DNA of 64,000 nt. It comes from Patescibacteria group bacterium. Lineage in GTDB: Bacteria; Patescibacteriota; Patescibacteriia; JAHJFT01. Under the pieces are notes generated by a model. That model was given only the letters and a program-made list of their open reading frames with translations. It did not search any database and was not told where the DNA came from. The position numbers and the translations under genes are program-made. The DNA lies in contig JAQTTB010000001.1 of assembly GCA_028710985.1 (NCBI GenBank), positions 231,397 to 295,396 on the forward strand, read 5' to 3'. This document shows positions 1 through 64,000 of this stretch, piece by piece (position 1 is the first letter of the stretch; every line of letters begins with the position of its first letter).

Positions 1-893
1 GCGGAATTCCTCAGCCGACTGCCAGCGGTCCTCCGGACGTTTGGCGAGCGCCTTCAGGATCACCGCGTCCAGCTCGGGCGAGATGTCGCTCCGGATCGAG
101 CTTGGCACGGGCGGCAGATTTTCGAGGTGCATGGCCACGATCCTCTGCCACCCCAGCTTTGAATCAAAGGGAACATCACCGGTCAGGAACTGGAACATGA
201 TAATGCCCGCGGAATAAATATCCGAACAGGCGCCCATGGCCTCGATGTCCCCGCGCGCCTGCTCGGGCGACATGTAGTGCGGTGAACCGAACACTATGCC
301 GGCACGCGTAAGCTTGGAGTCCTCCATCCCGTCGATGCCGAAGAGCCGCGAGATGCCGAAGTCCAGAATCTTGAGCCGCGGCGGCTGGCCGGCCGGATCA
401 ACGATCATCATGTTGCCGGGTTTCAGGTCCCGGTGCACCACGCCGACCGCGTGCGCCGCGGCTAGCCCCAAGAGAACCTGAGAGATGTAAGCGTAGGCCT
501 CTTTCGCCGGAAATGACGCTTGCTCATTCATGAGATCGTCAAGCGTCAGCCCGGTGAGGTACTCCATTACGAGATAGAACCATTTTGACCCGGCCATCAC
601 GTACTCGCCGCGGTCGTAGACCTCGATTATATTGGGGTGGTTTTTCACCCGCGTGATGGCGTATGCCTCGTTCGCGAAGCGCTGGATGAGCACGTCGCTT
701 CCGCAAAGTTCCCGGCGGAGTATCTTAATCGCCACGTCGCGCTGCAGGCGCGTATCGCGGCCGCGCAGCACGTATCCCATGCCGCCGATTCCCAGGACCT
801 CGGCCATCTCGTATCTCTTTTCTATTATCTTACCGACGAACTGCTTGGCAATCTCATAGTCTTCCTTCTCGTCCTTATCCGGTACGAACATGG
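1..893 (-). CDS. Hanks-type Ser/Thr protein kinase, N-terminal catalytic domain; the gene continues beyond the window start (C-terminus missing)
   Basis: The reverse-strand translation starts at the ATG at 893 and reads MFVPDKDEK...YEMAEVLGIGGMGYV (Gly-rich loop), VAIK, HRDLKPGNMM and DFGISR (DFG), then SPEQ. It is absent from the ORF track because there is no in-window stop. Confidence 0.8.
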
Positions 894-1071
894 CGTTCCT
901 CCTATTTCTTATGTTGTAAGGTTCATTTTATGCTAAATCTGGCGGACAAAACTAATCCGCAAGACCCTATATTTAACCACAAAATCGCGAATTTGTCAAG
1001 GGTTTAGCCAAAAAGCGGAGACGCCAGCCGCGGCTGACGTCTCCACCTTAAACGTTCTCTTGTCCGAATTC

Positions 1072-3990
1072 TTACTTCTTCTTTATTCCAATCCAGATAT
1101 CCTCCCCGTCTTTCTGCCAGATTTCGGCGTGCGCCAGCTCTTTTTTCTCGGCGCGAATATCGTCGGCCAGAACATCGGCCATAACTTCATTTTTCATATC
1201 GCGCAAAACATCAAGCGCCATGGCGAATTCTGTGTCGTAATATAAAGTGATCCGGTCGTTGATGGTGAGCCCGGCTTTCTTCCGGAGCGAATTTACATGC
1301 CGCACGATTTCGCGCGCCAGTCCCTTTTTGGCAAGCTCCGGGGTAATCACGGTATCGAGTTCAACCGCGATATCGTCCTTTCCTCCGGCTGCGATTTCAA
1401 CCGCTTCAACATTGAGTTCGTCGCGCACGAGATCAAGAAGTTCGATTTTCTTTTTTAATATGTCCGCGAGCTTCGCGTCATTAAGGCTTACCTTAACGCT
1501 TGCCAGAATCTGGCGCACCGGAATGCCGGCCACGGCGCGCGCCTCCAGGCCCCGGCTCGCGATCGCGCGCACGACTTCCATTTCAGCGAGCAATTTTTTA
1601 TCAATTAAATTCTTACGCGATTCGGGCCATGCCTCAAGATGCACGGAATCGGCGGCGCGTCCGGTCACACTTCTCCAAACCTCTTCAGCGATAAACGGAG
1701 TAAACGGCGCCATGACGAGCGCGAGCCGCACGAGCACTTCGCCGAGCGTGGCAACCGCTTTTTTCTTTTCATCCCTGTCTTCGCTCTTGAAACGGTCGCG
1801 GCTCCTGCGCACAAACCAGGTTGAAAGCTCATCAATGAATCCGACAATCGGACGACTCGCCTCTATTAAACTAAAATTGTCTAATGACGTCGTGACCTCG
1901 GCAATTAAATTTTCAAGACGCGCAATAATCCAGCGGTCAAGCACATTGTCAGAAGGCTCATCTACGCCTTGAGTATCTTCGGCCGCATAAAGTTCATAAA
2001 ACTTATAGACATTCCAGATGAGCATCAAGACCTTGCGTTCAATTTCCGCCACATCTCTTTCGCAAAAATTCAAATTTTCCGCTTCAATCGCCGGAGAAGA
2101 AAAAAGATAATAGCGCATTGAATCAACGCCATACGAATTAAAGAGAATCCACGGGTCCGGATAATTTTTAAGGCTCTTGCTCATCTTTTTACCGTCCTCG
2201 GCAAGCACAATGCCGTTCACGATCACGTTCTTGAAAGCATTTTTATTAAAAAGCGCGGTCGCGAGCACGTGCAGTTTGTTAAACCAGCCGCGCGTCTGAT
2301 CCTGCCCCTCGGCGATGAAATCCGCCGGAAAATTATCATCAAACCATTTTTTATTTTCAAAAGGATAATGCGCCTGGCCGTAAGGCATTGAGCCGGATTC
2401 AAACCAACAGTCAAAAACTTCGCGGATACGATTCATTTCTCCGCCGCAGGAACATTTAATTTTTATTTCATCAATAAACGGCCGGTGCAAATCCGTACCT
2501 TCGCGAAAATTCTCCGCCTTTTCGCCGAGTTCGGCCACGCTCCCGATTACCTCGCGCGCTCCGCAGGCCGCGCATTCCCAGACCGGAATCGGCGCGCCCC
2601 AGTAACGCGTCCGTGAAACGCACCAGTCCGGCGAAGTCTCGAGCGTCTTTCCGAAACGACCCTTCTTAATATGCTCCGGCCGCCAGTTTATATGCTCGTT
2701 ATTTTTAAGAAGCTTGGCTTTTAGGCTCGTCACATTCACGAACCAGGCATTTTGGGCTTTATAAATAAGCGGTGTTTTACAGCGCCAGCAATGTGGATAA
2801 CTGTGCACACATGTCTCGCGCTTAAAAAGCGCGCCGCGCGTTTCAAGCTCTTTCATGATATCTTCGTCCGCGTCTTTAACGAACCGTCCGGCCCACGGCG
2901 TAATTTCTGGCAAGAATTTTGCCTGATCATCGACTGTTACAATCACCGGAAGATCCGCTTTTTTACCGGCTTCCATATCTACTTCACCGAATCCGGGCGC
3001 CACATGCACAATGCCCGTACCTTCATCTGCGGTCACGAAATCGCCGGCAATCACGAAATGTGCCTTTTTATCAAGTTTAATAAAATTATAAAGAGGCTCA
3101 TACTCTAAGCCCAATAATTTTTTGCCCTTCACGATTCCCAAAAATTCAACTTTCATTTCTTCTTCATCCTCATCTTCAATCGGATAAACAATGTCTTTCA
3201 GAACTTCATTTTTTCGCGATTCAGAAAAAATATATGTTTCATTGTTTGATTTGATTCTTACCCGGAGATAATTCATCTCCGGATCAACCGCGAGAGCGGC
3301 GTTTGCCGGCAACGTCCACGGCGTCGTCGTCCAAGCAAGAAGATACGTATTAGATTCATTTTTAAGTTTAAACTTTACAATAATCGCCGGATCCTCAACG
3401 TCCTTATACGTATCAACTCCGACTTCGGTATTGGAGAGCGGCGTGGCGCAGCGCGGGCAATAATGCGACACGCGCCGATCCTTGTACACCAGTTCTTTTT
3501 TGTTTAATTCCGAAAAAACCCACCACACGGATTCAATAAATGGATTATCCATTGTCCGGTAGGTATTTTCCATATCAACCCAGCGGCCGGTGCGGCGCAC
3601 GATGCGCTTCCATTCTTCGGCATAGCGCATCACCGAATCGCGGCACGCCTTGCAGAATTTATCAATTCCCAGACTTTCAATCTCGTCTTTGGAATTCAAA
3701 CCCAGTTCTTTTTCAATCATTGTCTCAATCGGCAGGCCATGGCAGTCCCAGCCCCAGACGCGGCGCACGCGAAATCCGCGCATGGTCTTGTACCGCGGAA
3801 AAACATCCTTGATCAGGCCGGCGAGCAGATTGCCGTAGTGCGGCAAACCCGTGGCAAACGGCGGACCGTCGTAAAAAACAAACTGGCGGTCTTCCGGCCG
3901 CTCGTTGACTGAACGCTCAAAAAATTTTCCCTTATCCCAAAAATCCAGGGTCGCTTCCTCCATTTCCGCGAACTTTGACTTCTTGTCCAT
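1072..3990 (-). CDS. ileS: isoleucyl-tRNA synthetase
   Basis: A 1012-aa ORF with class I aaRS motifs (PPFATGLPHYGN HIGH-like, KMSKS), GWDCHGLP, and an editing-domain region. I moved the start to the MDKKSKF ATG at 3990 so that the gene does not overlap the divergent rpiB start. Confidence 0.9.
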   Translation of the reverse strand: MDKKSKFAEMEEATLDFWDKGKFFERSVNERPEDRQFVFYDGPPFATGLPHYGNLLAGLIKDVFPRYKTMRGFRVRRVWGWDCHGLPIETMIEKELGLNSKDEIESLGIDKFCKACRDSVMRYAEEWKRIVRRTGRWVDMENTYRTMDNPFIESVWWVFSELNKKELVYKDRRVSHYCPRCATPLSNTEVGVDTYKDVEDPAIIVKFKLKNESNTYLLAWTTTPWTLPANAALAVDPEMNYLRVRIKSNNETYIFSESRKNEVLKDIVYPIEDEDEEEMKVEFLGIVKGKKLLGLEYEPLYNFIKLDKKAHFVIAGDFVTADEGTGIVHVAPGFGEVDMEAGKKADLPVIVTVDDQAKFLPEITPWAGRFVKDADEDIMKELETRGALFKRETCVHSYPHCWRCKTPLIYKAQNAWFVNVTSLKAKLLKNNEHINWRPEHIKKGRFGKTLETSPDWCVSRTRYWGAPIPVWECAACGAREVIGSVAELGEKAENFREGTDLHRPFIDEIKIKCSCGGEMNRIREVFDCWFESGSMPYGQAHYPFENKKWFDDNFPADFIAEGQDQTRGWFNKLHVLATALFNKNAFKNVIVNGIVLAEDGKKMSKSLKNYPDPWILFNSYGVDSMRYYLFSSPAIEAENLNFCERDVAEIERKVLMLIWNVYKFYELYAAEDTQGVDEPSDNVLDRWIIARLENLIAEVTTSLDNFSLIEASRPIVGFIDELSTWFVRRSRDRFKSEDRDEKKKAVATLGEVLVRLALVMAPFTPFIAEEVWRSVTGRAADSVHLEAWPESRKNLIDKKLLAEMEVVRAIASRGLEARAVAGIPVRQILASVKVSLNDAKLADILKKKIELLDLVRDELNVEAVEIAAGGKDDIAVELDTVITPELAKKGLAREIVRHVNSLRKKAGLTINDRITLYYDTEFAMALDVLRDMKNEVMADVLADDIRAEKKELAHAEIWQKDGEDIWIGIKKK

Positions 3991-4083
3991 AACTAGCAAA
4001 ATTTTACCTGATTTATACAGGGATTTTAACAAAATCCCCTCTTTCTGTAAAGTCAGCCGCGTATCTGCTATAATAATAACACT

Positions 4084-5214
4084 ATGAAAATTTTCCTTGG
4101 TGCCGACCACGCCGGCTTCCGCCTCAAAGAGGAGATTAAAAAATATTTATCCCGCGCCAAATACGATGTCCATGACCTCGGCGCCTTTAAGCTGGAAAAG
4201 AATGATGATTACCCCGCTTATGCCGCGCGCGTCGGCCGGGCGGCGCGCCGCGACCCCGCGTCGCGCGGCCTTGTGCTTTGCGGCAACGCCGAAGGCGTCT
4301 GCATCACGGCGAATAAAATCCGCGGCGTGCGCGCCGCCCTGGGCTATTCAACCTACGCGGCAAAAACCTCCCGTACCGACGACGACGCCAACGTGCTCTG
4401 CCTCGCCGGGCGCGTCCTGAAATCCGCGGAAGCGAAAAAAATTACGGCCGCTTTTCTCAAGACAAAATTCTCCGACGCAAAGCGCCACGCACGCCGCATT
4501 AAGCAAATTAAAAAATTAGAAAAAAATGCCTGCCTCGCCGAAGCTCCGACCGAGCGAAGCGAGCGTCGGGACAAAGGCGGGCCGAAAATAATCCCCGCTA
4601 TCCTCGCGAAAAACGCGATTGATTTCGCGCAAAAGCTGCGCTTGGTTGAAGGCGCGGCTTCGCGCGTGCAGATTGACGTGATTGACGGCAAATTTGTTTC
4701 GCCAAAAAACTGGGCTGATCCGGAAATTATTAAAACCATACCCACGCCCATAAAATACGAACTCCATCTCATGGTTGCCGATCCGGCGGCGGAAATTAAA
4801 AAATGGAAAAAAATAAAAAATGTAAAAAAAGTTATTTTTCACATTGAAGTGAAACGAAATCCCGCGAGCATCATTAAAGCAATCAAGCGGTTCGGCTGGC
4901 AGGCCGGCACGGCCCTGAATCCCGCGACACCAATTACCCGCCTCCGGCCGGTTATTCAAAAAATCAACACTGTTCTTTTTCTTGGCGTCACCCCTGGCCG
5001 TTCGGGCCAAAAATTCCAGCCGCGCATTTTAAAAAAAATGCGGAACTTGAAAAAAATCGCCCCGCGGGTTACAATCCAGGTTGACGGCGGCGTAAATCTT
5101 AAAAACGCGCGCGAGATATTGAGAGCCGGCGCCGATACTCTCTGCGCCGCAAACGCGATTTACAAAACCGCTAAACCCAAAAAAATAATTAACGAATTTA
5201 AAAAAATTAATTAA
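4084..5214 (+). CDS. bifunctional ribose-5-phosphate isomerase B / ribulose-phosphate 3-epimerase fusion
   Basis: The N-terminus (MKIFLGADHAGFRLKEE...) is RpiB/LacAB-like. The C-terminus (VQIDVIDGKFV, HLMV, FHIEV, LFLGVTPGRSGQKF, VDGGVN) is Rpe-like. Such fusions are known in CPR bacteria. Confidence 0.8.
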   Translation: MKIFLGADHAGFRLKEEIKKYLSRAKYDVHDLGAFKLEKNDDYPAYAARVGRAARRDPASRGLVLCGNAEGVCITANKIRGVRAALGYSTYAAKTSRTDDDANVLCLAGRVLKSAEAKKITAAFLKTKFSDAKRHARRIKQIKKLEKNACLAEAPTERSERRDKGGPKIIPAILAKNAIDFAQKLRLVEGAASRVQIDVIDGKFVSPKNWADPEIIKTIPTPIKYELHLMVADPAAEIKKWKKIKNVKKVIFHIEVKRNPASIIKAIKRFGWQAGTALNPATPITRLRPVIQKINTVLFLGVTPGRSGQKFQPRILKKMRNLKKIAPRVTIQVDGGVNLKNAREILRAGADTLCAANAIYKTAKPKKIINEFKKIN

Positions 5215-5226
5215 TAATATCCAACT

Positions 5227-5766
5227 ATGCGCAAATTTATTTTTGCCGGAATATTGTTCGCCATGACGCTCGCCATGACCGGCGCGATTGCCCTGCCCGG
5301 CGACGCGGCAACTCTCGTTTCCGGCGATCTCATTAAAGGACAAAGCTTCTCCTCGGTCTACTACTATGCCGAAAACGGCAAACGCTATGTCTTCCCCAAC
5401 GAAAAGACATATTTTACCTGGTATACGGATTTTAGCGAAGTTAAAATAATCACCGATGCCGAGCTCGCCGCGATTCAAATTGGCGGCAATGTCACCTACA
5501 AGCCGGGATACAAAATGATTAAAATCACTACCGCGGACAAGGTCTATGCCGTTGAAGGCGGTGGAGTTATCCGCTGGGTCAAAACCGAGGAAGCGGCCGA
5601 AACCCTTTACGGACTCAACTGGAACGACTGGATTGACGACGTACCGGACGGATTTTTCACCAACTACCGCGAAGGCCAGTCAATCGAATTCGCCTCGGAT
5701 TACAGCAAGACCCAGCAGTCAACTCTGTATTACACCATCAACCACGACAAAGGATTCGTCTATTAA
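5227..5766 (+). CDS. hypothetical secreted protein
   Basis: There is an N-terminal signal peptide (MRKFIFAGILFAMTLAMTGAIALP). I found no recognisable domain. Confidence 0.5.
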   Translation: MRKFIFAGILFAMTLAMTGAIALPGDAATLVSGDLIKGQSFSSVYYYAENGKRYVFPNEKTYFTWYTDFSEVKIITDAELAAIQIGGNVTYKPGYKMIKITTADKVYAVEGGGVIRWVKTEEAAETLYGLNWNDWIDDVPDGFFTNYREGQSIEFASDYSKTQQSTLYYTINHDKGFVY

Positions 5767-5770
5767 AAAC

Positions 5771-5806
5771 AAAAGTACGGGTCGCAGATCTGCGACCCGT
5801 ACTTTT
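5771..5806. terminator. bidirectional rho-independent terminator between convergent genes
   Basis: The sequence aaaaGTACGGGTCGCAGATCTGCGACCCGTACtttttt forms a perfect 13-bp stem flanked by an A-run and a T-run. Confidence 0.75.
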
Positions 5807-5812
5807 TTAATT

Positions 5813-7744
5813 TTACCAAAGTTTTTTCAATACAATGCCGCTGTAATAATATTTCACTATCTCATCCCAGCCACGTCCTGCATTTGCCATGCCAATAGCA
5901 TCGGTACAGGCCATGCCGACTCCATGGCCCCAAAGAGTGTTATTCGCCGCGGCGTCATATGGTGCCGGAACCGACTGCAGCCAGCCATAATCAATGCCAT
6001 TTGAACCGCCCCAGACTTCTTTGTAGCTCCGCGTCCGTCCGTCGGAACGCGAGTAATATGGGGTGAAAACCGGCTCATTGTCATAATGCACAATCATGCC
6101 GCGCGTCTGCTCCACCGCGTTCGCGAGCCGCGGCACGCGGATTTCGTTTCCGTATCCGCGGTAAACCTGATCATAGGTCGCATCAAGAATAAAATGCCCT
6201 TTTGCATGCTTGGTCGGATATGAATAATGAAAATATGCGTACGAACGCGCCGCAGTCACAAGCGCTTTCTGAAATTCAGTCGGCGAATAATTTGAAGTCT
6301 CAGCCAAACCCTTGAGATAATCCTCCATCGGAAGTTCGTTGATTACCCAGGGATAATTTGTTTCCGATACCCGAAGTTCAATCACTCCGCGAAAGCGATT
6401 GTCGTTATAGGCGCGGTTCCATGCCGGCCGCTGCTCAAGACTTGTAAGTTCAAAAATATTCTGTCCCGCCCCGGCCGGCTCAAAACGCAGATAGCACGCG
6501 CCGGTATAATTTTTCGCGTCTTTGAAAAAAGAATACTGATACGTTGATTTATTATAACTCGCGGTCACTACTACCCCGGCCGCGTATGTACCCAAATCCT
6601 GGCCACAGGATGTTTTAACCACAAACGATTTATCCGCCGTAAGCGTCAAATCTCCTTCGAGATCGTAAAGCCCGATGCGCATCAGCGATTCCTGCATCAA
6701 TCCAATTGTCGGCGCCGGACTAGTTCCTTCGGACGGAATATCTCCTGAATCGTCAGTTACGGTAATCGGAATATCTAATTCGCCGCCCGAAATGTCAGTT
6801 CCGTCAGTTTGCAATTTTAAATTCACCTGATAAACACCAGCCGACGCGGCCTTAAGAGTAAAGGTAAAAAATTGCAGTGCTCCGGGCGCAGTCGGAGACG
6901 CCGATTCAGCAAGCACGGACCGTGATTTCCAGGAAATATCATAAAAATTATCCAAACCGGTTGATGCGGCTGCCACATCCGGCAAAACTATTTTTGCACT
7001 TAACCAAGTCGCTCTGCCGTAATTCTTAAAACCAGCTGTAAATTTTATCGCCTCGCCGGCGCGCATTGTAATTTGCTGGTGGCTGCGCAGAAGAAGCTTT
7101 GCCTCATAGCCCGCCGATGCCGTTGGAATTGAGGCCGCGGTTGGAGTCGGAATCGATGTTGCCACCGGCGTTGATATCGGGGTCGTGCTTCCGGATGTAT
7201 CGATTAAAATCGATACGGTAAATTCGCCGCCCGGTATCCACAAAAGATCTTCCGCGGCTAAATAAAATTTTTCTTCATAAACTCCGGATGCGATATCCGC
7301 CGGCGCGCGCAATTTAAAAACAACGTATCCGACTTGGCCGGGCGCAACGCGACTGTCTTTCATCGCCGCCGGCTGTTCGCGCAGCTTCCAGGTCGTATCC
7401 TGGAAACGGCTGGTGCGGTATTTCGGCGACCAGGTATAAATTGAAATATAATTTTTTTCCGTGTTTGTCCAGGTATTGCTTCCCGTATTCTTGAAACCGA
7501 CGGTGAATTCTTTTGTTTCACCCGGCCGCATGGTGAGGGTTTTCGCGGTCTCAATCATCTTCACGGCTTCCCACTCTGCCGCTCGAGCCTCGTGCACTGC
7601 AAAAATTTGCGTTTCCACGAGTGAAAGCATCCAGGAAAACACGACCACGATTAAAAAAACCACGGAAACGCTTGCAAAAACGCTGCCCCAGCTTTCCGTG
7701 GGCTTTAAATCACAATTATCGATTTTTAAGCCGTAATTTGGCAT
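5813..7744 (-). CDS. SpoIID/LytB-domain protein with an N-terminal TM segment and repeated Ig-like domains
   Basis: The C-terminal ~200 aa carry SpoIID-like motifs (EDYLKGLAETS, AARSYA, DQVYRGYG, QTRGMIVHY, YYSRSDGRTRS). Upstream are a Thr/Pro-rich linker and duplicated beta-rich modules. Confidence 0.7.
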   Translation of the reverse strand: MPNYGLKIDNCDLKPTESWGSVFASVSVVFLIVVVFSWMLSLVETQIFAVHEARAAEWEAVKMIETAKTLTMRPGETKEFTVGFKNTGSNTWTNTEKNYISIYTWSPKYRTSRFQDTTWKLREQPAAMKDSRVAPGQVGYVVFKLRAPADIASGVYEEKFYLAAEDLLWIPGGEFTVSILIDTSGSTTPISTPVATSIPTPTAASIPTASAGYEAKLLLRSHQQITMRAGEAIKFTAGFKNYGRATWLSAKIVLPDVAAASTGLDNFYDISWKSRSVLAESASPTAPGALQFFTFTLKAASAGVYQVNLKLQTDGTDISGGELDIPITVTDDSGDIPSEGTSPAPTIGLMQESLMRIGLYDLEGDLTLTADKSFVVKTSCGQDLGTYAAGVVVTASYNKSTYQYSFFKDAKNYTGACYLRFEPAGAGQNIFELTSLEQRPAWNRAYNDNRFRGVIELRVSETNYPWVINELPMEDYLKGLAETSNYSPTEFQKALVTAARSYAYFHYSYPTKHAKGHFILDATYDQVYRGYGNEIRVPRLANAVEQTRGMIVHYDNEPVFTPYYSRSDGRTRSYKEVWGGSNGIDYGWLQSVPAPYDAAANNTLWGHGVGMACTDAIGMANAGRGWDEIVKYYYSGIVLKKLW

Positions 7745-7859
7745 TTTCTTTTTATTTTTTCGCCCGAAGACAATAAAACCGCCTTGTCCTTTCTTCCTAA
7801 GTTAGAACGTTGGCGGATAGTCTCATTTACACTATATATAATAACATAAAAAACGCCGT

Positions 7860-7888
7860 TTGTCAAGTCTGAAAAAAAAATATATACT
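7860..7888 (+). promoter_or_regulatory. putative sigma70-like promoter for the flippase / O-antigen ligase operon
   Basis: TTGTCA, a 17-nt spacer, then TATACT, about 10 nt upstream of the ATG at 7899. Confidence 0.4.
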
Positions 7889-7898
7889 TAATTAAAAT

Positions 7899-9341
7899 AT
7901 GTCACTCACTCGCGCCATTGCCTGGAATACGATTTCGCAGGTTTCCGGAAAAATTTTAAGCACCGTTGTCGGTCTTGTTACCGTTGCTTTGATGACCCGC
8001 TACCTTGGCCGGGATGGTTTTGGCGGCTACACAACCATCACTGCTTTTTTGCAGGTCTTTGGCATTTTGGTTGATTTCGGCTTGACGCTCATGACCGTGC
8101 AGATGATTTCCGAACACGGCGACGACCGAAAATTAAACGATAAAATATTAAGTAATATTTTTACATTGCGGCTTGTTTCCGCAATTTTATTTTTGGGCGC
8201 CGCGCCGCTCATCGCGCTTTTATTCCCCTATCCGGCAATGTTGAAGTGGGGCATCGCACTTACTACTTTTTCATTTTTATTCATATCCTTAAATCAACTT
8301 CTTACCGGCGTCTTCCAAAAGCATCTTCGCATGGAACGCGTGGTAATTTCCGAGATTATCGGCCGGCTAGTTCTCCTTAGCGGCGTCGCTGGCTTTATTT
8401 TTCTTAATCTCAACTTGCTTTGGATCATGCTTGCCGTGGTTCTCGGAAGCTTTGCGAATTTTGTCGCCAACTGGATTTTTGCCAAGCCGTTCGCCGCGAT
8501 CCGCCTTTCTTTTGAATGGCCCCTCTGGCGCGAAGCCCTGGCGCGCTCCTGGCCGATCGGCATCTCCATCGCTTTCAATCTTCTTTATTTTAAAGCCGAT
8601 ACCGTAATTTTGTCCGTATTCCGCTCTCAGGCCGAAGTCGGGCTTTACGGCGCGCCTTATCGCGTGCTTGAGGTACTCATTACTCTACCGTTTATGTTCA
8701 TCGGCGTGCTGATGCCGTTTTTTGCCCGCTGGTTTGCGGAAAAAAAGCTTGAAGATTTTACCCGCCTCGCCCAGCGCGGTTTTGATTTTCTCGCTATTAT
8801 CGCCTGGCCCATGGTTTTTGGCGCCCTGATCCTTGCGACTCCAATCATGGTATTTATCGCCGGCCCGGATTTTAGCGCCTCGGGTCCAATTCTCCAAATC
8901 TTGATTATCGCGACCGGTGTAATTTATCTTTCTGTTCTTTTTTCGCACCTCATTGTTGCGATCGGCTGCCAGCGCCGGATGATCTGGGGCTATGTCGCGA
9001 CCGCCGTGGCCGCTCTCATATTTTATCTGGTTTTTATTCCCCGCTTCGGCATGCCGGCCGCCGCCTGGGGCACAGTCGCCTCCGAAGCAATGATCGCGCT
9101 TCTCACCTTTATTGTTGTTTACCGCGCAATCCGATGGCGACCGGCGCTTGGCGTCTGCAACCGCGCCTTAGCCGCGAGCCTTCTCATGGCTGCCGCGATT
9201 TATTTTATTGAACCGTATTTCTCAAATCTTCTTGTTCTGATTACTGGTGGTGCCGCAATATATGCCGCAATACTCTATGCCCTTGGCGGCGTAAAAAAAG
9301 AATTGATCATGGAAATATTTAAAATCCCCCGCAACCCATGA
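7899..9341 (+). CDS. polysaccharide biosynthesis protein / Wzx-like MOP-family flippase
   Basis: A 480-aa polytopic membrane protein (~12-14 TM) with the typical oligosaccharide flippase layout. It overlaps the next gene by 4 bp. Confidence 0.7.
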   Translation: MSLTRAIAWNTISQVSGKILSTVVGLVTVALMTRYLGRDGFGGYTTITAFLQVFGILVDFGLTLMTVQMISEHGDDRKLNDKILSNIFTLRLVSAILFLGAAPLIALLFPYPAMLKWGIALTTFSFLFISLNQLLTGVFQKHLRMERVVISEIIGRLVLLSGVAGFIFLNLNLLWIMLAVVLGSFANFVANWIFAKPFAAIRLSFEWPLWREALARSWPIGISIAFNLLYFKADTVILSVFRSQAEVGLYGAPYRVLEVLITLPFMFIGVLMPFFARWFAEKKLEDFTRLAQRGFDFLAIIAWPMVFGALILATPIMVFIAGPDFSASGPILQILIIATGVIYLSVLFSHLIVAIGCQRRMIWGYVATAVAALIFYLVFIPRFGMPAAAWGTVASEAMIALLTFIVVYRAIRWRPALGVCNRALAASLLMAAAIYFIEPYFSNLLVLITGGAAIYAAILYALGGVKKELIMEIFKIPRNP

Positions 9342-10585
9342 ATTATTTTATTCTGATAATTTTCCTCGGCCTGTTCGGATACCTCGCCTGGCGCAACTTC
9401 CGTCTTGGACTTGCGCTTCTTGTTTTTCTTTTACCTACTTACTTCATCCGTTTCCAGATCGGCCCATTGCCAACCACGCTTCTTGAACTCTACTTTGTCG
9501 TCATTGCCTTGATCTGGATAACCAAAGAGCGCGGCCTCTCCTACCGCAATCAAAATTTGATAAAATGGCGGCTGCCGATTTTTCTTTTCTTAGCGGCCGC
9601 GACAATCGGCGTCATTGTTTCTCCGGATAAAACCGCCGCTCTCGGCATCTGGAAAGCATATTTTATTGAGCCCATATTATTTTTCTTGATTCTCATCTCC
9701 AGCCTCAAGACACGGGAAGACTGGAAATTAATCTTGAATGCCCTTCTTGCTTCGGCGGCCGCGATATCGCTTTTCGCGATTTTCCAGAAAGCAACCGGCG
9801 TCGCCATTCCCCCGGCCTGGCTCGCCGAGCGCCGCGTCACTTCGGTTTTCGGCTACCCGAACGCCGTCGGCTTGTACCTTGCGCCGCTCATTATCCTGGC
9901 TTTTTCTTTATTCTACGATTCGCTACGTGAGAAAAAATATATTTACTCAACATTATATTTTCTCTCGCTCGCCTCTTCCGCGCTTGCCATATTTTTTTCC
10001 AAAACCGAAGCCGGCTGGATTGCCGCGGCGGCCGGAATTTTTATTTTTTGCGTTTTCAAAAAAAATCTCCGCGTCCCGGCCATTGCCGCAGCCGCGATTC
10101 TGATCCTCTTGATCGGTCTCACGCCCGCGCTCCGAAGTCCGGTGATTGAAAAAATCACGCTTCAGGACTGGTCCGGCCATGTCCGCCTTGTCACCTGGAG
10201 TGAATCGCTTGAAATGCTGAAATCCAACGCGATCTTCGGCGCCGGACTCTCTGGCTATCCTTTAAAAATGATCAAATTCCATCAAGCCGAATATCTGGAA
10301 ATCTTCCAATATCCTCATAATATTGTTTTGAATTTCTGGTCCGAAACCGGCCCGGTTGGGCTCATTGCGTTTCTCTGGCTCATGGCGCTCGGCATTGTCG
10401 CGTCATTAAAAAAAGCGCGCCAGTCTAGCCTCGCGCTCGCCATGCTCTGCATATTTTTTGCCATCCTGATCCACGGTTTGGTTGACGTACCCTATTTTAA
10501 AAATGATTTATCAATGATGTTCTGGCTCTTTCTCGCAGTGGCCTTTATTTTAGAGAAAAAAAACGAGACGCTTTCGCGCCTCTAA
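9338..10585 (+). CDS. O-antigen ligase / polymerase (WaaL/Wzy_C-like) membrane protein
   Basis: A 415-aa multi-TM protein with a large periplasmic loop. It is translationally coupled to the flippase. Confidence 0.65.
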   Translation: MNYFILIIFLGLFGYLAWRNFRLGLALLVFLLPTYFIRFQIGPLPTTLLELYFVVIALIWITKERGLSYRNQNLIKWRLPIFLFLAAATIGVIVSPDKTAALGIWKAYFIEPILFFLILISSLKTREDWKLILNALLASAAAISLFAIFQKATGVAIPPAWLAERRVTSVFGYPNAVGLYLAPLIILAFSLFYDSLREKKYIYSTLYFLSLASSALAIFFSKTEAGWIAAAAGIFIFCVFKKNLRVPAIAAAAILILLIGLTPALRSPVIEKITLQDWSGHVRLVTWSESLEMLKSNAIFGAGLSGYPLKMIKFHQAEYLEIFQYPHNIVLNFWSETGPVGLIAFLWLMALGIVASLKKARQSSLALAMLCIFFAILIHGLVDVPYFKNDLSMMFWLFLAVAFILEKKNETLSRL

Positions 10586-10594
10586 GATGAGCTG

Positions 10595-10891
10595 TCAGAG
10601 CGGACTGTTTGGAAAAAAGCAAATCCACTCGTTCCAGATTTGCACATCCACCGCCGACCCGCCGCAGTCGCGGATCGCGCGGACAATGCCCGGCTTATAG
10701 GACTTAAGATTCTCCAGGAATTCTTCCTTGTTGTTCACCACGCCAAATTCATCGCAGTCCGGCTTGATGAAATGGAGAAAAGTCTCCCAGTCGCTCTCGG
10801 CGATGAACATAAGTGGAGTTATCCCTTTTCCCATCGCGTGTCCCATCGGATACTTCACGGCCAAAAGCCTCGCCCTCCTGGTTTCCGACAT
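10595..10891 (-). CDS. hypothetical protein
   Basis: The start is placed at MSETRR, which is preceded by GGAGGTG. The ORF track shows a longer 10595..10951 version. Confidence 0.4.
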   Translation of the reverse strand: MSETRRARLLAVKYPMGHAMGKGITPLMFIAESDWETFLHFIKPDCDEFGVVNNKEEFLENLKSYKPGIVRAIRDCGGSAVDVQIWNEWICFFPNSPL

Positions 10892-11019
10892 CTCGCCACC
10901 TCCTAAAAAAAGACCTGCTAAAAATTTAGCTGATTTCCCCGTCCTTGTCAAGCACCCCCAATCATGTTAAACTCTGTTTTAATCATTAAAAATTTATCAT
11001 TTAAAATTGAATTAAAATT

Positions 11020-11039
11020 CCTGCCTGCCGGCAGGCAGG
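11020..11039. repeat. 20-bp perfect palindrome CCTGCCTGCCGGCAGGCAGG (copy 1 of 4)
   Basis: Exact copies lie at 22348-22367 and 60981-61000, and a variant at 47295-47315. All are intergenic or at gene 3' ends. Confidence 0.85.
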
Positions 11040-11068
11040 TAAAACTTAAAATTTAAAATTTTTAATTT

Positions 11069-11129
11069 GGAGGAGTGGCCGACCCCGCGCAGCGGGGCCC
11101 TGCTTCGCGGGGGTGGCTGAAAGCGCCGC
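11069..11129 (+). pseudogene. degenerate tRNA-Ser 5' fragment (nt 1-14 plus a D-loop/anticodon-stem remnant) interrupted by a 32-bp GC hairpin
   Basis: GGAGGAGTGGCCGA is identical to the first 14 nt of the intact tRNA-Ser at 11387. GGCTGAAAGCGCCGC differs by 2 nt from GGTTGAAGGCGCCGC. The insertion ccccgcgcagcggggccctgcttcgcgggggt lies between them. Confidence 0.5.
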
Positions 11130-11139
11130 AATTATAAAA

Positions 11140-11385
11140 ATGTTCACAACCTATATCTTAAAAAGTTTAAAAAATGGTAAACATTACATTGGGCATACTA
11201 ATGATATGCCGGCGCGATTAGAACGGCATAACCAGGGAAGGGTTAAGTCAACAAAAAATGGACGCCCCTGGGAATTAATTTATTCAGAAATATTTAAAAC
11301 AAAATCGGAAGCTAATCGTCGGGAATTTGAAATAAAGAGTTATAAAGGCGGGATATTATTTAAAAAACTTTTCAAACTCATTTAA
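11140..11385 (+). CDS. GIY-YIG nuclease family protein (UPF0213-like)
   Basis: YILKSLKNGKHYIGHTNDMPARLERHNQG...KSEANRREFEIKSYKGG carries the GIY-YIG core with conserved Arg/Glu/Asn residues. The ORF ends 1 nt before the tRNA-Ser. Confidence 0.85.
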   Translation: MFTTYILKSLKNGKHYIGHTNDMPARLERHNQGRVKSTKNGRPWELIYSEIFKTKSEANRREFEIKSYKGGILFKKLFKLI

Positions 11386-11386
11386 C

Positions 11387-11476
11387 GGAGGAGTGGCCGA
11401 GTGGTTGAAGGCGCCGCTCTCGAAAAGCGGTATGCCCGAAAGGGTATCGTGAGTTCAAATCTCACCTCCTCCGCCA
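11387..11476 (+). tRNA. tRNA-Ser (anticodon CGA), long variable arm, CCA encoded
   Basis: GGAGGAG-TG-GCC-GAGTGGTTGAA-GGC-G-CCGCT-CTCGAAA-AGCGG-(18-nt variable arm)-GTGAG-TTCAAAT-CTCAC-CTCCTCC-G-CCA. Confidence 0.9.
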
Positions 11477-11487
11477 ACCAAAATATT

Positions 11488-11931
11488 ATGCAAATTTCAA
11501 AAAATGATGTCCAATACAATATATTGAATGAAGAATTTTTGCTTGCACAGCGGCAAATGGACAAATACGACCAGCTTTCAACTACCATTAAAACCTGGGC
11601 AGTTACGCTGTGGGTAGCCGCGTCCGGCTGGGTGTTCCAAACGGAAACGAAACAGGTCGCCCTCTTAGGAGCGCTGCTAGTACTCATCTTCTGGTTCTTT
11701 GACAGCTACAATAAAGTTTATCGTACCAACTACAAGAAACGCCGTGACGAAATCCAAAATGGCTTACAAATTCTTTTTTTCGGCCGTCCCTTACCCACGG
11801 ATTTTTTATCCCCCAACCTTCCGATTCATGACGAAAAAAATGTCGTTCGAAGCATGTTTCTTCTACACGTTGGATTGCCTTACGCAATACTTATCATCAT
11901 TTCACTTCTGATCTATGCTAATTTCAATTAA
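11488..11931 (+). CDS. small hypothetical membrane protein (3 predicted TM helices)
   Basis: The start is placed at MQISKNDV, just after the tRNA. The ORF-track version (11401) overlaps the tRNA. It is bounded by copies of the tRNA-Ser 3' end. Confidence 0.45.
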   Translation: MQISKNDVQYNILNEEFLLAQRQMDKYDQLSTTIKTWAVTLWVAASGWVFQTETKQVALLGALLVLIFWFFDSYNKVYRTNYKKRRDEIQNGLQILFFGRPLPTDFLSPNLPIHDEKNVVRSMFLLHVGLPYAILIIISLLIYANFN

Positions 11932-11954
11932 AGACGACGGGGACAAAATCGCTT

Positions 11955-12033
11955 TCACCTCCTCCGCCAACCAAAATATTCAAAATTTTAAGTCGACGTA
12001 GCGGAGCGAAGTCGCTCTCACCTCCTCCGCCAA
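11955..12033 (+). repeat. two extra copies of the tRNA-Ser 3' end plus flank (att-like direct repeats)
   Basis: TCACCTCCTCCGCCAACCAAAATATT at 11955-11980 equals 11462-11487 (tRNA 3' end + CCA + 11 nt flank). A shorter copy, TCACCTCCTCCGCCAA, lies at 12018-12033. Confidence 0.75.
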
Positions 12034-12167
12034 ATTAACAAGTTAGAACCTAAGTAAAATAAGGGTATTTGGACAGCGAAAAGCCGATTTCGTCAGGAAG
12101 TCGGTTTTTTGTATTATTTTTTAACAGGGTGTACAATATAATCAATATATTTTAGTAAAGATAAATT

Positions 12168-12365
12168 ATGCCTACAATCAGTAAAAACATTCGCAAATTA
12201 AGAGAACAAAAAGGTATATCGCAAGATAGGCTTTCAAAACTGGCAAATATCTCTTTGAATACAATCGCAAAACTGGAACTCGACGAAACTCAAAATCCAA
12301 CCATTGAAACTTTGCAGAAAATTGCAAAAGCCCTAGATGTCAAAGTTGAGGATTTAATAAAATAA
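12168..12365 (+). CDS. XRE-family helix-turn-helix transcriptional regulator
   Basis: A 65-aa protein, IRKLREQKGISQDRLSKLANISLNTIAKLE, with a classic Cro/C1-type HTH. Confidence 0.75.
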   Translation: MPTISKNIRKLREQKGISQDRLSKLANISLNTIAKLELDETQNPTIETLQKIAKALDVKVEDLIK

Positions 12366-12369
12366 ATTT

Positions 12370-13488
12370 ATGGCCAGAGAAGCATCAATTAAAAATCTTA
12401 CAAATGCGAAAAGGGCAAAGAACGATGAGTTTTATACTCAGTACATCGATATTCAGAAAGAAATTGAAAAGTATTTAGATTACAACCCTAATACATTCCG
12501 AGCTAAGGTGGTGTATTGCAACTGCGACGATCCGTTCGAGAGCAATTTTTTTCGTTATTTTGTACTCAATTTCAACAAGCTTGGATTGCAACAGCTAATT
12601 ACAACGAGCTACAAACCATCGCCCGTCGCCAACACGCAACTGGGATTATTCGGTGATGACAAAACACTTGCAAAAACAAAAGGCCGTTCAAAGGTAACTG
12701 CCAATAAATTTATTATCAATGAAGTGAAAGATATAGACGGCGATGGAGAGTTCAATCTAAAAGATGTTGCCAAACAGTTAAAGGCAAACAAAAACAACGA
12801 ATGGATGCCCCTTGAGAAAGATGGTGACTTCAGAAGTCCCGAATGCATAGCATTACTGGAACAGTCTGATATCGCGGTAACCAATCCGCCGTTTAGTTTG
12901 TTTCGTGAGTATGTTAAACAACTTTTTGATTACCAAAAAAAGTTTTTGATTATTGGCAATATTAATTGCATAACTTACAAGGAGGTATTTCAAAAAATTA
13001 AAAATAATGAAATATGGCTTGGTAATGGAATGGGAAGATGGATTTCTGGTTTTATTGTACCTGAATCCTACAACTTGTACGGAACGGAGGCTCGGATAGA
13101 TGAAGATGGAAATAGAATTGTTGCCACCAATAATTGTTTGTGGCTTACCAATCTTGACCATGGTCGCCGTCACCAACCGTTGCCACTTATGACAATGAAA
13201 GAAAATTTGAAATACAGCAGACACAAAGAAATCAAAGGCAAAAAAGCGTATGAAAAATACGATAATTATGATGCGATAGAAGTATCTTTTACCGATGCGA
13301 TTCCAAGCGATTATAAAGGTGCAATGGGTGTGCCAATAAGTTTTTTGGATAAGTACAATCCTGAACAATTTGAGATATTAGGAATGGACGATCACAGGAT
13401 GCAATATCCTAATTGGAGAGGCAGAGGCCCTGACTTGAATGGAAAGCCCGCTTATAGAAGAGTTATCATCAGGCATAAGAAAAAATAA
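12370..13488 (+). CDS. N6-adenine DNA methyltransferase (NPPF motif IV; tentatively EcoRI-methylase-like family)
   Basis: DIAVTNPPF is the (D/N)PP(F/Y) catalytic motif. The N-terminal NDEFYTQ and [15 protein letters not shown] resemble the M.EcoRI family, but I am recalling this from memory and have not verified it. Confidence 0.75.
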
Positions 13489-13489
13489 T

Positions 13490-14659
13490 ATGAATACAAC
13501 TTTAAAAACCAATATCACTGTTAAAGAAATCTGCGACGGCTTTGTCTATAACGAACTTGAAGGCAAGGGTTTGTTTGGCTTGTCTGGCAAGCTCACTATT
13601 CAGCCGGAATATCAGCGAAATTATATTTATGCATCCGATGGCGGCAAAAGAGAGATGGCTGTAATTGAATCAGTCCTAAAAGAATATCCAATAGGATTGA
13701 TTTATTTCAATAAAGTTTCTACCGAAAACCTAGAAGTTTTAGACGGACAGCAACGCATCACAAGTCTCGGACGATTTATCACCGACAAATTTGCCATCAA
13801 GGACGAAAATGGCATGGAGCAATATTTTGGCGGTATGGCAAAAGACAAGCAAACCAAAATTTTGGAAACGAAACTTCTCATTTACGAGTGCGAGGGCACA
13901 GAAAGCCAGATAAAAGAATGGTTTAGGACCATAAATATTGCCGGCGTTCCGCTCAATAATCAAGAATTACTCAATGCCGTGTATTCTGGCCCATTCGTGA
14001 CTAGGGCTAAAGAGGAATTCAGTAATAGCCAAAACGCCAATATTCAAAAATGGAGTGCATATGTATCGGGTAGTGCAAACAGGCAGGAATTTTTGGAATG
14101 TGCTCTTGATTGGGTAAGCAGAGGCAATATCGGCGACTACATGAGCAAGCATCGCAAAGACAAAAACATCGATGTGTTGAAAAAATATTTCAACACAGTC
14201 ATTCATTGGGTATCTAGCGTATTTACCGATGTAGAAAGCGAAATGCGCGGGCTTAAATGGGGACGATTGTACGAGGAATATCACAAAGAGAAATATAATC
14301 CAACCAAAGTATCCGCTGAGGTGCGTGAGCTCTATGGTGACTTTTTTGTTAAAGATAAAAAGGGAATTTTTGAGTACATTTTAGGTGGTAAAAACGATAC
14401 AAAATTGCTTAATATTCACATTTTTGACGAACCAACTAAAAGAGCTATTTACGCAAAACAAACTAAGGAAGCTGAAACCAAAGAGAAATCAAACTGTCCA
14501 CATTGCGCTATTGGGCACGACGCTAATAAGGAAAAGATTTGGAGTTTCGGCGAAATGGAAGCGGATCATGTATCAGCGTGGAGCAAGAGTGGCGCGACTT
14601 CAGCGAAGAATTGTGAGATGTTGTGCAAAACCCACAATCGAGCGAAGGGAAATCGATAA
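13490..14659 (+). CDS. DUF262 (ParB-like, DGQQR) N-terminal domain fused to a C-terminal HNH (DUF1524-like) nuclease; GmrSD/SspE-like architecture
   Basis: [17 protein letters not shown] is the DUF262 signature. The C-terminus (CPHCAIGHD...[32 protein letters not shown]) is an HNH motif. The start is set at MNTTLK, 2 nt after the MTase stop. Confidence 0.8.
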
Positions 14660-14665
14660 AATAAT

Positions 14666-14860
14666 ATGGCAAATCAAACAGACAATAAAATAATGAGTGT
14701 GCCAGAGCAAATATTCGACCAGTTTCTAACGGAATTGGGAGAACAAAAAATACCGGAAGAAGTTATCGCTCGCTTAAGAAAAACTCTTGTAGACAATGGG
14801 CAGATCTCGGTTGATGCTCTCAAACAAGCATTGTTTTACAGTGATAGCACAGATGTATGA
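14666..14860 (+). CDS. small hypothetical protein (64 aa), translationally coupled to the downstream ATPase
   Basis: Its stop overlaps the ATG of the next gene (ATGA at 14857-14860). It is acidic with no known domain. Confidence 0.4.
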   Translation: MANQTDNKIMSVPEQIFDQFLTELGEQKIPEEVIARLRKTLVDNGQISVDALKQALFYSDSTDV

Positions 14861-17331
14861 TTAAGATTGACACAATAAAAATTGAAGAGTTTCGTGGCAT
14901 ACGCAACTTGACACTGGAGTTTAACGGAAAAAATTACGCTGTATGCGGACCAAACGGAACAGGTAAAAGTGGAGTGGTCGATGCTCTAGAGTTTGCTCTT
15001 ACAGGGAATATATCGCGCTTGTCTGGCGAAGGTATGGGTAATGTTTCCGTCAAAGAACACGCACCACATGTCGATAGTAAAAATAATCCCGAAAAAGCTC
15101 GCATAAACATTACATTTAAAATACCAACACTTGAAAATAAGCAAGTGACGCTCGCGAGGACAGTCAAAAATTCTACAACGCCAAGTATAAATCCATCATC
15201 ACCGGAAATACTTGAGATACTTTCACAATTTGATGGGCATCCTGAGTTTGTATTATCTCGACGCGAGATTATTCGGTATGTCATTTCAAAACCGGGCGAC
15301 AGATCAGCGGAAGTTCAGGCACTATTGCGTCTCGATAAAATTGGCGATTTACGGAGCAGTCTACTGACCATATCAAACACATACAGCAAAGAGTCAAAGG
15401 ATTCAAAAAAAGTTCAGGATCAAGCAAGCGAAAGTTTAGCACAAGGTTTGGAAATAACTGATTTGGTTAAAGCAAAGATTTTAGAAGCGGTAAATACAAG
15501 ACGCACTGTTCTCGGCTTAACGTCACTTACGGATTTAACAGCCACGACAGCTTTAAATGATGGATTAGAAACAAGTGTAAAATCTCCGGCTGTGCCGAAA
15601 GTGAATAAGGTTTCGGCAACAGCTGATCTAAAGACTTGGCGAGAGGTATCGCAAAAAATGACGGCTGAAAGTGTGCGGTCGGAGTGTTCAGAGTTGAAAG
15701 ATCAATTAACTGTTTTGAGTAGTAATCCTATTGTTACTGAGAGTGTAACGCGCGAGAAATTTTTACGCTCGGCGATAGATTTTGTAACGGAAGAAGCTTG
15801 TCCCGTTTGTGATACAAAATGGGACATATCTACATTGCAGGGTATTATCCGCTCGAAACTTGAAGGATTTGAAGAAATCACAAAGATGCGCGCTAGCCTT
15901 GAAAATCGGTTGGAACCAATTATAACTCTTGTCGACTCGCTTGATAACGCAACCGCTTTAGCTGAAAAATTAACGAAAGTCTTGACAACTGAACATACGG
16001 CAGGTCTTGCAGCTTATCGAGCAACATTATCGTCATACCGCAAGGCATTGAAAGATTTTTTGCCATTGACGGAAGCTATACCAGCAATTGTAAATATCAC
16101 AGAAATTCCTGCTGACGTAACATCTGCAATTGAAGCGATAGAAAAAGCTGTCGCAATTATTCCAGAGCCAACACAACAAGATGCGGCACGAGATTTTATT
16201 GTGCGAGCACAAGATCGCCTTGAGGCATACAGAAAAGTAGCTCGCGAAGCAGATAAGGCAAAGCAGCGGGCTGATTTATCAAAGAAGGTTTACGACACAT
16301 ATGTAGATATCAGCACCAAAGCGTTGGAGGGTGTTTATAAAGATGTAGAAGGCGAGTTCTCTAAACTGTATCGCTCGGTGAACGGCGAAGACGAGAATAG
16401 TTTTACAGCAAAGCTGGTTCCGTCTATTGGCAAATTAGGTTTTGATGTTGATTTTTATGGACGAGGGCATTTCCCTCCTGGCGCGTATCACAGTGAGGGA
16501 CACCAAGACGCGATGGGGCTTTGTTTGTATCTAGCACTAATGAGAAAACTCCAAGGCACTAATTTCAGATTTGCCGTACTCGACGATGTGCTCATGTCTG
16601 TTGATTCGAATCACCGCCGAGAAGTGTGTAATCTTCTTAAGCAACAATTTCAAGACACTCAATTTATCCTTACAACGCATGATGAAGTATGGTTAAAACA
16701 AATGACGACTGTTGGGCTTATCGCATCAGGAAACGCAACACGCTTTAGCAATTGGACTCCCGACCATGGTCCTGCGGAATGGAAAACGCGCGACGTGTGG
16801 ACTGAAATAGACACTGCTTTGAATGCAAACGATGTTCAATCAGCGGCCAGTCGCCTTCGGTATTATCTGGAGTATGTTTTTAGAGAAGTATGTGACAGCT
16901 TGCGAGCACAAGTTGAGTTTAAGGGTGATGGACGCTATGGGCTTGGGGATACCCTAGCTCCGGCCGTGGCACGCTTTCGTAAGCTTATGGTTGAAGGTAA
17001 AGAGGTTGCGGAATCACGGAGCCAAACTGATGTTGCAAAAGCTCTCCAATTGCAAGAAAAGAACCTTGCAGATTCTTTAGTCGCGACCAACGCTGAACAA
17101 TGGCAGGTTAATCCGGCTATTCACTATAACGAATGGGCGAATCTTTCGGTTAATGATTTTAATCCCGTGGTTGCTACTTTTCGTAATTTGGTGCAAAAAT
17201 TCTTTTGTGAAAAGCCAGAGTGTAGTAGTTTTGTATATTTAACTACGACGCCACCAAAAACGCCGGATGCAGTTCGCTGTAATTGTGGATTGATAAATAT
17301 AAACCTAAAGAAACCGGCGCAGAAAGATTAA
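14857..17331 (+). CDS. SMC/Rad50-like ABC ATPase (AAA_15/AAA_23-type head, long coiled coil, putative CxxC zinc hook)
   Basis: The N-terminal Walker A is GPNGTGKSGVVDALEFAL. The C-terminal Walker B and D-loop are FAVLDDVLMSVD and ILTTHDE. About 450 aa of predicted coiled coil lie between them, carrying CPVCDTKW near the middle. A C-terminal Cys cluster (CEKPECSS...VRCNCG) follows. Confidence 0.8.
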   Translation: MIKIDTIKIEEFRGIRNLTLEFNGKNYAVCGPNGTGKSGVVDALEFALTGNISRLSGEGMGNVSVKEHAPHVDSKNNPEKARINITFKIPTLENKQVTLARTVKNSTTPSINPSSPEILEILSQFDGHPEFVLSRREIIRYVISKPGDRSAEVQALLRLDKIGDLRSSLLTISNTYSKESKDSKKVQDQASESLAQGLEITDLVKAKILEAVNTRRTVLGLTSLTDLTATTALNDGLETSVKSPAVPKVNKVSATADLKTWREVSQKMTAESVRSECSELKDQLTVLSSNPIVTESVTREKFLRSAIDFVTEEACPVCDTKWDISTLQGIIRSKLEGFEEITKMRASLENRLEPIITLVDSLDNATALAEKLTKVLTTEHTAGLAAYRATLSSYRKALKDFLPLTEAIPAIVNITEIPADVTSAIEAIEKAVAIIPEPTQQDAARDFIVRAQDRLEAYRKVAREADKAKQRADLSKKVYDTYVDISTKALEGVYKDVEGEFSKLYRSVNGEDENSFTAKLVPSIGKLGFDVDFYGRGHFPPGAYHSEGHQDAMGLCLYLALMRKLQGTNFRFAVLDDVLMSVDSNHRREVCNLLKQQFQDTQFILTTHDEVWLKQMTTVGLIASGNATRFSNWTPDHGPAEWKTRDVWTEIDTALNANDVQSAASRLRYYLEYVFREVCDSLRAQVEFKGDGRYGLGDTLAPAVARFRKLMVEGKEVAESRSQTDVAKALQLQEKNLADSLVATNAEQWQVNPAIHYNEWANLSVNDFNPVVATFRNLVQKFFCEKPECSSFVYLTTTPPKTPDAVRCNCGLININLKKPAQKD

Positions 17332-17441
17332 ATCTGCTCGGATAAACCTAGCAATTGTTGTTTACTAAAAAGAGAGCCGCCCGCGTCAGCGGACGGGCTT
17401 GTATGCGCGCTAATAGGGATTTTATATAGAATAATCCACCT

Positions 17442-17612
17442 CATCTTTGCCTTTGACCGACTTAGGTTTAGGCGTCTCAAACCACTCCGGATGAACTTCG
17501 TAGATAGCCCTTAATTCCTGTATACTTTTATCAAGATCCTCGAATTTGAGCCATTTTCTTGGTTCAAAGTTCCGGAGATCGTGCCCGCCAAATTATAAAA
17601 AACTAATTACCA
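17442..17612 (-). pseudogene. start-less ORF remnant (...RNFEPRKWLKFEDLDKSIQELRAIYEVHPEWFETPKPKSVKGKDEVDYSI*), a possible gene fragment at the island boundary
   Basis: The open reading frame on the minus strand has no start codon and runs into the 5' region of the 17616 gene. It is too short for the ORF track. Confidence 0.3.
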
Positions 17613-17615
17613 AAT

Positions 17616-18101
17616 ATGTCAGATCAAGAAATTAAATCAACCGGCTGTTGCGAGCCGTTCAATCCCGAACCGTGGCATGAAAAAGAAATTGTCTGGAAAG
17701 ATAAAATTTTTGTCAAAGACTATGTTACGAGTTTTTTGCACATTCCGCTCAATATGGGGAAAAAAATCATAAAAAATATAGCGCTGATTGAAAAAGCCGG
17801 CGCTAAATCCCCGTATCAGCTCATGCTCTGCGACGAAAAATCTCTTTGGGGTTCTGACATTTATATTGATGTTGCGAAAGATGTCCCCGGCGCGCAGATG
17901 GCAAAAATTTCCGGCACTTTCCTAACGAAAGTTTTTGAAGGTCCGTATCAAAACGCCGGCAAATGGGCGGTTGAAATGAATGAATATGTGAAAAACAAAG
18001 ACAAAGAAATTAAAAAATTATATTTTTCTTACACCACCTGCCCAAAGTGCGCCAAGGCTTACGGCAAAAACTACGTGGTGCTCTTCGCGCAGATTGACTA
18101 A
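17616..18101 (+). CDS. hypothetical protein with N-terminal CC and C-terminal CPKC Cys pairs
   Basis: A 161-aa ORF with no confident family assignment. Confidence 0.5.
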   Translation: MSDQEIKSTGCCEPFNPEPWHEKEIVWKDKIFVKDYVTSFLHIPLNMGKKIIKNIALIEKAGAKSPYQLMLCDEKSLWGSDIYIDVAKDVPGAQMAKISGTFLTKVFEGPYQNAGKWAVEMNEYVKNKDKEIKKLYFSYTTCPKCAKAYGKNYVVLFAQID

Positions 18102-18182
18102 AGAACATACAGGACAGCATGCAAATGCAGGAATTTATTCGTCTTTTATCGGACGATTTTTTATTTGCGCTAAACCACGCCC

Positions 18183-18220
18183 TTGACAATATGTAAGGTA
18201 TACATTACAATAAGTAATGT
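18183..18220 (+). promoter_or_regulatory. sigma70-type promoter with an overlapping palindromic operator (ACATTAC-N5-GTAATGT)
   Basis: TTGACA, a 17-nt spacer, then TACAAT. The inverted repeat acattacAATAAgtaatgt overlaps the -10 and sits upstream of the DUF2178-XRE pair. Confidence 0.5.
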
Positions 18221-18238
18221 AAACTTAACTTAATCAAT

Positions 18239-18640
18239 ATGAACTACAAACAATTCAAAAGAATGCGCCTATTAACCGCCTCGTTTGTTTCGGCCACGGT
18301 GGCGATTGCGGTTGTTTATAATAACATTGTCTTGGCCCTGGCCGGAGTCGTAATCGGCCTGCTTTTTCTCCTCCTGGTCAGAAAAAAAACAAATGCGGTT
18401 ATAATTGACGAGAGAATTCAAAAAATTGGCGACCGCGCGGCTCGCCTTACTTACACGACTTTAACCCTCGCCACTGCTTTTCTTTCTTTGATTTTCATCG
18501 TGATCGGCCGGCGGATCGGCGAGGCAAATTACGAAACCCTGGGAATAATATTAAGTTATATTACCCTGTTCAGCCTTGCCCTTTATTCGCTTTCATACAA
18601 ATATTTCAGCAAAAAATATGGAGAAACAGACGACGAATAA
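18239..18640 (+). CDS. DUF2178-like small membrane protein (4 TM), usual partner of an XRE regulator
   Basis: A 133-aa protein with four hydrophobic helices, followed immediately by an HTH gene. This is a conserved two-gene arrangement. Confidence 0.55.
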   Translation: MNYKQFKRMRLLTASFVSATVAIAVVYNNIVLALAGVVIGLLFLLLVRKKTNAVIIDERIQKIGDRAARLTYTTLTLATAFLSLIFIVIGRRIGEANYETLGIILSYITLFSLALYSLSYKYFSKKYGETDDE

Positions 18641-18818
18641 AATTAAAGTTTTCCGAGCAATGCGCGAAATGACTCAGGAACAACTGGCTGATAAAGTTGG
18701 CGTTACTCGTCAAACCATAATCGCGATTGAAAAAAATAAATACGTTCCGTCCCTGGAGCTGGCATTTAAAATCGCCGGAGTTTTTGGCGAGACGATTGAG
18801 AACGTCTTTCAACGTTAA
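18618..18818 (+). CDS. XRE-family HTH transcriptional regulator
   Basis: MEKQTTNKIKVFRAMREMTQEQLADKVGVTRQTIIAIEKNKYVPSLELAFKIAGVF. The start is moved to the internal ATG. Confidence 0.8.
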   Translation: MEKQTTNKIKVFRAMREMTQEQLADKVGVTRQTIIAIEKNKYVPSLELAFKIAGVFGETIENVFQR

Positions 18819-18884
18819 GTATTCTTACCTCTATTGAAAAATTTTTTGCCCTCTGATAACATCCCCGTAGAGAAGGAGGATGCC

Positions 18885-19643
18885 ATGACAACGTCCGCAA
18901 ATCTTGTTCTTATCCCCGGCATCGACACCTATACCCTGCTTGACCTTTTAAAGTTAGCCGCACGTCATAAGGGCCTCGAGCTTTGGTGGAACGCTTCAAA
19001 AACCTTTTTCAAGCCGATCAAAAAATATACGCTCGATGACCGGCTCCTCGATATTCTTGAATCGCGCAACATCAAGCGAGAGCCCCGCCCCGATCTTTCC
19101 TTCACCTTGGTCGACCAGAACCCCCAGGAGATAACTCCCGGACACCGCCCGAGCAACTACTGGAGCTTTAAGCTACTCAAGGGCAGTAACTACAACTATG
19201 ATCTCCTGATCAGTCTGAGCGTCCGCTACGAAGTCAGCACCAAAAAACAGGGCATTATCCTTTTGCCCCTAGCGATTGGAACTGTCCTTTCTCCGGCAGA
19301 CCACTTGCCAAACCTCCGCATGTTCCAAGCGCTGGTCGAAAGCGACAGGGACGCACCAGCCATCGCTAAAGAAATCGCCGGAAACGCGAGCGGCCTAATC
19401 GTCACCTGGAGCGATCTTGGTCTCGGGGGCATTCGTCGGCTCACTGAGCTCTTCCACGAGTTCACGAATCGGAACGTCGCTATCGAAAACCTCAGTCGGC
19501 AGGATGGTGTTTTCAGCCCCACCCCGCACCCCTACCAACAACAACTTACGGATGAACTGTTTATTACCGAACTGGCGCAACTCAGAATTCTTAAAGCATG
19601 GCGGAATCAACTCGAAGCCTATCGCAACAGCCACGCCCCATAA
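18885..19643 (+). CDS. hypothetical protein
   Basis: GAAGGAGG precedes the ATG at 18885 (MTTSANLVLIPG...). There is no known domain. Confidence 0.45.
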   Translation: MTTSANLVLIPGIDTYTLLDLLKLAARHKGLELWWNASKTFFKPIKKYTLDDRLLDILESRNIKREPRPDLSFTLVDQNPQEITPGHRPSNYWSFKLLKGSNYNYDLLISLSVRYEVSTKKQGIILLPLAIGTVLSPADHLPNLRMFQALVESDRDAPAIAKEIAGNASGLIVTWSDLGLGGIRRLTELFHEFTNRNVAIENLSRQDGVFSPTPHPYQQQLTDELFITELAQLRILKAWRNQLEAYRNSHAP

Positions 19644-19743
19644 GACACGCTTGCTCAAGGGAGTTCGTGAAAACGACTCCTTTTTTTTATGATATAATCA
19701 CTGCAGAGCTTTTTCAGCCATATTAATAATAATTAATTAACGC

Positions 19744-20880
19744 ATGAAAATTCGCCCTGCACATCTCATTATTGGTTCAATAGTTTTGTTTATATTGGAT
19801 TTTTTAACCTTAGCCAATGACACTATTTTTCCAAACCGTGAACCGAAAGGAATTGCAACAGTTATCGTCTTTGGCTGCGCATTAACTTTTATCGCGGGGA
19901 CCGCGTGGGCAATATTTAGGCTGATCTTTAAAGGGAAAAGGTCGCGCAAGGCAACCACCGCGGCCGCTCCGCCAGCGATCGCGCCGGAAAAAAGCCGATT
20001 CTCTTTAACCACATTGGAAATTGTATTTAATCGAATTTTTGCGGTCTTGTTAATCCTCTCCGCCCCGTTGTTGTTATTTAATCCTTTCACTGTCCCGACG
20101 GTGGTGATCTTTGTCGTGTTTGCCTTGTTTCTTTTTTTCGCTAAAAGATACCATCCGGTAATCAACGCCATCTTCGCGCTAATCGCCCTCGGCGTATATT
20201 TTATTCCCTTGCCGATCGATTGGGGATTTTTTCTCGGCCTAAAAGAATGGCGGATGGGCGGTTTTGTTTTTCACCCAATCATTATCTTTTTTTACCTTTC
20301 CCCATTAATTTTTATTTCTCTTTCTGCCAGAAATATTTTAGGAAATATCCTGTCATTTTTTAAGCCAAACACACGCTGGCGTAATCTTTTATTTTTCCTT
20401 TCTCTAATAACCGCGATAATAGTAATCCTGGCCTATCCGTTGCTAAGCAGTATTAAATTACGTGAACGAGCAATGGAAGATGATGATGGTAGTAGCCAAT
20501 TGTCCTATGCCCTGACAAAACAAGAACTTAAAATAGAACCGGGAAAGAGCGGCTCTAGTAGTAGTGCTCTCGCCCGGCGGTATTACACGGCCCGTTTTGA
20601 TCCGGCCACGAAAAAATATATCTATCGCTTGAATCTTGCGGATCCGCTTTCCGCGTCTATTGAATTCACGGCGGTTGAAACCGACGGTGAAAAAATTAAT
20701 TTTACAACCGACTCTCGAATACAGTGTTTGAATTGCCAGAAAGATACAAGCGATCCTTACGGCTTGGTTTTCCCCGCCGGCAAAAATATTGATTTCACCT
20801 TGACTAGCGACAAGCTAATTATGGCGATAAAATTCACTGAGCCCGGAGACAAGGTGGCTAAGTTTATTTTTTGGAAATAA
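19744..20880 (+). CDS. hypothetical polytopic membrane protein with a C-terminal soluble domain
   Basis: A 378-aa protein with about 8 hydrophobic segments followed by a ~130-aa hydrophilic domain. Confidence 0.5.
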   Translation: MKIRPAHLIIGSIVLFILDFLTLANDTIFPNREPKGIATVIVFGCALTFIAGTAWAIFRLIFKGKRSRKATTAAAPPAIAPEKSRFSLTTLEIVFNRIFAVLLILSAPLLLFNPFTVPTVVIFVVFALFLFFAKRYHPVINAIFALIALGVYFIPLPIDWGFFLGLKEWRMGGFVFHPIIIFFYLSPLIFISLSARNILGNILSFFKPNTRWRNLLFFLSLITAIIVILAYPLLSSIKLRERAMEDDDGSSQLSYALTKQELKIEPGKSGSSSSALARRYYTARFDPATKKYIYRLNLADPLSASIEFTAVETDGEKINFTTDSRIQCLNCQKDTSDPYGLVFPAGKNIDFTLTSDKLIMAIKFTEPGDKVAKFIFWK

Positions 20881-21012
20881 ATTTTCCGCATGTGCCATAT
20901 TCAAAAAAATAATACCTGACAAGGCGCTTTGATATTAGATAAAATAAGCACCAAATAGCGGGCCTCCCCCGCTTTTTTAGTTATACGCCAATGATGGTAT
21001 AATAATATCGTT

Positions 21013-22347
21013 ATGCCCAAACGCGACATCCAAAAATCATTTTACAAATACCATCAGCCGGTTGATTTCCGGAACACCTGGCGCATTTTTAAAATCATGT
21101 CCGAGTTCGTTGAAGGATACCACCTGCTCTCCGGCCTGAAGCGCGAAGTCACATTCTTCGGCTCGGCGCGCGCCAAACCCTCAAGCCGGCATTACCGCGA
21201 AACCGAAAAATTGGCAAAAATACTTGGAAAAAATGGCCACGCCATTATCACCGGCGGCGGACCCGGCATCATGGAGGCCGCGAACAAGGGCGCGGCCGCG
21301 GTCGGCGCCGAATCCATTGGCCTCAACATCCAGTTGCCAAGCGAACAGATTCTAAACCCCTACTGCAAAAAATCCCAGGGTTTTTATTATTTCTTCACCC
21401 GCAAGGTCATGCTCACCTCCCCGTCGCAGGCATTTTTCTTTCTGCCCGGCGGCTTTGGCACCCTGGATGAATTCTTTGAAGTTATTGACCTCATCGAAAT
21501 CAACCGCATGCCCCCCGTGCCCGTGGTGGCCATGATGAGCGATTTTTGGAAAGAACTTTATAATTTTCTGAGCGAATATTCGCTAAAACGCATCGGTGCC
21601 ATCAAACCGAAAAACCTTGAATGCATCCATATCGTTGACACGGCCGAGGAGGCCGCCGAGTTCGCGCGCGGCGTCAAAGAACGGCCGTTCTTTGGAGATA
21701 TTAATCCGACCGGCAATCCGTCAAACATTGACTGGAAAGTCTTCCGCATCATGGCCGAACTGGTAGAGGGCTTTGAATTCGTAAACCGCCTAAAAAACGA
21801 CGTTACCATTCTCGGCACCGGCAAACTCGGGCCCGGAACTCCCTATTACCAGGCCGCCGAAGAACTCGGCCGCGTGCTTGGCCATGACGGCTACACCATT
21901 GTGACCGGCGGCGGGCCCGGCATCATGGAGGCCGCGAACAAAGGCGCTTTTGAGGCCGGCGCCGATTCCGTGGGCCTGAATATCAGTTTTGACGGCACGG
22001 TGCGCGCCAACCCCTACGTCAAGCGCTCCATGGGCTTCTTCTTTCCCTTCACCCGCAAGCTCATTATCACCGCGCCGTCGCTTGCCTTTGTCTGCTTCCC
22101 CGGCGGCTTCGGCACCCTGCACCAGCTTTTTGAGCTCCTCGTGCTCATGCAAACCGGCAAAATGGGCCGCATGCCCATCATTCTTTTCGGCCGGGAATTC
22201 TGGAAGCCGCTTGCCGATTACCTCGGCCGAGTCGCCTGCCGGCTCTATAGCGCCCTGGATCCCGGGGATCTCAAACTGTTTGATATCGTGGATTCGGTGG
22301 AAGAAGCCGTTCTTATCATCAAGAAAGTCCCAAAAACAAAATCCTGA
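21013..22347 (+). CDS. tandem-duplicated LOG-family (TIGR00730 Rossmann-fold, cytokinin riboside 5'-monophosphate phosphoribohydrolase-like) protein
   Basis: Two complete LOG modules, each with GGGPGIMEAANKGA and PGGFGT(L)(D/H)(E/Q) motifs, lie at residues ~30-220 and ~235-440. An extended -10 (TGgTATAAT) sits at 20994-21002. Confidence 0.75.
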   Translation: MPKRDIQKSFYKYHQPVDFRNTWRIFKIMSEFVEGYHLLSGLKREVTFFGSARAKPSSRHYRETEKLAKILGKNGHAIITGGGPGIMEAANKGAAAVGAESIGLNIQLPSEQILNPYCKKSQGFYYFFTRKVMLTSPSQAFFFLPGGFGTLDEFFEVIDLIEINRMPPVPVVAMMSDFWKELYNFLSEYSLKRIGAIKPKNLECIHIVDTAEEAAEFARGVKERPFFGDINPTGNPSNIDWKVFRIMAELVEGFEFVNRLKNDVTILGTGKLGPGTPYYQAAEELGRVLGHDGYTIVTGGGPGIMEAANKGAFEAGADSVGLNISFDGTVRANPYVKRSMGFFFPFTRKLIITAPSLAFVCFPGGFGTLHQLFELLVLMQTGKMGRMPIILFGREFWKPLADYLGRVACRLYSALDPGDLKLFDIVDSVEEAVLIIKKVPKTKS

Positions 22348-22440
22348 CCTGCCTGCCGGCAGGCAGGTTCCATTATTCATGATTCCTGATTCTCGTGTTG
22401 CTGGAATCATGTTTTTTTATTATAATAGTAGTGTATTTTT

Positions 22441-23310
22441 ATGAACAAGATAACAAAAGTCGTCATCCCGGTCGCCGGTTTCGGCACGCGCTTTCTGCCC
22501 GCCACCAAGGCAATGCCCAAAGAGATGCTTACCGTGGTAGATAAACCCGTAATTCAGTACGTGGTGGAGGAAGCCGTCGCCGCGGGCATCACCGATGTAA
22601 TTCTGGTCACCGGCGCCTCAAAGCGCGCGGTTGAGGATCATTTTGATTACAACCACGAATTGCAGAACTGGCTCAAGAAACAGGGAAAAAACGATCTGCG
22701 GGAGGAAATAAAAAAAATTGCCGACATGGCAAATTTTATTTATATCCGGCAGAAGGGACCGTACGGCAACGGTACGCCGATCCTCTGCGCCGAGAAGATA
22801 ATCGGCGACGAGCCGTTCGCCGTTCTCTGGGGAGATGAATTTTTTTACGGCAAAAAAAACCGCCTGTCCCAGCTTATCCGCGTTTTTGAGAAATACGGCG
22901 ACCCCGTTCTCACCGCCTACGGAGTAAAATCCGCGGACACCGTGCGATACGGCATGCTTGACGCGGTTAAGATTGAAAAAAACATTTACCAGGTAAAAAA
23001 AATCATTGAAAAACCCGGACCGAAAAAATCGCCCTCTCTCCTCGCCTCCCTCGGCGGCTTTATCCTGACTCCGGACATCTTTCACGCGCTCCGCAATACC
23101 AAGCGCGGAAAAGGCGGCGAGCTCTGGCTCACCGACGCGATTCATAATCTTTCCAAGCGCCGGCCTCTTTACGCCTGCGAGGTGAGTGACGCGACGTATT
23201 ACGACACCGGCTCCAAGCTCGGCTATCTCAAGGCAAATGTTGATTTTGCCCTGCGCCGGCCGGATCTAAAAAAAGATTTTATCAAATATCTCAAATCTTT
23301 GAAAATATGA
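22441..23310 (+). CDS. galU: UTP--glucose-1-phosphate uridylyltransferase
   Basis: KVVIPVAGFGTRFLPATKAMPKEMLTVVDKPVIQYVVEEA matches the GalU N-terminus. A TTGCTG-17-TATAAT promoter lies at 22398-22426. Confidence 0.85.
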   Translation: MNKITKVVIPVAGFGTRFLPATKAMPKEMLTVVDKPVIQYVVEEAVAAGITDVILVTGASKRAVEDHFDYNHELQNWLKKQGKNDLREEIKKIADMANFIYIRQKGPYGNGTPILCAEKIIGDEPFAVLWGDEFFYGKKNRLSQLIRVFEKYGDPVLTAYGVKSADTVRYGMLDAVKIEKNIYQVKKIIEKPGPKKSPSLLASLGGFILTPDIFHALRNTKRGKGGELWLTDAIHNLSKRRPLYACEVSDATYYDTGSKLGYLKANVDFALRRPDLKKDFIKYLKSLKI

Positions 23311-24701
23311 AAAAAATATTTTTTTCTTTTGTCATCCTTTCTCTGATCGCCACCGCCGGCTTCGGCTGCAAAACCCAATCTGAAGCCGAAAAAGAAGCCA
23401 CCAAACCTGTCACTCTGAATTTTTGGGGAGTTTTTGACGAATCCGACGCCATCCAGCCGCTTATCACCGCCTACCGCGCCAAGCATCCCAATGTCACCAT
23501 CAACTACAAGATGTACCGGTTTGACGAATACGAAGACGAGCTGCTGAACGCCCTGGCCGAAGACCGCGGACCGGATATCTTTATGGTGCACAACCACTGG
23601 ATGCGCGGCTATCTCGCCAAAATCCTGCCCCTTCCGGCCGAACTCACCATCGCCTATGTCACGCAGTCCGGAGGCGCTCTGGGAAGCGAAACCAAAGCCA
23701 CCCTGGCAAAAGAAAAAACCATGACCCTGCGCGCGCTTCAGGACAGCTTTGTGCAGGTCGTGGCCGATGACGCCGTGGCGCCGGTCTGGAACGCGACCGA
23801 CGAAGTGAATGAAAATAAAATCGTCGGACTGCCGCTTTCCGTGGACACGCTCGCGCTTTATTATAACCGCGACATTTTGAACGCCGCCGGCATCGCCGAG
23901 CCGCCGACCACCTGGACCGATTTTCTGGAACAGGTAAAAACCATCACCAAACTCAACGCCGACGGCGGCATCGCCCAGTCCGCGGCCGCGATCGGCACAT
24001 CTTCCAACATTGAACGGTTCAGCGACATCGTTTCCGCGCTCATGATGCAAAACGGCACCGAAATGACCAATGAATCCGGATTCGCCACGTTCAATAAAAT
24101 CCCCAAAGCCCTTACCGGCCGCAGCGAACCCCCGGGATTCGGCGCGGTCCGTTTTTACACCGACTTTGCCAACTCCGGAAAAGAAGTCTACACCTGGAAT
24201 GACGACTTTCCGAATTCACTGGACGCTTTTTCCACCGGCCAGACCGCGTTCTTTTTTGGCTACTCGTATCATCTTTCCCAAATCCGCACCAAGGCGCCCA
24301 AGCTCAATCTCGGCATCGCCCGGCTCCCCCAGCTTGAGGGCAATCCGGAAGTAAATTATGCCAACTACTGGCTGAACTCGGTTTCCGCAAAGAGCAAGAG
24401 TTCAAATTACGCCTGGGACTTTGTGCAGTTTGCCGCAAGCGAAGCCAACGTCAAGGCCTATCTTGACGCCGCCAAGCGCCCGACCGCTCTGCGCTCGCTC
24501 CGCGACAGCCAGCTTGAAGATGTGGACCTTTCGGTTTTCGCTTCCCAGCTTCTCACGGCCAAAGACTGGTACCGCGGCAAAAACTGGGCCGCGGTTGAGC
24601 AGACCTTTGCCGACATGATTGATTCACAGGTCTACGGCACCATGGAGCTTAAAGACGCAATTAATCTTGCGGTGAGTAAAGTAAATCAGACCATTCAATG
24701 A
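23307..24701 (+). CDS. extracellular solute-binding lipoprotein (ABC transporter SBP family 1-like)
   Basis: There is a signal peptide with a lipobox-like AGFGC, and the size and composition are typical of a sugar-binding SBP. No permease or ATPase lies adjacent. Confidence 0.55.
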   Translation: MKKIFFSFVILSLIATAGFGCKTQSEAEKEATKPVTLNFWGVFDESDAIQPLITAYRAKHPNVTINYKMYRFDEYEDELLNALAEDRGPDIFMVHNHWMRGYLAKILPLPAELTIAYVTQSGGALGSETKATLAKEKTMTLRALQDSFVQVVADDAVAPVWNATDEVNENKIVGLPLSVDTLALYYNRDILNAAGIAEPPTTWTDFLEQVKTITKLNADGGIAQSAAAIGTSSNIERFSDIVSALMMQNGTEMTNESGFATFNKIPKALTGRSEPPGFGAVRFYTDFANSGKEVYTWNDDFPNSLDAFSTGQTAFFFGYSYHLSQIRTKAPKLNLGIARLPQLEGNPEVNYANYWLNSVSAKSKSSNYAWDFVQFAASEANVKAYLDAAKRPTALRSLRDSQLEDVDLSVFASQLLTAKDWYRGKNWAAVEQTFADMIDSQVYGTMELKDAINLAVSKVNQTIQ

Positions 24702-25576
24702 AAAAATACATAACAATTATTCTCGCGATAATCATCGTGCTTGCTCCGATTCCGGTTTTGGCGTTTCAGCTTATTCCTTCCGGCTGTACCGGGCAGAATG
24801 TCACGACCCAAAACTGCGGTCTTACGGAAATTTTTCAGACGTTCATTAATTTCGCGAACTTTCTCCTTAGCATCGCCGGCTCGGTCACGCTGCTCATGTT
24901 CATCTATGGCGGTTTTGTCTGGCTCACTTCGGGCGGGGCTTCGGATAAAATAAAAAAAGGCAAAGACATCATGGTGAACACGACCATCGGGCTTGTGATC
25001 ATGCTTGCCGCCGCGACCGTAATTTATTCGGTCGGCACTTTTCTCTGCGGCGGCGACCAATCATGCCTCCGCCAGCTTAATATATACGGCGCGGCCGAGG
25101 GCCAGGAAGGCGGCATGGACTGCCGCAAGCAGGAAAATGACGGCAAAACCTGCGGCACGGAAAAAAACTATGTCTGCTCGTACGAGGCGCGAAAATGCGT
25201 CACCCGCTGTGAAGCCGACCAAAATCTCGCGAGCCGCGGCTACGCCTGTCAGACCGTTCCGCTCGCGAGCAAAGACAAAGCCTCGGCAAGCCTTTACGCC
25301 GAATCCTACAGCTGCAAATTAAATCTCTGCCCCGGCGATTGGGACACCCTCTGCTGCCCGGCGCACGAAGCCGCCACCACCTGCTGCAAGTGTGAAATCA
25401 ACGATGCCTCTGCCACTACTTATTATTTTCCGTCCGATTCGGGCGCTGACTGCATCACTGCCTGCGAATCGGCGCGCGATCTCATAGGAGCAACCACGAT
25501 TCCTGAAATAACGCCCGGCATTGAGCGCACCGAAGACCCGGGCTGCGAGGAAGCGCTTTCTCGAAGAGGGATATAA
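24698..25576 (+). CDS. TrbC/VirB2-like pilin domain with a C-terminal Cys-rich extension (paralog 1 of 6)
   Basis: The N-terminal ~110 aa are homologous to the downstream pilin paralogs (SVTLLMFIYGGFVWLTSGG...KGKDIMV..IGLVIML). The C-terminal ~170 aa carry 22 Cys. Confidence 0.6.
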   Translation: MKKYITIILAIIIVLAPIPVLAFQLIPSGCTGQNVTTQNCGLTEIFQTFINFANFLLSIAGSVTLLMFIYGGFVWLTSGGASDKIKKGKDIMVNTTIGLVIMLAAATVIYSVGTFLCGGDQSCLRQLNIYGAAEGQEGGMDCRKQENDGKTCGTEKNYVCSYEARKCVTRCEADQNLASRGYACQTVPLASKDKASASLYAESYSCKLNLCPGDWDTLCCPAHEAATTCCKCEINDASATTYYFPSDSGADCITACESARDLIGATTIPEITPGIERTEDPGCEEALSRRGI

Positions 25577-25578
25577 AT

Positions 25579-26214
25579 ATGAAAATTTTTTCAATTATTA
25601 CAATCGCCATTCTCATCTTTGCCGCCGTTCCGGCTTTGGCCGAGGATGTTGGCTCCTGCGTCTGCGACTTTACCATGAGCGGGATTCTTATTACCGGCCC
25701 GACCGGCTGCTCCGGGATTCCCGAAGCGCAATGCAACTGGAACAGCGGCGCTTCAAATTGCGGATGCATGGGCGAAATTCGCCGCAGTGTCACGCAAGAA
25801 GATTGTTTTCCCGACGCCGCCGGCATGATTAGCGCAACCTATGGTATCACCTCTCCCACCTATATAATTACCGGATCCTGCTCCTGGACCCCTGCGCCTT
25901 CGACCGGTGAAGAAACCGGCGAAACTCCTTCAACCGGCGCCGGCACTCCGCCGCGCCTGGAATTTGAGCCGCCCCTCGGCACCACGGACGTGAATGAGCT
26001 CATCGGCTATATCATCCGCGCCGTCACCGGCATTGTCGGCAGTATCGCGCTTCTCATGTTCGTAGCCGGCGGATTCGTCTGGATGACCGCTGCCGGAAAC
26101 GAAGAGCGCGTCAAGCTCGGAAAAAATATCCTGATCTGGTCAACCCTCGGCCTCGTCGTCATCTTCTCGGCCTATGCCGTCACGCGCTATATCTTAACCG
26201 CCTTACTGGAATAA
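25579..26214 (+). CDS. Cys-rich N-terminal domain fused to a TrbC/VirB2-like pilin (paralog 2)
   Basis: The C-terminus GSIALLMFVAGGFVWMTAAGNEERVKLGKNILIWSTLGLVVIFSAYAV matches the family motif. Confidence 0.6.
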   Translation: MKIFSIITIAILIFAAVPALAEDVGSCVCDFTMSGILITGPTGCSGIPEAQCNWNSGASNCGCMGEIRRSVTQEDCFPDAAGMISATYGITSPTYIITGSCSWTPAPSTGEETGETPSTGAGTPPRLEFEPPLGTTDVNELIGYIIRAVTGIVGSIALLMFVAGGFVWMTAAGNEERVKLGKNILIWSTLGLVVIFSAYAVTRYILTALLE

Positions 26215-26215
26215 T

Positions 26216-26602
26216 ATGAAATCATTTTTTATTGTTTCAATCGCTCTCTTCGCGCTCACCCTGCTTATCCCAACCGCTTTAGCTATTACGACCCCCACTT
26301 CCACCGATACCGGCGTTCCGCAAAAAGTTGAGCTCAATCCGCCGTTCGGCCAAGCGGCAGCGGCGCCGGATGTCTTTATCCAGACCATGATCGGCCGCAT
26401 CATCCAGTACGCCCTGGGCATTGTCGGCTCAATTGCGCTTCTTATATTCGTGGCCGGCGGCTTTATTTGGTTGACCTCAGCCGGCAATGCTGATAGAATT
26501 AAGTCAGGCAAAAACATGATTGTTTGGGCGGTAATCGGCCTCGCGGTAATTTTTTCCGCCTACGCAATTACAAAATTTATTTTAACCGCCCTATTGGGCT
26601 GA
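26216..26602 (+). CDS. TrbC/VirB2-like pilin (paralog 3)
   Basis: A signal peptide is followed by GSIALLIFVAGGFIWLTSAGNADRIKSGKNMIVWAVIGLAVIFSAYAI. Confidence 0.65.
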   Translation: MKSFFIVSIALFALTLLIPTALAITTPTSTDTGVPQKVELNPPFGQAAAAPDVFIQTMIGRIIQYALGIVGSIALLIFVAGGFIWLTSAGNADRIKSGKNMIVWAVIGLAVIFSAYAITKFILTALLG

Positions 26603-26631
26603 ATTTAATAATTAATTACTTAATAAAAAGT

Positions 26632-27015
26632 ATGCGTAATTTAATGAAGAATACTGTTGCGCGCAATATCTGCGCTTTCGCAATTCTCTCCCTCATCTTC
26701 GTTCCGCTTTCAGCCGCTTTGGCCCTGGAAGTCGGCATTGAAGAGGTTGAGTCCGAGATTGAGCTCGGCAAACGCGATATCCGCGCCACCGTCGCTTCAA
26801 TCATCAACGTGGCCATGGGCCTCCTCGGCATCGTCGCCGTGGGCATAATCCTCATCGGCGGCTTTCAGTGGATGACCGCCGGCGGCAACGAGGAAAACGT
26901 AACTAAAGCAAAACAAAGAATTATTCAGGGCATTATCGGACTTGCCATCATTTTGGCTTCATGGGCAATCGCCCGCTTCGTGCTCGAGAGCCTGGTTACC
27001 GCAACTCAGGACTAA
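26632..27015 (+). CDS. TrbC/VirB2-like pilin (paralog 4)
   Basis: The start is at MRNLMKN. The motif is GIVAVGIILIGGFQWMTAGGNEENVTKAKQRIIQGIIGLAIILASWAI. Confidence 0.65.
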   Translation: MRNLMKNTVARNICAFAILSLIFVPLSAALALEVGIEEVESEIELGKRDIRATVASIINVAMGLLGIVAVGIILIGGFQWMTAGGNEENVTKAKQRIIQGIIGLAIILASWAIARFVLESLVTATQD

Positions 27016-27022
27016 ATAAATT

Positions 27023-27424
27023 ATGAAACTCACCCGGGCGCGCAAATTGTTATTGATTCTGCCGCTTCTTGCGTGGGTTTTAATTTCCGCAAACGCGGTT
27101 CTCGCGCTCACGGTTTCCGAAACCGGCCTTGAAACCACGGCCGAAGCCTCCGAGCTTCCCAAGGGCGAACTTACCGCCACTGTCGGACGCGTCATCTCCA
27201 TTTTTCTCTCGCTCGTTGGTGTAATCTTCTTTGTCCTCCTAATTTACGGCGGAATCCTCTGGATGACTGCCATGGGAAATGAAGAAACCGTCAAGCGCGC
27301 AAAGAATCTGATCACGAGCGCCATTCTCGGCCTGATTATTATCTTTGCCGCCTACGCCATCGCCCAGTTCGTGATTTCCATGCTTCTCGGCGCCGAAGTC
27401 CAGCCCACTGCCCCAACCCCATAA
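27023..27424 (+). CDS. TrbC/VirB2-like pilin (paralog 5)
   Basis: GVIFFVLLIYGGILWMTAMGNEETVKRAKNLITSAILGLIIIFAAYAI. Confidence 0.65.
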   Translation: MKLTRARKLLLILPLLAWVLISANAVLALTVSETGLETTAEASELPKGELTATVGRVISIFLSLVGVIFFVLLIYGGILWMTAMGNEETVKRAKNLITSAILGLIIIFAAYAIAQFVISMLLGAEVQPTAPTP

Positions 27425-27452
27425 AAATCACATAATCCTTAATTAATAAATT

Positions 27453-27854
27453 ATGTTCAAGAATAAAATATTCTTTACGCTAAGCGTCATCACGCTTGTT
27501 TCGCTTGTATTCGCTCCTTGCCTCGCGCTTGCAGAAGGCACCGATCCGAATCCGGAAACCCTGCTTCAGCAAGCCGGTGAAAGCGCGGGATTCAGCGCCG
27601 GCACAGGCCAAGAACAGTTCCTGGAAATCGTCGGAAATATTATCACCGTGCTTCTCTCACTCCTCGGCGTCATCTTCTTTGTGCTCTTAATCTACGGCGG
27701 CTTCCTCTGGATGACCTCCCAAGGCAAGGAAGAAACAGTGAAAAAAGCCAAGCAATTAATTACCGACGCAATTATCGGCTTAGTTATCATCCTCGCGGCT
27801 TACGCGATTTCCGCATTCGTTATCGACGCTTTGGTCACCGCGACACTGGATTAA
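27453..27854 (+). CDS. TrbC/VirB2-like pilin (paralog 6)
   Basis: GVIFFVLLIYGGFLWMTSQGKEETVKKAKQLITDAIIGLVIILAAYAI. Confidence 0.65.
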   Translation: MFKNKIFFTLSVITLVSLVFAPCLALAEGTDPNPETLLQQAGESAGFSAGTGQEQFLEIVGNIITVLLSLLGVIFFVLLIYGGFLWMTSQGKEETVKKAKQLITDAIIGLVIILAAYAISAFVIDALVTATLD

Positions 27855-27861
27855 ACAATTT

Positions 27862-27897
27862 AAAAACCACCCCGTTCGCTATCGGGGTGGTTTTTTT
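27862..27897 (+). terminator. rho-independent terminator after the pilin array
   Basis: aaaaACCACCCCGttcgctatCGGGGTGGttttttt. Confidence 0.8.
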
Positions 27898-27985
27898 ATA
27901 AAAAAAATGAGCCCGCCAAAGTTTCGATTTCTCGATAACCTTGACGGGCCGTGCTGTAGGAGCGACCCTCGCGGTCGCCCAGCGG

Positions 27986-28852
27986 TCAGTCGTACTCGTG
28001 GAGGATGACGGTCCGATTGGACACGTCTTTGATGGACGCGGCCTTTTTCTTGTCGCCCTTGAGCACGCACTTGCCGCCGGTCATGTAGCAGACCTGGACA
28101 AGCACCTCGAAGGGGCCGAAAGACTCAACCGGAACGTAGCCATCGGCCTGGGGCGGAAGCAATGGGAGCATAACGATGCCGCCATCTTCCAGAACCGGCA
28201 GCACCATCTCTCCAGCCCAGATCACCTCCTTGCCGTTCACCCAGACCCGGAAGTAGGCGCCATCCTTGACGTCTTCGCCCGAGATGTGGATGTTGAGGTT
28301 AGAGCCAGCCGGCGGAGCATAGGTATAACCCGTGATTCCGGCCGGGAATGGCTGGTACGGCATCATGGATGCGCCGAACGGCGCGGGCGAGATGCCGTAG
28401 CCGTAGATGGGCGGGACCGGCTGGAGAACCGGCTTGGGCGGGGGCGGGAGTAGCGTCGGCTTGGCCTCGGCCTCCAACTTGGCGTTGATTGCCTCGGCCT
28501 GGGCGATGAGGTCCGTGAGCTCAGCGACCTTCTTCTCGTTGATCGCTTCGTTCTCGGAGATGGATTCCATTTCCACTTCCGCGACCACGGTCTTGGAAAC
28601 CGCGGCCGGCTCGCTTCCGAGCATGCTCTCGAGCTCGGCGTTCTTGGTCTCGTAGCTGAGCGCGAGATCGTACATCTCGTCGCCCCGCGCCTGGGCGTCC
28701 GCGAGCTCGGCCTCCAGGTCATTCACCTCGGACTGCAGACTCGCGAGGTCGCTCGTCGCGCTCGCGAAGTCGTCGGAACTCACCGGACACTTGGGAGCCG
28801 CGGCGCACGCCGCAAGAACCACCATCACGAACAGAGTTAGGTACGTCTTCAT
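27986..28852 (-). CDS. hypothetical secreted protein with a coiled-coil N-terminal half, a Pro-rich linker and a C-terminal beta-rich domain (first gene of the high-GC island)
   Basis: A signal peptide (MKTYLTLFVMVVLAACAAAP) with a GGAGGA RBS. The segment LLPPPPKPVLQPVPPIYGYG is Pro-rich. GC is about 65%. Confidence 0.5.
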   Translation of the reverse strand: MKTYLTLFVMVVLAACAAAPKCPVSSDDFASATSDLASLQSEVNDLEAELADAQARGDEMYDLALSYETKNAELESMLGSEPAAVSKTVVAEVEMESISENEAINEKKVAELTDLIAQAEAINAKLEAEAKPTLLPPPPKPVLQPVPPIYGYGISPAPFGASMMPYQPFPAGITGYTYAPPAGSNLNIHISGEDVKDGAYFRVWVNGKEVIWAGEMVLPVLEDGGIVMLPLLPPQADGYVPVESFGPFEVLVQVCYMTGGKCVLKGDKKKAASIKDVSNRTVILHEYD

Positions 28853-28972
28853 CTCGTTATCCTCCGCTGTTGATTGTTGTTCAAAGGATCAATCCAAAAG
28901 ACAAATTATTTTATCTTCTTGATAGATCCGCGCAGAGATGAGAAGCACCTCTGCGCGAGAACTGAAAGAGCG

Positions 28973-29584
28973 TCAGGGCGAGGGCGTCGTCGCGGCGAGC
29001 GCTTCCTCGGTCTCCTCGATCTCCAAGTCCAGGATCTTTTCGGCGATCGCCTTGAGTTCCGCGATCTTGGCCGAGTAATCCGGACTCGCTGACGGCGTTG
29101 ACCAGACACTCGCAGCTGCAGATGCGTACTGGCTGTACGCCTGTTGCTGCGCGGTCATGACCTGCGCCATTTGGATGCCGGCCTGGGTCTTGACCCAGGT
29201 GTCGCACCAGTTGGCGCTCATGTACGGACAGCCGGGATATCCCATCATGGGAGAACCCCAGCCAGACATGCCGTAGCCGCCGCCGTAGCCCATGCCCATA
29301 CCCATGTAGTAGGGGTATCCGCCGTGAATCTCACGGCAGGTCTCAGCGTCGTACGATCCCAGACATGCTTCCCACGCCTGCTGGAGCTTGAACTGGTAGT
29401 TCACGAGCTCGGCCTGCATGGAGTACTGGTAGGCCATCTGTTTATCTTGGAGCACGAGCGAACCGTAAGCCGGACTCGGCAGATAGGGGCTGACGCCGTC
29501 GGCCGTCATGCCCGGGGACTGCACGGATGCATGGTAGCAACCAGCGAGCGCGAACGCGAAAAGAACGCAAACCAGCTTCTTCAT
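28973..29584 (-). CDS. hypothetical lipoprotein, Gly/Met/Tyr-rich
   Basis: The start is at MKKLVCVLFAFALAGC (lipobox) with a GGAGGA RBS. The segment YYMGMGMGYGGGYGMSGWGSPMMGYPGCPYM is low-complexity. High GC. Confidence 0.5.
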   Translation of the reverse strand: MKKLVCVLFAFALAGCYHASVQSPGMTADGVSPYLPSPAYGSLVLQDKQMAYQYSMQAELVNYQFKLQQAWEACLGSYDAETCREIHGGYPYYMGMGMGYGGGYGMSGWGSPMMGYPGCPYMSANWCDTWVKTQAGIQMAQVMTAQQQAYSQYASAAASVWSTPSASPDYSAKIAELKAIAEKILDLEIEETEEALAATTPSP

Positions 29585-29726
29585 GGCTATTTCCTCCTTG
29601 GTGATTGGCTGATTTTGAACTCTCAAATATACCATATTTTCACGATTTTGTCAATGCCCATGGGCAATTTTTTGGCTAAAAATCATCATAATTATGACAA
29701 AATATCCGGCCGTGAATATCGGATGT

Positions 29727-29838
29727 AGGGGCGGACCCCTGTGTCCGCCCCGTCACGGTTGGCTGGGGGCTGGCATAATCCTTATCCGGGCAGACACGGG
29801 GCATAATCCTTATCCGGGCAGACACGGGGGTCTGCCCC
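29727..29838. repeat. GC-rich hairpin and tandem-repeat cluster (a 30-bp unit GCATAATCCTTATCCGGGCAGACACGGGG x2, flanked by ggggcggac-cctgt-gtccgcccc and cagac-acggg-ggtctg hairpins)
   Basis: Direct repeat units lie at about 29772-29801 and 29802-29831. The flanking stems are self-complementary. The cluster is intergenic, between the lipoprotein gene and the small membrane protein gene. Confidence 0.6.
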
Positions 29839-29996
29839 TACCCGCTTCGCTCTAACGGTGCCACCCTTGACAAAGCCGCCAATTTTTGGCATGATTAAGC
29901 CACTAAAAAGACGAAAAATGCGTTTTCCCGAAAAGAGGCGCATTTTTGCGTAAAAGTCGGTCTTTTTACCAAAAAGCGCTTAATTAACCTAAACCA

Positions 29997-30302
29997 TTGC
30001 CCATGATTCTCTTTTTCATCGGTTTCCTGGAAATGATTATCGCCACTGCCTGGACCCGCGTGGTCACCAAGGCGCAAATCATGGCAAGCGGGTTTGTCAC
30101 CCTGGTCAATATCTTTATCTGGTACTACGTGCTCCAGCGCATAATTTCCGATATCAGCAACACCCAGCTGATTGTTATCTACGCGCTCGGATGCGCCATC
30201 GGCACCATGTTCTGCACCGCGTATTTTCATTATTTTGACAAAATATGCCGGCGCAAAAATAAAGTACGGTCAGCCCAGCCCGTTCTTCAGGAGAATAAAT
30301 AA
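29997..30302 (+). CDS. small hypothetical membrane protein (3 TM)
   Basis: A 101-aa ORF with three hydrophobic helices. Confidence 0.45.
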   Translation: MPMILFFIGFLEMIIATAWTRVVTKAQIMASGFVTLVNIFIWYYVLQRIISDISNTQLIVIYALGCAIGTMFCTAYFHYFDKICRRKNKVRSAQPVLQENK

Positions 30303-30340
30303 TATGGCACAAGATACAGAGCCCGTCCCCCGTGATTACT

Positions 30341-30380
30341 AAAAGCATCCTTTATACAAATAGAGGATGCTTTTGTTTTT
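30341..30380 (+). terminator. rho-independent terminator
   Basis: aaaAGCATCCtttatacaaatagaGGATGCTtttgttttt. Confidence 0.7.
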
Positions 30381-30403
30381 AAAAAATCCAAATGCTTAAA
30401 TCG

Positions 30404-30474
30404 AGAATCAAGAATTATGAATCAGGAATCAGGGTCTTTTAAAGCGACTTCTCCTGATTCATGATTCCTAATTC
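30404..30474. repeat. inverted repeat built from TGATTC/GAATCA heptamers (gaatcaagaattatgaatcaggaatcagg ... cctgattcatgattcctaattc)
   Basis: The arms lie at 30404-30432 and 30453-30474 in a convergent intergenic region. It is related to 22375-22412 and 46669-46747. Confidence 0.55.
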
Positions 30475-30538
30475 GCGTAAAAAAAGACGCCCGTCAACAG
30501 TGAACCTGTCAACGAGCGTCGGAAGAACAATGAAAGAA

Positions 30539-31954
30539 CTACTCGATCGCCTGAACCCGGACCTTGAGTGCCCGGAGCTCGGCGAGCTTGGCCTCGAGCT
30601 TGGCCCGCCCCTCGTCCGAGAGCGCGGGCGGTGGCTCGACCGGATCAGCTGCCGAAATGATCAGTGTAGACTGAGTCTTGGCAGGCGCGGCGGGAGTGAC
30701 GAGTGCGGACGTCGTTGTCGGCACGGTTGGCGTTTTCGCCACGACCGCGAAACCTTTCCTGGTTCTCAGCTCCTTAAGCTCGGCCTTGGCTTTGGCATAG
30801 CCCACGCCCATGACGCTCATCCCGTAGTTCCAGAACTCGATCGGCGTCCCGGGACGGAGCTTGGCGTCAAGCTTGGCGAGTCGTCCGAGCTCTTCGCGGT
30901 AGTCCAGCCGCGCATTGTTGAGGTAGAGCTCGTCGCGCGCCTTGAGGCACTCTCGGGTCGTGCAGGAAGAGCTAAATGTCATTCCTGGAATCGGGAGCTT
31001 GCAGTCGCAGACGATGTTGCGCATCCCGTCGACGCACTGGTCACAGCGCGTTGAAGGATCCTGCCGCACGACCGGCGACGGCTGGTCTTCGATGCCGATG
31101 CCCCACCTGTCCACGTACCCCTCGACCGCCATCGCGTACTTGTCGTACAAGTCCGCATAAACGATCTGGGTCCGCAGATGATGGTTGTACTGCTTGCCAC
31201 GAAGCAGGCTCTGGCCGAAATTGATGGTTGTTGCAAGGAGCACGAACCCGACAAAGGCAAGCGCGACGCGCCTTGACCACGGGCTCTTGAGCTCCCACCC
31301 AACCGTCGCAAACCCGATGAACAACGCAATGAGCAGTACCACGAGGAAAGCGAACGGATTGGTGTAGACCGGAAACACGCTTGCGTAAATGCCGAGCACT
31401 GCGAGCCAGGCCATGACGCTCATGAGCTGACGCAACAGTTTCCCGGCTTTGGCCTGACCGATCCCGGTCTGCACATGCGTCCAGTCGAAGGTAAACCGCT
31501 CGCTGGAGCAGATGAGCAGCTTATCGCCTTCTCTCGACAGCTTGATGCCGGGGAAAGAAAGCTTGGGGAGCGGGATCTTCTCGATGGCGCCGGCGAGTAT
31601 CACCAGCACCTCCGCGAATATCGCGGTTCTGAACCAGAGGTAGGCGAGCATGGCGGCGAAGCCAAGACTGCCGAACGCGATGATGATCCGGCCCAGATTC
31701 ATGAGCCAGATCACGCCCCAAACGTGACCGAGGTAACCCGTGACCACGCCGAGCGTCCAGAGAATCACGAGCCTCCACACCGTGCGGAAAAGCACGCGAC
31801 GGAGCTCGCGCGCCTCGGCGATGCCGCGCGAAACGAGTTCCACGACAATGGTCTCCACGTCGTCGTGAAGAATCGTGAAGAGAGCGCTCGCATCGGTGAA
31901 GAAGTGTGTTACGAGCTTGGTTATGGATGTCCATATGCTAGAGGACTTTTTCAT
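30539..31954 (-). CDS. hypothetical polytopic membrane protein with a C-terminal Cys-cluster/coiled-coil cytoplasmic domain (high-GC island)
   Basis: A 471-aa protein with about 8 TM segments in the N-terminal 270 aa. CDQCVDGMRNIVCDCK...SSSCTTREC is a Cys cluster. It ends AKLAELRALKVRVQAIE. Confidence 0.45.
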   Translation of the reverse strand: MKKSSSIWTSITKLVTHFFTDASALFTILHDDVETIVVELVSRGIAEARELRRVLFRTVWRLVILWTLGVVTGYLGHVWGVIWLMNLGRIIIAFGSLGFAAMLAYLWFRTAIFAEVLVILAGAIEKIPLPKLSFPGIKLSREGDKLLICSSERFTFDWTHVQTGIGQAKAGKLLRQLMSVMAWLAVLGIYASVFPVYTNPFAFLVVLLIALFIGFATVGWELKSPWSRRVALAFVGFVLLATTINFGQSLLRGKQYNHHLRTQIVYADLYDKYAMAVEGYVDRWGIGIEDQPSPVVRQDPSTRCDQCVDGMRNIVCDCKLPIPGMTFSSSCTTRECLKARDELYLNNARLDYREELGRLAKLDAKLRPGTPIEFWNYGMSVMGVGYAKAKAELKELRTRKGFAVVAKTPTVPTTTSALVTPAAPAKTQSTLIISAADPVEPPPALSDEGRAKLEAKLAELRALKVRVQAIE

Positions 31955-31967
31955 GCCAGACTCCTTT

Positions 31968-33191
31968 CTATATTCCCAGCAGGTTACGGAGAATGCCTAC
32001 GAAGCCACGCCTCGGCGGTGGAGGCGCAAGACGCGCCCTCGCGCGCGCGTAGGCTGCGTAGCAGCCCTCGCTCGCTCGATTTGCTACGTCGCGCAGTGGC
32101 GTGCTCACTCTCTGCTCCAGACCCTCGTCGATCTGCTCCAGACCCGTGGCGATGCCCTCCTCCTTGTCTTCCACGCATTTCTTCGCCCGCTTATACAAAC
32201 CAGAAACGTGTTTCTTGGAGAAGAACTTCTCCTTCTTCGGCTCCGAAAGCTTGATGATCGTACCGAGCGCGAGCACCATCTCCTCGGTTTGTGAATCAAG
32301 AAGCGCCGCGGCTTCCGCGTCCGGATCCACTTCTTCACCGGCCGTGAGCCTCGTAGTTATCTGATTGTGGAGTTCCCGGTACTCGTCGCGCTGGCGCCGA
32401 ATCTTACGCATCAAAAGCCTCAGCTCTGCCGTCCTGGTGATTGCCATCACATACGGCTTGATGCGCTTGGCGCGCCCCGCGTCCAGCTCGGAAAGCCACC
32501 GCTGGAACTCCTCGGCCTCGATCGGATCGACATCCATCAGGACCGTCGCGAGGGTGCCGGTATGTTCCGCACGCGCTTCCTCGTCCTTCGTCGCGAACCA
32601 TCTCCAGCAACAGTCAGCCGGAGAACGACCGGCGATTTCCGCATCCAATCGTTCACCCATAAGCACCTGCGACTGCTGTTGCTGTTTTCCACGCCCTCCG
32701 CGTTGTATCTGTCTCGCGATCGGACACATGGGCTGATGATAATGCAGACCGTTACGATCGAGTGCCACCTCACAGTTGATCCCGTTCATGCGTGCGTTGA
32801 ATGCGTGCTGGAATTTCTTCTCGTCGAATTTACCTTTCCCGTCCTCCCATGGCTCAGTGAGCCCCTCGCCGATTCCGGAGAACAGGGCATCCACGAGCTC
32901 GTTTGCCAGGCGATAACTTGATTCCTTCTTGAACCAGCTTCTCTGAAGCAGAATGTAGCCGCCTAGGCTTCGCACGCCGAGCTCTAAGAAGTTTCGCACT
33001 CCTTCATCCAACTGATCGGTCATGGGCTTGACGTAGGAGTTGTGAATCAAGAGCTTGCCCAGCCGTTCCGCTTGTCTCTCTAAATGCGGCTTTAGCGTCC
33101 TCATGACCGCATTCATATCGTCAGTTGGTGTCGCTCCTGAAACAGAAACCTGAGCCGGATTGGCTACCGACTCTTTCCTACTGTTCGCCAT
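31968..33191 (-). CDS. hypothetical soluble protein (407 aa), co-directional with 30539..31954 across a 13-bp gap
   Basis: There is no recognisable domain. It lies in a high-GC context. A GGAGGAT-like RBS sits upstream. Confidence 0.45.
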   Translation of the reverse strand: MANSRKESVANPAQVSVSGATPTDDMNAVMRTLKPHLERQAERLGKLLIHNSYVKPMTDQLDEGVRNFLELGVRSLGGYILLQRSWFKKESSYRLANELVDALFSGIGEGLTEPWEDGKGKFDEKKFQHAFNARMNGINCEVALDRNGLHYHQPMCPIARQIQRGGRGKQQQQSQVLMGERLDAEIAGRSPADCCWRWFATKDEEARAEHTGTLATVLMDVDPIEAEEFQRWLSELDAGRAKRIKPYVMAITRTAELRLLMRKIRRQRDEYRELHNQITTRLTAGEEVDPDAEAAALLDSQTEEMVLALGTIIKLSEPKKEKFFSKKHVSGLYKRAKKCVEDKEEGIATGLEQIDEGLEQRVSTPLRDVANRASEGCYAAYARARARLAPPPPRRGFVGILRNLLGI

Positions 33192-33338
33192 GTTTCCTAT
33201 CCTCTCTTTCTATTTTTTTCCGCTGTTTAATTGTTAACGAACCTAAGAAAACGCCACCCGAGCGCAACCCAGGTAACAGCGCATTTTAGCACAAAAAATG
33301 CAAAATGTCAAGGCGCGCGGACAAATTTTGCCCGACCC

Positions 33339-33367
33339 TTGACAAAAACCCAAAAATGCTCTATGAT
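33339..33367 (+). promoter_or_regulatory. consensus sigma70 promoter (TTGACA-17-TATGAT) driving 33394..33831
   Basis: TTGACAaaaacccaaaaatgctcTATGAT, followed by GGGAGGA and the ATG at 33394. Confidence 0.55.
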
Positions 33368-33393
33368 TGAATGTTTTCTGAAGGGAGGAAACC

Positions 33394-33831
33394 ATGAAGG
33401 AACCCCCTACGAATCGCGGCATTATGTTCGTGGAATATTTGGAACACAACAATCCGGCCATTCTTGAGCACATTTTCCGCCCGGCCGACCGCGCCCTGCG
33501 CCAGACGAATCCCACAATTGAGGAGCTGCTTCGCGCCTTCAATCTGATGATTGATTTCATCGACCGGAAAATTCAGCTATTCCCCCGCGTCTCGGATAAG
33601 ATTGCGCGCGCCGTGGCTGACGAAATCGCCAAAACGCCGAACGAGATGCGCAAGCGGGAAGCGGCGCTTGCCTCCACGAGCGACGACCCGGCCGTCAAGG
33701 AATGGGGCGAGCTGGTCATCTGCCAGGAAGTCACCGCTTCGCTCGTCATTACCGAGAACGATAAAGTTCTCGAGGTTCTAAGCAGATTCTTCTGGGGAGT
33801 CTTCGCCTGCCTGCGGCGATCTCCACACTAA
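33394..33831 (+). CDS. hypothetical protein
   Basis: A 145-aa ORF with a strong RBS and no known domain. Confidence 0.45.
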   Translation: MKEPPTNRGIMFVEYLEHNNPAILEHIFRPADRALRQTNPTIEELLRAFNLMIDFIDRKIQLFPRVSDKIARAVADEIAKTPNEMRKREAALASTSDDPAVKEWGELVICQEVTASLVITENDKVLEVLSRFFWGVFACLRRSPH

Positions 33832-33878
33832 AAAAGGCACCTGACGCTCTTCCTTGCGCCAGGTGCAACTTTTTTTAT
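33831..33878 (+). terminator. rho-independent terminator closing the high-GC island
   Basis: aaaaaGGCACCTGacgctcttccttgcgcCAGGTGCaactttttttat. Confidence 0.6.
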
Positions 33879-33886
33879 TAACTGTT

Positions 33887-34252
33887 TTATGCCGCCGGAC
33901 CTATCGTCTTGCCGTAGCGCGTCAACATTTGACCAACCTGTTTATTCAGAGCGGCCTGAAGCTCATCCGGAGGCACGCCGGTTTTCTTAAGATTTTTGAT
34001 TGATGCAAAAATCTGCTCAAAGGAGTCGCCCCTACCCTCAAAAATTCCGTGCGACTTGATATTCTCAACAATCGCGCGATGCGCCTTGTCCTGCGAAGCT
34101 ACTTTTTCGAACGCGTCAATTACCTCCTGCTGTTCGAGTGTATAATCCCCCTTTTTTGGTTTCCCTTTACTCGCGTCAACCGTCGCGCCCTCCAGCATTT
34201 CGCGCTCGGCCTCCGACAACTTCTCCATTGGTATAGATTTTTCTGGTATCAT
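33887..34252 (-). CDS. hypothetical protein
   Basis: A 121-aa hydrophilic ORF. Confidence 0.4.
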   Translation of the reverse strand: MIPEKSIPMEKLSEAEREMLEGATVDASKGKPKKGDYTLEQQEVIDAFEKVASQDKAHRAIVENIKSHGIFEGRGDSFEQIFASIKNLKKTGVPPDELQAALNKQVGQMLTRYGKTIGPAA

Positions 34253-34263
34253 ATTATTTATAA

Positions 34264-35298
34264 TTAATTACTCAGTTTTTTCTTAAGAAAATTAACCCAT
34301 GGGATATCCGAAGGATCTTTGCCATTCATGATGCCGAGATAAAAACTCAAATATGCTCCGAGCATCAGCGCCTCGGACGCCTGCGCGAGCTTCGCGGTTT
34401 CGGAAAAACGATAAGTCAGGGTTTTAATCTTATTTCTTTCAATAATCTGCCGCGTGAGCGCGTACCGCCGCTGGACTTGGGGATGATACTTTTTGGATTC
34501 AAAAAATACGAATCTCATATCGCGCTTCGGCCGCTCGGGAAAAGAAAGCCCCTCAAGCAAATGATGGTTGATTTCCGGAATCAGAAAATATGTCGCGAAC
34601 TGCTTTGATGTTTCGTTGATTTGATTTGCCGCGATGTGCATGTTGCCTTCCAAAAATTCCGAACCAATTAAAATCACCTGTTTCCCCTTGAGCTGGCGCG
34701 CCAAATTCTTTGCCGGATTTGTGCCGTTTGCGGCAAACCGCTTTGCCTGCCGAGCAAGCGCGCGGATCATTGCCTCGCCTTCGCTCTCCGAAACGCGCGC
34801 CAGACCGGCGCGCGAGAGAAGCGCGAGTGTCCCGAATATCGCGTATCCAAGCCCGAGCCGCGGCTGGCCGCACGGATTCCACTTCGGCGTAAATTCATAC
34901 ATCGGCCAGGAATATTTTTTTGCCATCTCCGCAAGCACACCGCCTGCGGCAATTACCATAATTTTCGCGCGCTTTGCCCGGGCCTCGCGCGCACACGAAA
35001 TTACTTCTTCGGTCGTGCCCGAATATGAAGATAATAAAACCAAAGTATTTTCATCCACGTAAGCCGGCAGATTATAACTGTTTATAATCTGCATCGGCGC
35101 ATCAATCTTGTCGTAAAAAATTGAACGCACCGCGTGCGGTCCGATTGCCGAACCGCCCATGCCGCAAACCAAAATACGCGAAACCCTCGAATAATTTTTC
35201 GGGATCTTAATCCGCCGCGCTTCGCTCCAGGCCTGAGCCGCCTGTTTGGGAATAAAGCCGATTGAACCAAAAACATCGCGTGAATCAAGTTTTTTCAT
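34264..35298 (-). CDS. SIS-domain sugar-phosphate isomerase (bifunctional phosphoglucose/phosphomannose isomerase-like)
   Basis: ILVCGMGGSAIGPHAV and LLSSYSGTTEE are SIS motifs. The start is at MKKLDSRD (35298). An alternative start at 35319 would overlap the upstream stop. Confidence 0.6.
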   Translation of the reverse strand: MKKLDSRDVFGSIGFIPKQAAQAWSEARRIKIPKNYSRVSRILVCGMGGSAIGPHAVRSIFYDKIDAPMQIINSYNLPAYVDENTLVLLSSYSGTTEEVISCAREARAKRAKIMVIAAGGVLAEMAKKYSWPMYEFTPKWNPCGQPRLGLGYAIFGTLALLSRAGLARVSESEGEAMIRALARQAKRFAANGTNPAKNLARQLKGKQVILIGSEFLEGNMHIAANQINETSKQFATYFLIPEINHHLLEGLSFPERPKRDMRFVFFESKKYHPQVQRRYALTRQIIERNKIKTLTYRFSETAKLAQASEALMLGAYLSFYLGIMNGKDPSDIPWVNFLKKKLSN

Positions 35299-35308
35299 GA
35301 TTTTTACA

Positions 35309-36457
35309 CTAATTTCCATAAATTTTTGATATACCCATTTTATCTTTAATTGCGGCCTCAAGCAAGCCCCGCTCCGAAGCGTCGCCCGCGAGCGCCGCCC
35401 CGCGGATTTTACCGTCTTTTACAAATATTTCTTTCACCGCGTCCGCGCCGGACATCTTCTCAACCACTTCGTCCGCCGCCTCGCGCCGCGTGTCTCCTAA
35501 AAAAACCACCGGCAATCCAAAAATATCCAAAGCGTTCACCGTCACTTCGCAAAATTCTTCGTTCGCGCCGGCCATATTCGCTCCGGCGATCCGGCCCTGG
35601 CGCGCCGCGTTCGCCCAGTTGCCCTGCCGGCGATATTCTTCAGCCGCCGCGTCAAAAAATTTCACCACATCACCGGCCGCATATACGTCCCGGGCACTCG
35701 TCTCCATGCGCTCATTCACCCTGACTCCGTCGTCCGTCTCCACACCCGAACCGGCAAGCCATTCAATATTCGGTTTCATGCCCACGCCCGCGAAAACAAT
35801 ATCCCCTTTTATTTCTTCTCCCGCCGCCTCAAAACTCTTATGCAAAATAATGCCCTGCTCAATAAATTTTTTATTGATTAATTCGCCGGCGACTTTTCCC
35901 AATATCTTTGACCAGTAGTATTCGCCCCGCATATAAAGATGCGTCTCCAGTCCCCTCGCCCGGCAAATCTTAAGAAATGCCTGGCCGATAAATCCGCCGC
36001 CCACAACCGCGGCTCGCCGCGGTTTTATTTCCCGAAAGGCCTGCAGAATTTTTTCCGCATCTTCAAGGTTCCAAAGATAAAAAATATCAGCTCCATTCTC
36101 ACGGGCTGACAGCAAACGAGGCCGCACGCCGGACGCGATTAACAATTTTCCGTATTCAATTTCGTCTCCGGACTCGGTTGTGACAATTTTTTTCTCCGCA
36201 TCAAGCAATTCCGCGCGCGATTCCGTCACGAATATTATTTTCTGTTCATCAAACCATTTTTTATCACGCAAAAACAACTTTTGTTTTTCAATCCCGCCTT
36301 CTAAATATTTTGTAAGTAAAATACGCGAGTAACCCGGCTCTTTCTCGTCACTCAAAACCGCAATTCCGGCATTCGCGTCGCGTTGCCTCAGCTCTTCGGC
36401 CGCGGCCATGCCCGCGGCGCTCGCGCCCACAATTAAATATTCGGCCTGTCTTTTCAT
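35309..36457 (-). CDS. FAD-dependent pyridine nucleotide-disulfide oxidoreductase (NADH oxidase / CoA-disulfide reductase-like)
   Basis: EYLIVGASAAGMAAAEEL is the N-terminal FAD Rossmann fold. AAVVGGGFIGQAF is the second NAD(P) site. YAAGD is the C-terminal FAD motif. Confidence 0.7.
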   Translation of the reverse strand: MKRQAEYLIVGASAAGMAAAEELRQRDANAGIAVLSDEKEPGYSRILLTKYLEGGIEKQKLFLRDKKWFDEQKIIFVTESRAELLDAEKKIVTTESGDEIEYGKLLIASGVRPRLLSARENGADIFYLWNLEDAEKILQAFREIKPRRAAVVGGGFIGQAFLKICRARGLETHLYMRGEYYWSKILGKVAGELINKKFIEQGIILHKSFEAAGEEIKGDIVFAGVGMKPNIEWLAGSGVETDDGVRVNERMETSARDVYAAGDVVKFFDAAAEEYRRQGNWANAARQGRIAGANMAGANEEFCEVTVNALDIFGLPVVFLGDTRREAADEVVEKMSGADAVKEIFVKDGKIRGAALAGDASERGLLEAAIKDKMGISKIYGN

Positions 36458-36459
36458 AA

Positions 36460-36903
36460 TCAATGATTTTTCCTCTTTTCCCAATCCGCGATCGCCGCCC
36501 GGAGCGCCTGGTCGCCGAGCACTGAGCAGTGAACTTTGATTTGCGGCAGTCCGCCAAGCTGCTTGATAATATCCTCCGGTGTTATTTTTTTCGCTTCATC
36601 CACCGTCATGCCGATGGCCATTTCCGAGAGCGCCGAGGTTGAGGCGATCGCCGAAGCGCATCCGAAAGTGCGCCACTTGCAGTCCGTAATCTTGCGGGTT
36701 ACGGGATCAACCTTTATCCAAACGCGCATCATGTCGCCGCACGCCGGTGACCCGACTTCCCCGATTCCATCGGCCTGATAATTATTTAGCAAATCCTCGG
36801 TCATCACGTTGCGGGGATTAAAAAAATGATCCTTTACTCGTTCGGAGTAAAGCCACACTTCTTCGCCGCGCACGAGATCCGATTTATTATTATTTTTTTT
36901 CAT
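36460..36903 (-). CDS. Fe-S cluster assembly scaffold NifU/IscU
   Basis: GSPACGDMMRVWIKV...CKWRTFGCASAIASTSA matches the IscU/NifU N-terminal domain with its three conserved Cys. The start is moved to MKKNNNK. Confidence 0.8.
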   Translation of the reverse strand: MKKNNNKSDLVRGEEVWLYSERVKDHFFNPRNVMTEDLLNNYQADGIGEVGSPACGDMMRVWIKVDPVTRKITDCKWRTFGCASAIASTSALSEMAIGMTVDEAKKITPEDIIKQLGGLPQIKVHCSVLGDQALRAAIADWEKRKNH

Positions 36904-38086
36904 AAATAAACTTAGTTGGTGACATTGATCGTATTTTTTGGACAACCGACGGCAAAATCTTGAGCACATAATCAAGATCCGCCTTTTTTGTCTCCCGGCC
37001 GAGCGTAAAGCGCACCGAAGAATGTGCCACTTCGTGCGGCGCGCCGCAGGCAAGTATCACGTGCGAGGGATCAAGCGACCGCGAAGTGCACGCCGACCCG
37101 GATGAAACCGACACGCCTTTGGCATCAAGGTACAAAATCATCGCCTCCCCCTCGGCGTTCAAGAAAGAAAAATTTATATTGTTTGGCAACCTCTCCGTCG
37201 CATGGCCGTTGAGATAAGCGTCCGGAATTATTTTTAGAACTTTTTTTATAAAATAATCTCTGAGCGCCACGAGCCGCTTATTTTCCCGCGCGCGCCCGGC
37301 CGAAGCAATTTCCAACGCCTTGGCGAGGCCGACGATTGCCGAAACATTTTCCGTGCCCGGGCGGCGACCCGCTTCTTGCCCGCCGCCGAAGGTAAGGGAT
37401 TCAAATTTTGCCCCGGCCCGCGTGTAGAGCAGCCCCGCGCCCTTGGGCCCGTAAACCTTGCTGCCGTTTAATGTTAAAAAATCAACGTGTAATTTTTCCA
37501 CATTTAAATCCACGGCGCCGGCCGCCTGGCACGCATCGGTATGAAAAAGCGGATACCCCGTACCGTGCGCCTTGCGCCATTTTAAAATTCGCTTGCCGAT
37601 TTCCGCGATTGGCTGAATGGTGCCGATTTCATTGTTCGCCGCCATCACGGAAACCAAAATCGTATTTTTGGTAATTAACCTCTCCACTTCGTCCGGATCA
37701 ACGATTCCAAACTTATCAACCCCGGCTTCGGTGACGCGGAAACCTTCTTTTTCGCGGAGATGGTGCATTGGCTCAAGCACGGCATGGTGTTCAATCGCCG
37801 AGGCCACAAGATGGTTGCCGGCCGCCCGGTTCGCCCGCGCCGCGCCCAAAACCGCCATGTTATCCGACTCCGTACCGCCCGAGCAAAAAATAATCTCCCG
37901 GGGGCGGCAATTTAAAAATCCGGCCGCGCTCCGCCGTGCCGCCTCAACTGCATTCTGGGCTTCTTTACCCACGGAATGGAAACTTGAAGGATTGCCAAAA
38001 CGTTCACCCAGATATGGCATCATTTCGGCCATGACACGCCGGTCAAGCCGGGTCGTTGCCGCATTGTCCAAGTATATTTTTTTCAT
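36890..38086 (-). CDS. cysteine desulfurase (NifS/IscS, class V aminotransferase)
   Basis: MKKIYLDNAATTRLD and FLTLNGSKVYGPKGAG (PLP Lys region) are present, and SSGSACTS is the active-site Cys loop. Confidence 0.85.
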   Translation of the reverse strand: MKKIYLDNAATTRLDRRVMAEMMPYLGERFGNPSSFHSVGKEAQNAVEAARRSAAGFLNCRPREIIFCSGGTESDNMAVLGAARANRAAGNHLVASAIEHHAVLEPMHHLREKEGFRVTEAGVDKFGIVDPDEVERLITKNTILVSVMAANNEIGTIQPIAEIGKRILKWRKAHGTGYPLFHTDACQAAGAVDLNVEKLHVDFLTLNGSKVYGPKGAGLLYTRAGAKFESLTFGGGQEAGRRPGTENVSAIVGLAKALEIASAGRARENKRLVALRDYFIKKVLKIIPDAYLNGHATERLPNNINFSFLNAEGEAMILYLDAKGVSVSSGSACTSRSLDPSHVILACGAPHEVAHSSVRFTLGRETKKADLDYVLKILPSVVQKIRSMSPTKFIYEKK

Positions 38087-38140
38087 AATAATAGAATATC
38101 AGAAAACCCTAAAATTTGCTATAATATACGCATCAAACTT

Positions 38141-39121
38141 ATGTCTAAACAAATTACCATCATCGGCTGCGGCAATATGGGCACCGCCATGGCGCAGATG
38201 CTCGCAAAGGGCGGACATCGCGTCGCGATTTGGTGCGTTGAACCCGCCGTTCTTCGGGAAATCGGCAAAAAAAGACAAAATAAGAAATATCTCCCCGACG
38301 TAAAACTTGACCGCAAGATTTGGCCGGCTTCAAGCCTCTCCGCAGCGCAGAGAGGCGCCGACGCCGTTCTCTTGGCCGTCCCATCCCGGGTTGTTTTGGA
38401 CGTTCTTCATCGCGCTCTCCGATCCATCGGCAAAAAAACCTTAATCATTTCTGTCATCAAGGGCCTTGATCCTAAAAGCCTGCGCCCGGTTGCCGAAGAA
38501 ATCCTGCACTTCCTTCCCAAGGATTTAAAAAATAACTTTGTAAGCATGACTGGTCCGGCCATGGCCGGTGAAATCGCCCGCGGATTTCCGACCACCGTGG
38601 AAATCGCATCATTGAGTCCGGCATCCAGCCACGAAGCGAAAAAAATTCTTCAAACTCCGGAATTCAAAGTGCACATTATCCGCGACCTACGCGGCGCCGC
38701 GCTCTGCGCTTCACTCAAAAATGTTTATGCCATCCTTTTCGGCATGGCCGGCGCGCTCGGCCAAGAGCTCAACGCCAAATCCGAACTTTTGAAACAAATT
38801 ATTGAGGAGATGCGCCGCATTCTCCCTCCGCTCGGCGGCAAATCCAAAACCGCCCTCTCGCTCTCCGGTCTAGGCGATCTTCTGGTGACAGTCATGAGTT
38901 CAAAAAGCCGCAACGTCACCTACGGCCGGCTGGCGGTCGGACGGCGGAGAATCCTCTCCCCGGCCGCGCTCGGCATGAAACAAACCGCCGAAGGCTACTT
39001 CGCCGCCCCGCTTTTTGCCAAACTTTTCCGGAAGAAAAAAATCCGCGCCCCGCTCGCGATCCTGGTAAACGACATCCTGCAAAACAAAATCAGCCCGAAA
39101 AAGGGGCTGCAAAAAATATAA
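38141..39121 (+). CDS. gpsA: NAD(P)H-dependent glycerol-3-phosphate dehydrogenase
   Basis: IIGCGNMGTAMAQML is the N-terminal Rossmann fold. The conserved GpsA core and length are present. Confidence 0.85.
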   Translation: MSKQITIIGCGNMGTAMAQMLAKGGHRVAIWCVEPAVLREIGKKRQNKKYLPDVKLDRKIWPASSLSAAQRGADAVLLAVPSRVVLDVLHRALRSIGKKTLIISVIKGLDPKSLRPVAEEILHFLPKDLKNNFVSMTGPAMAGEIARGFPTTVEIASLSPASSHEAKKILQTPEFKVHIIRDLRGAALCASLKNVYAILFGMAGALGQELNAKSELLKQIIEEMRRILPPLGGKSKTALSLSGLGDLLVTVMSSKSRNVTYGRLAVGRRRILSPAALGMKQTAEGYFAAPLFAKLFRKKKIRAPLAILVNDILQNKISPKKGLQKI

Positions 39122-39126
39122 TATTT

Positions 39127-39174
39127 CATGTACGGGGCGCATATATGCGAAATGTACGGGGCGCATATATGCGA
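39127..39174. repeat. tandem direct repeat (ATGTACGGGGCGCATATATGCGA x2) with a terminal inverted complement cccgtacat; a probable bidirectional terminator
   Basis: It lies between the convergent genes gpsA and the VIT-family gene. Confidence 0.7.
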
Positions 39175-39183
39175 CCCGTACAT

Positions 39184-39741
39184 TTATTTCAAATATTCTC
39201 CCGCCATCCGGCCAACGGCATAACCCACTACGATTGCCGCAAAACAAAGCACCGCAATCTCCAACCCGCTCTTCCACCACAATTTGCCCGTGAATTTCGT
39301 CTTCAGCGCGCCGAGCAAAAAAAGCGCAACAATTGTGAACAGAATGGACGGAAAAATTGCCGCCATGACCGGCATGAAAAAAAACGGCAGAAGAGGCAGG
39401 AAACCGCCGATGACATAAGACACAAACATCACGAGCCCGCGCCTCGCGTCAAGCGCCTCGGCCGATTGCTCGGTCCGCGCAAAAAACCGGCGGCGCGGAT
39501 ACATGCCCTCTTTTACCTCGCGTTCGGATTTTGAAGAAATATAAGTCCCAAGACCCATAGAAAGGGATTCCACAAAAATAATCACCAGACCGGAGAGGAT
39601 TACCACGAACCGATCACGGCTTCCTTCAGCGATGCCAATTATTGCGCCAAGCGTTGAGACCAGACTGTCCTGAAAACCGAATACAACCTGATAAATGTAC
39701 CTCCCAACGATTTCGCGTATTTTTTTGGATGACTCGGCCAT
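39184..39741 (-). CDS. VIT1/CCC1-family iron/manganese transporter-like membrane protein
   Basis: FGFQDSLVSTLGAIIGIAEG and SMGLGTYISSKSE match the VIT-family N-terminal region. There are 5 TM segments. Confidence 0.6.
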   Translation of the reverse strand: MAESSKKIREIVGRYIYQVVFGFQDSLVSTLGAIIGIAEGSRDRFVVILSGLVIIFVESLSMGLGTYISSKSEREVKEGMYPRRRFFARTEQSAEALDARRGLVMFVSYVIGGFLPLLPFFFMPVMAAIFPSILFTIVALFLLGALKTKFTGKLWWKSGLEIAVLCFAAIVVGYAVGRMAGEYLK

Positions 39742-39807
39742 ATATTTTAGTTTATCAGAAATTTCAAGTATAATATAGTGTAGATATTAAGAATTAGAAT
39801 TTTATCT

Positions 39808-40272
39808 ATGCGCATTCCTCAAGACCTGCAGCAGCCCGGCGAGAACACCCTTCTGGTCGTTGCCAACACGCAGACAGCTTTAATATACGCGAATGACGGC
39901 GAAAACATCGTGCTCGCCAAAAAAATATTTTTTGAAAAAGAACGCGCGAGCGATAAAGAAGGCTGCGCGATGAGGTCTGCCCGCGGCCCGAGCGGCGGCC
40001 GTCAAATCCAGGGACTCGACAACGTCGCACCCATCGCCGATGACGATCACCTACTCATCGACCATCTCTGCAAAACCCTGGACAATGAGCTCTTTACCCG
40101 CTTCAAAAATAAAGAATTTGAAAAATGGTATCTTGTCGCGCCGGATTATATAATAAAAATCGTCAAAAACCAGATGCATCCGTATCTTAAAAAATCGCTT
40201 TCAAAAACTCTTCCGCAAAATCTGGTGCGGCGCGGTGCCCTTGAAATCCTAAAAAAAATTCGTGAAAAATAA
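39808..40272 (+). CDS. hypothetical protein
   Basis: A 154-aa ORF with no confident family. Confidence 0.4.
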   Translation: MRIPQDLQQPGENTLLVVANTQTALIYANDGENIVLAKKIFFEKERASDKEGCAMRSARGPSGGRQIQGLDNVAPIADDDHLLIDHLCKTLDNELFTRFKNKEFEKWYLVAPDYIIKIVKNQMHPYLKKSLSKTLPQNLVRRGALEILKKIREK

Positions 40273-40340
40273 AAAAAGCCCCGGCGACCGGATGAACCGG
40301 GCGGGGCGAGAACCAGACTCAGGGCAAGAACCTTAGCGCG

Positions 40341-40562
40341 TCAGCTGATGGACGACGAAACCTTGTCCTTCGGCTCGGGCAAAACGAGAGACATCTGCCT
40401 CTCTCCCCCGAGGTTCAGCCGGACCTGGGTCGGATCGATTGGGCGCAGTGGCAACTCGCGCTCGAGACCGCGATAGTCCACGCCGTCATCACCCATGCCG
40501 CAGGGACAAATACCTCCCTCGTCAAAATAATTGCCGCAATGTGTGCACCTGATCTGCATCAT
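40341..40562 (-). CDS. small zinc-ribbon protein (CxxC...CPCG)
   Basis: MMQIRCTHCGNYFDEGGICPCG. Confidence 0.4.
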   Translation of the reverse strand: MMQIRCTHCGNYFDEGGICPCGMGDDGVDYRGLERELPLRPIDPTQVRLNLGGERQMSLVLPEPKDKVSSSIS

Positions 40563-40629
40563 CTCCTCCTTGTCGAAAACCTAAAACGATTATAAATCAA
40601 CGTTAAAAATAAATCAAGTAAAAAATTTT

Positions 40630-41334
40630 ATGAAAAAATTTTTCATCCTGCCAATAATATTCGCGCTCCTGCTCCTTGGCGCCGGCTGTGGCAAAGATTC
40701 TGGCACGACCGAAACATCTCCGACTCCATCCGACTCACTTGAGGAAATCACTTCCAAGGCCGAAAAAATCCAAGAAATGAGTTGCGACCTCGTGGTAACC
40801 AGTGGCGAAGAGCCGGAATATACCGCAAAAATGTATATGAAGGGCACGCGCATGCGCCAAGAATTTGAACTCCAGGGACAAAAAATCGTTATGCTCGGTG
40901 ATATGGCAACCGCGCTTTATATGTATTATCCGGACAAAAATACCGCAATCAAAACGGATCTCAGTGAAAGCCAAGATAAAACCAAAAATAATCCCTATGA
41001 ATATATTGATGAATCCGCGGATTCAACGACCATTATCGGCCACGAAACCATTGATAACAAAAAATGCGTTGTCACTGAAACCAAAACCGGGGTCGGCGAA
41101 AATCTGATTATCAAAAAAATGTGGATTTGGGAAAAGTATGACATGCCGATTAAAATCGTAAGCACGAGCGGAAATCAAGTAACCACCACGGAATACAAAA
41201 ATATTGAAATCGGCAACCAGTCCGACGCCCTGTTCGAACTTCCGGCTGGCGTACAAATAATCGACATGGGTGCGCTTATGCAGGGCAACCTTGATGCCGA
41301 CGCCCTCAAGACGCTTGAAGGTCTTGGACAATAA
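40630..41334 (+). CDS. hypothetical lipoprotein
   Basis: The signal peptide carries the lipobox LLGAGCG. The protein is 234 aa. Confidence 0.5.
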   Translation: MKKFFILPIIFALLLLGAGCGKDSGTTETSPTPSDSLEEITSKAEKIQEMSCDLVVTSGEEPEYTAKMYMKGTRMRQEFELQGQKIVMLGDMATALYMYYPDKNTAIKTDLSESQDKTKNNPYEYIDESADSTTIIGHETIDNKKCVVTETKTGVGENLIIKKMWIWEKYDMPIKIVSTSGNQVTTTEYKNIEIGNQSDALFELPAGVQIIDMGALMQGNLDADALKTLEGLGQ

Positions 41335-41341
41335 AAGAATT

Positions 41342-41377
41342 AAAAAACGCCCGCAGATGGGGTGACCAGAGGGAATT
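41342..41377. repeat. 36-bp duplicate of the tRNA-His 3' end plus downstream flank (identical to 41535-41570)
   Basis: aaaaaacgcccgcagatggggtgaccagagggaatt occurs twice, 193 bp apart. The first copy is not part of a tRNA. Confidence 0.7.
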
Positions 41378-41550
41378 TCACATCGTCCCCCGCACCGCGG
41401 GGGACTCTTGCGGGAACCTTCAGGTTCCCGCAGGCCCTCCTCCGAATGTAAGAGGGCTCCGCCCCCTTACCATCCCCTGGTTCAATTCCCATTCCGAAAG
41501 TGCACCTTCTCGACAAAAAAATATTTCGCAAAATAAAAAACGCCCGCAGA

Positions 41551-41625
41551 TGGGGTGACCAGAGGGAATTGAACCCTCGTCATCGGAGCCACAATCCGAT
41601 GCTCTACCATTGAGCTATGGCCACC
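41551..41625 (-). tRNA. tRNA-His (anticodon GTG) with G-1, CCA encoded
   Basis: The minus-strand read is G-GTGGCCA-TA-GCTC-AATGGTA-GAGC-A-TCGGA-TTGTGGC-TCCGA-TGAC-GAGGG-TTCAATT-CCCTC-TGGTCAC-C-CCA. Confidence 0.85.
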
Positions 41626-41655
41626 CAACCACGGACGTTTTTATTTTTAATTAGT

Positions 41656-42417
41656 TTACTCCGCTTTTTTATTTTTATCGTTGTATGTTTCAAACGCACG
41701 CAGGACTTCAAGCGGAATCGCAAAGACAATTGTGTTTGACTGGTCCGAAGAAACATCGTTGATCGTGGAAAGCGTCCGGAGATGAAGCGCGCCCGGACTT
41801 TTGGCGAGCGTCTCCGCCGCCTTGCGCAGATTCTCCGAGGCGGATACTTCACCCTCGGCCTTGATGACCACCGCGCGCCGCTCCCGTTCGGCTTCGGCTT
41901 GCTTGGCGATCACTCTCTGCATGTTCTCCGGCAGGGTGATATCTTTGAGATCGACCGACTGCACTTCAATGCCCCACGGATCAGTTAGCTTTTCAACAAT
42001 GTCCCTGATTTTTTGCGATGCCTCTTCGCGCTTTGAAAGAAGCTCGTCCAAATCCATCTGGCCGCAGACATTTCTCATCGTGGTCTGCGCGAGCTGCGAC
42101 GTGGCGTAGCGGAAATCTTCAACTTCAATAATGGCCTTTTGCGCTTCTTTAACTTTGTAATATATAACCGCGTTTATCTTGGTGGATACATTATCACGGG
42201 TAATGGCTTCCTGAAAAGGCACGTCCGTGGCTTTGACGCGGATATCGACTTTTTGCATGCCCTGAAAAATCGGAAAAACCAGCCGCCATCCCGGCTCCAG
42301 GACTTTTTTATACTTGCCAAGCTGAAATTTCACTCCGCGCTCATACTGCTTTATCTGCCGGATTGAAATCAGAATCACGAAAAGAACTACGCCGACTATC
42401 CAATATAATATATCCAT
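41656..42417 (-). CDS. SPFH/band-7 (stomatin/prohibitin-like) membrane protein
   Basis: An N-terminal TM segment is followed by the SPFH core (VDIRVKATDVPFQEAITRDNVSTKINAVIYYKV) and a C-terminal coiled coil. Confidence 0.8.
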   Translation of the reverse strand: MDILYWIVGVVLFVILISIRQIKQYERGVKFQLGKYKKVLEPGWRLVFPIFQGMQKVDIRVKATDVPFQEAITRDNVSTKINAVIYYKVKEAQKAIIEVEDFRYATSQLAQTTMRNVCGQMDLDELLSKREEASQKIRDIVEKLTDPWGIEVQSVDLKDITLPENMQRVIAKQAEAERERRAVVIKAEGEVSASENLRKAAETLAKSPGALHLRTLSTINDVSSDQSNTIVFAIPLEVLRAFETYNDKNKKAE

Positions 42418-42511
42418 ACATTTAAAATTTAAAATTGAATTAAAATATTATTGAAAAATTTTCCGCCCGAGGCGGATGCGCCTCTGGCGCAAAAATTGCC
42501 CGAAGGGCTGG

Positions 42512-42621
42512 TACGCCCAGTAGGAATCGAACCTACATATCCAGCTTACCTGCCCGCCAGTGCCTCTACCCCCAGTAGGAATCGAACCTACATATCCAGC
42601 TTACCTGCCCGCCAGTGCCTC
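42512..42621 (-). repeat. two tandem 55-bp units, each a tRNA-Arg 3' half (anticodon-stem 3' strand to acceptor end) plus a 24-nt flank (CCTGCCCGCCAGTGCCTCTAC-containing)
   Basis: cccagtaggaatcgaacctacatatccagcttacctgcccgccagtgcctctac is repeated. The outermost copy ends in the acceptor TGGGCGT rather than TGGGGGT. Confidence 0.7.
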
Positions 42622-42693
42622 TACCCCCAGTAGGAATCGAACCTACATATCCAGCTTAGAAGGCTGGTGTTCTATCCATTGAACTATAGGGGC
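42622..42693 (-). tRNA. tRNA-Arg (anticodon TCT)
   Basis: The minus-strand read is GCCCCTA-TA-GTTC-AATGGATA-GAAC-A-CCAGC-CTTCTAA-GCTGG-ATAT-GTAGG-TTCGATT-CCTAC-TGGGGGT-A. The acceptor stem has two G-U pairs. Confidence 0.7.
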
Positions 42694-42712
42694 ACAGGCC
42701 ATGGCAGGCGGG

Positions 42713-42747
42713 GAAGGCTGGTGTTCTATCCATTGAACTATGGGCGC
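42713..42747 (-). pseudogene. isolated tRNA-Arg 5' half (acceptor GCGCCCA through the anticodon loop CTTC), complementary to the outermost 3' half at 42512-42545
   Basis: GCGCCCATAGTTCAATGGATAGAACACCAGCCTTC is followed by the linker CCCGCCTGCCATGGCCTGT (revcomp CCATGGCAGGCGGG, also seen at 52420). Confidence 0.5.
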
Positions 42748-42758
42748 ATAAATTTTTT

Positions 42759-42830
42759 TGCCCCCGAGAGGAATTGAACCTCTATTTAGAGCTTAGGAGT
42801 CTCCCGTTCTATCCGTTGAACTACAGGGGC
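42759..42830 (-). tRNA. tRNA-Arg (anticodon CCT)
   Basis: The minus-strand read is GCCCCTG-TA-GTTC-AACGGATA-GAAC-G-GGAGA-CTCCTAA-GCTCT-AAAT-AGAGG-TTCAATT-CCTCT-CGGGGGC-A. There is one A-G mismatch at the base of the anticodon stem. Confidence 0.6.
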
Positions 42831-42839
42831 ATGATTCAA

Positions 42840-43070
42840 CTATCGCCTTGACAATCTTTTTACTTTTCTTTTTTTAATAAACCTTTCTCTGCGATAGGCC
42901 TCTTCAATACTATCAAATTCTTCGATTCTGGCAATCTTCCATGGCTTAAATGCCGAAGTATATCGGGATAATCCATTATTATGCTGAGCCAATCTTCTTT
43001 TTATATTATTTGTAACTCCAACATAATAACTGCCATTTTTTAAACTTTCTAGAATATATAGAAAATGCAT
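42840..43070 (-). CDS. GIY-YIG nuclease family protein (UPF0213-like)
   Basis: MHFLYILESLKNGSYYVGVTNNIKRRLAQHNNG...EEAYRRERFIKK. The ORF ends 9 nt before the tRNA-Arg(CCT) 5' end, on the same strand. Confidence 0.8.
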   Translation of the reverse strand: MHFLYILESLKNGSYYVGVTNNIKRRLAQHNNGLSRYTSAFKPWKIARIEEFDSIEEAYRRERFIKKRKVKRLSRR

Positions 43071-43083
43071 CTTTAAAATATTA

Positions 43084-43190
43084 GAAGACCTCTATTGTAT
43101 CCATTGAATCCCGACGTTCCGCCGCAGGCGGAAGTCGGGATCCCGACCCCCCGACCCCGCGGGCGTCGGGGCGTCGGGACTACAGGGGCG
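43084..43190 (-). pseudogene. degenerate tRNA-Arg 5' fragment (GCCCCTGTAGT ... TTCAATGGATA ... CTTCTAA) split by a ~70-bp GC hairpin insertion, immediately upstream of the GIY-YIG start
   Basis: The minus-strand read is CGCCCCTGTAGT-[cccgacgcc...gtcggga hairpins]-TTCAATGGATACAATAGAGGTCTTCTAATATTTTAAAG-ATG(GIY-YIG). This is the same layout as at 11069-11140. Confidence 0.45.
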
Positions 43191-43228
43191 AAAAAACGCT
43201 CTAAATATAGCACAAAATTAATACACTG

Positions 43229-44179
43229 TCAATCATCGCGCCGCTGTTTTCCGTGGAATGCCTGATGGACCTCGCGGAGCTGCTTATTCGTGATATGGGT
43301 ATATATCTGCGTCGTGGTGATTGACGAATGCCCGAGCATTGACTGCACCGAACGGATGTCCGCTCCGTTCATCAAGAGATCCGTGGCGAACGAATGGCGC
43401 AGAGTATGCGGCGATACATGCTTGGTAATGCCGGCGGCTTTGCTGTAGCGCTCAATCAGTCGCTGGATGCTCCGCGGCGTGAGCCGCGCGTCTTTTTCGG
43501 ACGCGGCCGCTGCGCCCTTGGCCCGGTCGTGACGCACAAAAAACGCCGGATGCGCGTCATTTCGTTTTTTCAGATATTCATGGAGCCAAAATTTCGCCTG
43601 ATTGGATAAAAACACCACGCGCGTCTTTGAACCCTTGCCGCGAACCGTGAATTCATCGCGGTCAAGATTCACGTCTTCAATATCCAGGCCCACGAGCTCG
43701 GAAACGCGCATGCCGGTTGAAAATAAAAGTTCAAGAATGGCGCGGTCGCGTTTGGCGATGATCTCCGGCTGTTTTAATTTCTGCGGCTGCTCAATCAGGC
43801 GGTCCAAATCTCCGCCTTCCAAAAAATCAACCTGCCGGTCCGGCATTTTCGCGAGCTCAATCTTTTCCGCCGGCATGGTCTTGATGTCCCGCTTGGCCAG
43901 ATACTTGAGCCAGGCGCGGAGCGCGATGAGATGATAATTCTGCGTTGATTTGGAAAGCGGCTGTTTAAATTTGTCTTCCATCCGGTTGAGATAAAGCCGG
44001 AAATCGCGCACCCGGTCGGCGGTGATCTCCTCGGGCTTGGCGATCTTGGCCCAATCCAAAAATCTCTGAAGATAAAATTCGTAATTCGCCCGCGTCCGCC
44101 GGCTCCGGCCTTTTTCAATTTCAAGATAATCAAGAAAATCACCAAGCAGCTGCTGAATTTTTGTTGTCGGCTTTGCCAT
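43229..44179 (-). CDS. tyrosine recombinase, XerC/XerD family (could also be an integrase for the adjacent tRNA-linked repeats)
   Basis: The N-terminal core-binding domain is followed by C-terminal HTLRHSFATDLLMNGADIRSVQSMLGHSSITTTQIYTH, which carries the R...HxxR...Y catalytic motifs. Confidence 0.85.
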   Translation of the reverse strand: MAKPTTKIQQLLGDFLDYLEIEKGRSRRTRANYEFYLQRFLDWAKIAKPEEITADRVRDFRLYLNRMEDKFKQPLSKSTQNYHLIALRAWLKYLAKRDIKTMPAEKIELAKMPDRQVDFLEGGDLDRLIEQPQKLKQPEIIAKRDRAILELLFSTGMRVSELVGLDIEDVNLDRDEFTVRGKGSKTRVVFLSNQAKFWLHEYLKKRNDAHPAFFVRHDRAKGAAAASEKDARLTPRSIQRLIERYSKAAGITKHVSPHTLRHSFATDLLMNGADIRSVQSMLGHSSITTTQIYTHITNKQLREVHQAFHGKQRRDD

Positions 44180-44241
44180 ATTGACAAAAATCGTTTTTTA
44201 TTGTATTGTTCCTGGTCCCTTTGATTGAAAAAGGAGAAGCC

Positions 44242-44649
44242 ATGGCCAATGAGAAAAGCATCTCCGTGAGCGCGACCCCGGCACAGCTTAGGCTCATGAT
44301 CGCGAGCGCGATTGATGCCCTGCTTTCCGACCTCGGGGATTCCGAGGAAACCGTGACCATCACCCTCACCCCCGGTCCGATCGGAGCAAGACGTGCTCTC
44401 GAGCTCCCCTACGATCCGTCGGCTCTTCGGGATCTGCTCATCCAGATCGCGAAAAGCGCCGGAATAACCGAGCCCACTAACAAGGTTCTCGCTCAAGCCT
44501 TGAACATCGATCCCGGGTTTCTTTCAAGAGTTATGAACGGCAAAGGCCGCCTCACCAAAAAGCGCGCCCGCGCCATCTACGATCGAATGGCGCACAAAGG
44601 CGCGAGCAGCAAGCTGCTCGACAAGCTGCTCATCCTGATCGACAGTTGA
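44242..44649 (+). CDS. hypothetical protein (possible HTH near the C-terminus)
   Basis: The start is at MANEKS, preceded by AAAGGAG. Confidence 0.4.
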   Translation: MANEKSISVSATPAQLRLMIASAIDALLSDLGDSEETVTITLTPGPIGARRALELPYDPSALRDLLIQIAKSAGITEPTNKVLAQALNIDPGFLSRVMNGKGRLTKKRARAIYDRMAHKGASSKLLDKLLILIDS

Positions 44650-44869
44650 TTACCTGCCGGTTTCCCCCTGCCCTGCCTATCTCGCCCCCGCCTCGGGAGT
44701 GAGATTTTTTTATCTGTTTTAAAGGGCCAGTCTTGACAAAAGTGCTAATTTATGATATAATTTCCCGTTAAATTGGAGGAGTGCTTTACCTGGGCAGATT
44801 AAAGATTTGAAGCCTTCTTCCAATCTTTAATTCGCCCTTTTTTATTAACTTCCACAAGGAGAGGATATA

Positions 44870-45583
44870 ATGGCCTACACCGAAGAGCACGCCCGCGCCG
44901 AAAACCTTGGTCTTGCGACCGGACTCGGTATCATCGGGCTCGTGATTCTCCTCGGCATCGTCTGGGGTGTCGGCAGCCTATACGCCGCCTCCCAGGAGTG
45001 GAAGCACTCATTCAAGACCCCGACCCGTCAGCAGACCGCGGCTCCCCGGATCGCCATCGCTCCCCCCGCCTCGACCGCCACCAGTGCTTTCCAGGATTCC
45101 CGTTGCATCGGCAACCCCTGGAGCCAGCCCGCCGCCGACGCATTCGGCGTCCCCGAGCCGCTCCTCGGATGCATGCACTACGCGGAGACCCGTTGCGGCA
45201 CCGGCGGCCTAGTAGAAGGCGGCTATCAGGCAGTGACGGCCGTCAAGAATCTCCCCCGGCCCGTAACGAACGCTCAAGCGCTCGCCAAGATCGCGACTCA
45301 CATCGGTGTTCCGATCGAAGACATGCGCTCCAACCGCGTCGGCGCCATGGGCCCGTTCCAATTCGTTCCCGCCACCTGGCTCGCTTACGCGGCCGACGGC
45401 GACCGCGACGGCATCGCGAGCCCCTACGATCTGGCGGATGCGACGTTCACCACCGCGAATCATCTTGCCCAAGCCCATGCCAAACGCGGCAACTGGGCCA
45501 AGGTGCTCCACGGCTGGAACCGGAGCCACAGTCCGCAGGTCAAGAAGAACATCCGTAACATTCTCGCCTGCGCCGGCCTCTAA
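44870..45583 (+). CDS. lytic transglycosylase-like (SLT/lysozyme-like domain) membrane-anchored protein
   Basis: An N-terminal TM segment and a Pro/Ala-rich linker are followed by GAMGPFQFVPATW...DGDRDGIASPYDLADATFT, which is the transglycosylase motif. Confidence 0.6.
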   Translation: MAYTEEHARAENLGLATGLGIIGLVILLGIVWGVGSLYAASQEWKHSFKTPTRQQTAAPRIAIAPPASTATSAFQDSRCIGNPWSQPAADAFGVPEPLLGCMHYAETRCGTGGLVEGGYQAVTAVKNLPRPVTNAQALAKIATHIGVPIEDMRSNRVGAMGPFQFVPATWLAYAADGDRDGIASPYDLADATFTTANHLAQAHAKRGNWAKVLHGWNRSHSPQVKKNIRNILACAGL

Positions 45584-45689
45584 ACCCACCACAAAAACCT
45601 ACCTCGCCCCGACCACTGCTCTGCATTGGCCGGGGTTCTTCATATATTACGGTAAGAGATCCCTCGCCCCCGCACTGCGGGGGACTCGG

Positions 45690-45727
45690 GATGAAATCAG
45701 GCGTCGTTGCGCCTGATTTCATTTTAC
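45690..45727 (+). terminator. rho-independent terminator
   Basis: gatGAAATCAGGCGtcgttgCGCCTGATTTCatttt. It is preceded by a cccccgcactgcggggg hairpin. Confidence 0.6.
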
Positions 45728-45789
45728 GACACTTTTGAATTTTTGACTAGAAACGAATATATGATACTATCAAATTAGAGGAGGACACC

Positions 45790-46134
45790 ATGGACCCAAA
45801 CAACGATGCGTGGAAATACGGCCTGTTCTTTTGGGGCGGGCTCTTTGTCCTGATTGCCGCAAGCACGTTCATTCGGTCGCCCGGTCCGGATAATGGCGCA
45901 AGGGCGTGCGTCGCGAATCAAGATACCCTGGTCTTTACCATGCAGATGGACGTATCAGACGCCATCATCTACACGCCGCGCGCCATTCGTGTCGGCAGCA
46001 AGGGCAATATGTTCGAACGCCTCACCTCAATCAAGGCCGGGCCAAACGGCACTTGGCTTGCCACCTTTCACAACACCCTCACCGGCCGCACCGGTACCAA
46101 GATCCTTCCAGCCTGTCCCAAGGACAACAAGTAG
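45790..46134 (+). CDS. hypothetical protein with an N-terminal TM/signal segment
   Basis: A strong RBS (GAGGAGG) and a 114-aa ORF. Confidence 0.45.
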   Translation: MDPNNDAWKYGLFFWGGLFVLIAASTFIRSPGPDNGARACVANQDTLVFTMQMDVSDAIIYTPRAIRVGSKGNMFERLTSIKAGPNGTWLATFHNTLTGRTGTKILPACPKDNK

Positions 46135-46151
46135 CCCCCCCCCCTCCGCTC

Positions 46152-46186
46152 GCGCCCGATCTCTGATCCGGCGCTTTTTTATTTTT
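46152..46186 (+). terminator. rho-independent terminator
   Basis: GCGCCCGATCtctGATCCGGCGCttttttattttt. Confidence 0.55.
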
Positions 46187-46359
46187 CAAGCCCTATCATT
46201 TGACAAACCCGAGCCTATTTGATACACTCTCATCAATTCCCTTAACAATTAATGCGCTTAGGGCGGCCTCGGCTCCCCTTTGTCGTGCAGCGAGCTGGTT
46301 TAGAAGCTTCACAAAACCCAAAATTTTTGGGGCCCATAAACCGGCTCGAGAAAATAAAT

Positions 46360-46620
46360 ATGCTTGATAAAAAGAAAAAAGAGAAAATCATTGAGAAATT
46401 TAAAACTCATGAGACCGACACCGGTTCTCCGCAGGTGCAAATCGCCATCCTCACCGAGGAAATCAGCGAGCTCACCGAGCATCTCCGGGACCATAAGAAG
46501 GATTTTTCTTCCCGCCGCGGCCTGATCCGCAAGGTCGGCGAGCGCCGGAGACTTCTCAAATATCTTCACCGCGAAGACCCGAAAGCATACGAAAAATTAG
46601 CTGAAGCGTTAAAAATATAG
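46360..46620 (+). CDS. rpsO: 30S ribosomal protein S15
   Basis: [49 protein letters not shown]. The start is at the internal ATG, MLDKKKK. Confidence 0.9.
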
Positions 46621-46621
46621 T

Positions 46622-46652
46622 AAAGGCCCCGAATTGTCGGGGCTTTTGTTTT
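46622..46652 (+). terminator. rho-independent terminator after rpsO
   Basis: aaaGGCCCCGaattgtCGGGGCttttgtttt. Confidence 0.75.
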
Positions 46653-46668
46653 AGATAATAAACTATCG

Positions 46669-46747
46669 GTGAATCAGTTAATCAGTGAATCGGGCAAAAC
46701 GCCTTAATATAAACCTGATTAACCGATTACCTGATTCACTGATTAAC
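46669..46747. repeat. imperfect inverted repeat of TGAATC/GATTCA units (ggtgaatcagttaatcagtgaatcgg ... ccgattacctgattcactgattaac) upstream of the NYN gene
   Basis: The arms share the 15-nt core GTTAATCAGTGAATC in inverted orientation, about 30 nt apart. Confidence 0.55.
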
Positions 46748-46756
46748 ATTAAACAT

Positions 46757-47347
46757 ATGATTATACGACCAGATCAGCGAATCGGCGTTTTCATTGATGT
46801 GCAGAATCTTTATTACTCGGCGCGCAATCTTTTCGGCGCCAAAGTGAATTTTGGAAATATCGTTACCACCGCGGTCGGCGGACGCAAACTCATCCGGGCA
46901 ATCGCCTATGTGGTGAGCACGCCGTCCGGCGAAGAAAAACCATTCTTTGAAGCCTTATATCATCTGGGCATTGAAACCCGCGAAAAAGAATTGCAGGAAT
47001 TTTTCGGCGGCGCGAAAAAAGCCGACTGGGATGTCGGCCTCGCGGTTGACGCCATCCGCATCGCCGAACTTCTTGACGTCGTGGTGCTGGTTTCCGGCGA
47101 CGGCGATTACTGCCCGCTCGTGGAATATCTCAAGGGCCGCGGCCGCCAGGTTGAAATCGCGGCTTTCGGCGAAACAACTTCATCCCGCCTCAAAGAAATG
47201 GCCGACGAATTCATTGACTTGAGCAAAGACCCCGGCAACTTCCTGATCCGCCCGAAATCCGCAAATCGTCGCAATCAAAATCCAAAATCCAAAACCTGCC
47301 TGCCGGCAGGCAAGGTCCAAAATCCAAAATTTAATAATAAATATTAA
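46757..47347 (+). CDS. NYN-domain (LabA/DUF88-like, PIN-related) protein
   Basis: RIGVFIDVQNLYYSAR...VVLVSGDGDYCPLVEYL carries the GDGDY signature. The start is set at MIIRPDQ. The C-terminal tail reads through the CCTGCC palindrome. Confidence 0.75.
   Translation: MIIRPDQRIGVFIDVQNLYYSARNLFGAKVNFGNIVTTAVGGRKLIRAIAYVVSTPSGEEKPFFEALYHLGIETREKELQEFFGGAKKADWDVGLAVDAIRIAELLDVVVLVSGDGDYCPLVEYLKGRGRQVEIAAFGETTSSRLKEMADEFIDLSKDPGNFLIRPKSANRRNQNPKSKTCLPAGKVQNPKFNNKY
47295..47315. repeat. variant copy of the 20-bp palindrome (CCTGCCTGCCGGCAGGCAAGG), flanked by direct repeats TCCAAAATCCAAAA
   Basis: The 14-bp direct repeats lie at 47281-47294 and 47316-47329. Confidence 0.8.
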
Positions 47348-47350
47348 TCT

Positions 47351-49612
47351 ATGTCGCAAAAGTTCAACATCGATTGGGCCGGACACAATATGGAAATTGA
47401 GATCGGCCGATTAGCAGGACAAGCCAACGGCAGCTGCACCGTGCGCTACGGCGACGCGGTCGTGCTCGGCACCGCCGTCATGGCGCATCAGCCGCGCGAG
47501 GGCATTGATTTTTTGCCCCTCACGGTTGAATACGAAGAACGCCTTTATGCCGCCGGCAAAATCAAAGGCTCGCGCTTCATCAAGCGCGAAGGCCGTCCGT
47601 CCGACGAGGCGGTTCTCACCGGCCGTTTTATTGACCGCGCCATCCGGCCGCTTTTTGATAAAAAAATACGCAATGAAATCCAGGTCATCGTGACCGTGCT
47701 TTCGGTTGACGGAGAGAACGACCCTGATGTCCCGGCCATGGTTGCCGCCTCCACCGCGCTCATGATTTCCGACATTCCCTGGAATGGTCCGGTTGCCTTT
47801 ATCCGCGTCGGACAGATTGAAGGCGAATGGGTTTTGAACCCGACCTACGAAGCGCGCGAAAAAAGCCTTCTGGATCTCGCCGTCGCCGGCACGCCGGAGC
47901 GGGTCATCATGCTTGAGGCCGGCGCCAATCAGGTTGACGAAGAAACCGCGATTAAGGCTATTGAATTCGGGCAGAAGCATCTTAAAGACGTCATCGGCCT
48001 GATTTCCAAAGTCGCCGAAGCCGTGGGCAAACCGAAAATTAAAATTTCCCAAGAGCCGGAAGACGAAGAAGCCCGGCTCGCCCTTGAAGAACAGAAAAAA
48101 ATCATCAGCTTAGCTGAAGAATTTCTGAAAGAAAAAATTCAAACCGCGCTGTTTGATATTCCAAAAGCAAGTAAAGTCGAGCGCAAAGAATCCATAAAAA
48201 TTCTTGAGGATGAGCTGGACGAGCATCTCAAGGCCCAGCAAATCGGCAAAGACAAGAGAAAAATCGGACTCGCGCATGTGTACGAATTCGTGGAACAAGA
48301 AGTGTCGCGCGCCATTCTGGAGCAGGAAAAACGCGTTGACGGCCGCACGCTCACTGAAATCCGACCGCTTTCCGCCGAAGTCTCCATTCTGCCGCGCACT
48401 CATGGCTCGGCGCTTTTCCAGCGCGGCGCGACCCAGTCGCTTTCGGTTGTCACTCTCGGCGCTCCGGGCGATGAACAAACCCTTGAAGGCATGGAAATAA
48501 ACGGAAAAAAACACTACATGCACCATTATAATTTTCCGCCCTATTGCGTCGGTGAAACCGGCCGCATGGGTTCGCCGGGTCGCCGCGAAATCGGCCATGG
48601 CGCACTCGCGGAAAAAGCCCTGGTGCCGGTTCTGCCGACCCGCGAAGAATTTCCTTACACCATCCGCGTGGTCTCCGAAACCCTTTCATCCAACGGCTCG
48701 AGCTCCATGGCCGCGACCTGCGGCTCAACGCTCGCTTTGATGGACGCCGGCGTTCCGCTTAAAGAACCCGTCGCCGGAATCGCCATGGGCCTTGCGGCAA
48801 ACGAAAACGGAGACTTTAAAATCCTTACCGATCTTCAGGACCTGGAAGATTCGCCCGGCGGCATGGACTTTAAAATCGCCGGCACGCGTAACGGCATCAC
48901 CGCAATTCAGATGGATACCAAGACCAAAGGCTTGTCACCCGACATTATCCGTAAGACAATCACGCAGGCCCGCGACGCCCGCCTCAAGATTCTTGATGTC
49001 ATGCTTGCCGCCATTCCCGAACCGCGTAAAGAGCTCTCGCCGTTTGCGCCGCGCATTATCACAATCCATATCAACCCGGATAAAATCCGCGACGTCATCG
49101 GTCCGGGCGGAAAAATCATCAATGAAATCATTGACAAAACCGGCGTCCAGATTGATATTGAACAGGACGGCTCGGTATTTATCACCTCGGCCGACGAAGA
49201 CGGCGCCAGGCGCGCGATTGAATGGATTGAAGGCCTCACCGCCGAACCGGAAATCGGCAAAACCTACAAAGGCAAAGTCGTGCGCCTGCTTGATTTCGGC
49301 GCCTTTGTCCAGTTTATGCCCAACACCGACGGCTTGATTCATGTTTCTGAACTCGCGCCGTGGCGCGTAGAACGGGTCACCGACGTAGTGAACATCGGCG
49401 ACGAAGTAACAGTAAAAGTAATTGAAATCGATGACCAGGGACGCGTGAATCTTTCGCTCCGCCAGGCTGAGGGCTATACTGCTCCGCCCAAACCCGAAGG
49501 CGCGATCGATCACCCAACCGGCGGATTCTCCCACCGCAGTGACCGACCGGATCGCGGCAGTCGTGACCGCAACGGACGAAGCGGCGGACGCGGCTTCTTC
49601 AAGCGAAGATAA
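47351..49612 (+). CDS. pnp: polynucleotide phosphorylase / polyadenylase
   Basis: There are two RNase PH domains (GSSSMAATCGSTLALMDAGVP), KH and S1 domains (GKVVRLLDFGAFVQF), and a C-terminal Arg/Gly-rich tail. Confidence 0.92.
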   Translation: MSQKFNIDWAGHNMEIEIGRLAGQANGSCTVRYGDAVVLGTAVMAHQPREGIDFLPLTVEYEERLYAAGKIKGSRFIKREGRPSDEAVLTGRFIDRAIRPLFDKKIRNEIQVIVTVLSVDGENDPDVPAMVAASTALMISDIPWNGPVAFIRVGQIEGEWVLNPTYEAREKSLLDLAVAGTPERVIMLEAGANQVDEETAIKAIEFGQKHLKDVIGLISKVAEAVGKPKIKISQEPEDEEARLALEEQKKIISLAEEFLKEKIQTALFDIPKASKVERKESIKILEDELDEHLKAQQIGKDKRKIGLAHVYEFVEQEVSRAILEQEKRVDGRTLTEIRPLSAEVSILPRTHGSALFQRGATQSLSVVTLGAPGDEQTLEGMEINGKKHYMHHYNFPPYCVGETGRMGSPGRREIGHGALAEKALVPVLPTREEFPYTIRVVSETLSSNGSSSMAATCGSTLALMDAGVPLKEPVAGIAMGLAANENGDFKILTDLQDLEDSPGGMDFKIAGTRNGITAIQMDTKTKGLSPDIIRKTITQARDARLKILDVMLAAIPEPRKELSPFAPRIITIHINPDKIRDVIGPGGKIINEIIDKTGVQIDIEQDGSVFITSADEDGARRAIEWIEGLTAEPEIGKTYKGKVVRLLDFGAFVQFMPNTDGLIHVSELAPWRVERVTDVVNIGDEVTVKVIEIDDQGRVNLSLRQAEGYTAPPKPEGAIDHPTGGFSHRSDRPDRGSRDRNGRSGGRGFFKRR

Positions 49613-49623
49613 GCATTCCCAAA

Positions 49624-51006
49624 ATGCAAAAATTAAAAAACTCCCTCTTGCTTGCCATTGGATATTTGAAAAACAAAAATCCGAGGCATCAATTTGCCGT
49701 AGGGAGTTTTTTAATTATCGCCCTGATCGGAATACTGAGCATCCGCGCGCTTGCGCCCGGCGACCGGCTCATTGACTGGGTTCCGCCTAATTCTGAAATA
49801 TATTTGCATCTCCGCCTCCCGGCCGCCGAAAAAATTCTTAACAAAATCGGCTCCCTTGAACCGTTCGGTGATAATGGAATTTCTCTCAGCCGAGTTATTC
49901 CGCCGAATGCCGAGCAAATTGGCATCTTCCAAAATAGCAACCGCGTCGGAGTTCTGATTTTCTCCAAAAATAATCCACCAGCCGTTGAAAATTTATTGAT
50001 TAAAAAAATTGACGAAAATATTTTCATTATTTCATCCGTCGATTTCGGTGAATTTACAAAAAACGAAAATCAAAACCTCGCGCGCCGCAATAACGCTCCC
50101 GAAGAGCCGCTCATGAATCCGGGGTATATTTTTCTGAATCAGCCCTCTCTTCCGAGCTACGTTCCCCTGGCCGACGGCTGGAGCGATTATTCCGAAATAG
50201 CCACTCAGCCGTCTGCTTGGTCGCTCGACCTAAAATCAGATGCCATTATCTGGAAGAATCTGACCTCGCCCGTGATCACGCCAACCGTTGGACTCAAAAC
50301 CTCCGCCCTGCCGCAGAATGCCATATTCTGGACCCACGGCGATAGCTGGCAAAAATCCTGGCAGGAAAGCCTTTCGGCAATCCCCTCGGGCAAAAACTCG
50401 CTTACCGCGGCCGCCACGGCGCTCAAGCGCGAATTTGAAAACATCAACCAGCCCGACGAAACATTCCAGCCGCTCCTTGCCGCGGCTTTTGATCTTTTCA
50501 TCGTACAAAAAGAAGATTATTCATTTATATTAAAATTGGAAAAATCCACGGATGAGAATCCGCTCTGGCGTAATAATTTTGAGAAATACTGGATGGACTA
50601 TTTAAGCGAATCCGCGCCTGAGCGCATCGCACGCCGCCTGCCTGACGGAAGTACTGCCGCCGAAATCGTGAAAAACTCTTCTCTCACCTGGAAAGAACAG
50701 CGTATGGACGATGAGAGTCTGCGCTGGATCGAGAACAAAGACCACGATTTTCTGCTTGGATACTTTGAAACCCCGGATAGCGTAATTTTAAGCAATAACT
50801 ACGGTAATCTGATCGATTTTCTCTATGCCAAAGACATGGCCGGCTGGACCAACCTCCCGGCGCTTGCCGAACGGTGCAATTTTAACCAAAATCAACTAGC
50901 TTCCCTGTTTTCTCCTCGGGAAGATATAGCTAATTTTAGCGAATTTTTCCCACTTTTCGGCCCCTGGCTCGTCAATGCCTCGGGTGACCTCTGCCATTTT
51001 GAGTAA
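49624..51006 (+). CDS. hypothetical protein with an N-terminal TM anchor
   Basis: A 460-aa ORF with no recognisable domain. Confidence 0.5.
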   Translation: MQKLKNSLLLAIGYLKNKNPRHQFAVGSFLIIALIGILSIRALAPGDRLIDWVPPNSEIYLHLRLPAAEKILNKIGSLEPFGDNGISLSRVIPPNAEQIGIFQNSNRVGVLIFSKNNPPAVENLLIKKIDENIFIISSVDFGEFTKNENQNLARRNNAPEEPLMNPGYIFLNQPSLPSYVPLADGWSDYSEIATQPSAWSLDLKSDAIIWKNLTSPVITPTVGLKTSALPQNAIFWTHGDSWQKSWQESLSAIPSGKNSLTAAATALKREFENINQPDETFQPLLAAAFDLFIVQKEDYSFILKLEKSTDENPLWRNNFEKYWMDYLSESAPERIARRLPDGSTAAEIVKNSSLTWKEQRMDDESLRWIENKDHDFLLGYFETPDSVILSNNYGNLIDFLYAKDMAGWTNLPALAERCNFNQNQLASLFSPREDIANFSEFFPLFGPWLVNASGDLCHFE

Positions 51007-51149
51007 TCCAAAGGCAAAACAACTTTTTTTCGCTAAAAATATAGGCGCAGTGGATAACTCTGTGTATATAAACAGGCTTATCCACACCCCCAGGATTTTG
51101 CCAAAACCCTGACAACGCAAAAATGCCATTTTTTGGCTAAGTTAAGCGC

Positions 51150-51178
51150 TTGACAACTGAACAAAAATGTGATACAAT
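51150..51178 (+). promoter_or_regulatory. consensus sigma70 promoter (TTGACA-17-TACAAT) with no ORF downstream for ~430 bp
   Basis: TTGACAactgaacaaaaatgtgaTACAAT. Confidence 0.55.
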
Positions 51179-51184
51179 AATAGT

Positions 51185-51525
51185 ACAGAATAGTACTTTA
51201 CCATCTATCCCTGGAGGTAAATCTGTCTCGAGACAGGATAGTCTCCTCTCTATAGCTGATCTATAACGCACAATAAAACAAAAATAAAAGAAGCCTTTCG
51301 TGGTAACCCTGGGGTATTTCCGGGGCAATGCCTCTAGATCGGCAATAGAGTTCTTTCTAGACGTCGGTTGATTATCCTCCGTCGGGAGTCGGTTTTTGGC
51401 GCCAATGCCTGTTTGCGCTAAAAAGTGGCTCCCGAACCGGAGGTATATCGTCGTCTCCGGAGCATGGAGCCACTACAAATCATTCAACATTGATAATAGG
51501 GCCTCACCATGCTCCGTTTTATTTT
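51185..51525 (+). ncRNA. candidate structured non-coding RNA of unknown class (~340 nt, promoter-to-terminator unit, no ORF on this strand)
   Basis: It is bounded by the promoter at 51150-51178 and a 3' hairpin (GGAGCATGG...CCATGCTCC) plus gTTTTaTTTT at 51459-51525. Several internal hairpins are visible (tatagCTGATctata, ccggagGTATATCGTCGTctccgg, ctctaGATCGGCAAtagag). Confidence 0.4.
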
Positions 51526-51612
51526 GCCAAAATTACCAAAAAAAGCCTCATCCCGTGCCTTGACTAATCAAACCCGGGCTTGTATAATTTCCTGTATAAT
51601 ATAAATTAGAAT

Positions 51613-51984
51613 ATGGACCAGGAATTTATAAAACAAATCAAGAAAAACCTTGAAACCGAGCGCACCCGTCTCGAAGAAGAGCTCAAGGAATTCACCACCA
51701 AGAACAAGCACAATCCCGAGGATTATAACGCTGAATTTCCCCAGCTCGGCGACAAGGAAGATGAAAACGCGAACGAAGTCGCTCTATACAGCGATAATTT
51801 GACGCTGGAACGCACTTTGGAAAAGTCGCTCCGCGACGTTGTTAAGTCCCTGGAACGCATTGAAAAGGGCGAATACGGCATCTGCAAATACTGCGGCAAG
51901 GAAATATCTAAAGAGCGGCTGCTCGCCCGGCCGACTTCTAGCGCATGCATCGAATGCAAAAAAGTCCTGACCCAAGAACTCTAA
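51613..51984 (+). CDS. DksA/TraR-family C4-type zinc-finger protein
   Basis: An N-terminal coiled coil is followed by CKYCGKEISKERLLARPTSSACIECK, which supplies the four Cys. Confidence 0.7.
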   Translation: MDQEFIKQIKKNLETERTRLEEELKEFTTKNKHNPEDYNAEFPQLGDKEDENANEVALYSDNLTLERTLEKSLRDVVKSLERIEKGEYGICKYCGKEISKERLLARPTSSACIECKKVLTQEL

Positions 51985-52466
51985 GGCTAATCTATGCCGC
52001 TTTCCTTGGTCTGGGTTTTTTGCTCGATCGGGCATTAAAATATCTGGCAATGCGAGGGCTCCCACAAGAGGAGCTTTTTATTATCCCAAAAATCTTGAGC
52101 TTTACTCTTTATGAAAACCGCGGCATGGCATTCGGCATCGCGGTGCCACATCTGCCGCTCGTCGCCACCGGCGCCGTACTTCTCGTCCTTCTCTTTGCCA
52201 TGATTATTTATTCTGTAAAAATGAACCGCTCGATCTGGCTCTACGCTTCGTGCGCCATCTTCGCTGGCGGCTTAAGCAACTTCATTGACCGCGCTCTCTG
52301 TGACGCGACTATTGACTATCTCTACCTCCGGCCGTACTCTTTTATCAATATCGCAGATATAATGATCGTGGGCGGCTGCCTCATTTCTATTGCCGCCTGC
52401 CCGCCAGGCCTTGCCAGGCATGGCAGGCGGGCTCTGCATAATGGCAAAAAATTACATGTCCAATAA
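51945..52466 (+). CDS. lspA: lipoprotein signal peptidase II
   Basis: ENRGMAFGI and FINIADIMIVGG match the LspA conserved boxes. The start is uncertain (a non-ATG start is possible). The C-terminal end reads through a GC palindrome. Confidence 0.6.
   Translation: MHRMQKSPDPRTLRLIYAAFLGLGFLLDRALKYLAMRGLPQEELFIIPKILSFTLYENRGMAFGIAVPHLPLVATGAVLLVLLFAMIIYSVKMNRSIWLYASCAIFAGGLSNFIDRALCDATIDYLYLRPYSFINIADIMIVGGCLISIAACPPGLARHGRRALHNGKKLHVQ
52397..52432. repeat. GC-rich near-palindrome CCTGCCCGCCAGG...CATGGCAGGCGGG, related to the tRNA-Arg flank motifs and to the CCTGCC palindrome family
   Basis: CCTGCCCGCCAG also occurs 3x in the tRNA-Arg repeat units. CATGGCAGGCGGG also occurs at 42700-42712. 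Confidence 0.65.
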
Positions 52467-53979
52467 AATTTACTCCATGGCCGTCATCGGCCTGGAATCC
52501 GAACCCGTTGAAGTTGAAGCCGACACCTCGCAAGGCATTCATTTTTTAATTGTCGGCCTGCCGGATACCGCGGTTCAGGAATCGAAAGAGCGCGTGCGCT
52601 CGGCCATCAAAAATTCTGGATTTGAATTTCCGCGCGGCAAGGTCGTGGTTAATCTCGCGCCCGCAGACATCAAAAAACAAGGCCCGAGCTTTGATCTTCC
52701 GATCGCCGTGAGCATTCTTAAAAAAACCGGCCAGATTCCCGATACCTTTGCCGAATCGCCCAAGGAGATCTTCGCCGGAGAACTTTCTCTTGAAGGTGGC
52801 CTTCGCCCCATCACCGGCGTGCTCGCCATGGCAATTTCCGCCAAGGCGCTCGGCGCCGAATCTTTTTATGTGCCCGCGGCCAATGCCGCCGAGGCGGCGC
52901 TCGTGCCCGGCCCAAAAATTTTTGCCGTGGAAAATCTTGAACAACTCGCGCGCCACCTGCGCGGCGAACAGATTATTGAACCTTATGAAAAAACTTTTAA
53001 TTCCCTGCCGCCGCCGAGCGCGGAAACGGCTTATGACTTTGCCTACGTCAAAGGGCAAGAGCATGTAAAGCGCGCTCTAGAAATCGCCGCCGCCGGAGCG
53101 CACAATGTTCTCATGTCCGGTCCGCCCGGCTCGGGTAAAACGCTCCTCGCGCGCGCCCTGCCGAGCATCCTGCCCGACCTCACGATTGAGGAAGCCCTGG
53201 AAATTACCAAAATCTACAGCGTTGCCGGCCAGCTCCCCACCGATAAACCAATCATTTCCGAGCGTCCGTTCCGCTCGCCGCACCATACCGCGAGCGGCGT
53301 CTCCCTCGTGGGCGGCGGCGCCTGGCCCAAGCCCGGCGAGGTGAGCCTTGCCCACCGCGGCGTTCTTTTCCTGGATGAATTTCCGGAATTTACGCGCCAG
53401 GTTCTGGAAAATCTACGCCAGCCCCTGGAAGACGGCTCAATCACCGTTTCGCGCGCCGCCGGCACTCTCCAGTTTCCGGCAAAATTCATGCTCGTGGCCG
53501 CGCGCAATCCCTGCCCCTGCGGCTATGCGAGCGACCCACTGACCGCCTGCTCCTGCAGTCCGATCAACATCATAAATTATAATAAAAAAATATCCGGCCC
53601 ATTGCTTGATCGCATCGATCTTCATGTCGACGTGCCGAAAATTAAATTTGAAAAATTGGAAACCGACACTCTCTCCGAACCGTCATCGATAATCAAAGCG
53701 CGCGTACAGGCCGCTCGCGACATCCAGGCCAAGCGCTTCCGCGGACTGAATATCCTGACCAACGCGGAAATGAACAACCAAATGATAAAATCATTCTGCC
53801 AATTGGATCAAGAATCGCGCGAGCTCATGCGCCAGGCGGTTGAACAAATTCATCTTTCGGCACGCGGTTATTTCCGCATGCTAAAAATCAGCCGCACTAT
53901 CGCCGACCTCGAAGCCGCGGAAGCAATCACAAGCCGCCACGTCGCCGAAGCGTTGCAATATAGACCAAGAGTTGAATAG
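52441..53979 (+). CDS. comM: Mg-chelatase-like AAA+ ATPase YifB/ComM
   Basis: AVIGLESEPVEVEADTSQGIHFLIVGLPD is the N-terminal Lon-like domain. GPPGSGKT is the Walker A and VLFLDEFPEF the Walker B. There is a C-terminal Mg-chelatase domain. An alternative start lies at 52456. Confidence 0.85.
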   Translation: MAKNYMSNKIYSMAVIGLESEPVEVEADTSQGIHFLIVGLPDTAVQESKERVRSAIKNSGFEFPRGKVVVNLAPADIKKQGPSFDLPIAVSILKKTGQIPDTFAESPKEIFAGELSLEGGLRPITGVLAMAISAKALGAESFYVPAANAAEAALVPGPKIFAVENLEQLARHLRGEQIIEPYEKTFNSLPPPSAETAYDFAYVKGQEHVKRALEIAAAGAHNVLMSGPPGSGKTLLARALPSILPDLTIEEALEITKIYSVAGQLPTDKPIISERPFRSPHHTASGVSLVGGGAWPKPGEVSLAHRGVLFLDEFPEFTRQVLENLRQPLEDGSITVSRAAGTLQFPAKFMLVAARNPCPCGYASDPLTACSCSPINIINYNKKISGPLLDRIDLHVDVPKIKFEKLETDTLSEPSSIIKARVQAARDIQAKRFRGLNILTNAEMNNQMIKSFCQLDQESRELMRQAVEQIHLSARGYFRMLKISRTIADLEAAEAITSRHVAEALQYRPRVE

Positions 53980-53999
53980 GTGTTAGGTTTTAGGTATCA

Positions 54000-54039
54000 G
54001 GTATTAGGTACTTGGTATAAAATCGTAAAATTTTTATTA
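54000..54039. repeat. left arm of an imperfect ~35-bp inverted repeat flanking the four-helix-bundle gene
   Basis: ggtgttaggttttaggtatcaggtattaggtacttggtat. Confidence 0.6.
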
Positions 54040-54428
54040 TGGAGGAAAATAAAATAGTATCATATAAAGATCTGATTATTTGGCAAAAATCGATTGAACT
54101 AGTCGTTGAGATATATAAAATAACCGCCAGTTTTCCCAAAAATGAAACTTTTGGGCTCGTATCGCAAATGCGCAGAAACGCGGTTTCTATTCCTTCCAAT
54201 ATTGCCGAGGGACGCAGCCGCGGAACAAGAAAAGACTTTCGTCAATTTTTAATAATTGCATACGGATCAGCCGCTGAGATGGAAACGCAAATTATTATTG
54301 TAAAAAAATTAGCTTTTGGAAAGGAAATAAATTTCGAGCATTCGGAAAAACTTCTAAATGAGATCGTCAGAATGCTAAATCGGGCAATCCACACCCTCAA
54401 AACCCAATACCTAGTACCTAAAACCTAG
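54039..54428 (+). CDS. four-helix-bundle protein (TIGR02436 / 23S rRNA intervening-sequence protein family)
   Basis: YKDLIIWQKSIELVVEIYKITASFPKNETFGLVSQMRRNAVSIPSNIAEG is the characteristic N-terminal helix pair. Confidence 0.7.
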   Translation: MEENKIVSYKDLIIWQKSIELVVEIYKITASFPKNETFGLVSQMRRNAVSIPSNIAEGRSRGTRKDFRQFLIIAYGSAAEMETQIIIVKKLAFGKEINFEHSEKLLNEIVRMLNRAIHTLKTQYLVPKT

Positions 54429-54437
54429 CACCTAACC
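54404..54437. repeat. right arm of the inverted repeat (reverse complement ggttaggtgctaggttttaggtactaggtattgggt)
   Basis: It shares AGGTTTTAGGTA and TAGGTATTGG-like blocks with the left arm. Confidence 0.6.
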
Positions 54438-54445
54438 CGCCCCGT

Positions 54446-55264
54446 ATGATTTCAATAATCATTCCAACATTCAACGAAGAGCGTCTTCTCCCCAAGCTGC
54501 TTGATTCAATCAAGCGGCAGACTTATCGCGATTATGAAGTGATCGTTGCCGATGCCGCCTCCCGCGACCGCACCCACGAGATTGCGGAAGCCTGGGGCGC
54601 ACGCGTGGTCGAAGGCGGCACGCCGGCCGCCGGACGAAATGCCGGCGCCCGCGCGGCCCGCGGGCAGTATCTCTTATTCCTGGACGCCGACGTTATTCTG
54701 CCCGTAAATTTCCTGCGCACCGCTCTTTCTGAATTCAATACAAATTATTTTGAAATCGCCACACCGACCCTCTTCCCCATCTCTGATCTGAATATTGATA
54801 AAATAATTTTCTTTTTCGCAAATCTCATCATTGAATCGACGCAGGATTTTTATTCCTTCGCCCCGGGCGCCGGGATTCTGGTTACCCGCCGCCTCCACGA
54901 GCGCATTCGCGGCTTCAATGAAACTCTTAAAATGTCCGAAGACCACGATTATGTCGAGCGCGCGCGCGAATTCGCCAAATACGGCGTGCTCAAAAATGCC
55001 TACCTCTTCTTAAGTGTCCGCCGACTCGACCATGAAGGCCGTCTGAATCTTTTAAGAAAATATTTTTTGCTCGATGTCTACCGCTTTATAAATAAAAAAG
55101 TCGACAAGCAAATGGTCCAATACGAATTTGGCGATTTTCACAAAGTCAAAGGATTGAATGCCGTGGAAAAAACCCTGGAACAAACCATCACCGGCGCGCA
55201 AAAACTCTCCAAGGCGTTCAAAAAATTCGCCGACAAAATGAAGCAATTCGTTGAAGAGGAATAA
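54446..55264 (+). CDS. family 2 glycosyltransferase
   Basis: ISIIIPTFNEERLLPKLLDSIKRQTYRDYEVIVADAASRD...LFLDADV is the GT-A fold with the DxD motif. Confidence 0.75.
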   Translation: MISIIIPTFNEERLLPKLLDSIKRQTYRDYEVIVADAASRDRTHEIAEAWGARVVEGGTPAAGRNAGARAARGQYLLFLDADVILPVNFLRTALSEFNTNYFEIATPTLFPISDLNIDKIIFFFANLIIESTQDFYSFAPGAGILVTRRLHERIRGFNETLKMSEDHDYVERAREFAKYGVLKNAYLFLSVRRLDHEGRLNLLRKYFLLDVYRFINKKVDKQMVQYEFGDFHKVKGLNAVEKTLEQTITGAQKLSKAFKKFADKMKQFVEEE

Positions 55265-56108
55265 TGACATGAAACCAATCATCCCGGATCCACAAAAATT
55301 TGAAAGAATAATGCAGGAAATTAAAAAATCCGGCTATGGGAACTTGCATATTTTAACCGATTTCGACCGCACTTTAACCTACGGTTGCATAGATGGAATT
55401 AAAACGCCTTCAATTATTGCCATGCTCCGAGACGGAAATCATCTGACCCCGGAATATACGGAAAAAGCACGATCGTTCGCCGATAAATATCATACCATTG
55501 AGATTGACCCCGACATTCCGATTGAGGAAAAGAAAATATCGATGAGGGAGTGGTGGGCGCAACACACCGAACTGCTTATCCAATCCGGACTGTCAAAGGC
55601 CGATCTAGAAGACATCGTGCAGAATGGACCCGTAAAACTAAGGCGGGGCGTTACCGAATTTCTGGACATTCTGCAAAAAAACAACATCCCCCTCGTAATC
55701 ATCTCGTCAAGCGGCTGTGGCGATGCAATCCGGATGTATTTTGAAAAAAACAAAAGCGATTATGAAAATATATTTTACGTGACAAACCAATTTGTTTGGG
55801 ATGAAGCCGGCAAGGCCATTTCCGCCAAACAGCCAATTATTAATTGCATGAACAAGGACGAAACAATCCTTCAAAATATACCCGAAGTTTATCGCGCCAT
55901 CAAAAACAGAAAAAACGTTATTTTGCTCGGCGACAGTCCTGGTGATCTTGGCATGATTGAAGGTTTCAATTATGCCAATCTTCTCAAGATCGGATTTCAA
56001 AATTGCGAATATAATTCAGAGGAAGAATTTAAAAAATATTTTGACATCATTCTTCAAGGCGACGAAACTTTTGACTACATAAATTCACTGGTAAAAACTA
56101 TTAAATAA
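55251..56108 (+). CDS. HAD-superfamily hydrolase, pyrimidine 5'-nucleotidase-like (tentative)
   Basis: ILTDFDRTLT carries the DxDxT catalytic motif near the N-terminus. A C-terminal GDSPGDL is present. An alternative start lies at 55269. Confidence 0.5.
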   Translation: MKRNNDMKPIIPDPQKFERIMQEIKKSGYGNLHILTDFDRTLTYGCIDGIKTPSIIAMLRDGNHLTPEYTEKARSFADKYHTIEIDPDIPIEEKKISMREWWAQHTELLIQSGLSKADLEDIVQNGPVKLRRGVTEFLDILQKNNIPLVIISSSGCGDAIRMYFEKNKSDYENIFYVTNQFVWDEAGKAISAKQPIINCMNKDETILQNIPEVYRAIKNRKNVILLGDSPGDLGMIEGFNYANLLKIGFQNCEYNSEEEFKKYFDIILQGDETFDYINSLVKTIK

Positions 56109-56128
56109 ACCGTTTGTACCAATAAATC

Positions 56129-56161
56129 AAAAACGTCCGCATTACTCGCGGACGTTTTTTG
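56129..56161. terminator. bidirectional rho-independent terminator
   Basis: aaaaACGTCCGCattactcGCGGACGTtttttg. Confidence 0.8.
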
Positions 56162-56194
56162 TTCTATTGTTCTCTTGCTCCATTGTTCCATTGA

Positions 56195-57295
56195 TTATCT
56201 GATATACGAGAGCGGATTGTATTTCGCGCCGTTGATGATTACCTCAAGATGAATATGCGGACCGGTTGACCGGCCGGTTGAACCAACAAGCCCGACGGTC
56301 TGGCCGCGCGAAACCTTGTCGCCCGGCTTTACATATATTTTGGACGCGTGGCCGTAGCGCGTCATCATGCCGTTGCCGTGATTAATGTCAATGCAATTGC
56401 CATAACCAACATACCAGCCGGCGCGCGTTACGGTACCAGCTTCAGCCGCGTAAATCGGTTCGCCGAGCGGCACCGCGATATCCAAGCCGCTGTGGCCCCA
56501 ATGATAATATTGCGAGATGCGGTGGCCGATCGTCGGCCAGAGCAGGCGCGTCCTTGATTGCGAAGTGCTCCCGGGCGGCGGGTTGCTGCCAAAAATCGTG
56601 CTGACCGGCGCGGTATAGCTCGGCCGCGGAGCAGCCGGCATGATTCCGCCGGGCACCACAATCTTTTCACTCACGCGCAAATCACTCGCGCTCGCGAGCT
56701 TATTGAATTCAATAATCTTCTCGGACTCGGATTTATATTTCTTCGCGATGCCGGCGACCGTCTCCCCGCTCTTCACGGTATGCAAAACGCCGGACGTCGG
56801 CAAGATCGTTAACTTGCCGCCCGGATGAATGAAGCTGCCGGCCGAAAGGCTGTTCGCCCAAAGCAGGGTATTCAAACTGATGTTAAACTTTTCGGCAATC
56901 AAATTCAGGGTGTCTCCATCTTCAACTATATATTCTTCCACACTCGTGCGCGGCGCGACCGATTCTCCGCCCTCTGGAATTGACGGCTGAATCACCGCGT
57001 TGCCTTCGCCCACGGTCTGAATCAAGCCGTAGTCCGGCTCTTCGTTATAATCAACCTGCGGCAGAACCGCAAGCGCATCGCCGGCGCCGTAACTTTTTTC
57101 CTGCTGTATGAGCTCGAGATCCAGGGTTTCTTCGGTAAGCTCCAAATCCTCATTGCCAACAATAGAATATAATAGGCTGCCCTCGCCGAATGTTTCGGTA
57201 CGAACCTCATACGCGTTCAGGCTACTCACGCTCGTAAAAATCGCAATAAGCGCCACCGCTATATGGATTGTATAGCGATTGGTAAAAATATACAT
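56195..57295 (-). CDS. LysM-domain M23-family metallopeptidase (LytM-like)
   Basis: Two LysM repeats (YIVEDGDTLNLIAEKFNISLNTLLWAN and HTVKSGETVAGIAKKY) are followed by the M23 core HWGHSGLDIA...GNCIDINHG...GSTGRSTGPHIHLEV. The start is moved to MYIFTNRY, which precedes a signal peptide. Confidence 0.8.
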   Translation of the reverse strand: MYIFTNRYTIHIAVALIAIFTSVSSLNAYEVRTETFGEGSLLYSIVGNEDLELTEETLDLELIQQEKSYGAGDALAVLPQVDYNEEPDYGLIQTVGEGNAVIQPSIPEGGESVAPRTSVEEYIVEDGDTLNLIAEKFNISLNTLLWANSLSAGSFIHPGGKLTILPTSGVLHTVKSGETVAGIAKKYKSESEKIIEFNKLASASDLRVSEKIVVPGGIMPAAPRPSYTAPVSTIFGSNPPPGSTSQSRTRLLWPTIGHRISQYYHWGHSGLDIAVPLGEPIYAAEAGTVTRAGWYVGYGNCIDINHGNGMMTRYGHASKIYVKPGDKVSRGQTVGLVGSTGRSTGPHIHLEVIINGAKYNPLSYIR

Positions 57296-57794
57296 GAAGG
57301 TATTCTTGGCCGGAAGCGCCAGTCCGCCGGCAAAAGAACGCGACTGCCGAAATGCGCGAAAACCGAGCAAAATAAAAACCCTGAGGATTTTTTGTCCAAT
57401 GATGCGAATCGGCGCGAACGCGGCTCTTGCAATGCCTCCCATGCCGCAAAGCGCGATTCCGACAACCTTGTACAACCCCAGGAATGTCTGAACAGTGAAT
57501 TTTTTTATTGCTATTTTTATATGGACCTCGAATTTTTCCGCACTCCAAGCAATTTTCCCTAGAATTAGCCAAAAAATCGTAAAAATTGCTCTAAAAGCCG
57601 GAAAATTAGCTCAAATGAGCTTAATTATTCTTACATTCAAAAACCTTATTTGACGTTCAAGATAATACCATATTTTGGGAAAATTGTCAACCCTCCGGCC
57701 GACTTCTGTGCAAACGCCGGATTGACAAAACCGCACCAAAAAACTATGATATATTTCGCTAAGATTTAATAAATTTCTCTTTAATTATACACCT

Positions 57795-59798
57795 ATGTCT
57801 GTCCCACTCCTAGTTTCGATTCTCGCGCCAATTGTCGCCATTATCTACGGCTGCATTCTCATCGGCTGGATCCTTAAACTCCCCCAAGGCGACGGTAAAA
57901 TGAAGGGTATTGCCCTGGCAATCCAGGAAGGCGCCCGCGCCTATTTAAACCGCCAATATAAGGTAATCGCCGCCATTGGCGCGGTGATTTTTGTCCTGCT
58001 CTGGATCGGGCTCGGCGCCAAGGTCGCGCTCGGCTTCATGGTCGGCGCCGCGCTTTCGGCCGCTGCCGGCTATATCGGCATGAACGTTTCGGTTCGCGCC
58101 AATGTCCGCACCGCCGAAGCCGCGAAGCGCGGCATGTCCGCCGCCCTTCAGGTAGCGGTCCGCGGTGGCTCAGTCACCGGCCTTCTCGTAGTCGGGCTCG
58201 CGCTTTTGGGCGTTGCCGTATTTTTTGCCGCAACCGGCGATCTCAAGGCCCTGATTGGGCTCGGATTTGGCGGCAGTTTAATTTCCGTGTTTGCCCGCCT
58301 CGGCGGCGGCATCTATACAAAAGCCGCGGATGTGGGCGCCGACTTAGTGGGAAAAGTTGAAGCCGGCATACCGGAAGACGATCCCCGAAATCCGGCCGTG
58401 ATTGCCGACAACGTCGGCGATAATGTCGGCGACTGCGCCGGCATGGCGGCCGATCTTTTTGAAACTTACGCCGTTACCGCGGTTGCCGCCATGCTTCTCG
58501 GCTCCTTGCTTTTCCCCACCTCGCCGAACATTGTTCTCTATCCGCTTGTGATCGGCGCGGTTTCCATCATCGCCTCAATCATCGGCACATTCGCCATCCG
58601 CCTCGGCAAAAGCCAGAACATCATGGCCGCGCTTTATCGCGGGCTCGCGGTTGCCGGAGTCGTTGCCGCCGCTGCTTTCTACCCGGTCACCCGCTGGATG
58701 CTTGCCTCAAGCTTCAACGATCCGGCGGAAATCAATAATATATTTTTCGCTTCGCTCATCGGGCTTGCAGTGACCGCGCTCATGGTTATCATTACCGATT
58801 ATTACACATCAACAAAATATAATCCCGTGAAAAAAATCGCCAAGGCAAGCGAGACCGGCCATGGCACAAACATCATCGCCGGACTCGGCATCGGCATGAA
58901 ATCAACCGCCCTGCCGGTGATTGTCATCGCCCTGGGCATCTGGGCTGCTTTTGCCTTTGCCGGGCTCTACGGCATCGCCATTGCCGCGATGAGCATGCTT
59001 TCCCTCACCGGAATTATTATTGCAATTGATGCCTACGGCCCGATTACGGATAATGCCGGCGGCATCGCCGAAATGGCCGAACTGCCGGAAGAGGTTCGCA
59101 ATATCACCGATCCGCTTGATGCGGTCGGCAACACCACCAAGGCCGTGACCAAGGGATACGCCATTGGTTCGGCCGGACTGGCCGCGCTCGTGCTCTTTGC
59201 CGCATACGCCGAAGAGCTCACCACCGGCGGACGCGAATTCCTGTTCCAGCTCTCCGATTACCGCGTGATCATCGGCCTCTTTATCGGCGGACTCCTGCCG
59301 TATCTTTTCGGCGCCTTTGCCATGGAGGCCGTGGGTAAAACCGCGGGCAAGGTAGTTGAAGAAGTTCGCCGCCAGTTCCGCGAAATCAAAGGCATTATGG
59401 AAGGAACGGCCAAACCCGATTACGCAAAATGCGTTGATATCGTGACCCGCGGCGCCCTGCGCCAGATGATTGTGCCGGCTCTGATTCCGGTTCTCGCGCC
59501 GATTGTCATCGGATTTGTTCTCGGACCCGAAGCCTTGGGCGGACTCTTGATCGGCTCAATCGTCACCGGCCTTTTTATCGCCATTTCCATGACCACCGGC
59601 GGCGCGGCCTGGGACAACGCAAAAAAATATATTGAAAAAGGAAACTACGGCGGCAAAGGCTCGCTCGCCCATCAGGCGGCCGTCACCGGCGACACGGTCG
59701 GCGACCCGTACAAAGACACCGCCGGCCCGGCCATCAACCCGATGATTAAGATACTGAACATCGTCGCGCTTCTCATCATCGGATTCATGGTGAAATAA
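57795..59798 (+). CDS. hppA: membrane-bound proton-translocating pyrophosphatase (V-type H+-PPase)
   Basis: [20 protein letters not shown] and [21 protein letters not shown] are the H+-PPase signature motifs. There are about 16 TM segments. Confidence 0.9.
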
Positions 59799-59810
59799 AA
59801 ATAATAAAAA

Positions 59811-59842
59811 TAACCGCTCCATAATACCGGGGCGGTTTTTTG
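59811..59842 (+). terminator. rho-independent terminator after hppA
   Basis: AACCGCtccataataccggGGCGGTTtttt. Confidence 0.6.
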
Positions 59843-59884
59843 TTAATCGTGTACTTTCATAAAACAAGCTTTTAGTGTTAAAAT

Positions 59885-60151
59885 ATGGCTGTATTCCATA
59901 AATTAATACAAATGAAAAACAGACTTATATTCATAATTAAACTGGTTTTATCAGCATTTCTTTCCCTGATATGGTTTTTTCTCATTCAGGGAGAATATGA
60001 AATGATTACAAAACCCGAGCTGCAAAATGATTTCCCGATCATTAAGGGTGTTTATGCGGTTTACTTTCTTGGCTTTATTTTATTCGCCATCGGCGGAATT
60101 ATTGTTTATTTATTATTTTCAATCAAAAAAAATAAAATATGGAAGAAATAA
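59885..60151 (+). CDS. small hypothetical membrane protein (2 TM)
   Basis: An 88-aa ORF. Confidence 0.4.
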   Translation: MAVFHKLIQMKNRLIFIIKLVLSAFLSLIWFFLIQGEYEMITKPELQNDFPIIKGVYAVYFLGFILFAIGGIIVYLLFSIKKNKIWKK

Positions 60152-60825
60152 TTTTTCAAAAATTAAAAGACGCGGCGGAAAAAGAAATCTCAAATATGAC
60201 GGACCCTTCGCACGACATGGGCCATGTCCTGCGAGTATATAATCTCGCCCTGACTATCGCGAAAAATGAAAGTGCGGTTGACTTGGACGTTTTGCAAGCC
60301 GCGGCGCTCCTGCACGATATCGGCGGATACAAAGAGCTCAACGACCCGAGCGGCAATACCGATCACGCAATAGTCAGCGCGGAAATGGCCGTACCGATTC
60401 TAAAAAACCTGAGTTTTTCCGCCGAAAAAATCAAGCATGCGCAGGACTGCATTATTTCCCATCGCTACAAAACCGAACACAAACCCCAAACCATTGAAGC
60501 CAAAATACTATTTGACGCCGACAAACTTGATGCCACCGGCGCGATCGGCATGGCGCGCGGATTTACCTGGGTTGGAAAAAATAATGCAAATATTTTTAAA
60601 AAAGTTGATATCAACGAATATATTAAAGAAAACATGGGCGGCAAAATAAACGGCCGGATTCATGACAAAACCAAACACAGTCCGCAGATTGAATTTGAAA
60701 CAAAACATAAATTTTTAATTGACAAACTATTCACTCAAACCGCGAAAAATATCTGCAGTGAGAGAATAACATATATGAAAAATTTTTATGGCCGCCTGGA
60801 ACGTGAAATAAACGGCGAGCTGTAG
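60139..60825 (+). CDS. HD-domain phosphohydrolase
   Basis: HDMGHVLRV is the H...HD start. LLHDIGG and FDADKLD supply the conserved D. Confidence 0.7.
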   Translation: MEEIIFQKLKDAAEKEISNMTDPSHDMGHVLRVYNLALTIAKNESAVDLDVLQAAALLHDIGGYKELNDPSGNTDHAIVSAEMAVPILKNLSFSAEKIKHAQDCIISHRYKTEHKPQTIEAKILFDADKLDATGAIGMARGFTWVGKNNANIFKKVDINEYIKENMGGKINGRIHDKTKHSPQIEFETKHKFLIDKLFTQTAKNICSERITYMKNFYGRLEREINGEL

Positions 60826-60980
60826 AAATATTGTTTCGCTAACAACATTTCTACCCGCGCCTCCTCCAATGGATCCGCCTCCGGCGGAAAAGCCGCGGGT
60901 TTTATTTTATTAGAAGCCCGCTTACCCTGTAATCTTGTCTCGGGGTAAGCGGGCAATATGAATAAATATGTCGGCGGAGC

Positions 60981-61000
60981 CCTGCCTGCCGGCAGGCAGG
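60981..61000. repeat. 20-bp perfect palindrome CCTGCCTGCCGGCAGGCAGG (copy 4)
   Basis: An exact copy, downstream of the HD gene. Confidence 0.85.
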
Positions 61001-61128
61001 CGACTCTTCTTCTAAAAAACCCGCCCAGATGCCCTGCACTAAAAGCGCAGGGTCGGGTTTATGGCTTGACGCTCAATAAGAATAGTTGATATATTATTAG
61101 CATAACAAAGCTAAATTTAACCAAATAT

Positions 61129-62634
61129 ATGGCATTTTCAGAACGACTTGCCGCCATGAAATCCAAACAAGAAGCCGCCGATCAAGCCAAGGCGGAAGCC
61201 GAACAGGCTAAAAAACAGGAGGCCGAACGCGCCGCTCAAGCGGAAAAAGAATCAAAAAAGGGCGAACTCTCGGCCGATCGTGAACGCGTTGGCGCCGAAC
61301 TTGCGAGTGCCGAAGTCGAAGCCCAAGGAGCTGACACCGCCGTGGCTGAAGCCGAAACATTTGCCGCCGAGCAGGGCGAGAACTTGGATGCCGAAGCCAA
61401 GGCGGAAATTGACGCCATCAAGCAAGAAGCCGCCGCGGCCAAAGAAAAATTTGAAAATCTCAAAGCCGAAGCTGCGCGGATTGACGCCGAACTTTCGACG
61501 CTTGAAAGCGGCGAACCCGTACCGGCCGAAACCGTGACCGAAACCCCAGCCGCCGAAGCATCCGTCGAGGCACCGGTCGAAGCGCCAGCCGCAGAAAAAC
61601 CCTTGGAAACACCCGCTGAAGCGCAAAAAACGGAAAAATTTTTTGGTGCAGATGATATTAAAGAATACCTCGCAAAATTTTCGCTTGATGAAGTCTACGG
61701 TGTTGAATCCATGGCGCGAGGATTAGAGAATATACCCAAAAAACAAAAGGCTAAAATAACGACTGAAGGTCTTACGGAGTTGCAGAATGTACAGGCCAAA
61801 ATGGCAGAGAATCCAAAATTTCAAGAACAGAGTAAACGGCTTAGCGAGGTTATCAACGGAATGGAACATTACTTGAACCTGCGGGACAATCCCAAATATT
61901 TAAAGGAAGCGGCGCAGATTGTTATTGAAAAAATGAAGACCGGGAATGTATCTATGCAGCGCGATGGTCGTAGAAATCTAAGTAGACTTATTGATGATTC
62001 TCAAGCCGTCGGACCGGTAGCAATGGCGCGTTTGACCGAAGCGCTCGAAACGCAACCTCTTGACATAGTCAAGGAAAAGAAAACAGAAAAACAAAAACAG
62101 CGCGACGAAGTGTCTAAAATACGAGGGGAAGCGCTTCCCAAGGTTGACTATTTTCAAACTGAAGGATTCCATGACATCCCAAAATTAGCCGCGGCCATTG
62201 AAACCGTGGACCCACAAAAAGCTGATAAGTATCATGAATTTTTTGTTAATGGCTTAGTGGATTCGTTAAAAGACAAAAAGCCGGCCGAGGTGCGCGTAGA
62301 TTTATTCGCTCGAGGAGATAGGGATTCGGTCGTAGAAGAACTTGGCACTTTGCTTAAGCGCATGGATAAAGGGGAGGGATTTTCACCGGATCTTGAAAAA
62401 GCTATCGCGCAACTCCTACCAATATTAGAGGCTAGCGACAAGATTGAAGAGGTAAAATTTCCTCAAAGCGGAAAATGGGCAAAAGTTAAAGGCACATCCG
62501 AATTTCTAACTGATCCTTTTCTTTTTCGCTCGCTAGACCGCGGCGGTACCGAAGAAGATGAAATGAATAAACAAGCGATAGATAGGGTCCGAAAAACTCT
62601 GAACGAAATAAAAGCGAAGAATGGAACGGCATAA
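61129..62634 (+). CDS. hypothetical protein, N-terminal Ala/Glu/Lys-rich coiled coil
   Basis: KAEAEQAKKQEAERAAQAEKE... is low-complexity. The C-terminal ~300 aa are unannotated. Confidence 0.5.
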   Translation: MAFSERLAAMKSKQEAADQAKAEAEQAKKQEAERAAQAEKESKKGELSADRERVGAELASAEVEAQGADTAVAEAETFAAEQGENLDAEAKAEIDAIKQEAAAAKEKFENLKAEAARIDAELSTLESGEPVPAETVTETPAAEASVEAPVEAPAAEKPLETPAEAQKTEKFFGADDIKEYLAKFSLDEVYGVESMARGLENIPKKQKAKITTEGLTELQNVQAKMAENPKFQEQSKRLSEVINGMEHYLNLRDNPKYLKEAAQIVIEKMKTGNVSMQRDGRRNLSRLIDDSQAVGPVAMARLTEALETQPLDIVKEKKTEKQKQRDEVSKIRGEALPKVDYFQTEGFHDIPKLAAAIETVDPQKADKYHEFFVNGLVDSLKDKKPAEVRVDLFARGDRDSVVEELGTLLKRMDKGEGFSPDLEKAIAQLLPILEASDKIEEVKFPQSGKWAKVKGTSEFLTDPFLFRSLDRGGTEEDEMNKQAIDRVRKTLNEIKAKNGTA

Positions 62635-62648
62635 TAACTAAAATATTA

Positions 62649-62682
62649 AAAAAACTTAGAAGAATTTTTCTAAGTTTTTTTA
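62649..62682. terminator. bidirectional rho-independent terminator
   Basis: aaaaaaaCTTAGAAgaatttTTCTAAGttttttt. Confidence 0.7.
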
Positions 62683-62688
62683 ATATAG

Positions 62689-62880
62689 TTATGTCAGGCC
62701 GATCTGCTTCCTGATCTTTTCAATCTCCCGCTGGTCGCGGCTTGCCATACCGTCTTCCCTCACTTTTCGCGATCTTTTCTTGAGGTCGCGTAACTTTGCC
62801 TGAAGCGAGATTAACTCCGTCTCTATTCCTAGAAGTCTTTTGCGGTATTCTTCGCGTTTTTTCGCGGTCATTTTTGCCAT
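62689..62880 (-). CDS. small hypothetical coiled-coil protein
   Basis: A 63-aa basic ORF. Confidence 0.35.
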   Translation of the reverse strand: MAKMTAKKREEYRKRLLGIETELISLQAKLRDLKKRSRKVREDGMASRDQREIEKIRKQIGLT

Positions 62881-62960
62881 ATACGCCTAGTATATCATAT
62901 TTTCCGAATTTCCGGACAGCAATTGACGGTTTTCGTATTTTCGGCTATACTCCACCCAAT

Positions 62961-64000
62961 ATGCCATACACATTTCAAAAACTTCCAAAATCATGCGCTG
63001 AATTTTCATTCACCATTCCGGTTGACGAAATCCAGCCGTTTTTAATACAGGCGGCCGAACGGCTCTCGCAAAAATCAACCATCCCCGGCTTCCGCCCGGG
63101 CAAAGCGCCCTACGACATGATCATGAAGCGCTTTGGCGAAATGGCGATCTGGGAAGAGGCGCTTGAACACATCGTGCGCAAACATTACGCCAACGCGCTC
63201 GCGGCCGAAAGCCTGGAGACCATCGGTTCGCCGGAAATCAACGTGGAAAAGCTCGCGCCCGGCAATCCGCTTGCCTTCAAAATTAAAACTTCCCTCGTCC
63301 CGGAGATTGATAAGCTCGCGGACTATTCCGTAAAAAAATTTGACCGCAAAACCCCGGAGATTGAGGACAAAAAAATTGATAAAGTGATTGAAGACGTCCG
63401 TAAAATGCAGACCAAGGAAAAATTGGTTGACCGCCCGGCCACCGCCGCCGACAAAGTCGTGATTGAAATGGAAATGACGCAGAACGGCGTCATTATGGAG
63501 GGCGGCAAGAGCCCGAATTTCCAGGTCTACCTCGCCGAGGAAAATTACATACCCGGCCTGACCCGGGAACTTGTGGGATTAAAATCCGGCGATGAAAAAA
63601 AATTCACCTTAAAATTTCCGGACCAGCATTTTCAAAAAAGCATGCAGGGAAAAAATGTTGATTTCCGCGTCAAAGCGACTGGAGTATACGAACTCGAACC
63701 CCCGGAGATTAACGACGAATTCGCAAAAACCATGGGCCAGCCCGATCTCGCGGCAATGAAAAAACTCATCCGCGAGAATCTCGTGAACGAAGCCGCGGAA
63801 GAAGAAGAGCGCCGGCTTGAACGCGCCATCTTTGACGATCTGATCTCCGCGAGCCGCTTCGGCGACATGCCCGACTTGCTGGTGAACGAGGAAATCAACA
63901 AAATGCTTCACGAGCTTGAACACAATGCCGAGCACCAGGGCATGAAGTTTGAAGACTATCTCGCGAGCATCAAAAAAACCGTCGCCGACCTCAAAATTGA
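62961..64000 (+). CDS. tig: trigger factor (partial; the C-terminus lies beyond the window)
   Basis: MPYTFQKLPKSCAEFSFTIP...GFRPGKAPYDMIMKRFG is the trigger-factor N-terminal ribosome-binding signature. The frame stays open to the window end. Confidence 0.85.
   Translation, partial: MPYTFQKLPKSCAEFSFTIPVDEIQPFLIQAAERLSQKSTIPGFRPGKAPYDMIMKRFGEMAIWEEALEHIVRKHYANALAAESLETIGSPEINVEKLAPGNPLAFKIKTSLVPEIDKLADYSVKKFDRKTPEIEDKKIDKVIEDVRKMQTKEKLVDRPATAADKVVIEMEMTQNGVIMEGGKSPNFQVYLAEENYIPGLTRELVGLKSGDEKKFTLKFPDQHFQKSMQGKNVDFRVKATGVYELEPPEINDEFAKTMGQPDLAAMKKLIRENLVNEAAEEEERRLERAIFDDLISASRFGDMPDLLVNEEINKMLHELEHNAEHQGMKFEDYLASIKKTVADLKI

Follow-up and report, generated by a model that had tools for sequence, protein, structure and literature searches.

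What fills the largest non-coding gap in this stretch of Patescibacteria DNA, an RNA in its own right or a long leader of the gene that follows? In the window, by which we mean the whole 64,000-nucleotide stretch analyzed, the gap runs from 51007 to 51612, and its 606 bp agree with the exceptional intergenic gap of about 600 bp described in the original prediction; the apparent gap at 62635-63608 is larger, but is occupied by a gene cut off by the end of the window. The call of dksA at 51613 was correct, a zf-dskA_traR domain being found in 51613-51984. The central proposal, that an independently transcribed structured noncoding RNA (ncRNA) lies upstream of this gene, is supported by a conserved promoter, the fold, a 3' hairpin followed by a T-run, compensatory changes and the absence of codon periodicity. 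Positions 51185-51525 of the + strand encode a structured ncRNA that has its own near-consensus promoter and intrinsic terminator and no coding potential.

51150-51178, + strand: ncRNA promoter of the sigma-70 type, TTGACA, 17 bp, TG-n-TACAAT (extended -10), an 11/12 match with a predicted start near 51185
51185-51525, + strand: predicted primary transcript of the ncRNA, about 341 nt, its ends predicted, called from promoter and terminator positions, fold, homologs and the lack of a coding signal
51560-51588, + strand: the separate promoter of dksA, TTGACT-17-TATAAT, 24 nt 5' of the ATG
51613-51984, + strand: dksA/traR-family zinc-finger gene with a zf-dskA_traR domain (Pfam PF01258, E = 1e-8), the conserved downstream neighbor of the ncRNA

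Transcription, folding and coding potential

The TTGACA-17-TACAAT promoter had been placed correctly at 51150-51178, and the TG of an extended -10 is present, but the assertion that it is the best promoter match in the window did not hold, because a 12/12 match lies at 44733 (+). There are ten 11/12 matches in the window, among them the ncRNA promoter and the dksA promoter at 51560. An equivalent promoter occupies the equivalent place in 34 of the 53 sequences checked (33 of 51 DksA loci and the window).

The region had been described as rich in hairpins, and its structure is far above that of dinucleotide shuffles: the + strand has a minimum free energy of -131.1 kcal/mol compared with -88.5 +/- 5.6 for the shuffles (z = -7.55), and none of 100 shuffles folded as well. 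The - strand also folds better than its dinucleotide shuffles (z = -4.86). We assign the RNA to the + strand because of the + strand fold score, the + strand promoter and terminator, and an invariant U-G pair in the core helix, which on the opposite strand would be C-A.

As stated earlier, the + strand is free of ORFs of 60 aa or longer from the RNA promoter to dksA, the longest ones there being 55 and 38 aa. The alignment of RNA homologs displays neither codon periodicity nor codon-position bias, its indels are of 1, 2, 4, 5 and 7 nt and not multiples of three, and no conserved ORF was found in the RNA, where all ORFs are shorter than 60 aa. Two coding candidates were rejected. The - strand ORFs at 51137-51328 of the window and 2426-2734 of locus L001 share only a 29-aa patch that corresponds to a conserved nucleotide block, and a 22-24-aa ORF 3' of the A-rich tract described below is not conserved.

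Homologs and covariation

Three sources supplied the sequences compared: 51 Patescibacteria loci retrieved by way of DksA, the window itself, and one metagenome contig (L052), the single extra relative recovered by a metagenome scan with the 21-mer GACAGGATAGTCTCCTCTCTA. When the window RNA was compared with the loci by blastn and nhmmer, only L001 was alignable by sequence and the syntenic nhmmer matches were weak, which is why a covariance-model approach was taken. The core covariance model, R1, matches the window at 51239-51359 (68.1 bits, E = 3e-17) and detects the RNA 5' of dksA in 23 of the 51 DksA loci, in L052 and in the window, always in synteny and on the + strand; it finds five sequences that were not in its seed, with E values of 4e-13 to 1e-3. 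Around ten further loci possess a variant RNA of matching layout. Sequence comparison places a conserved RNA family in MAGs of the Parcubacteria group of Patescibacteria (Uhr-, Falkow-, Magasanik- and Buchananbacteria types), with pnp on one side and dksA on the other.

Covariation in the related intergenic regions had been suggested as a check, and when examined, the helices proved to be kept by compensatory changes. Among the window, L001 and L052 there are 97 consensus pairs, 92.4% of them paired, with 27 compensatory changes compared with 1-5 in slid controls. The family-wide long-range helix, which closes domain 1 as described below (25 sequences, 13 pairs), is 96.9% paired, against 44-58% in slid controls; nine of its 13 pairs have changed on both sides, and none of 500 shuffles reaches the observed values. 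In the variant family, 19 of 48 pairs are compensatory. Infernal gives no match to a known family, yet the region is clearly conserved in relatives.

Architecture of the RNA

51219-51240, + strand: hairpin P2, AAAUCUGUC / GACAGGAUA, 9 mostly invariant pairs in the most conserved block of the window clade
51248-51350, + strand: domain 1, closed by long-range helix P3 (51248-51263 with 51335-51350) and enclosing the A-rich tract and a hairpin at 51302-51332
51275-51290, + strand: invariant single-stranded A-rich tract, AAAACAAAAAUAAAAG (family form ACAAAAAYAAAA), unpaired in all consensus folds
51359-51456, + strand: domain 2, with closing helix P4 (51359-51368 with 51447-51456) around the long hairpin P5 (51376-51402 with 51415-51443)
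51458-51525, + strand: 3' hairpin P6 and intrinsic terminator, a 10-bp GC-rich stem, asymmetric internal loop, GCC/GGC stem and AU-rich loop of about 25 nt, followed by UUUUAUUUU

In the consensus architecture, a 5' region with a UUCUUU-type motif precedes two domains, each closed on its own, and an independent 3' hairpin; the 5' and 3' ends are unpaired. In domain 2, 3 of the 10 pairs of P4 and 16 of the 27 pairs of P5 are compensatory, counted over three sequences only, and an equivalent second domain is present in the variant family. The long stem and T-run reported earlier are the terminator: GGAGCATGG/CCATGCTCC lie inside 51458-51467 and 51507-51516, and TTTTATTTT follows at 51517-51525. 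A module of the P6 type closes the RNA in about 30 loci, with stems that differ from locus to locus (GGGCGCAAC, AAGGCGAUC, GGCGCGAG and others).

The exact ACAAAAAYAAAA motif is found 300-500 nt 5' of dksA in about 23 of 51 loci, where it forms invariant columns of the family alignment, and A-rich repeats are expanded in L019, L020, L029 and L045. Only about half of the family has the tract in its invariant state; given the variant form, a shorter and less conserved A-run, the tract may not be a universal functional core.

Several further interactions were considered and set aside. Pairing of the A-rich tract with the 3' U-tail is a perfect 9 bp in the window, without covariation in L001, L052 and L004. 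Neither pairing of UUCUUU with AAAGAA nor a triplex on the AAGAA strand is conserved across clades, and the CCUCC part of a possible mimic of the 16S 3' end (anti-SD) at GGUUGAUUAUCCUCC covaries away in L001 and L052.

A separate transcription unit or a dksA leader?

Could the RNA nevertheless act in cis? The fallback offered with the original prediction was a long leader or riboswitch of dksA. In such an arrangement, transcription would terminate at the 3' hairpin and read through conditionally into dksA-lspA-comM, making the RNA an attenuator or sensor, triggered for example by the loading of Nus factors at boxA-like sites or by the binding of a ligand or protein. The geometry is suggestive: the RNA is on the dksA strand and directly upstream, its terminator ends just 88 nt before the dksA ATG, and control of downstream protein genes such as suhB and rpsJ by Nus/boxA elements is known (PMC5725501). 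The two are adjacent in all of the loci examined, and the linkage persists where the gene upstream of the RNA differs, but all DksA-linked loci were fetched through DksA, so that the linkage is in part a product of sampling and appears stronger than it is. The promoter that follows the terminator weakens the leader explanation. In 27 of 35 RNA-bearing loci, compared with 8% of shuffles, a match of at least 10/12 follows the RNA terminator and precedes dksA, and the window has one of its 11/12 matches there. Because dksA has this separate promoter, we regard the ncRNA as its own transcription unit and not simply as a dksA leader; some read-through of the terminator into dksA may still occur. 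In the window clade no alternative antiterminator pairing is evident, since the inner stem merely extends the 3' stem; with 300-400 nt and two autonomous domains, the RNA is far larger than known attenuators; and no riboswitch or leader family was matched in 23 members with Rfam at E<=10. A cis-acting leader is therefore unlikely.

Relationship to known RNA families

Rfam 15 at the gathering score returned only tRNAs from the window and 20 loci. At E<=10, a search of the 751-nt window region and 22 loci, in which scores below about 13 bits would not appear, produced only scattered chance matches, none recurring at the RNA. RNase P models (RF00010 and the others) gave no match at either threshold in the window region and 22 loci, ARAGORN found no tmRNA in the window or 29 loci, and no Rfam tmRNA, SRP or 6S model matched any of 23 members at E<=10. 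Sequence hallmarks agree. In 24 members the best approximations to RNase P CR-I (GGAAAGUCCGG) and CR-V (ACAGAAnnCGGCUUA) have on average 3.7 and 4.8 mismatches compared with 3.8 and 4.7 in shuffled sequences, the best matches to the tmRNA T-arm GGUUCGAnUCC are no better than those of shuffles, and matches to the SRP domain IV motif (GGAAGCAGCC with a GNAR loop) equal shuffles. The Infernal/Rfam scan advised at the outset thus assigned none of the 23 members to a known family, and the earlier view that the RNA is not tmRNA, RNase P, SRP or 6S stands on hallmarks, Rfam and ARAGORN alike.

Might it still be a known housekeeping RNA that has diverged strongly, RNase P RNA being the foremost candidate? 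Rfam thresholds do miss RNase P RNA in some CPR genomes, 10 of 35 circular ones having no match at default thresholds (Lui et al. 2021, PMC8172020). The size would fit, the window clade's CAGGAUAGUCUCCUCUC resembles CR-I GAGGAAAGUCCGGGCUC at 11 of 17 positions, and GGAGC, as read from the sequence, could make a P4-like pairing with a bulged U. However, conservation of the CR-I-like block ends with the three closest sequences, GGAGC belongs to the 3' hairpin, whose covarying 5' strand it forms, the relaxed Rfam searches match no housekeeping RNA, and the hallmark matches above are no better than those of shuffles. With separately closed domains and unpaired termini, the fold is unlike both RNase P (P1, P4 pseudoknot) and the 6S rod. 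We consider a diverged housekeeping RNA scarcely credible. In full-text literature searches on CPR/Patescibacteria RNAs we met no account of such an RNA; the one result on a CPR RNA that they retrieved was the diverged RNase P RNA (PMC8172020).

Putative control elements upstream of the RNA promoter

51049-51057, - strand: DnaA box with 1 mismatch, TTATCCACT (AGTGGATAA on the + strand), about 100 bp 5' of the -35
51078-51086, + strand: perfect DnaA box, TTATCCACA, about 70 bp 5' of the -35
51129-51149, + strand: T-rich, partly palindromic operator-like element, TTTTTTGGCTAAGTTAAGCGC (family consensus TTTTGGCTAAnnTTAGCCAAAA), abutting the -35

Across the 51 loci, 98 DnaA boxes (<=1 mismatch) fall in the two 200-bp bins 5' of the RNA promoter, compared with about 0.05 per 200 bp elsewhere, so that they are enriched about 30-fold there, at a constant distance from the -35. 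Between 2 and 10 boxes lie within 150-200 bp 5' of the promoter in about 40 of the 51 loci (10 in L029, 6 in L015, 5 in L020), and the spacing of roughly -70/-100 from the -35 is common to the window, L001 and the L004 group. The operator-like element emerged when the sequences preceding 35 RNA promoters were aligned (34 loci including L052, and the window) and takes the form of a perfect palindrome in L017, L027 and L033. Such an arrangement suggests that DnaA and at least one other DNA-binding factor would control transcription of the ncRNA.

DnaA boxes also raise the possibility that the cluster is a replication origin or a DnaA-titrating site, and that the transcript is an activating or primer-type RNA associated with the origin. 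A cluster of boxes is indeed present, with two in the window and up to ten elsewhere, some loci, the L004 group for instance, have an AT-rich spacer, and neither dnaA nor dnaN is among the window ORFs tested. Yet the window has just those two boxes, its spacer (51087-51149) is about 46% GC and not AT-rich, the flanking genes are co-directional and not divergent in most loci, and GC skew, taken in 2-kb windows, keeps its negative sign to the left and right of 51 kb, over at least 18-60 kb, without an inflection. The fixed distance from box to -35 is what promoter control would be expected to produce, and an origin leaves the covarying RNA structure unexplained. We find an origin-type function very improbable; oriC itself was rejected for want of a skew inflection and of dnaA or dnaN nearby among the ORFs tested.

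boxA-like motifs

51193-51203, + strand: 5'-proximal boxA-like motif, GUACUUUACCA, family core G-N-U/A-C-N-U-U, the window copy having 2 mismatches to GYTCTTTAANA
51350-51360, + strand: second boxA-like motif, GUUCUUUCUAG, in the linker between domains 1 and 2, the window copy having 3 mismatches to GYTCTTTAANA

The published boxA consensus is GYTCTTTAANA (PMC5725501). It is matched perfectly in L019 and L035 and with 1 mismatch in L005, L014, L016, L020, L021 and L046, and a boxA-like core lies within 50 nt after the -10 in 30 of 34 family promoters compared with a background of 6.9%. Seventeen members, about half of the family, read CAUU and not CUUU at the motif, which in several members is the loop of a short covarying hairpin and not a linear element. 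The second motif is directly 3' of P3 in 13 of 23 family members checked, as well as in the window and in L052, where it reads GCUCUUU; it may instead pair with GGAGG at 51213-51217 (5 bp, with wobble changes only). The boxA identity of these motifs, read from sequence, is uncertain. As boxA elements they would recruit NusB/S10 and the rest of the Nus factors, in the manner known from rRNA operons and CRISPR arrays, and this recruitment would shield the long untranslated transcript from Rho and help the long-range helices to form.

Two more specific trans-acting roles follow the same lines: a 6S- or Ms1-like RNA that binds RNA polymerase, or a decoy that sequesters NusB/S10 and so keeps them from rRNA transcription. 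Like Ms1, the RNA has 300-400 nt; it has a strong rRNA-like promoter whose heavy regulation suggests a growth-state signal, it adjoins the gene for the RNA polymerase-binding factor DksA, and each molecule would offer a decoy one or two boxA-like motifs. However, the Rfam 6S models found nothing at E<=10, two separately closed domains with a terminal hairpin are not an end-paired rod with a large central bubble, and the decoy would depend on a boxA identity that is itself in doubt. Either role strikes us as distinctly unlikely.

Possible function and significance

The reading that we prefer, with a probability of about one half, is that of a novel, stable, independently transcribed structured ncRNA of about 340 nt that belongs to an uncatalogued family and would act in trans under DnaA control. 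The mature RNA would be a protein-binding regulator or scaffold that would probably make its contacts through the invariant single-stranded A-rich tract and the AU-rich loop at the 3' end. It would most plausibly link growth or replication status to the transcription/translation machinery; its fixed neighbor dksA encodes a regulator that binds RNA polymerase. An RNA of 300-400 nt that is retained in a genome of roughly 1 Mb, and that has a consensus promoter together with DnaA boxes, further operators and possible Nus sites, must matter to the cell.

Large, widely conserved structured RNAs without an assigned function are rare, and OLE, GOLLD, ROOL, raiA and 6S have repeatedly opened new biology. 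A large part of bacterial diversity belongs to the Patescibacteria, whose genomes are minimal and whose RNA biology is almost unexplored. The uncatalogued RNA described here is a candidate for a new class of bacterial RNA and a concrete target for metatranscriptomics, structure determination and work in the few cultivable relatives. A more ambitious proposal, which we put forward tentatively and would not yet bet on, is that it represents a stable-RNA class specific to a large branch of the Patescibacteria and built like a miniature rRNA operon, with an rRNA-type promoter, boxA-like Nus sites and two domains behind long-range closing helices. Wired to DnaA and to at least one further operator-binding factor, it would serve as a global regulator or RNP scaffold that couples replication and growth state to transcription or translation in minimal cells. 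If true, this would be the first stable RNA with Nus antitermination that is neither rRNA nor CRISPR; the ncRNA offers a way to learn whether stable regulatory RNAs, too, come under Nus/boxA antitermination and DnaA control.

Comparison with known systems

The diverged RNase P RNA of CPR bacteria (Lui et al. 2021, PMC8172020) is likewise a CPR RNA of about 350 nt that falls below Rfam gathering thresholds, but the present family is without the CR-I/CR-V core, P1 closure and P4 pseudoknot, and without a sub-threshold RF00010 match at E<=10. With 6S and Ms1 RNA the ncRNA shares a promoter of the abundant-RNA type, a size similar to that of Ms1 and a plausible growth-phase role beside the gene for an RNA polymerase-binding factor; unlike them, it is not a rod with a central bubble, its ends are unpaired and it has no Rfam match. 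Its invariant single-stranded AAC-AAA-AAC/U-AAA tract and terminator U-tail are reminiscent of A-rich protein-sponge RNAs (CrcZ) or of Hfq class II sRNAs of the ChiX type, which have an (ARN)n tract and a 3' U-tail, although the ncRNA is much larger and more structured and the tract is weaker in the variant family.

The layout also recalls the leader and spacer of rRNA operons, in which a boxA antitermination site is followed by a long-range processing helix: the promoter is strong, UP-like and of the extended -10 type, one boxA-like motif comes a few nucleotides after the start and a second lies between the two domains, and a long-range helix closes each domain, with GYTCTTTAANA perfect in two members. 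The cargo differs, being 80-100 nt and not 16S/23S rRNA, with no match to an rRNA model; half of the ncRNA motifs read CAUU, some of them in hairpin loops, and Nus binding is putative.

Unlike raiA motif RNA and OLE RNA, the ncRNA has no match in Rfam 15, and its phylum is the Patescibacteria; we know of no description of DnaA boxes or boxA-like motifs for either of those RNAs. Like both of them, it is several hundred nucleotides long, has its own promoter and terminator and a fixed gene neighbor, here dksA, and combines many covarying helices with invariant single-stranded nucleotides.

A predicted RNA gene upstream of dksA

What occupies the long non-coding stretch ahead of dksA, which at 51613 encodes a DksA/TraR zinc finger? 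The original prediction, a structured RNA with its own promoter and terminator, is largely borne out. The intergenic gap described as exceptional measures 606 bp; no true non-coding gap in the window exceeds it, the sole larger apparent one holding a gene cut by the window end, and its + strand open reading frames span just 25-55 aa, in keeping with the claim that none of 60 aa or more precedes dksA. The consensus promoter is present (TTGACA-17-TACAAT with an upstream TG at 51150-51178, 11/12 matches), but it is not the best match in the window, as had been stated, there being a 12/12 match at 44733 and about ten at 11/12. The terminal long stem and T-run also exist: CGGAGCATGG (51458-51467) pairs with CCATGCTCCG (51507-51516) and is followed by TTTTATTTT. 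The minimum free energy of 51185-51525 (+) is -131.1 kcal/mol, versus -88.5 +/- 5.6 in dinucleotide-preserving shuffles (z = -7.55; 0/100 shuffles as good), and the - strand folds more weakly (z = -4.86). The predicted anatomy is listed here.

Predicted features of the RNA in the window (all + strand)
about 51185: predicted transcription start
51193-51203: GUACUUUACCA, in a largely unpaired 5' region
51219-51240: hairpin P2
51248-51263 with 51335-51350: P3, closing helix of domain 1
51275-51290: AAAACAAAAAUAAAAG, single-stranded, inside domain 1
51302-51332: internal hairpin of domain 1
51350-51360: linker carrying GUUCUUUCUAG
51359-51368 with 51447-51456: P4, closing helix of domain 2
51376-51443: hairpin P5, 27 bp, 16 pairs compensatory
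51458-51516: 3' hairpin P6
51517-51525: U-run

In P6, a GC-rich stem of 10 bp leads through an asymmetric internal loop to a GCC/GGC stem with an AU-rich loop of ~25 nt; the same type of 3' module is found in about 30 loci with quite different stem sequences.

Covariation and the wider family

A DksA protein search, one genome per species, gave 51 loci, all from Patescibacteria (CPR) MAGs titled Uhr-, Falkow-, Magasanik-, Buchananbacteria, Parcubacteria or "Patescibacteria group". In the closest, L001 (DksA identity 76%), the whole element is alignable, promoter included, and a metagenome scan with a 21-mer of the most conserved block added one further relative, L052. When these homologous intergenic regions were checked for covariation, the three sequences gave a consensus fold of 97 pairs, with standard pairs in 92.4% of cells, versus 38-46% when partners were slid by 1-3 columns, and compensatory, both-side changes in 27/97 pairs, versus 1-5 in slid controls and 11.3 +/- 2.6 in shuffles, 0/500 of which reached 27. 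No codon periodicity was found in the substitutions among the three, and internal indels in their alignment are of 1, 2, 4, 5 or 7 nt. Open reading frames on the - strand were rejected as genes, their common part being short and reflecting a block conserved at the nucleotide level. Together, the covariation, the lack of periodicity, the indel sizes and the shortness of this shared part argue that the element is an RNA read from the + strand.

Sequence search alone gave weak matches only, all at one syntenic position; conserved blocks emerged on aligning the regions upstream of dksA, where the exact motif ACAAAAAYAAAA lies 300-500 nt from the gene in about 23/51 loci. An alignment of 19 core sequences contains a long-range helix, CUUCUCUACU... 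with ...GGUAGAGGAG, of 13 pairs, 8 of them compensatory. The covariance model of this core, domain 1, has a single match in the window (51239-51359, 68 bits, E = 5e-17) and also matches 23 DksA-linked loci and L052, always at the syntenic position and on the + strand, recovering five non-seed sequences (L019, 4e-13; L003, 3e-7; L046, 9e-6; L005, 2e-5; L029, 1e-3). Across the 25-sequence model alignment the core helix is 96.9% paired with both-side changes in 9/13 pairs, values reached by 0/500 shuffles, slid controls being far lower; if the opposite strand were read, its invariant U-G pair would become C-A, which again indicates the + strand.

About ten loci (L015, L018, L021, L023, L026, L027, L033-L035 and L040) carry a divergent variant at the same place, which keeps the same promoter, 5' motif and long-range helix with invariant ACU...GGU, has a GGGUA...UACCC hairpin followed by AYAAG, and ends in a second domain with its own closing helix and a 3' hairpin of the same kind (consensus fold of 48 pairs, 19 compensatory). 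Lineage-specific insertions of 40-130 nt occur inside hairpins of family members, in the domain-1 hairpin of L005 (2543-2690), 5' of the A-tract in L003 (2404-2509) and in the 5' hairpin of L011-L013, a pattern familiar from the expansion segments of functional structured RNAs.

Comparison with known RNAs

At the gathering score, Rfam 15 found only four tRNAs in the window; at E<=10, the element region and 22 related loci gave nothing meaningful, with no family recurring at the RNA position, and ARAGORN found no tmRNA. Because Rfam thresholds are known to miss some CPR RNase P RNAs (Lui et al. 2021, PMC8172020), hallmark motifs were tested directly: in 24 members, neither RNase P CR-I or CR-V nor the tmRNA T-arm or SRP domain IV was matched better than by shuffled sequence. 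The CR-I-like block CAGGAUAGUCUCC of the window and its two closest relatives was set aside as an RNase P signature, not being kept across the family. CAGGAUAGUCUCCUCUC (51234-51250) resembles CR-I at 11/17 positions, and GGAGC (51460-51464) could make a P4-like pairing with a bulged U; this resemblance is judged coincidental, since only the three closest sequences show it and the covarying 3' hairpin contradicts it. The two ends of this RNA do not pair with each other, unlike those of RNase P RNA, and its fold is not of the 6S type, a rod with a central bubble. Full-text literature searches and look-ups in individual papers brought up no description of a comparable RNA in Patescibacteria. The family is broad, absent from Rfam 15, without the tested RNase P, tmRNA or SRP sequence hallmarks and without the 6S rod fold, and we put the probability that it is a real, novel structured RNA gene family at about 90%.

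Relation to dksA and gene neighborhood

The gene order is pnp, a variable hypothetical gene, the RNA, dksA, lspA and comM; pnp is a conserved upstream anchor in 23 loci, and in several the RNA-dksA pair persists where the upstream gene differs or is inverted, a linkage sampled through DksA itself. Could the element instead be a long 5' leader or riboswitch of dksA, as was first offered as an alternative? A second promoter, TTGACT-17-TATAAT (51560-51588, 11/12), lies 24 nt before the dksA ATG, and a promoter of at least 10/12 stands between RNA terminator and dksA in 27/35 RNA-bearing loci, versus 8% of shuffled spacers, which argues that the RNA is not just a dksA leader, although terminator read-through into dksA may contribute. 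With the equivalent promoters of relatives, the 5' UTR of dksA is 20-120 nt long; in L026, an additional spacer of ~250 nt containing a long inverted repeat separates the RNA from dksA.

Elsewhere in the window, a gene for an NYN-domain protein (predicted RNase) and one for polynucleotide phosphorylase form an RNA-metabolism pair upstream of the element (46685-49612). The only perfect 12/12 sigma-70 consensus promoter, TTGACA-17-TATAAT with TG (44733-44761), has an SLT-domain transglycosylase gene downstream (44870-45583). What looks like an acquired defence island, 11387-18101, directly follows tRNA-Ser: its GC is low (37-43%), its GC skew is reversed, and its genes specify an EcoRI-type adenine methylase, a GmrSD-like nuclease and an SMC/AAA ATPase. 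A - strand tRNA-His/Arg/Arg cluster, preceded by a small ORF, GIY-YIG-like by eye, and a tyrosine recombinase (43229-44179), may mark the edge of an integrated element (41551-44179).

The region upstream of the RNA promoter

DnaA boxes with at most one mismatch are ~30-fold concentrated in the 400 bp preceding the RNA (98 among the 51 loci, versus about 0.05 per 200 bp elsewhere), forming a conserved cluster about 400-800 bp upstream of dksA with two boxes in the window, AGTGGATAA (51049-51057) and a perfect TTATCCACA (51078-51086), and as many as 10 in L029. In several clades the boxes keep constant positions relative to the -35, near -70 and -100. Such a cluster could mark oriC, but GC skew has no inflection at 51 kb of the window and the genes flanking the RNA are mostly co-directional; we therefore give an origin low probability and read the boxes as putative sites of promoter control or DnaA titration. 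In most loci a conserved operator-like palindrome, TTTTGGCTAAnnTTAGCCAAAA, directly adjoins the -35 (51129-51149 in the window; L017, L027, L033, L040 and others). In variant loci, TTTGTATACACTAGTGTATACAAA, a perfect palindrome of 22-24 bp absent from the window, occurs once or twice 100-250 bp upstream of the RNA start (L015, L018, L021, L023, L026, L027, L033, L034, L035, L040, L041), often with one copy beside a DnaA box and one beside the -35. Comparative analysis delineates a conserved, structured, non-coding RNA of two predicted domains, independently promoted and terminated, behind an elaborate and conserved upstream region.

boxA-like motifs and a possible mode of action

Within 50 nt after 30/34 promoters lies the motif G-N-U/A-C-N-U-U (6.9% background), which is similar to boxA, where NusB/S10 bind in rRNA antitermination complexes. 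A second copy lies between the two domains in 13/23 members checked, and L052 and the window have it too. Several copies are themselves the loop of a short hairpin that covaries, and half of the family has CAUU at the motif. The GUUCAUUGAAAAC of L018 and L023 is close to the Firmicutes-type boxA. L019 and L035 match the published boxA consensus GYTCTTTAANA (PMC5725501) perfectly, six others have one mismatch to it, and the window copies have 2-3. We rate the use of boxA and Nus factors by the RNA at slightly below even odds.

How might the RNA act? DnaA and another operator-binding factor would tune its transcription, and the mature RNA may be a trans-acting regulator or scaffold that binds protein, its likely contact sites being the AU-rich 3' loop and the invariant A-tract, which is (ARN)4-like. 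We regard this trans-acting role as the most likely of the mechanisms considered, though at less than even odds, and any link to RNA polymerase/DksA, Nus factors, S1, PNPase or an Hfq-like protein is speculative. The RNA is clearly important in these minimal genomes, and the finding bears on both RNA biology and CPR biology. By analogy with rRNA operons and CRISPR arrays, the boxA-like sites could load Nus factors that would shield the long untranslated transcript from Rho and chaperone its long-range helices; with a boxA-like site ahead of each helix-closed domain, this RNA would be a miniature of an rRNA operon.
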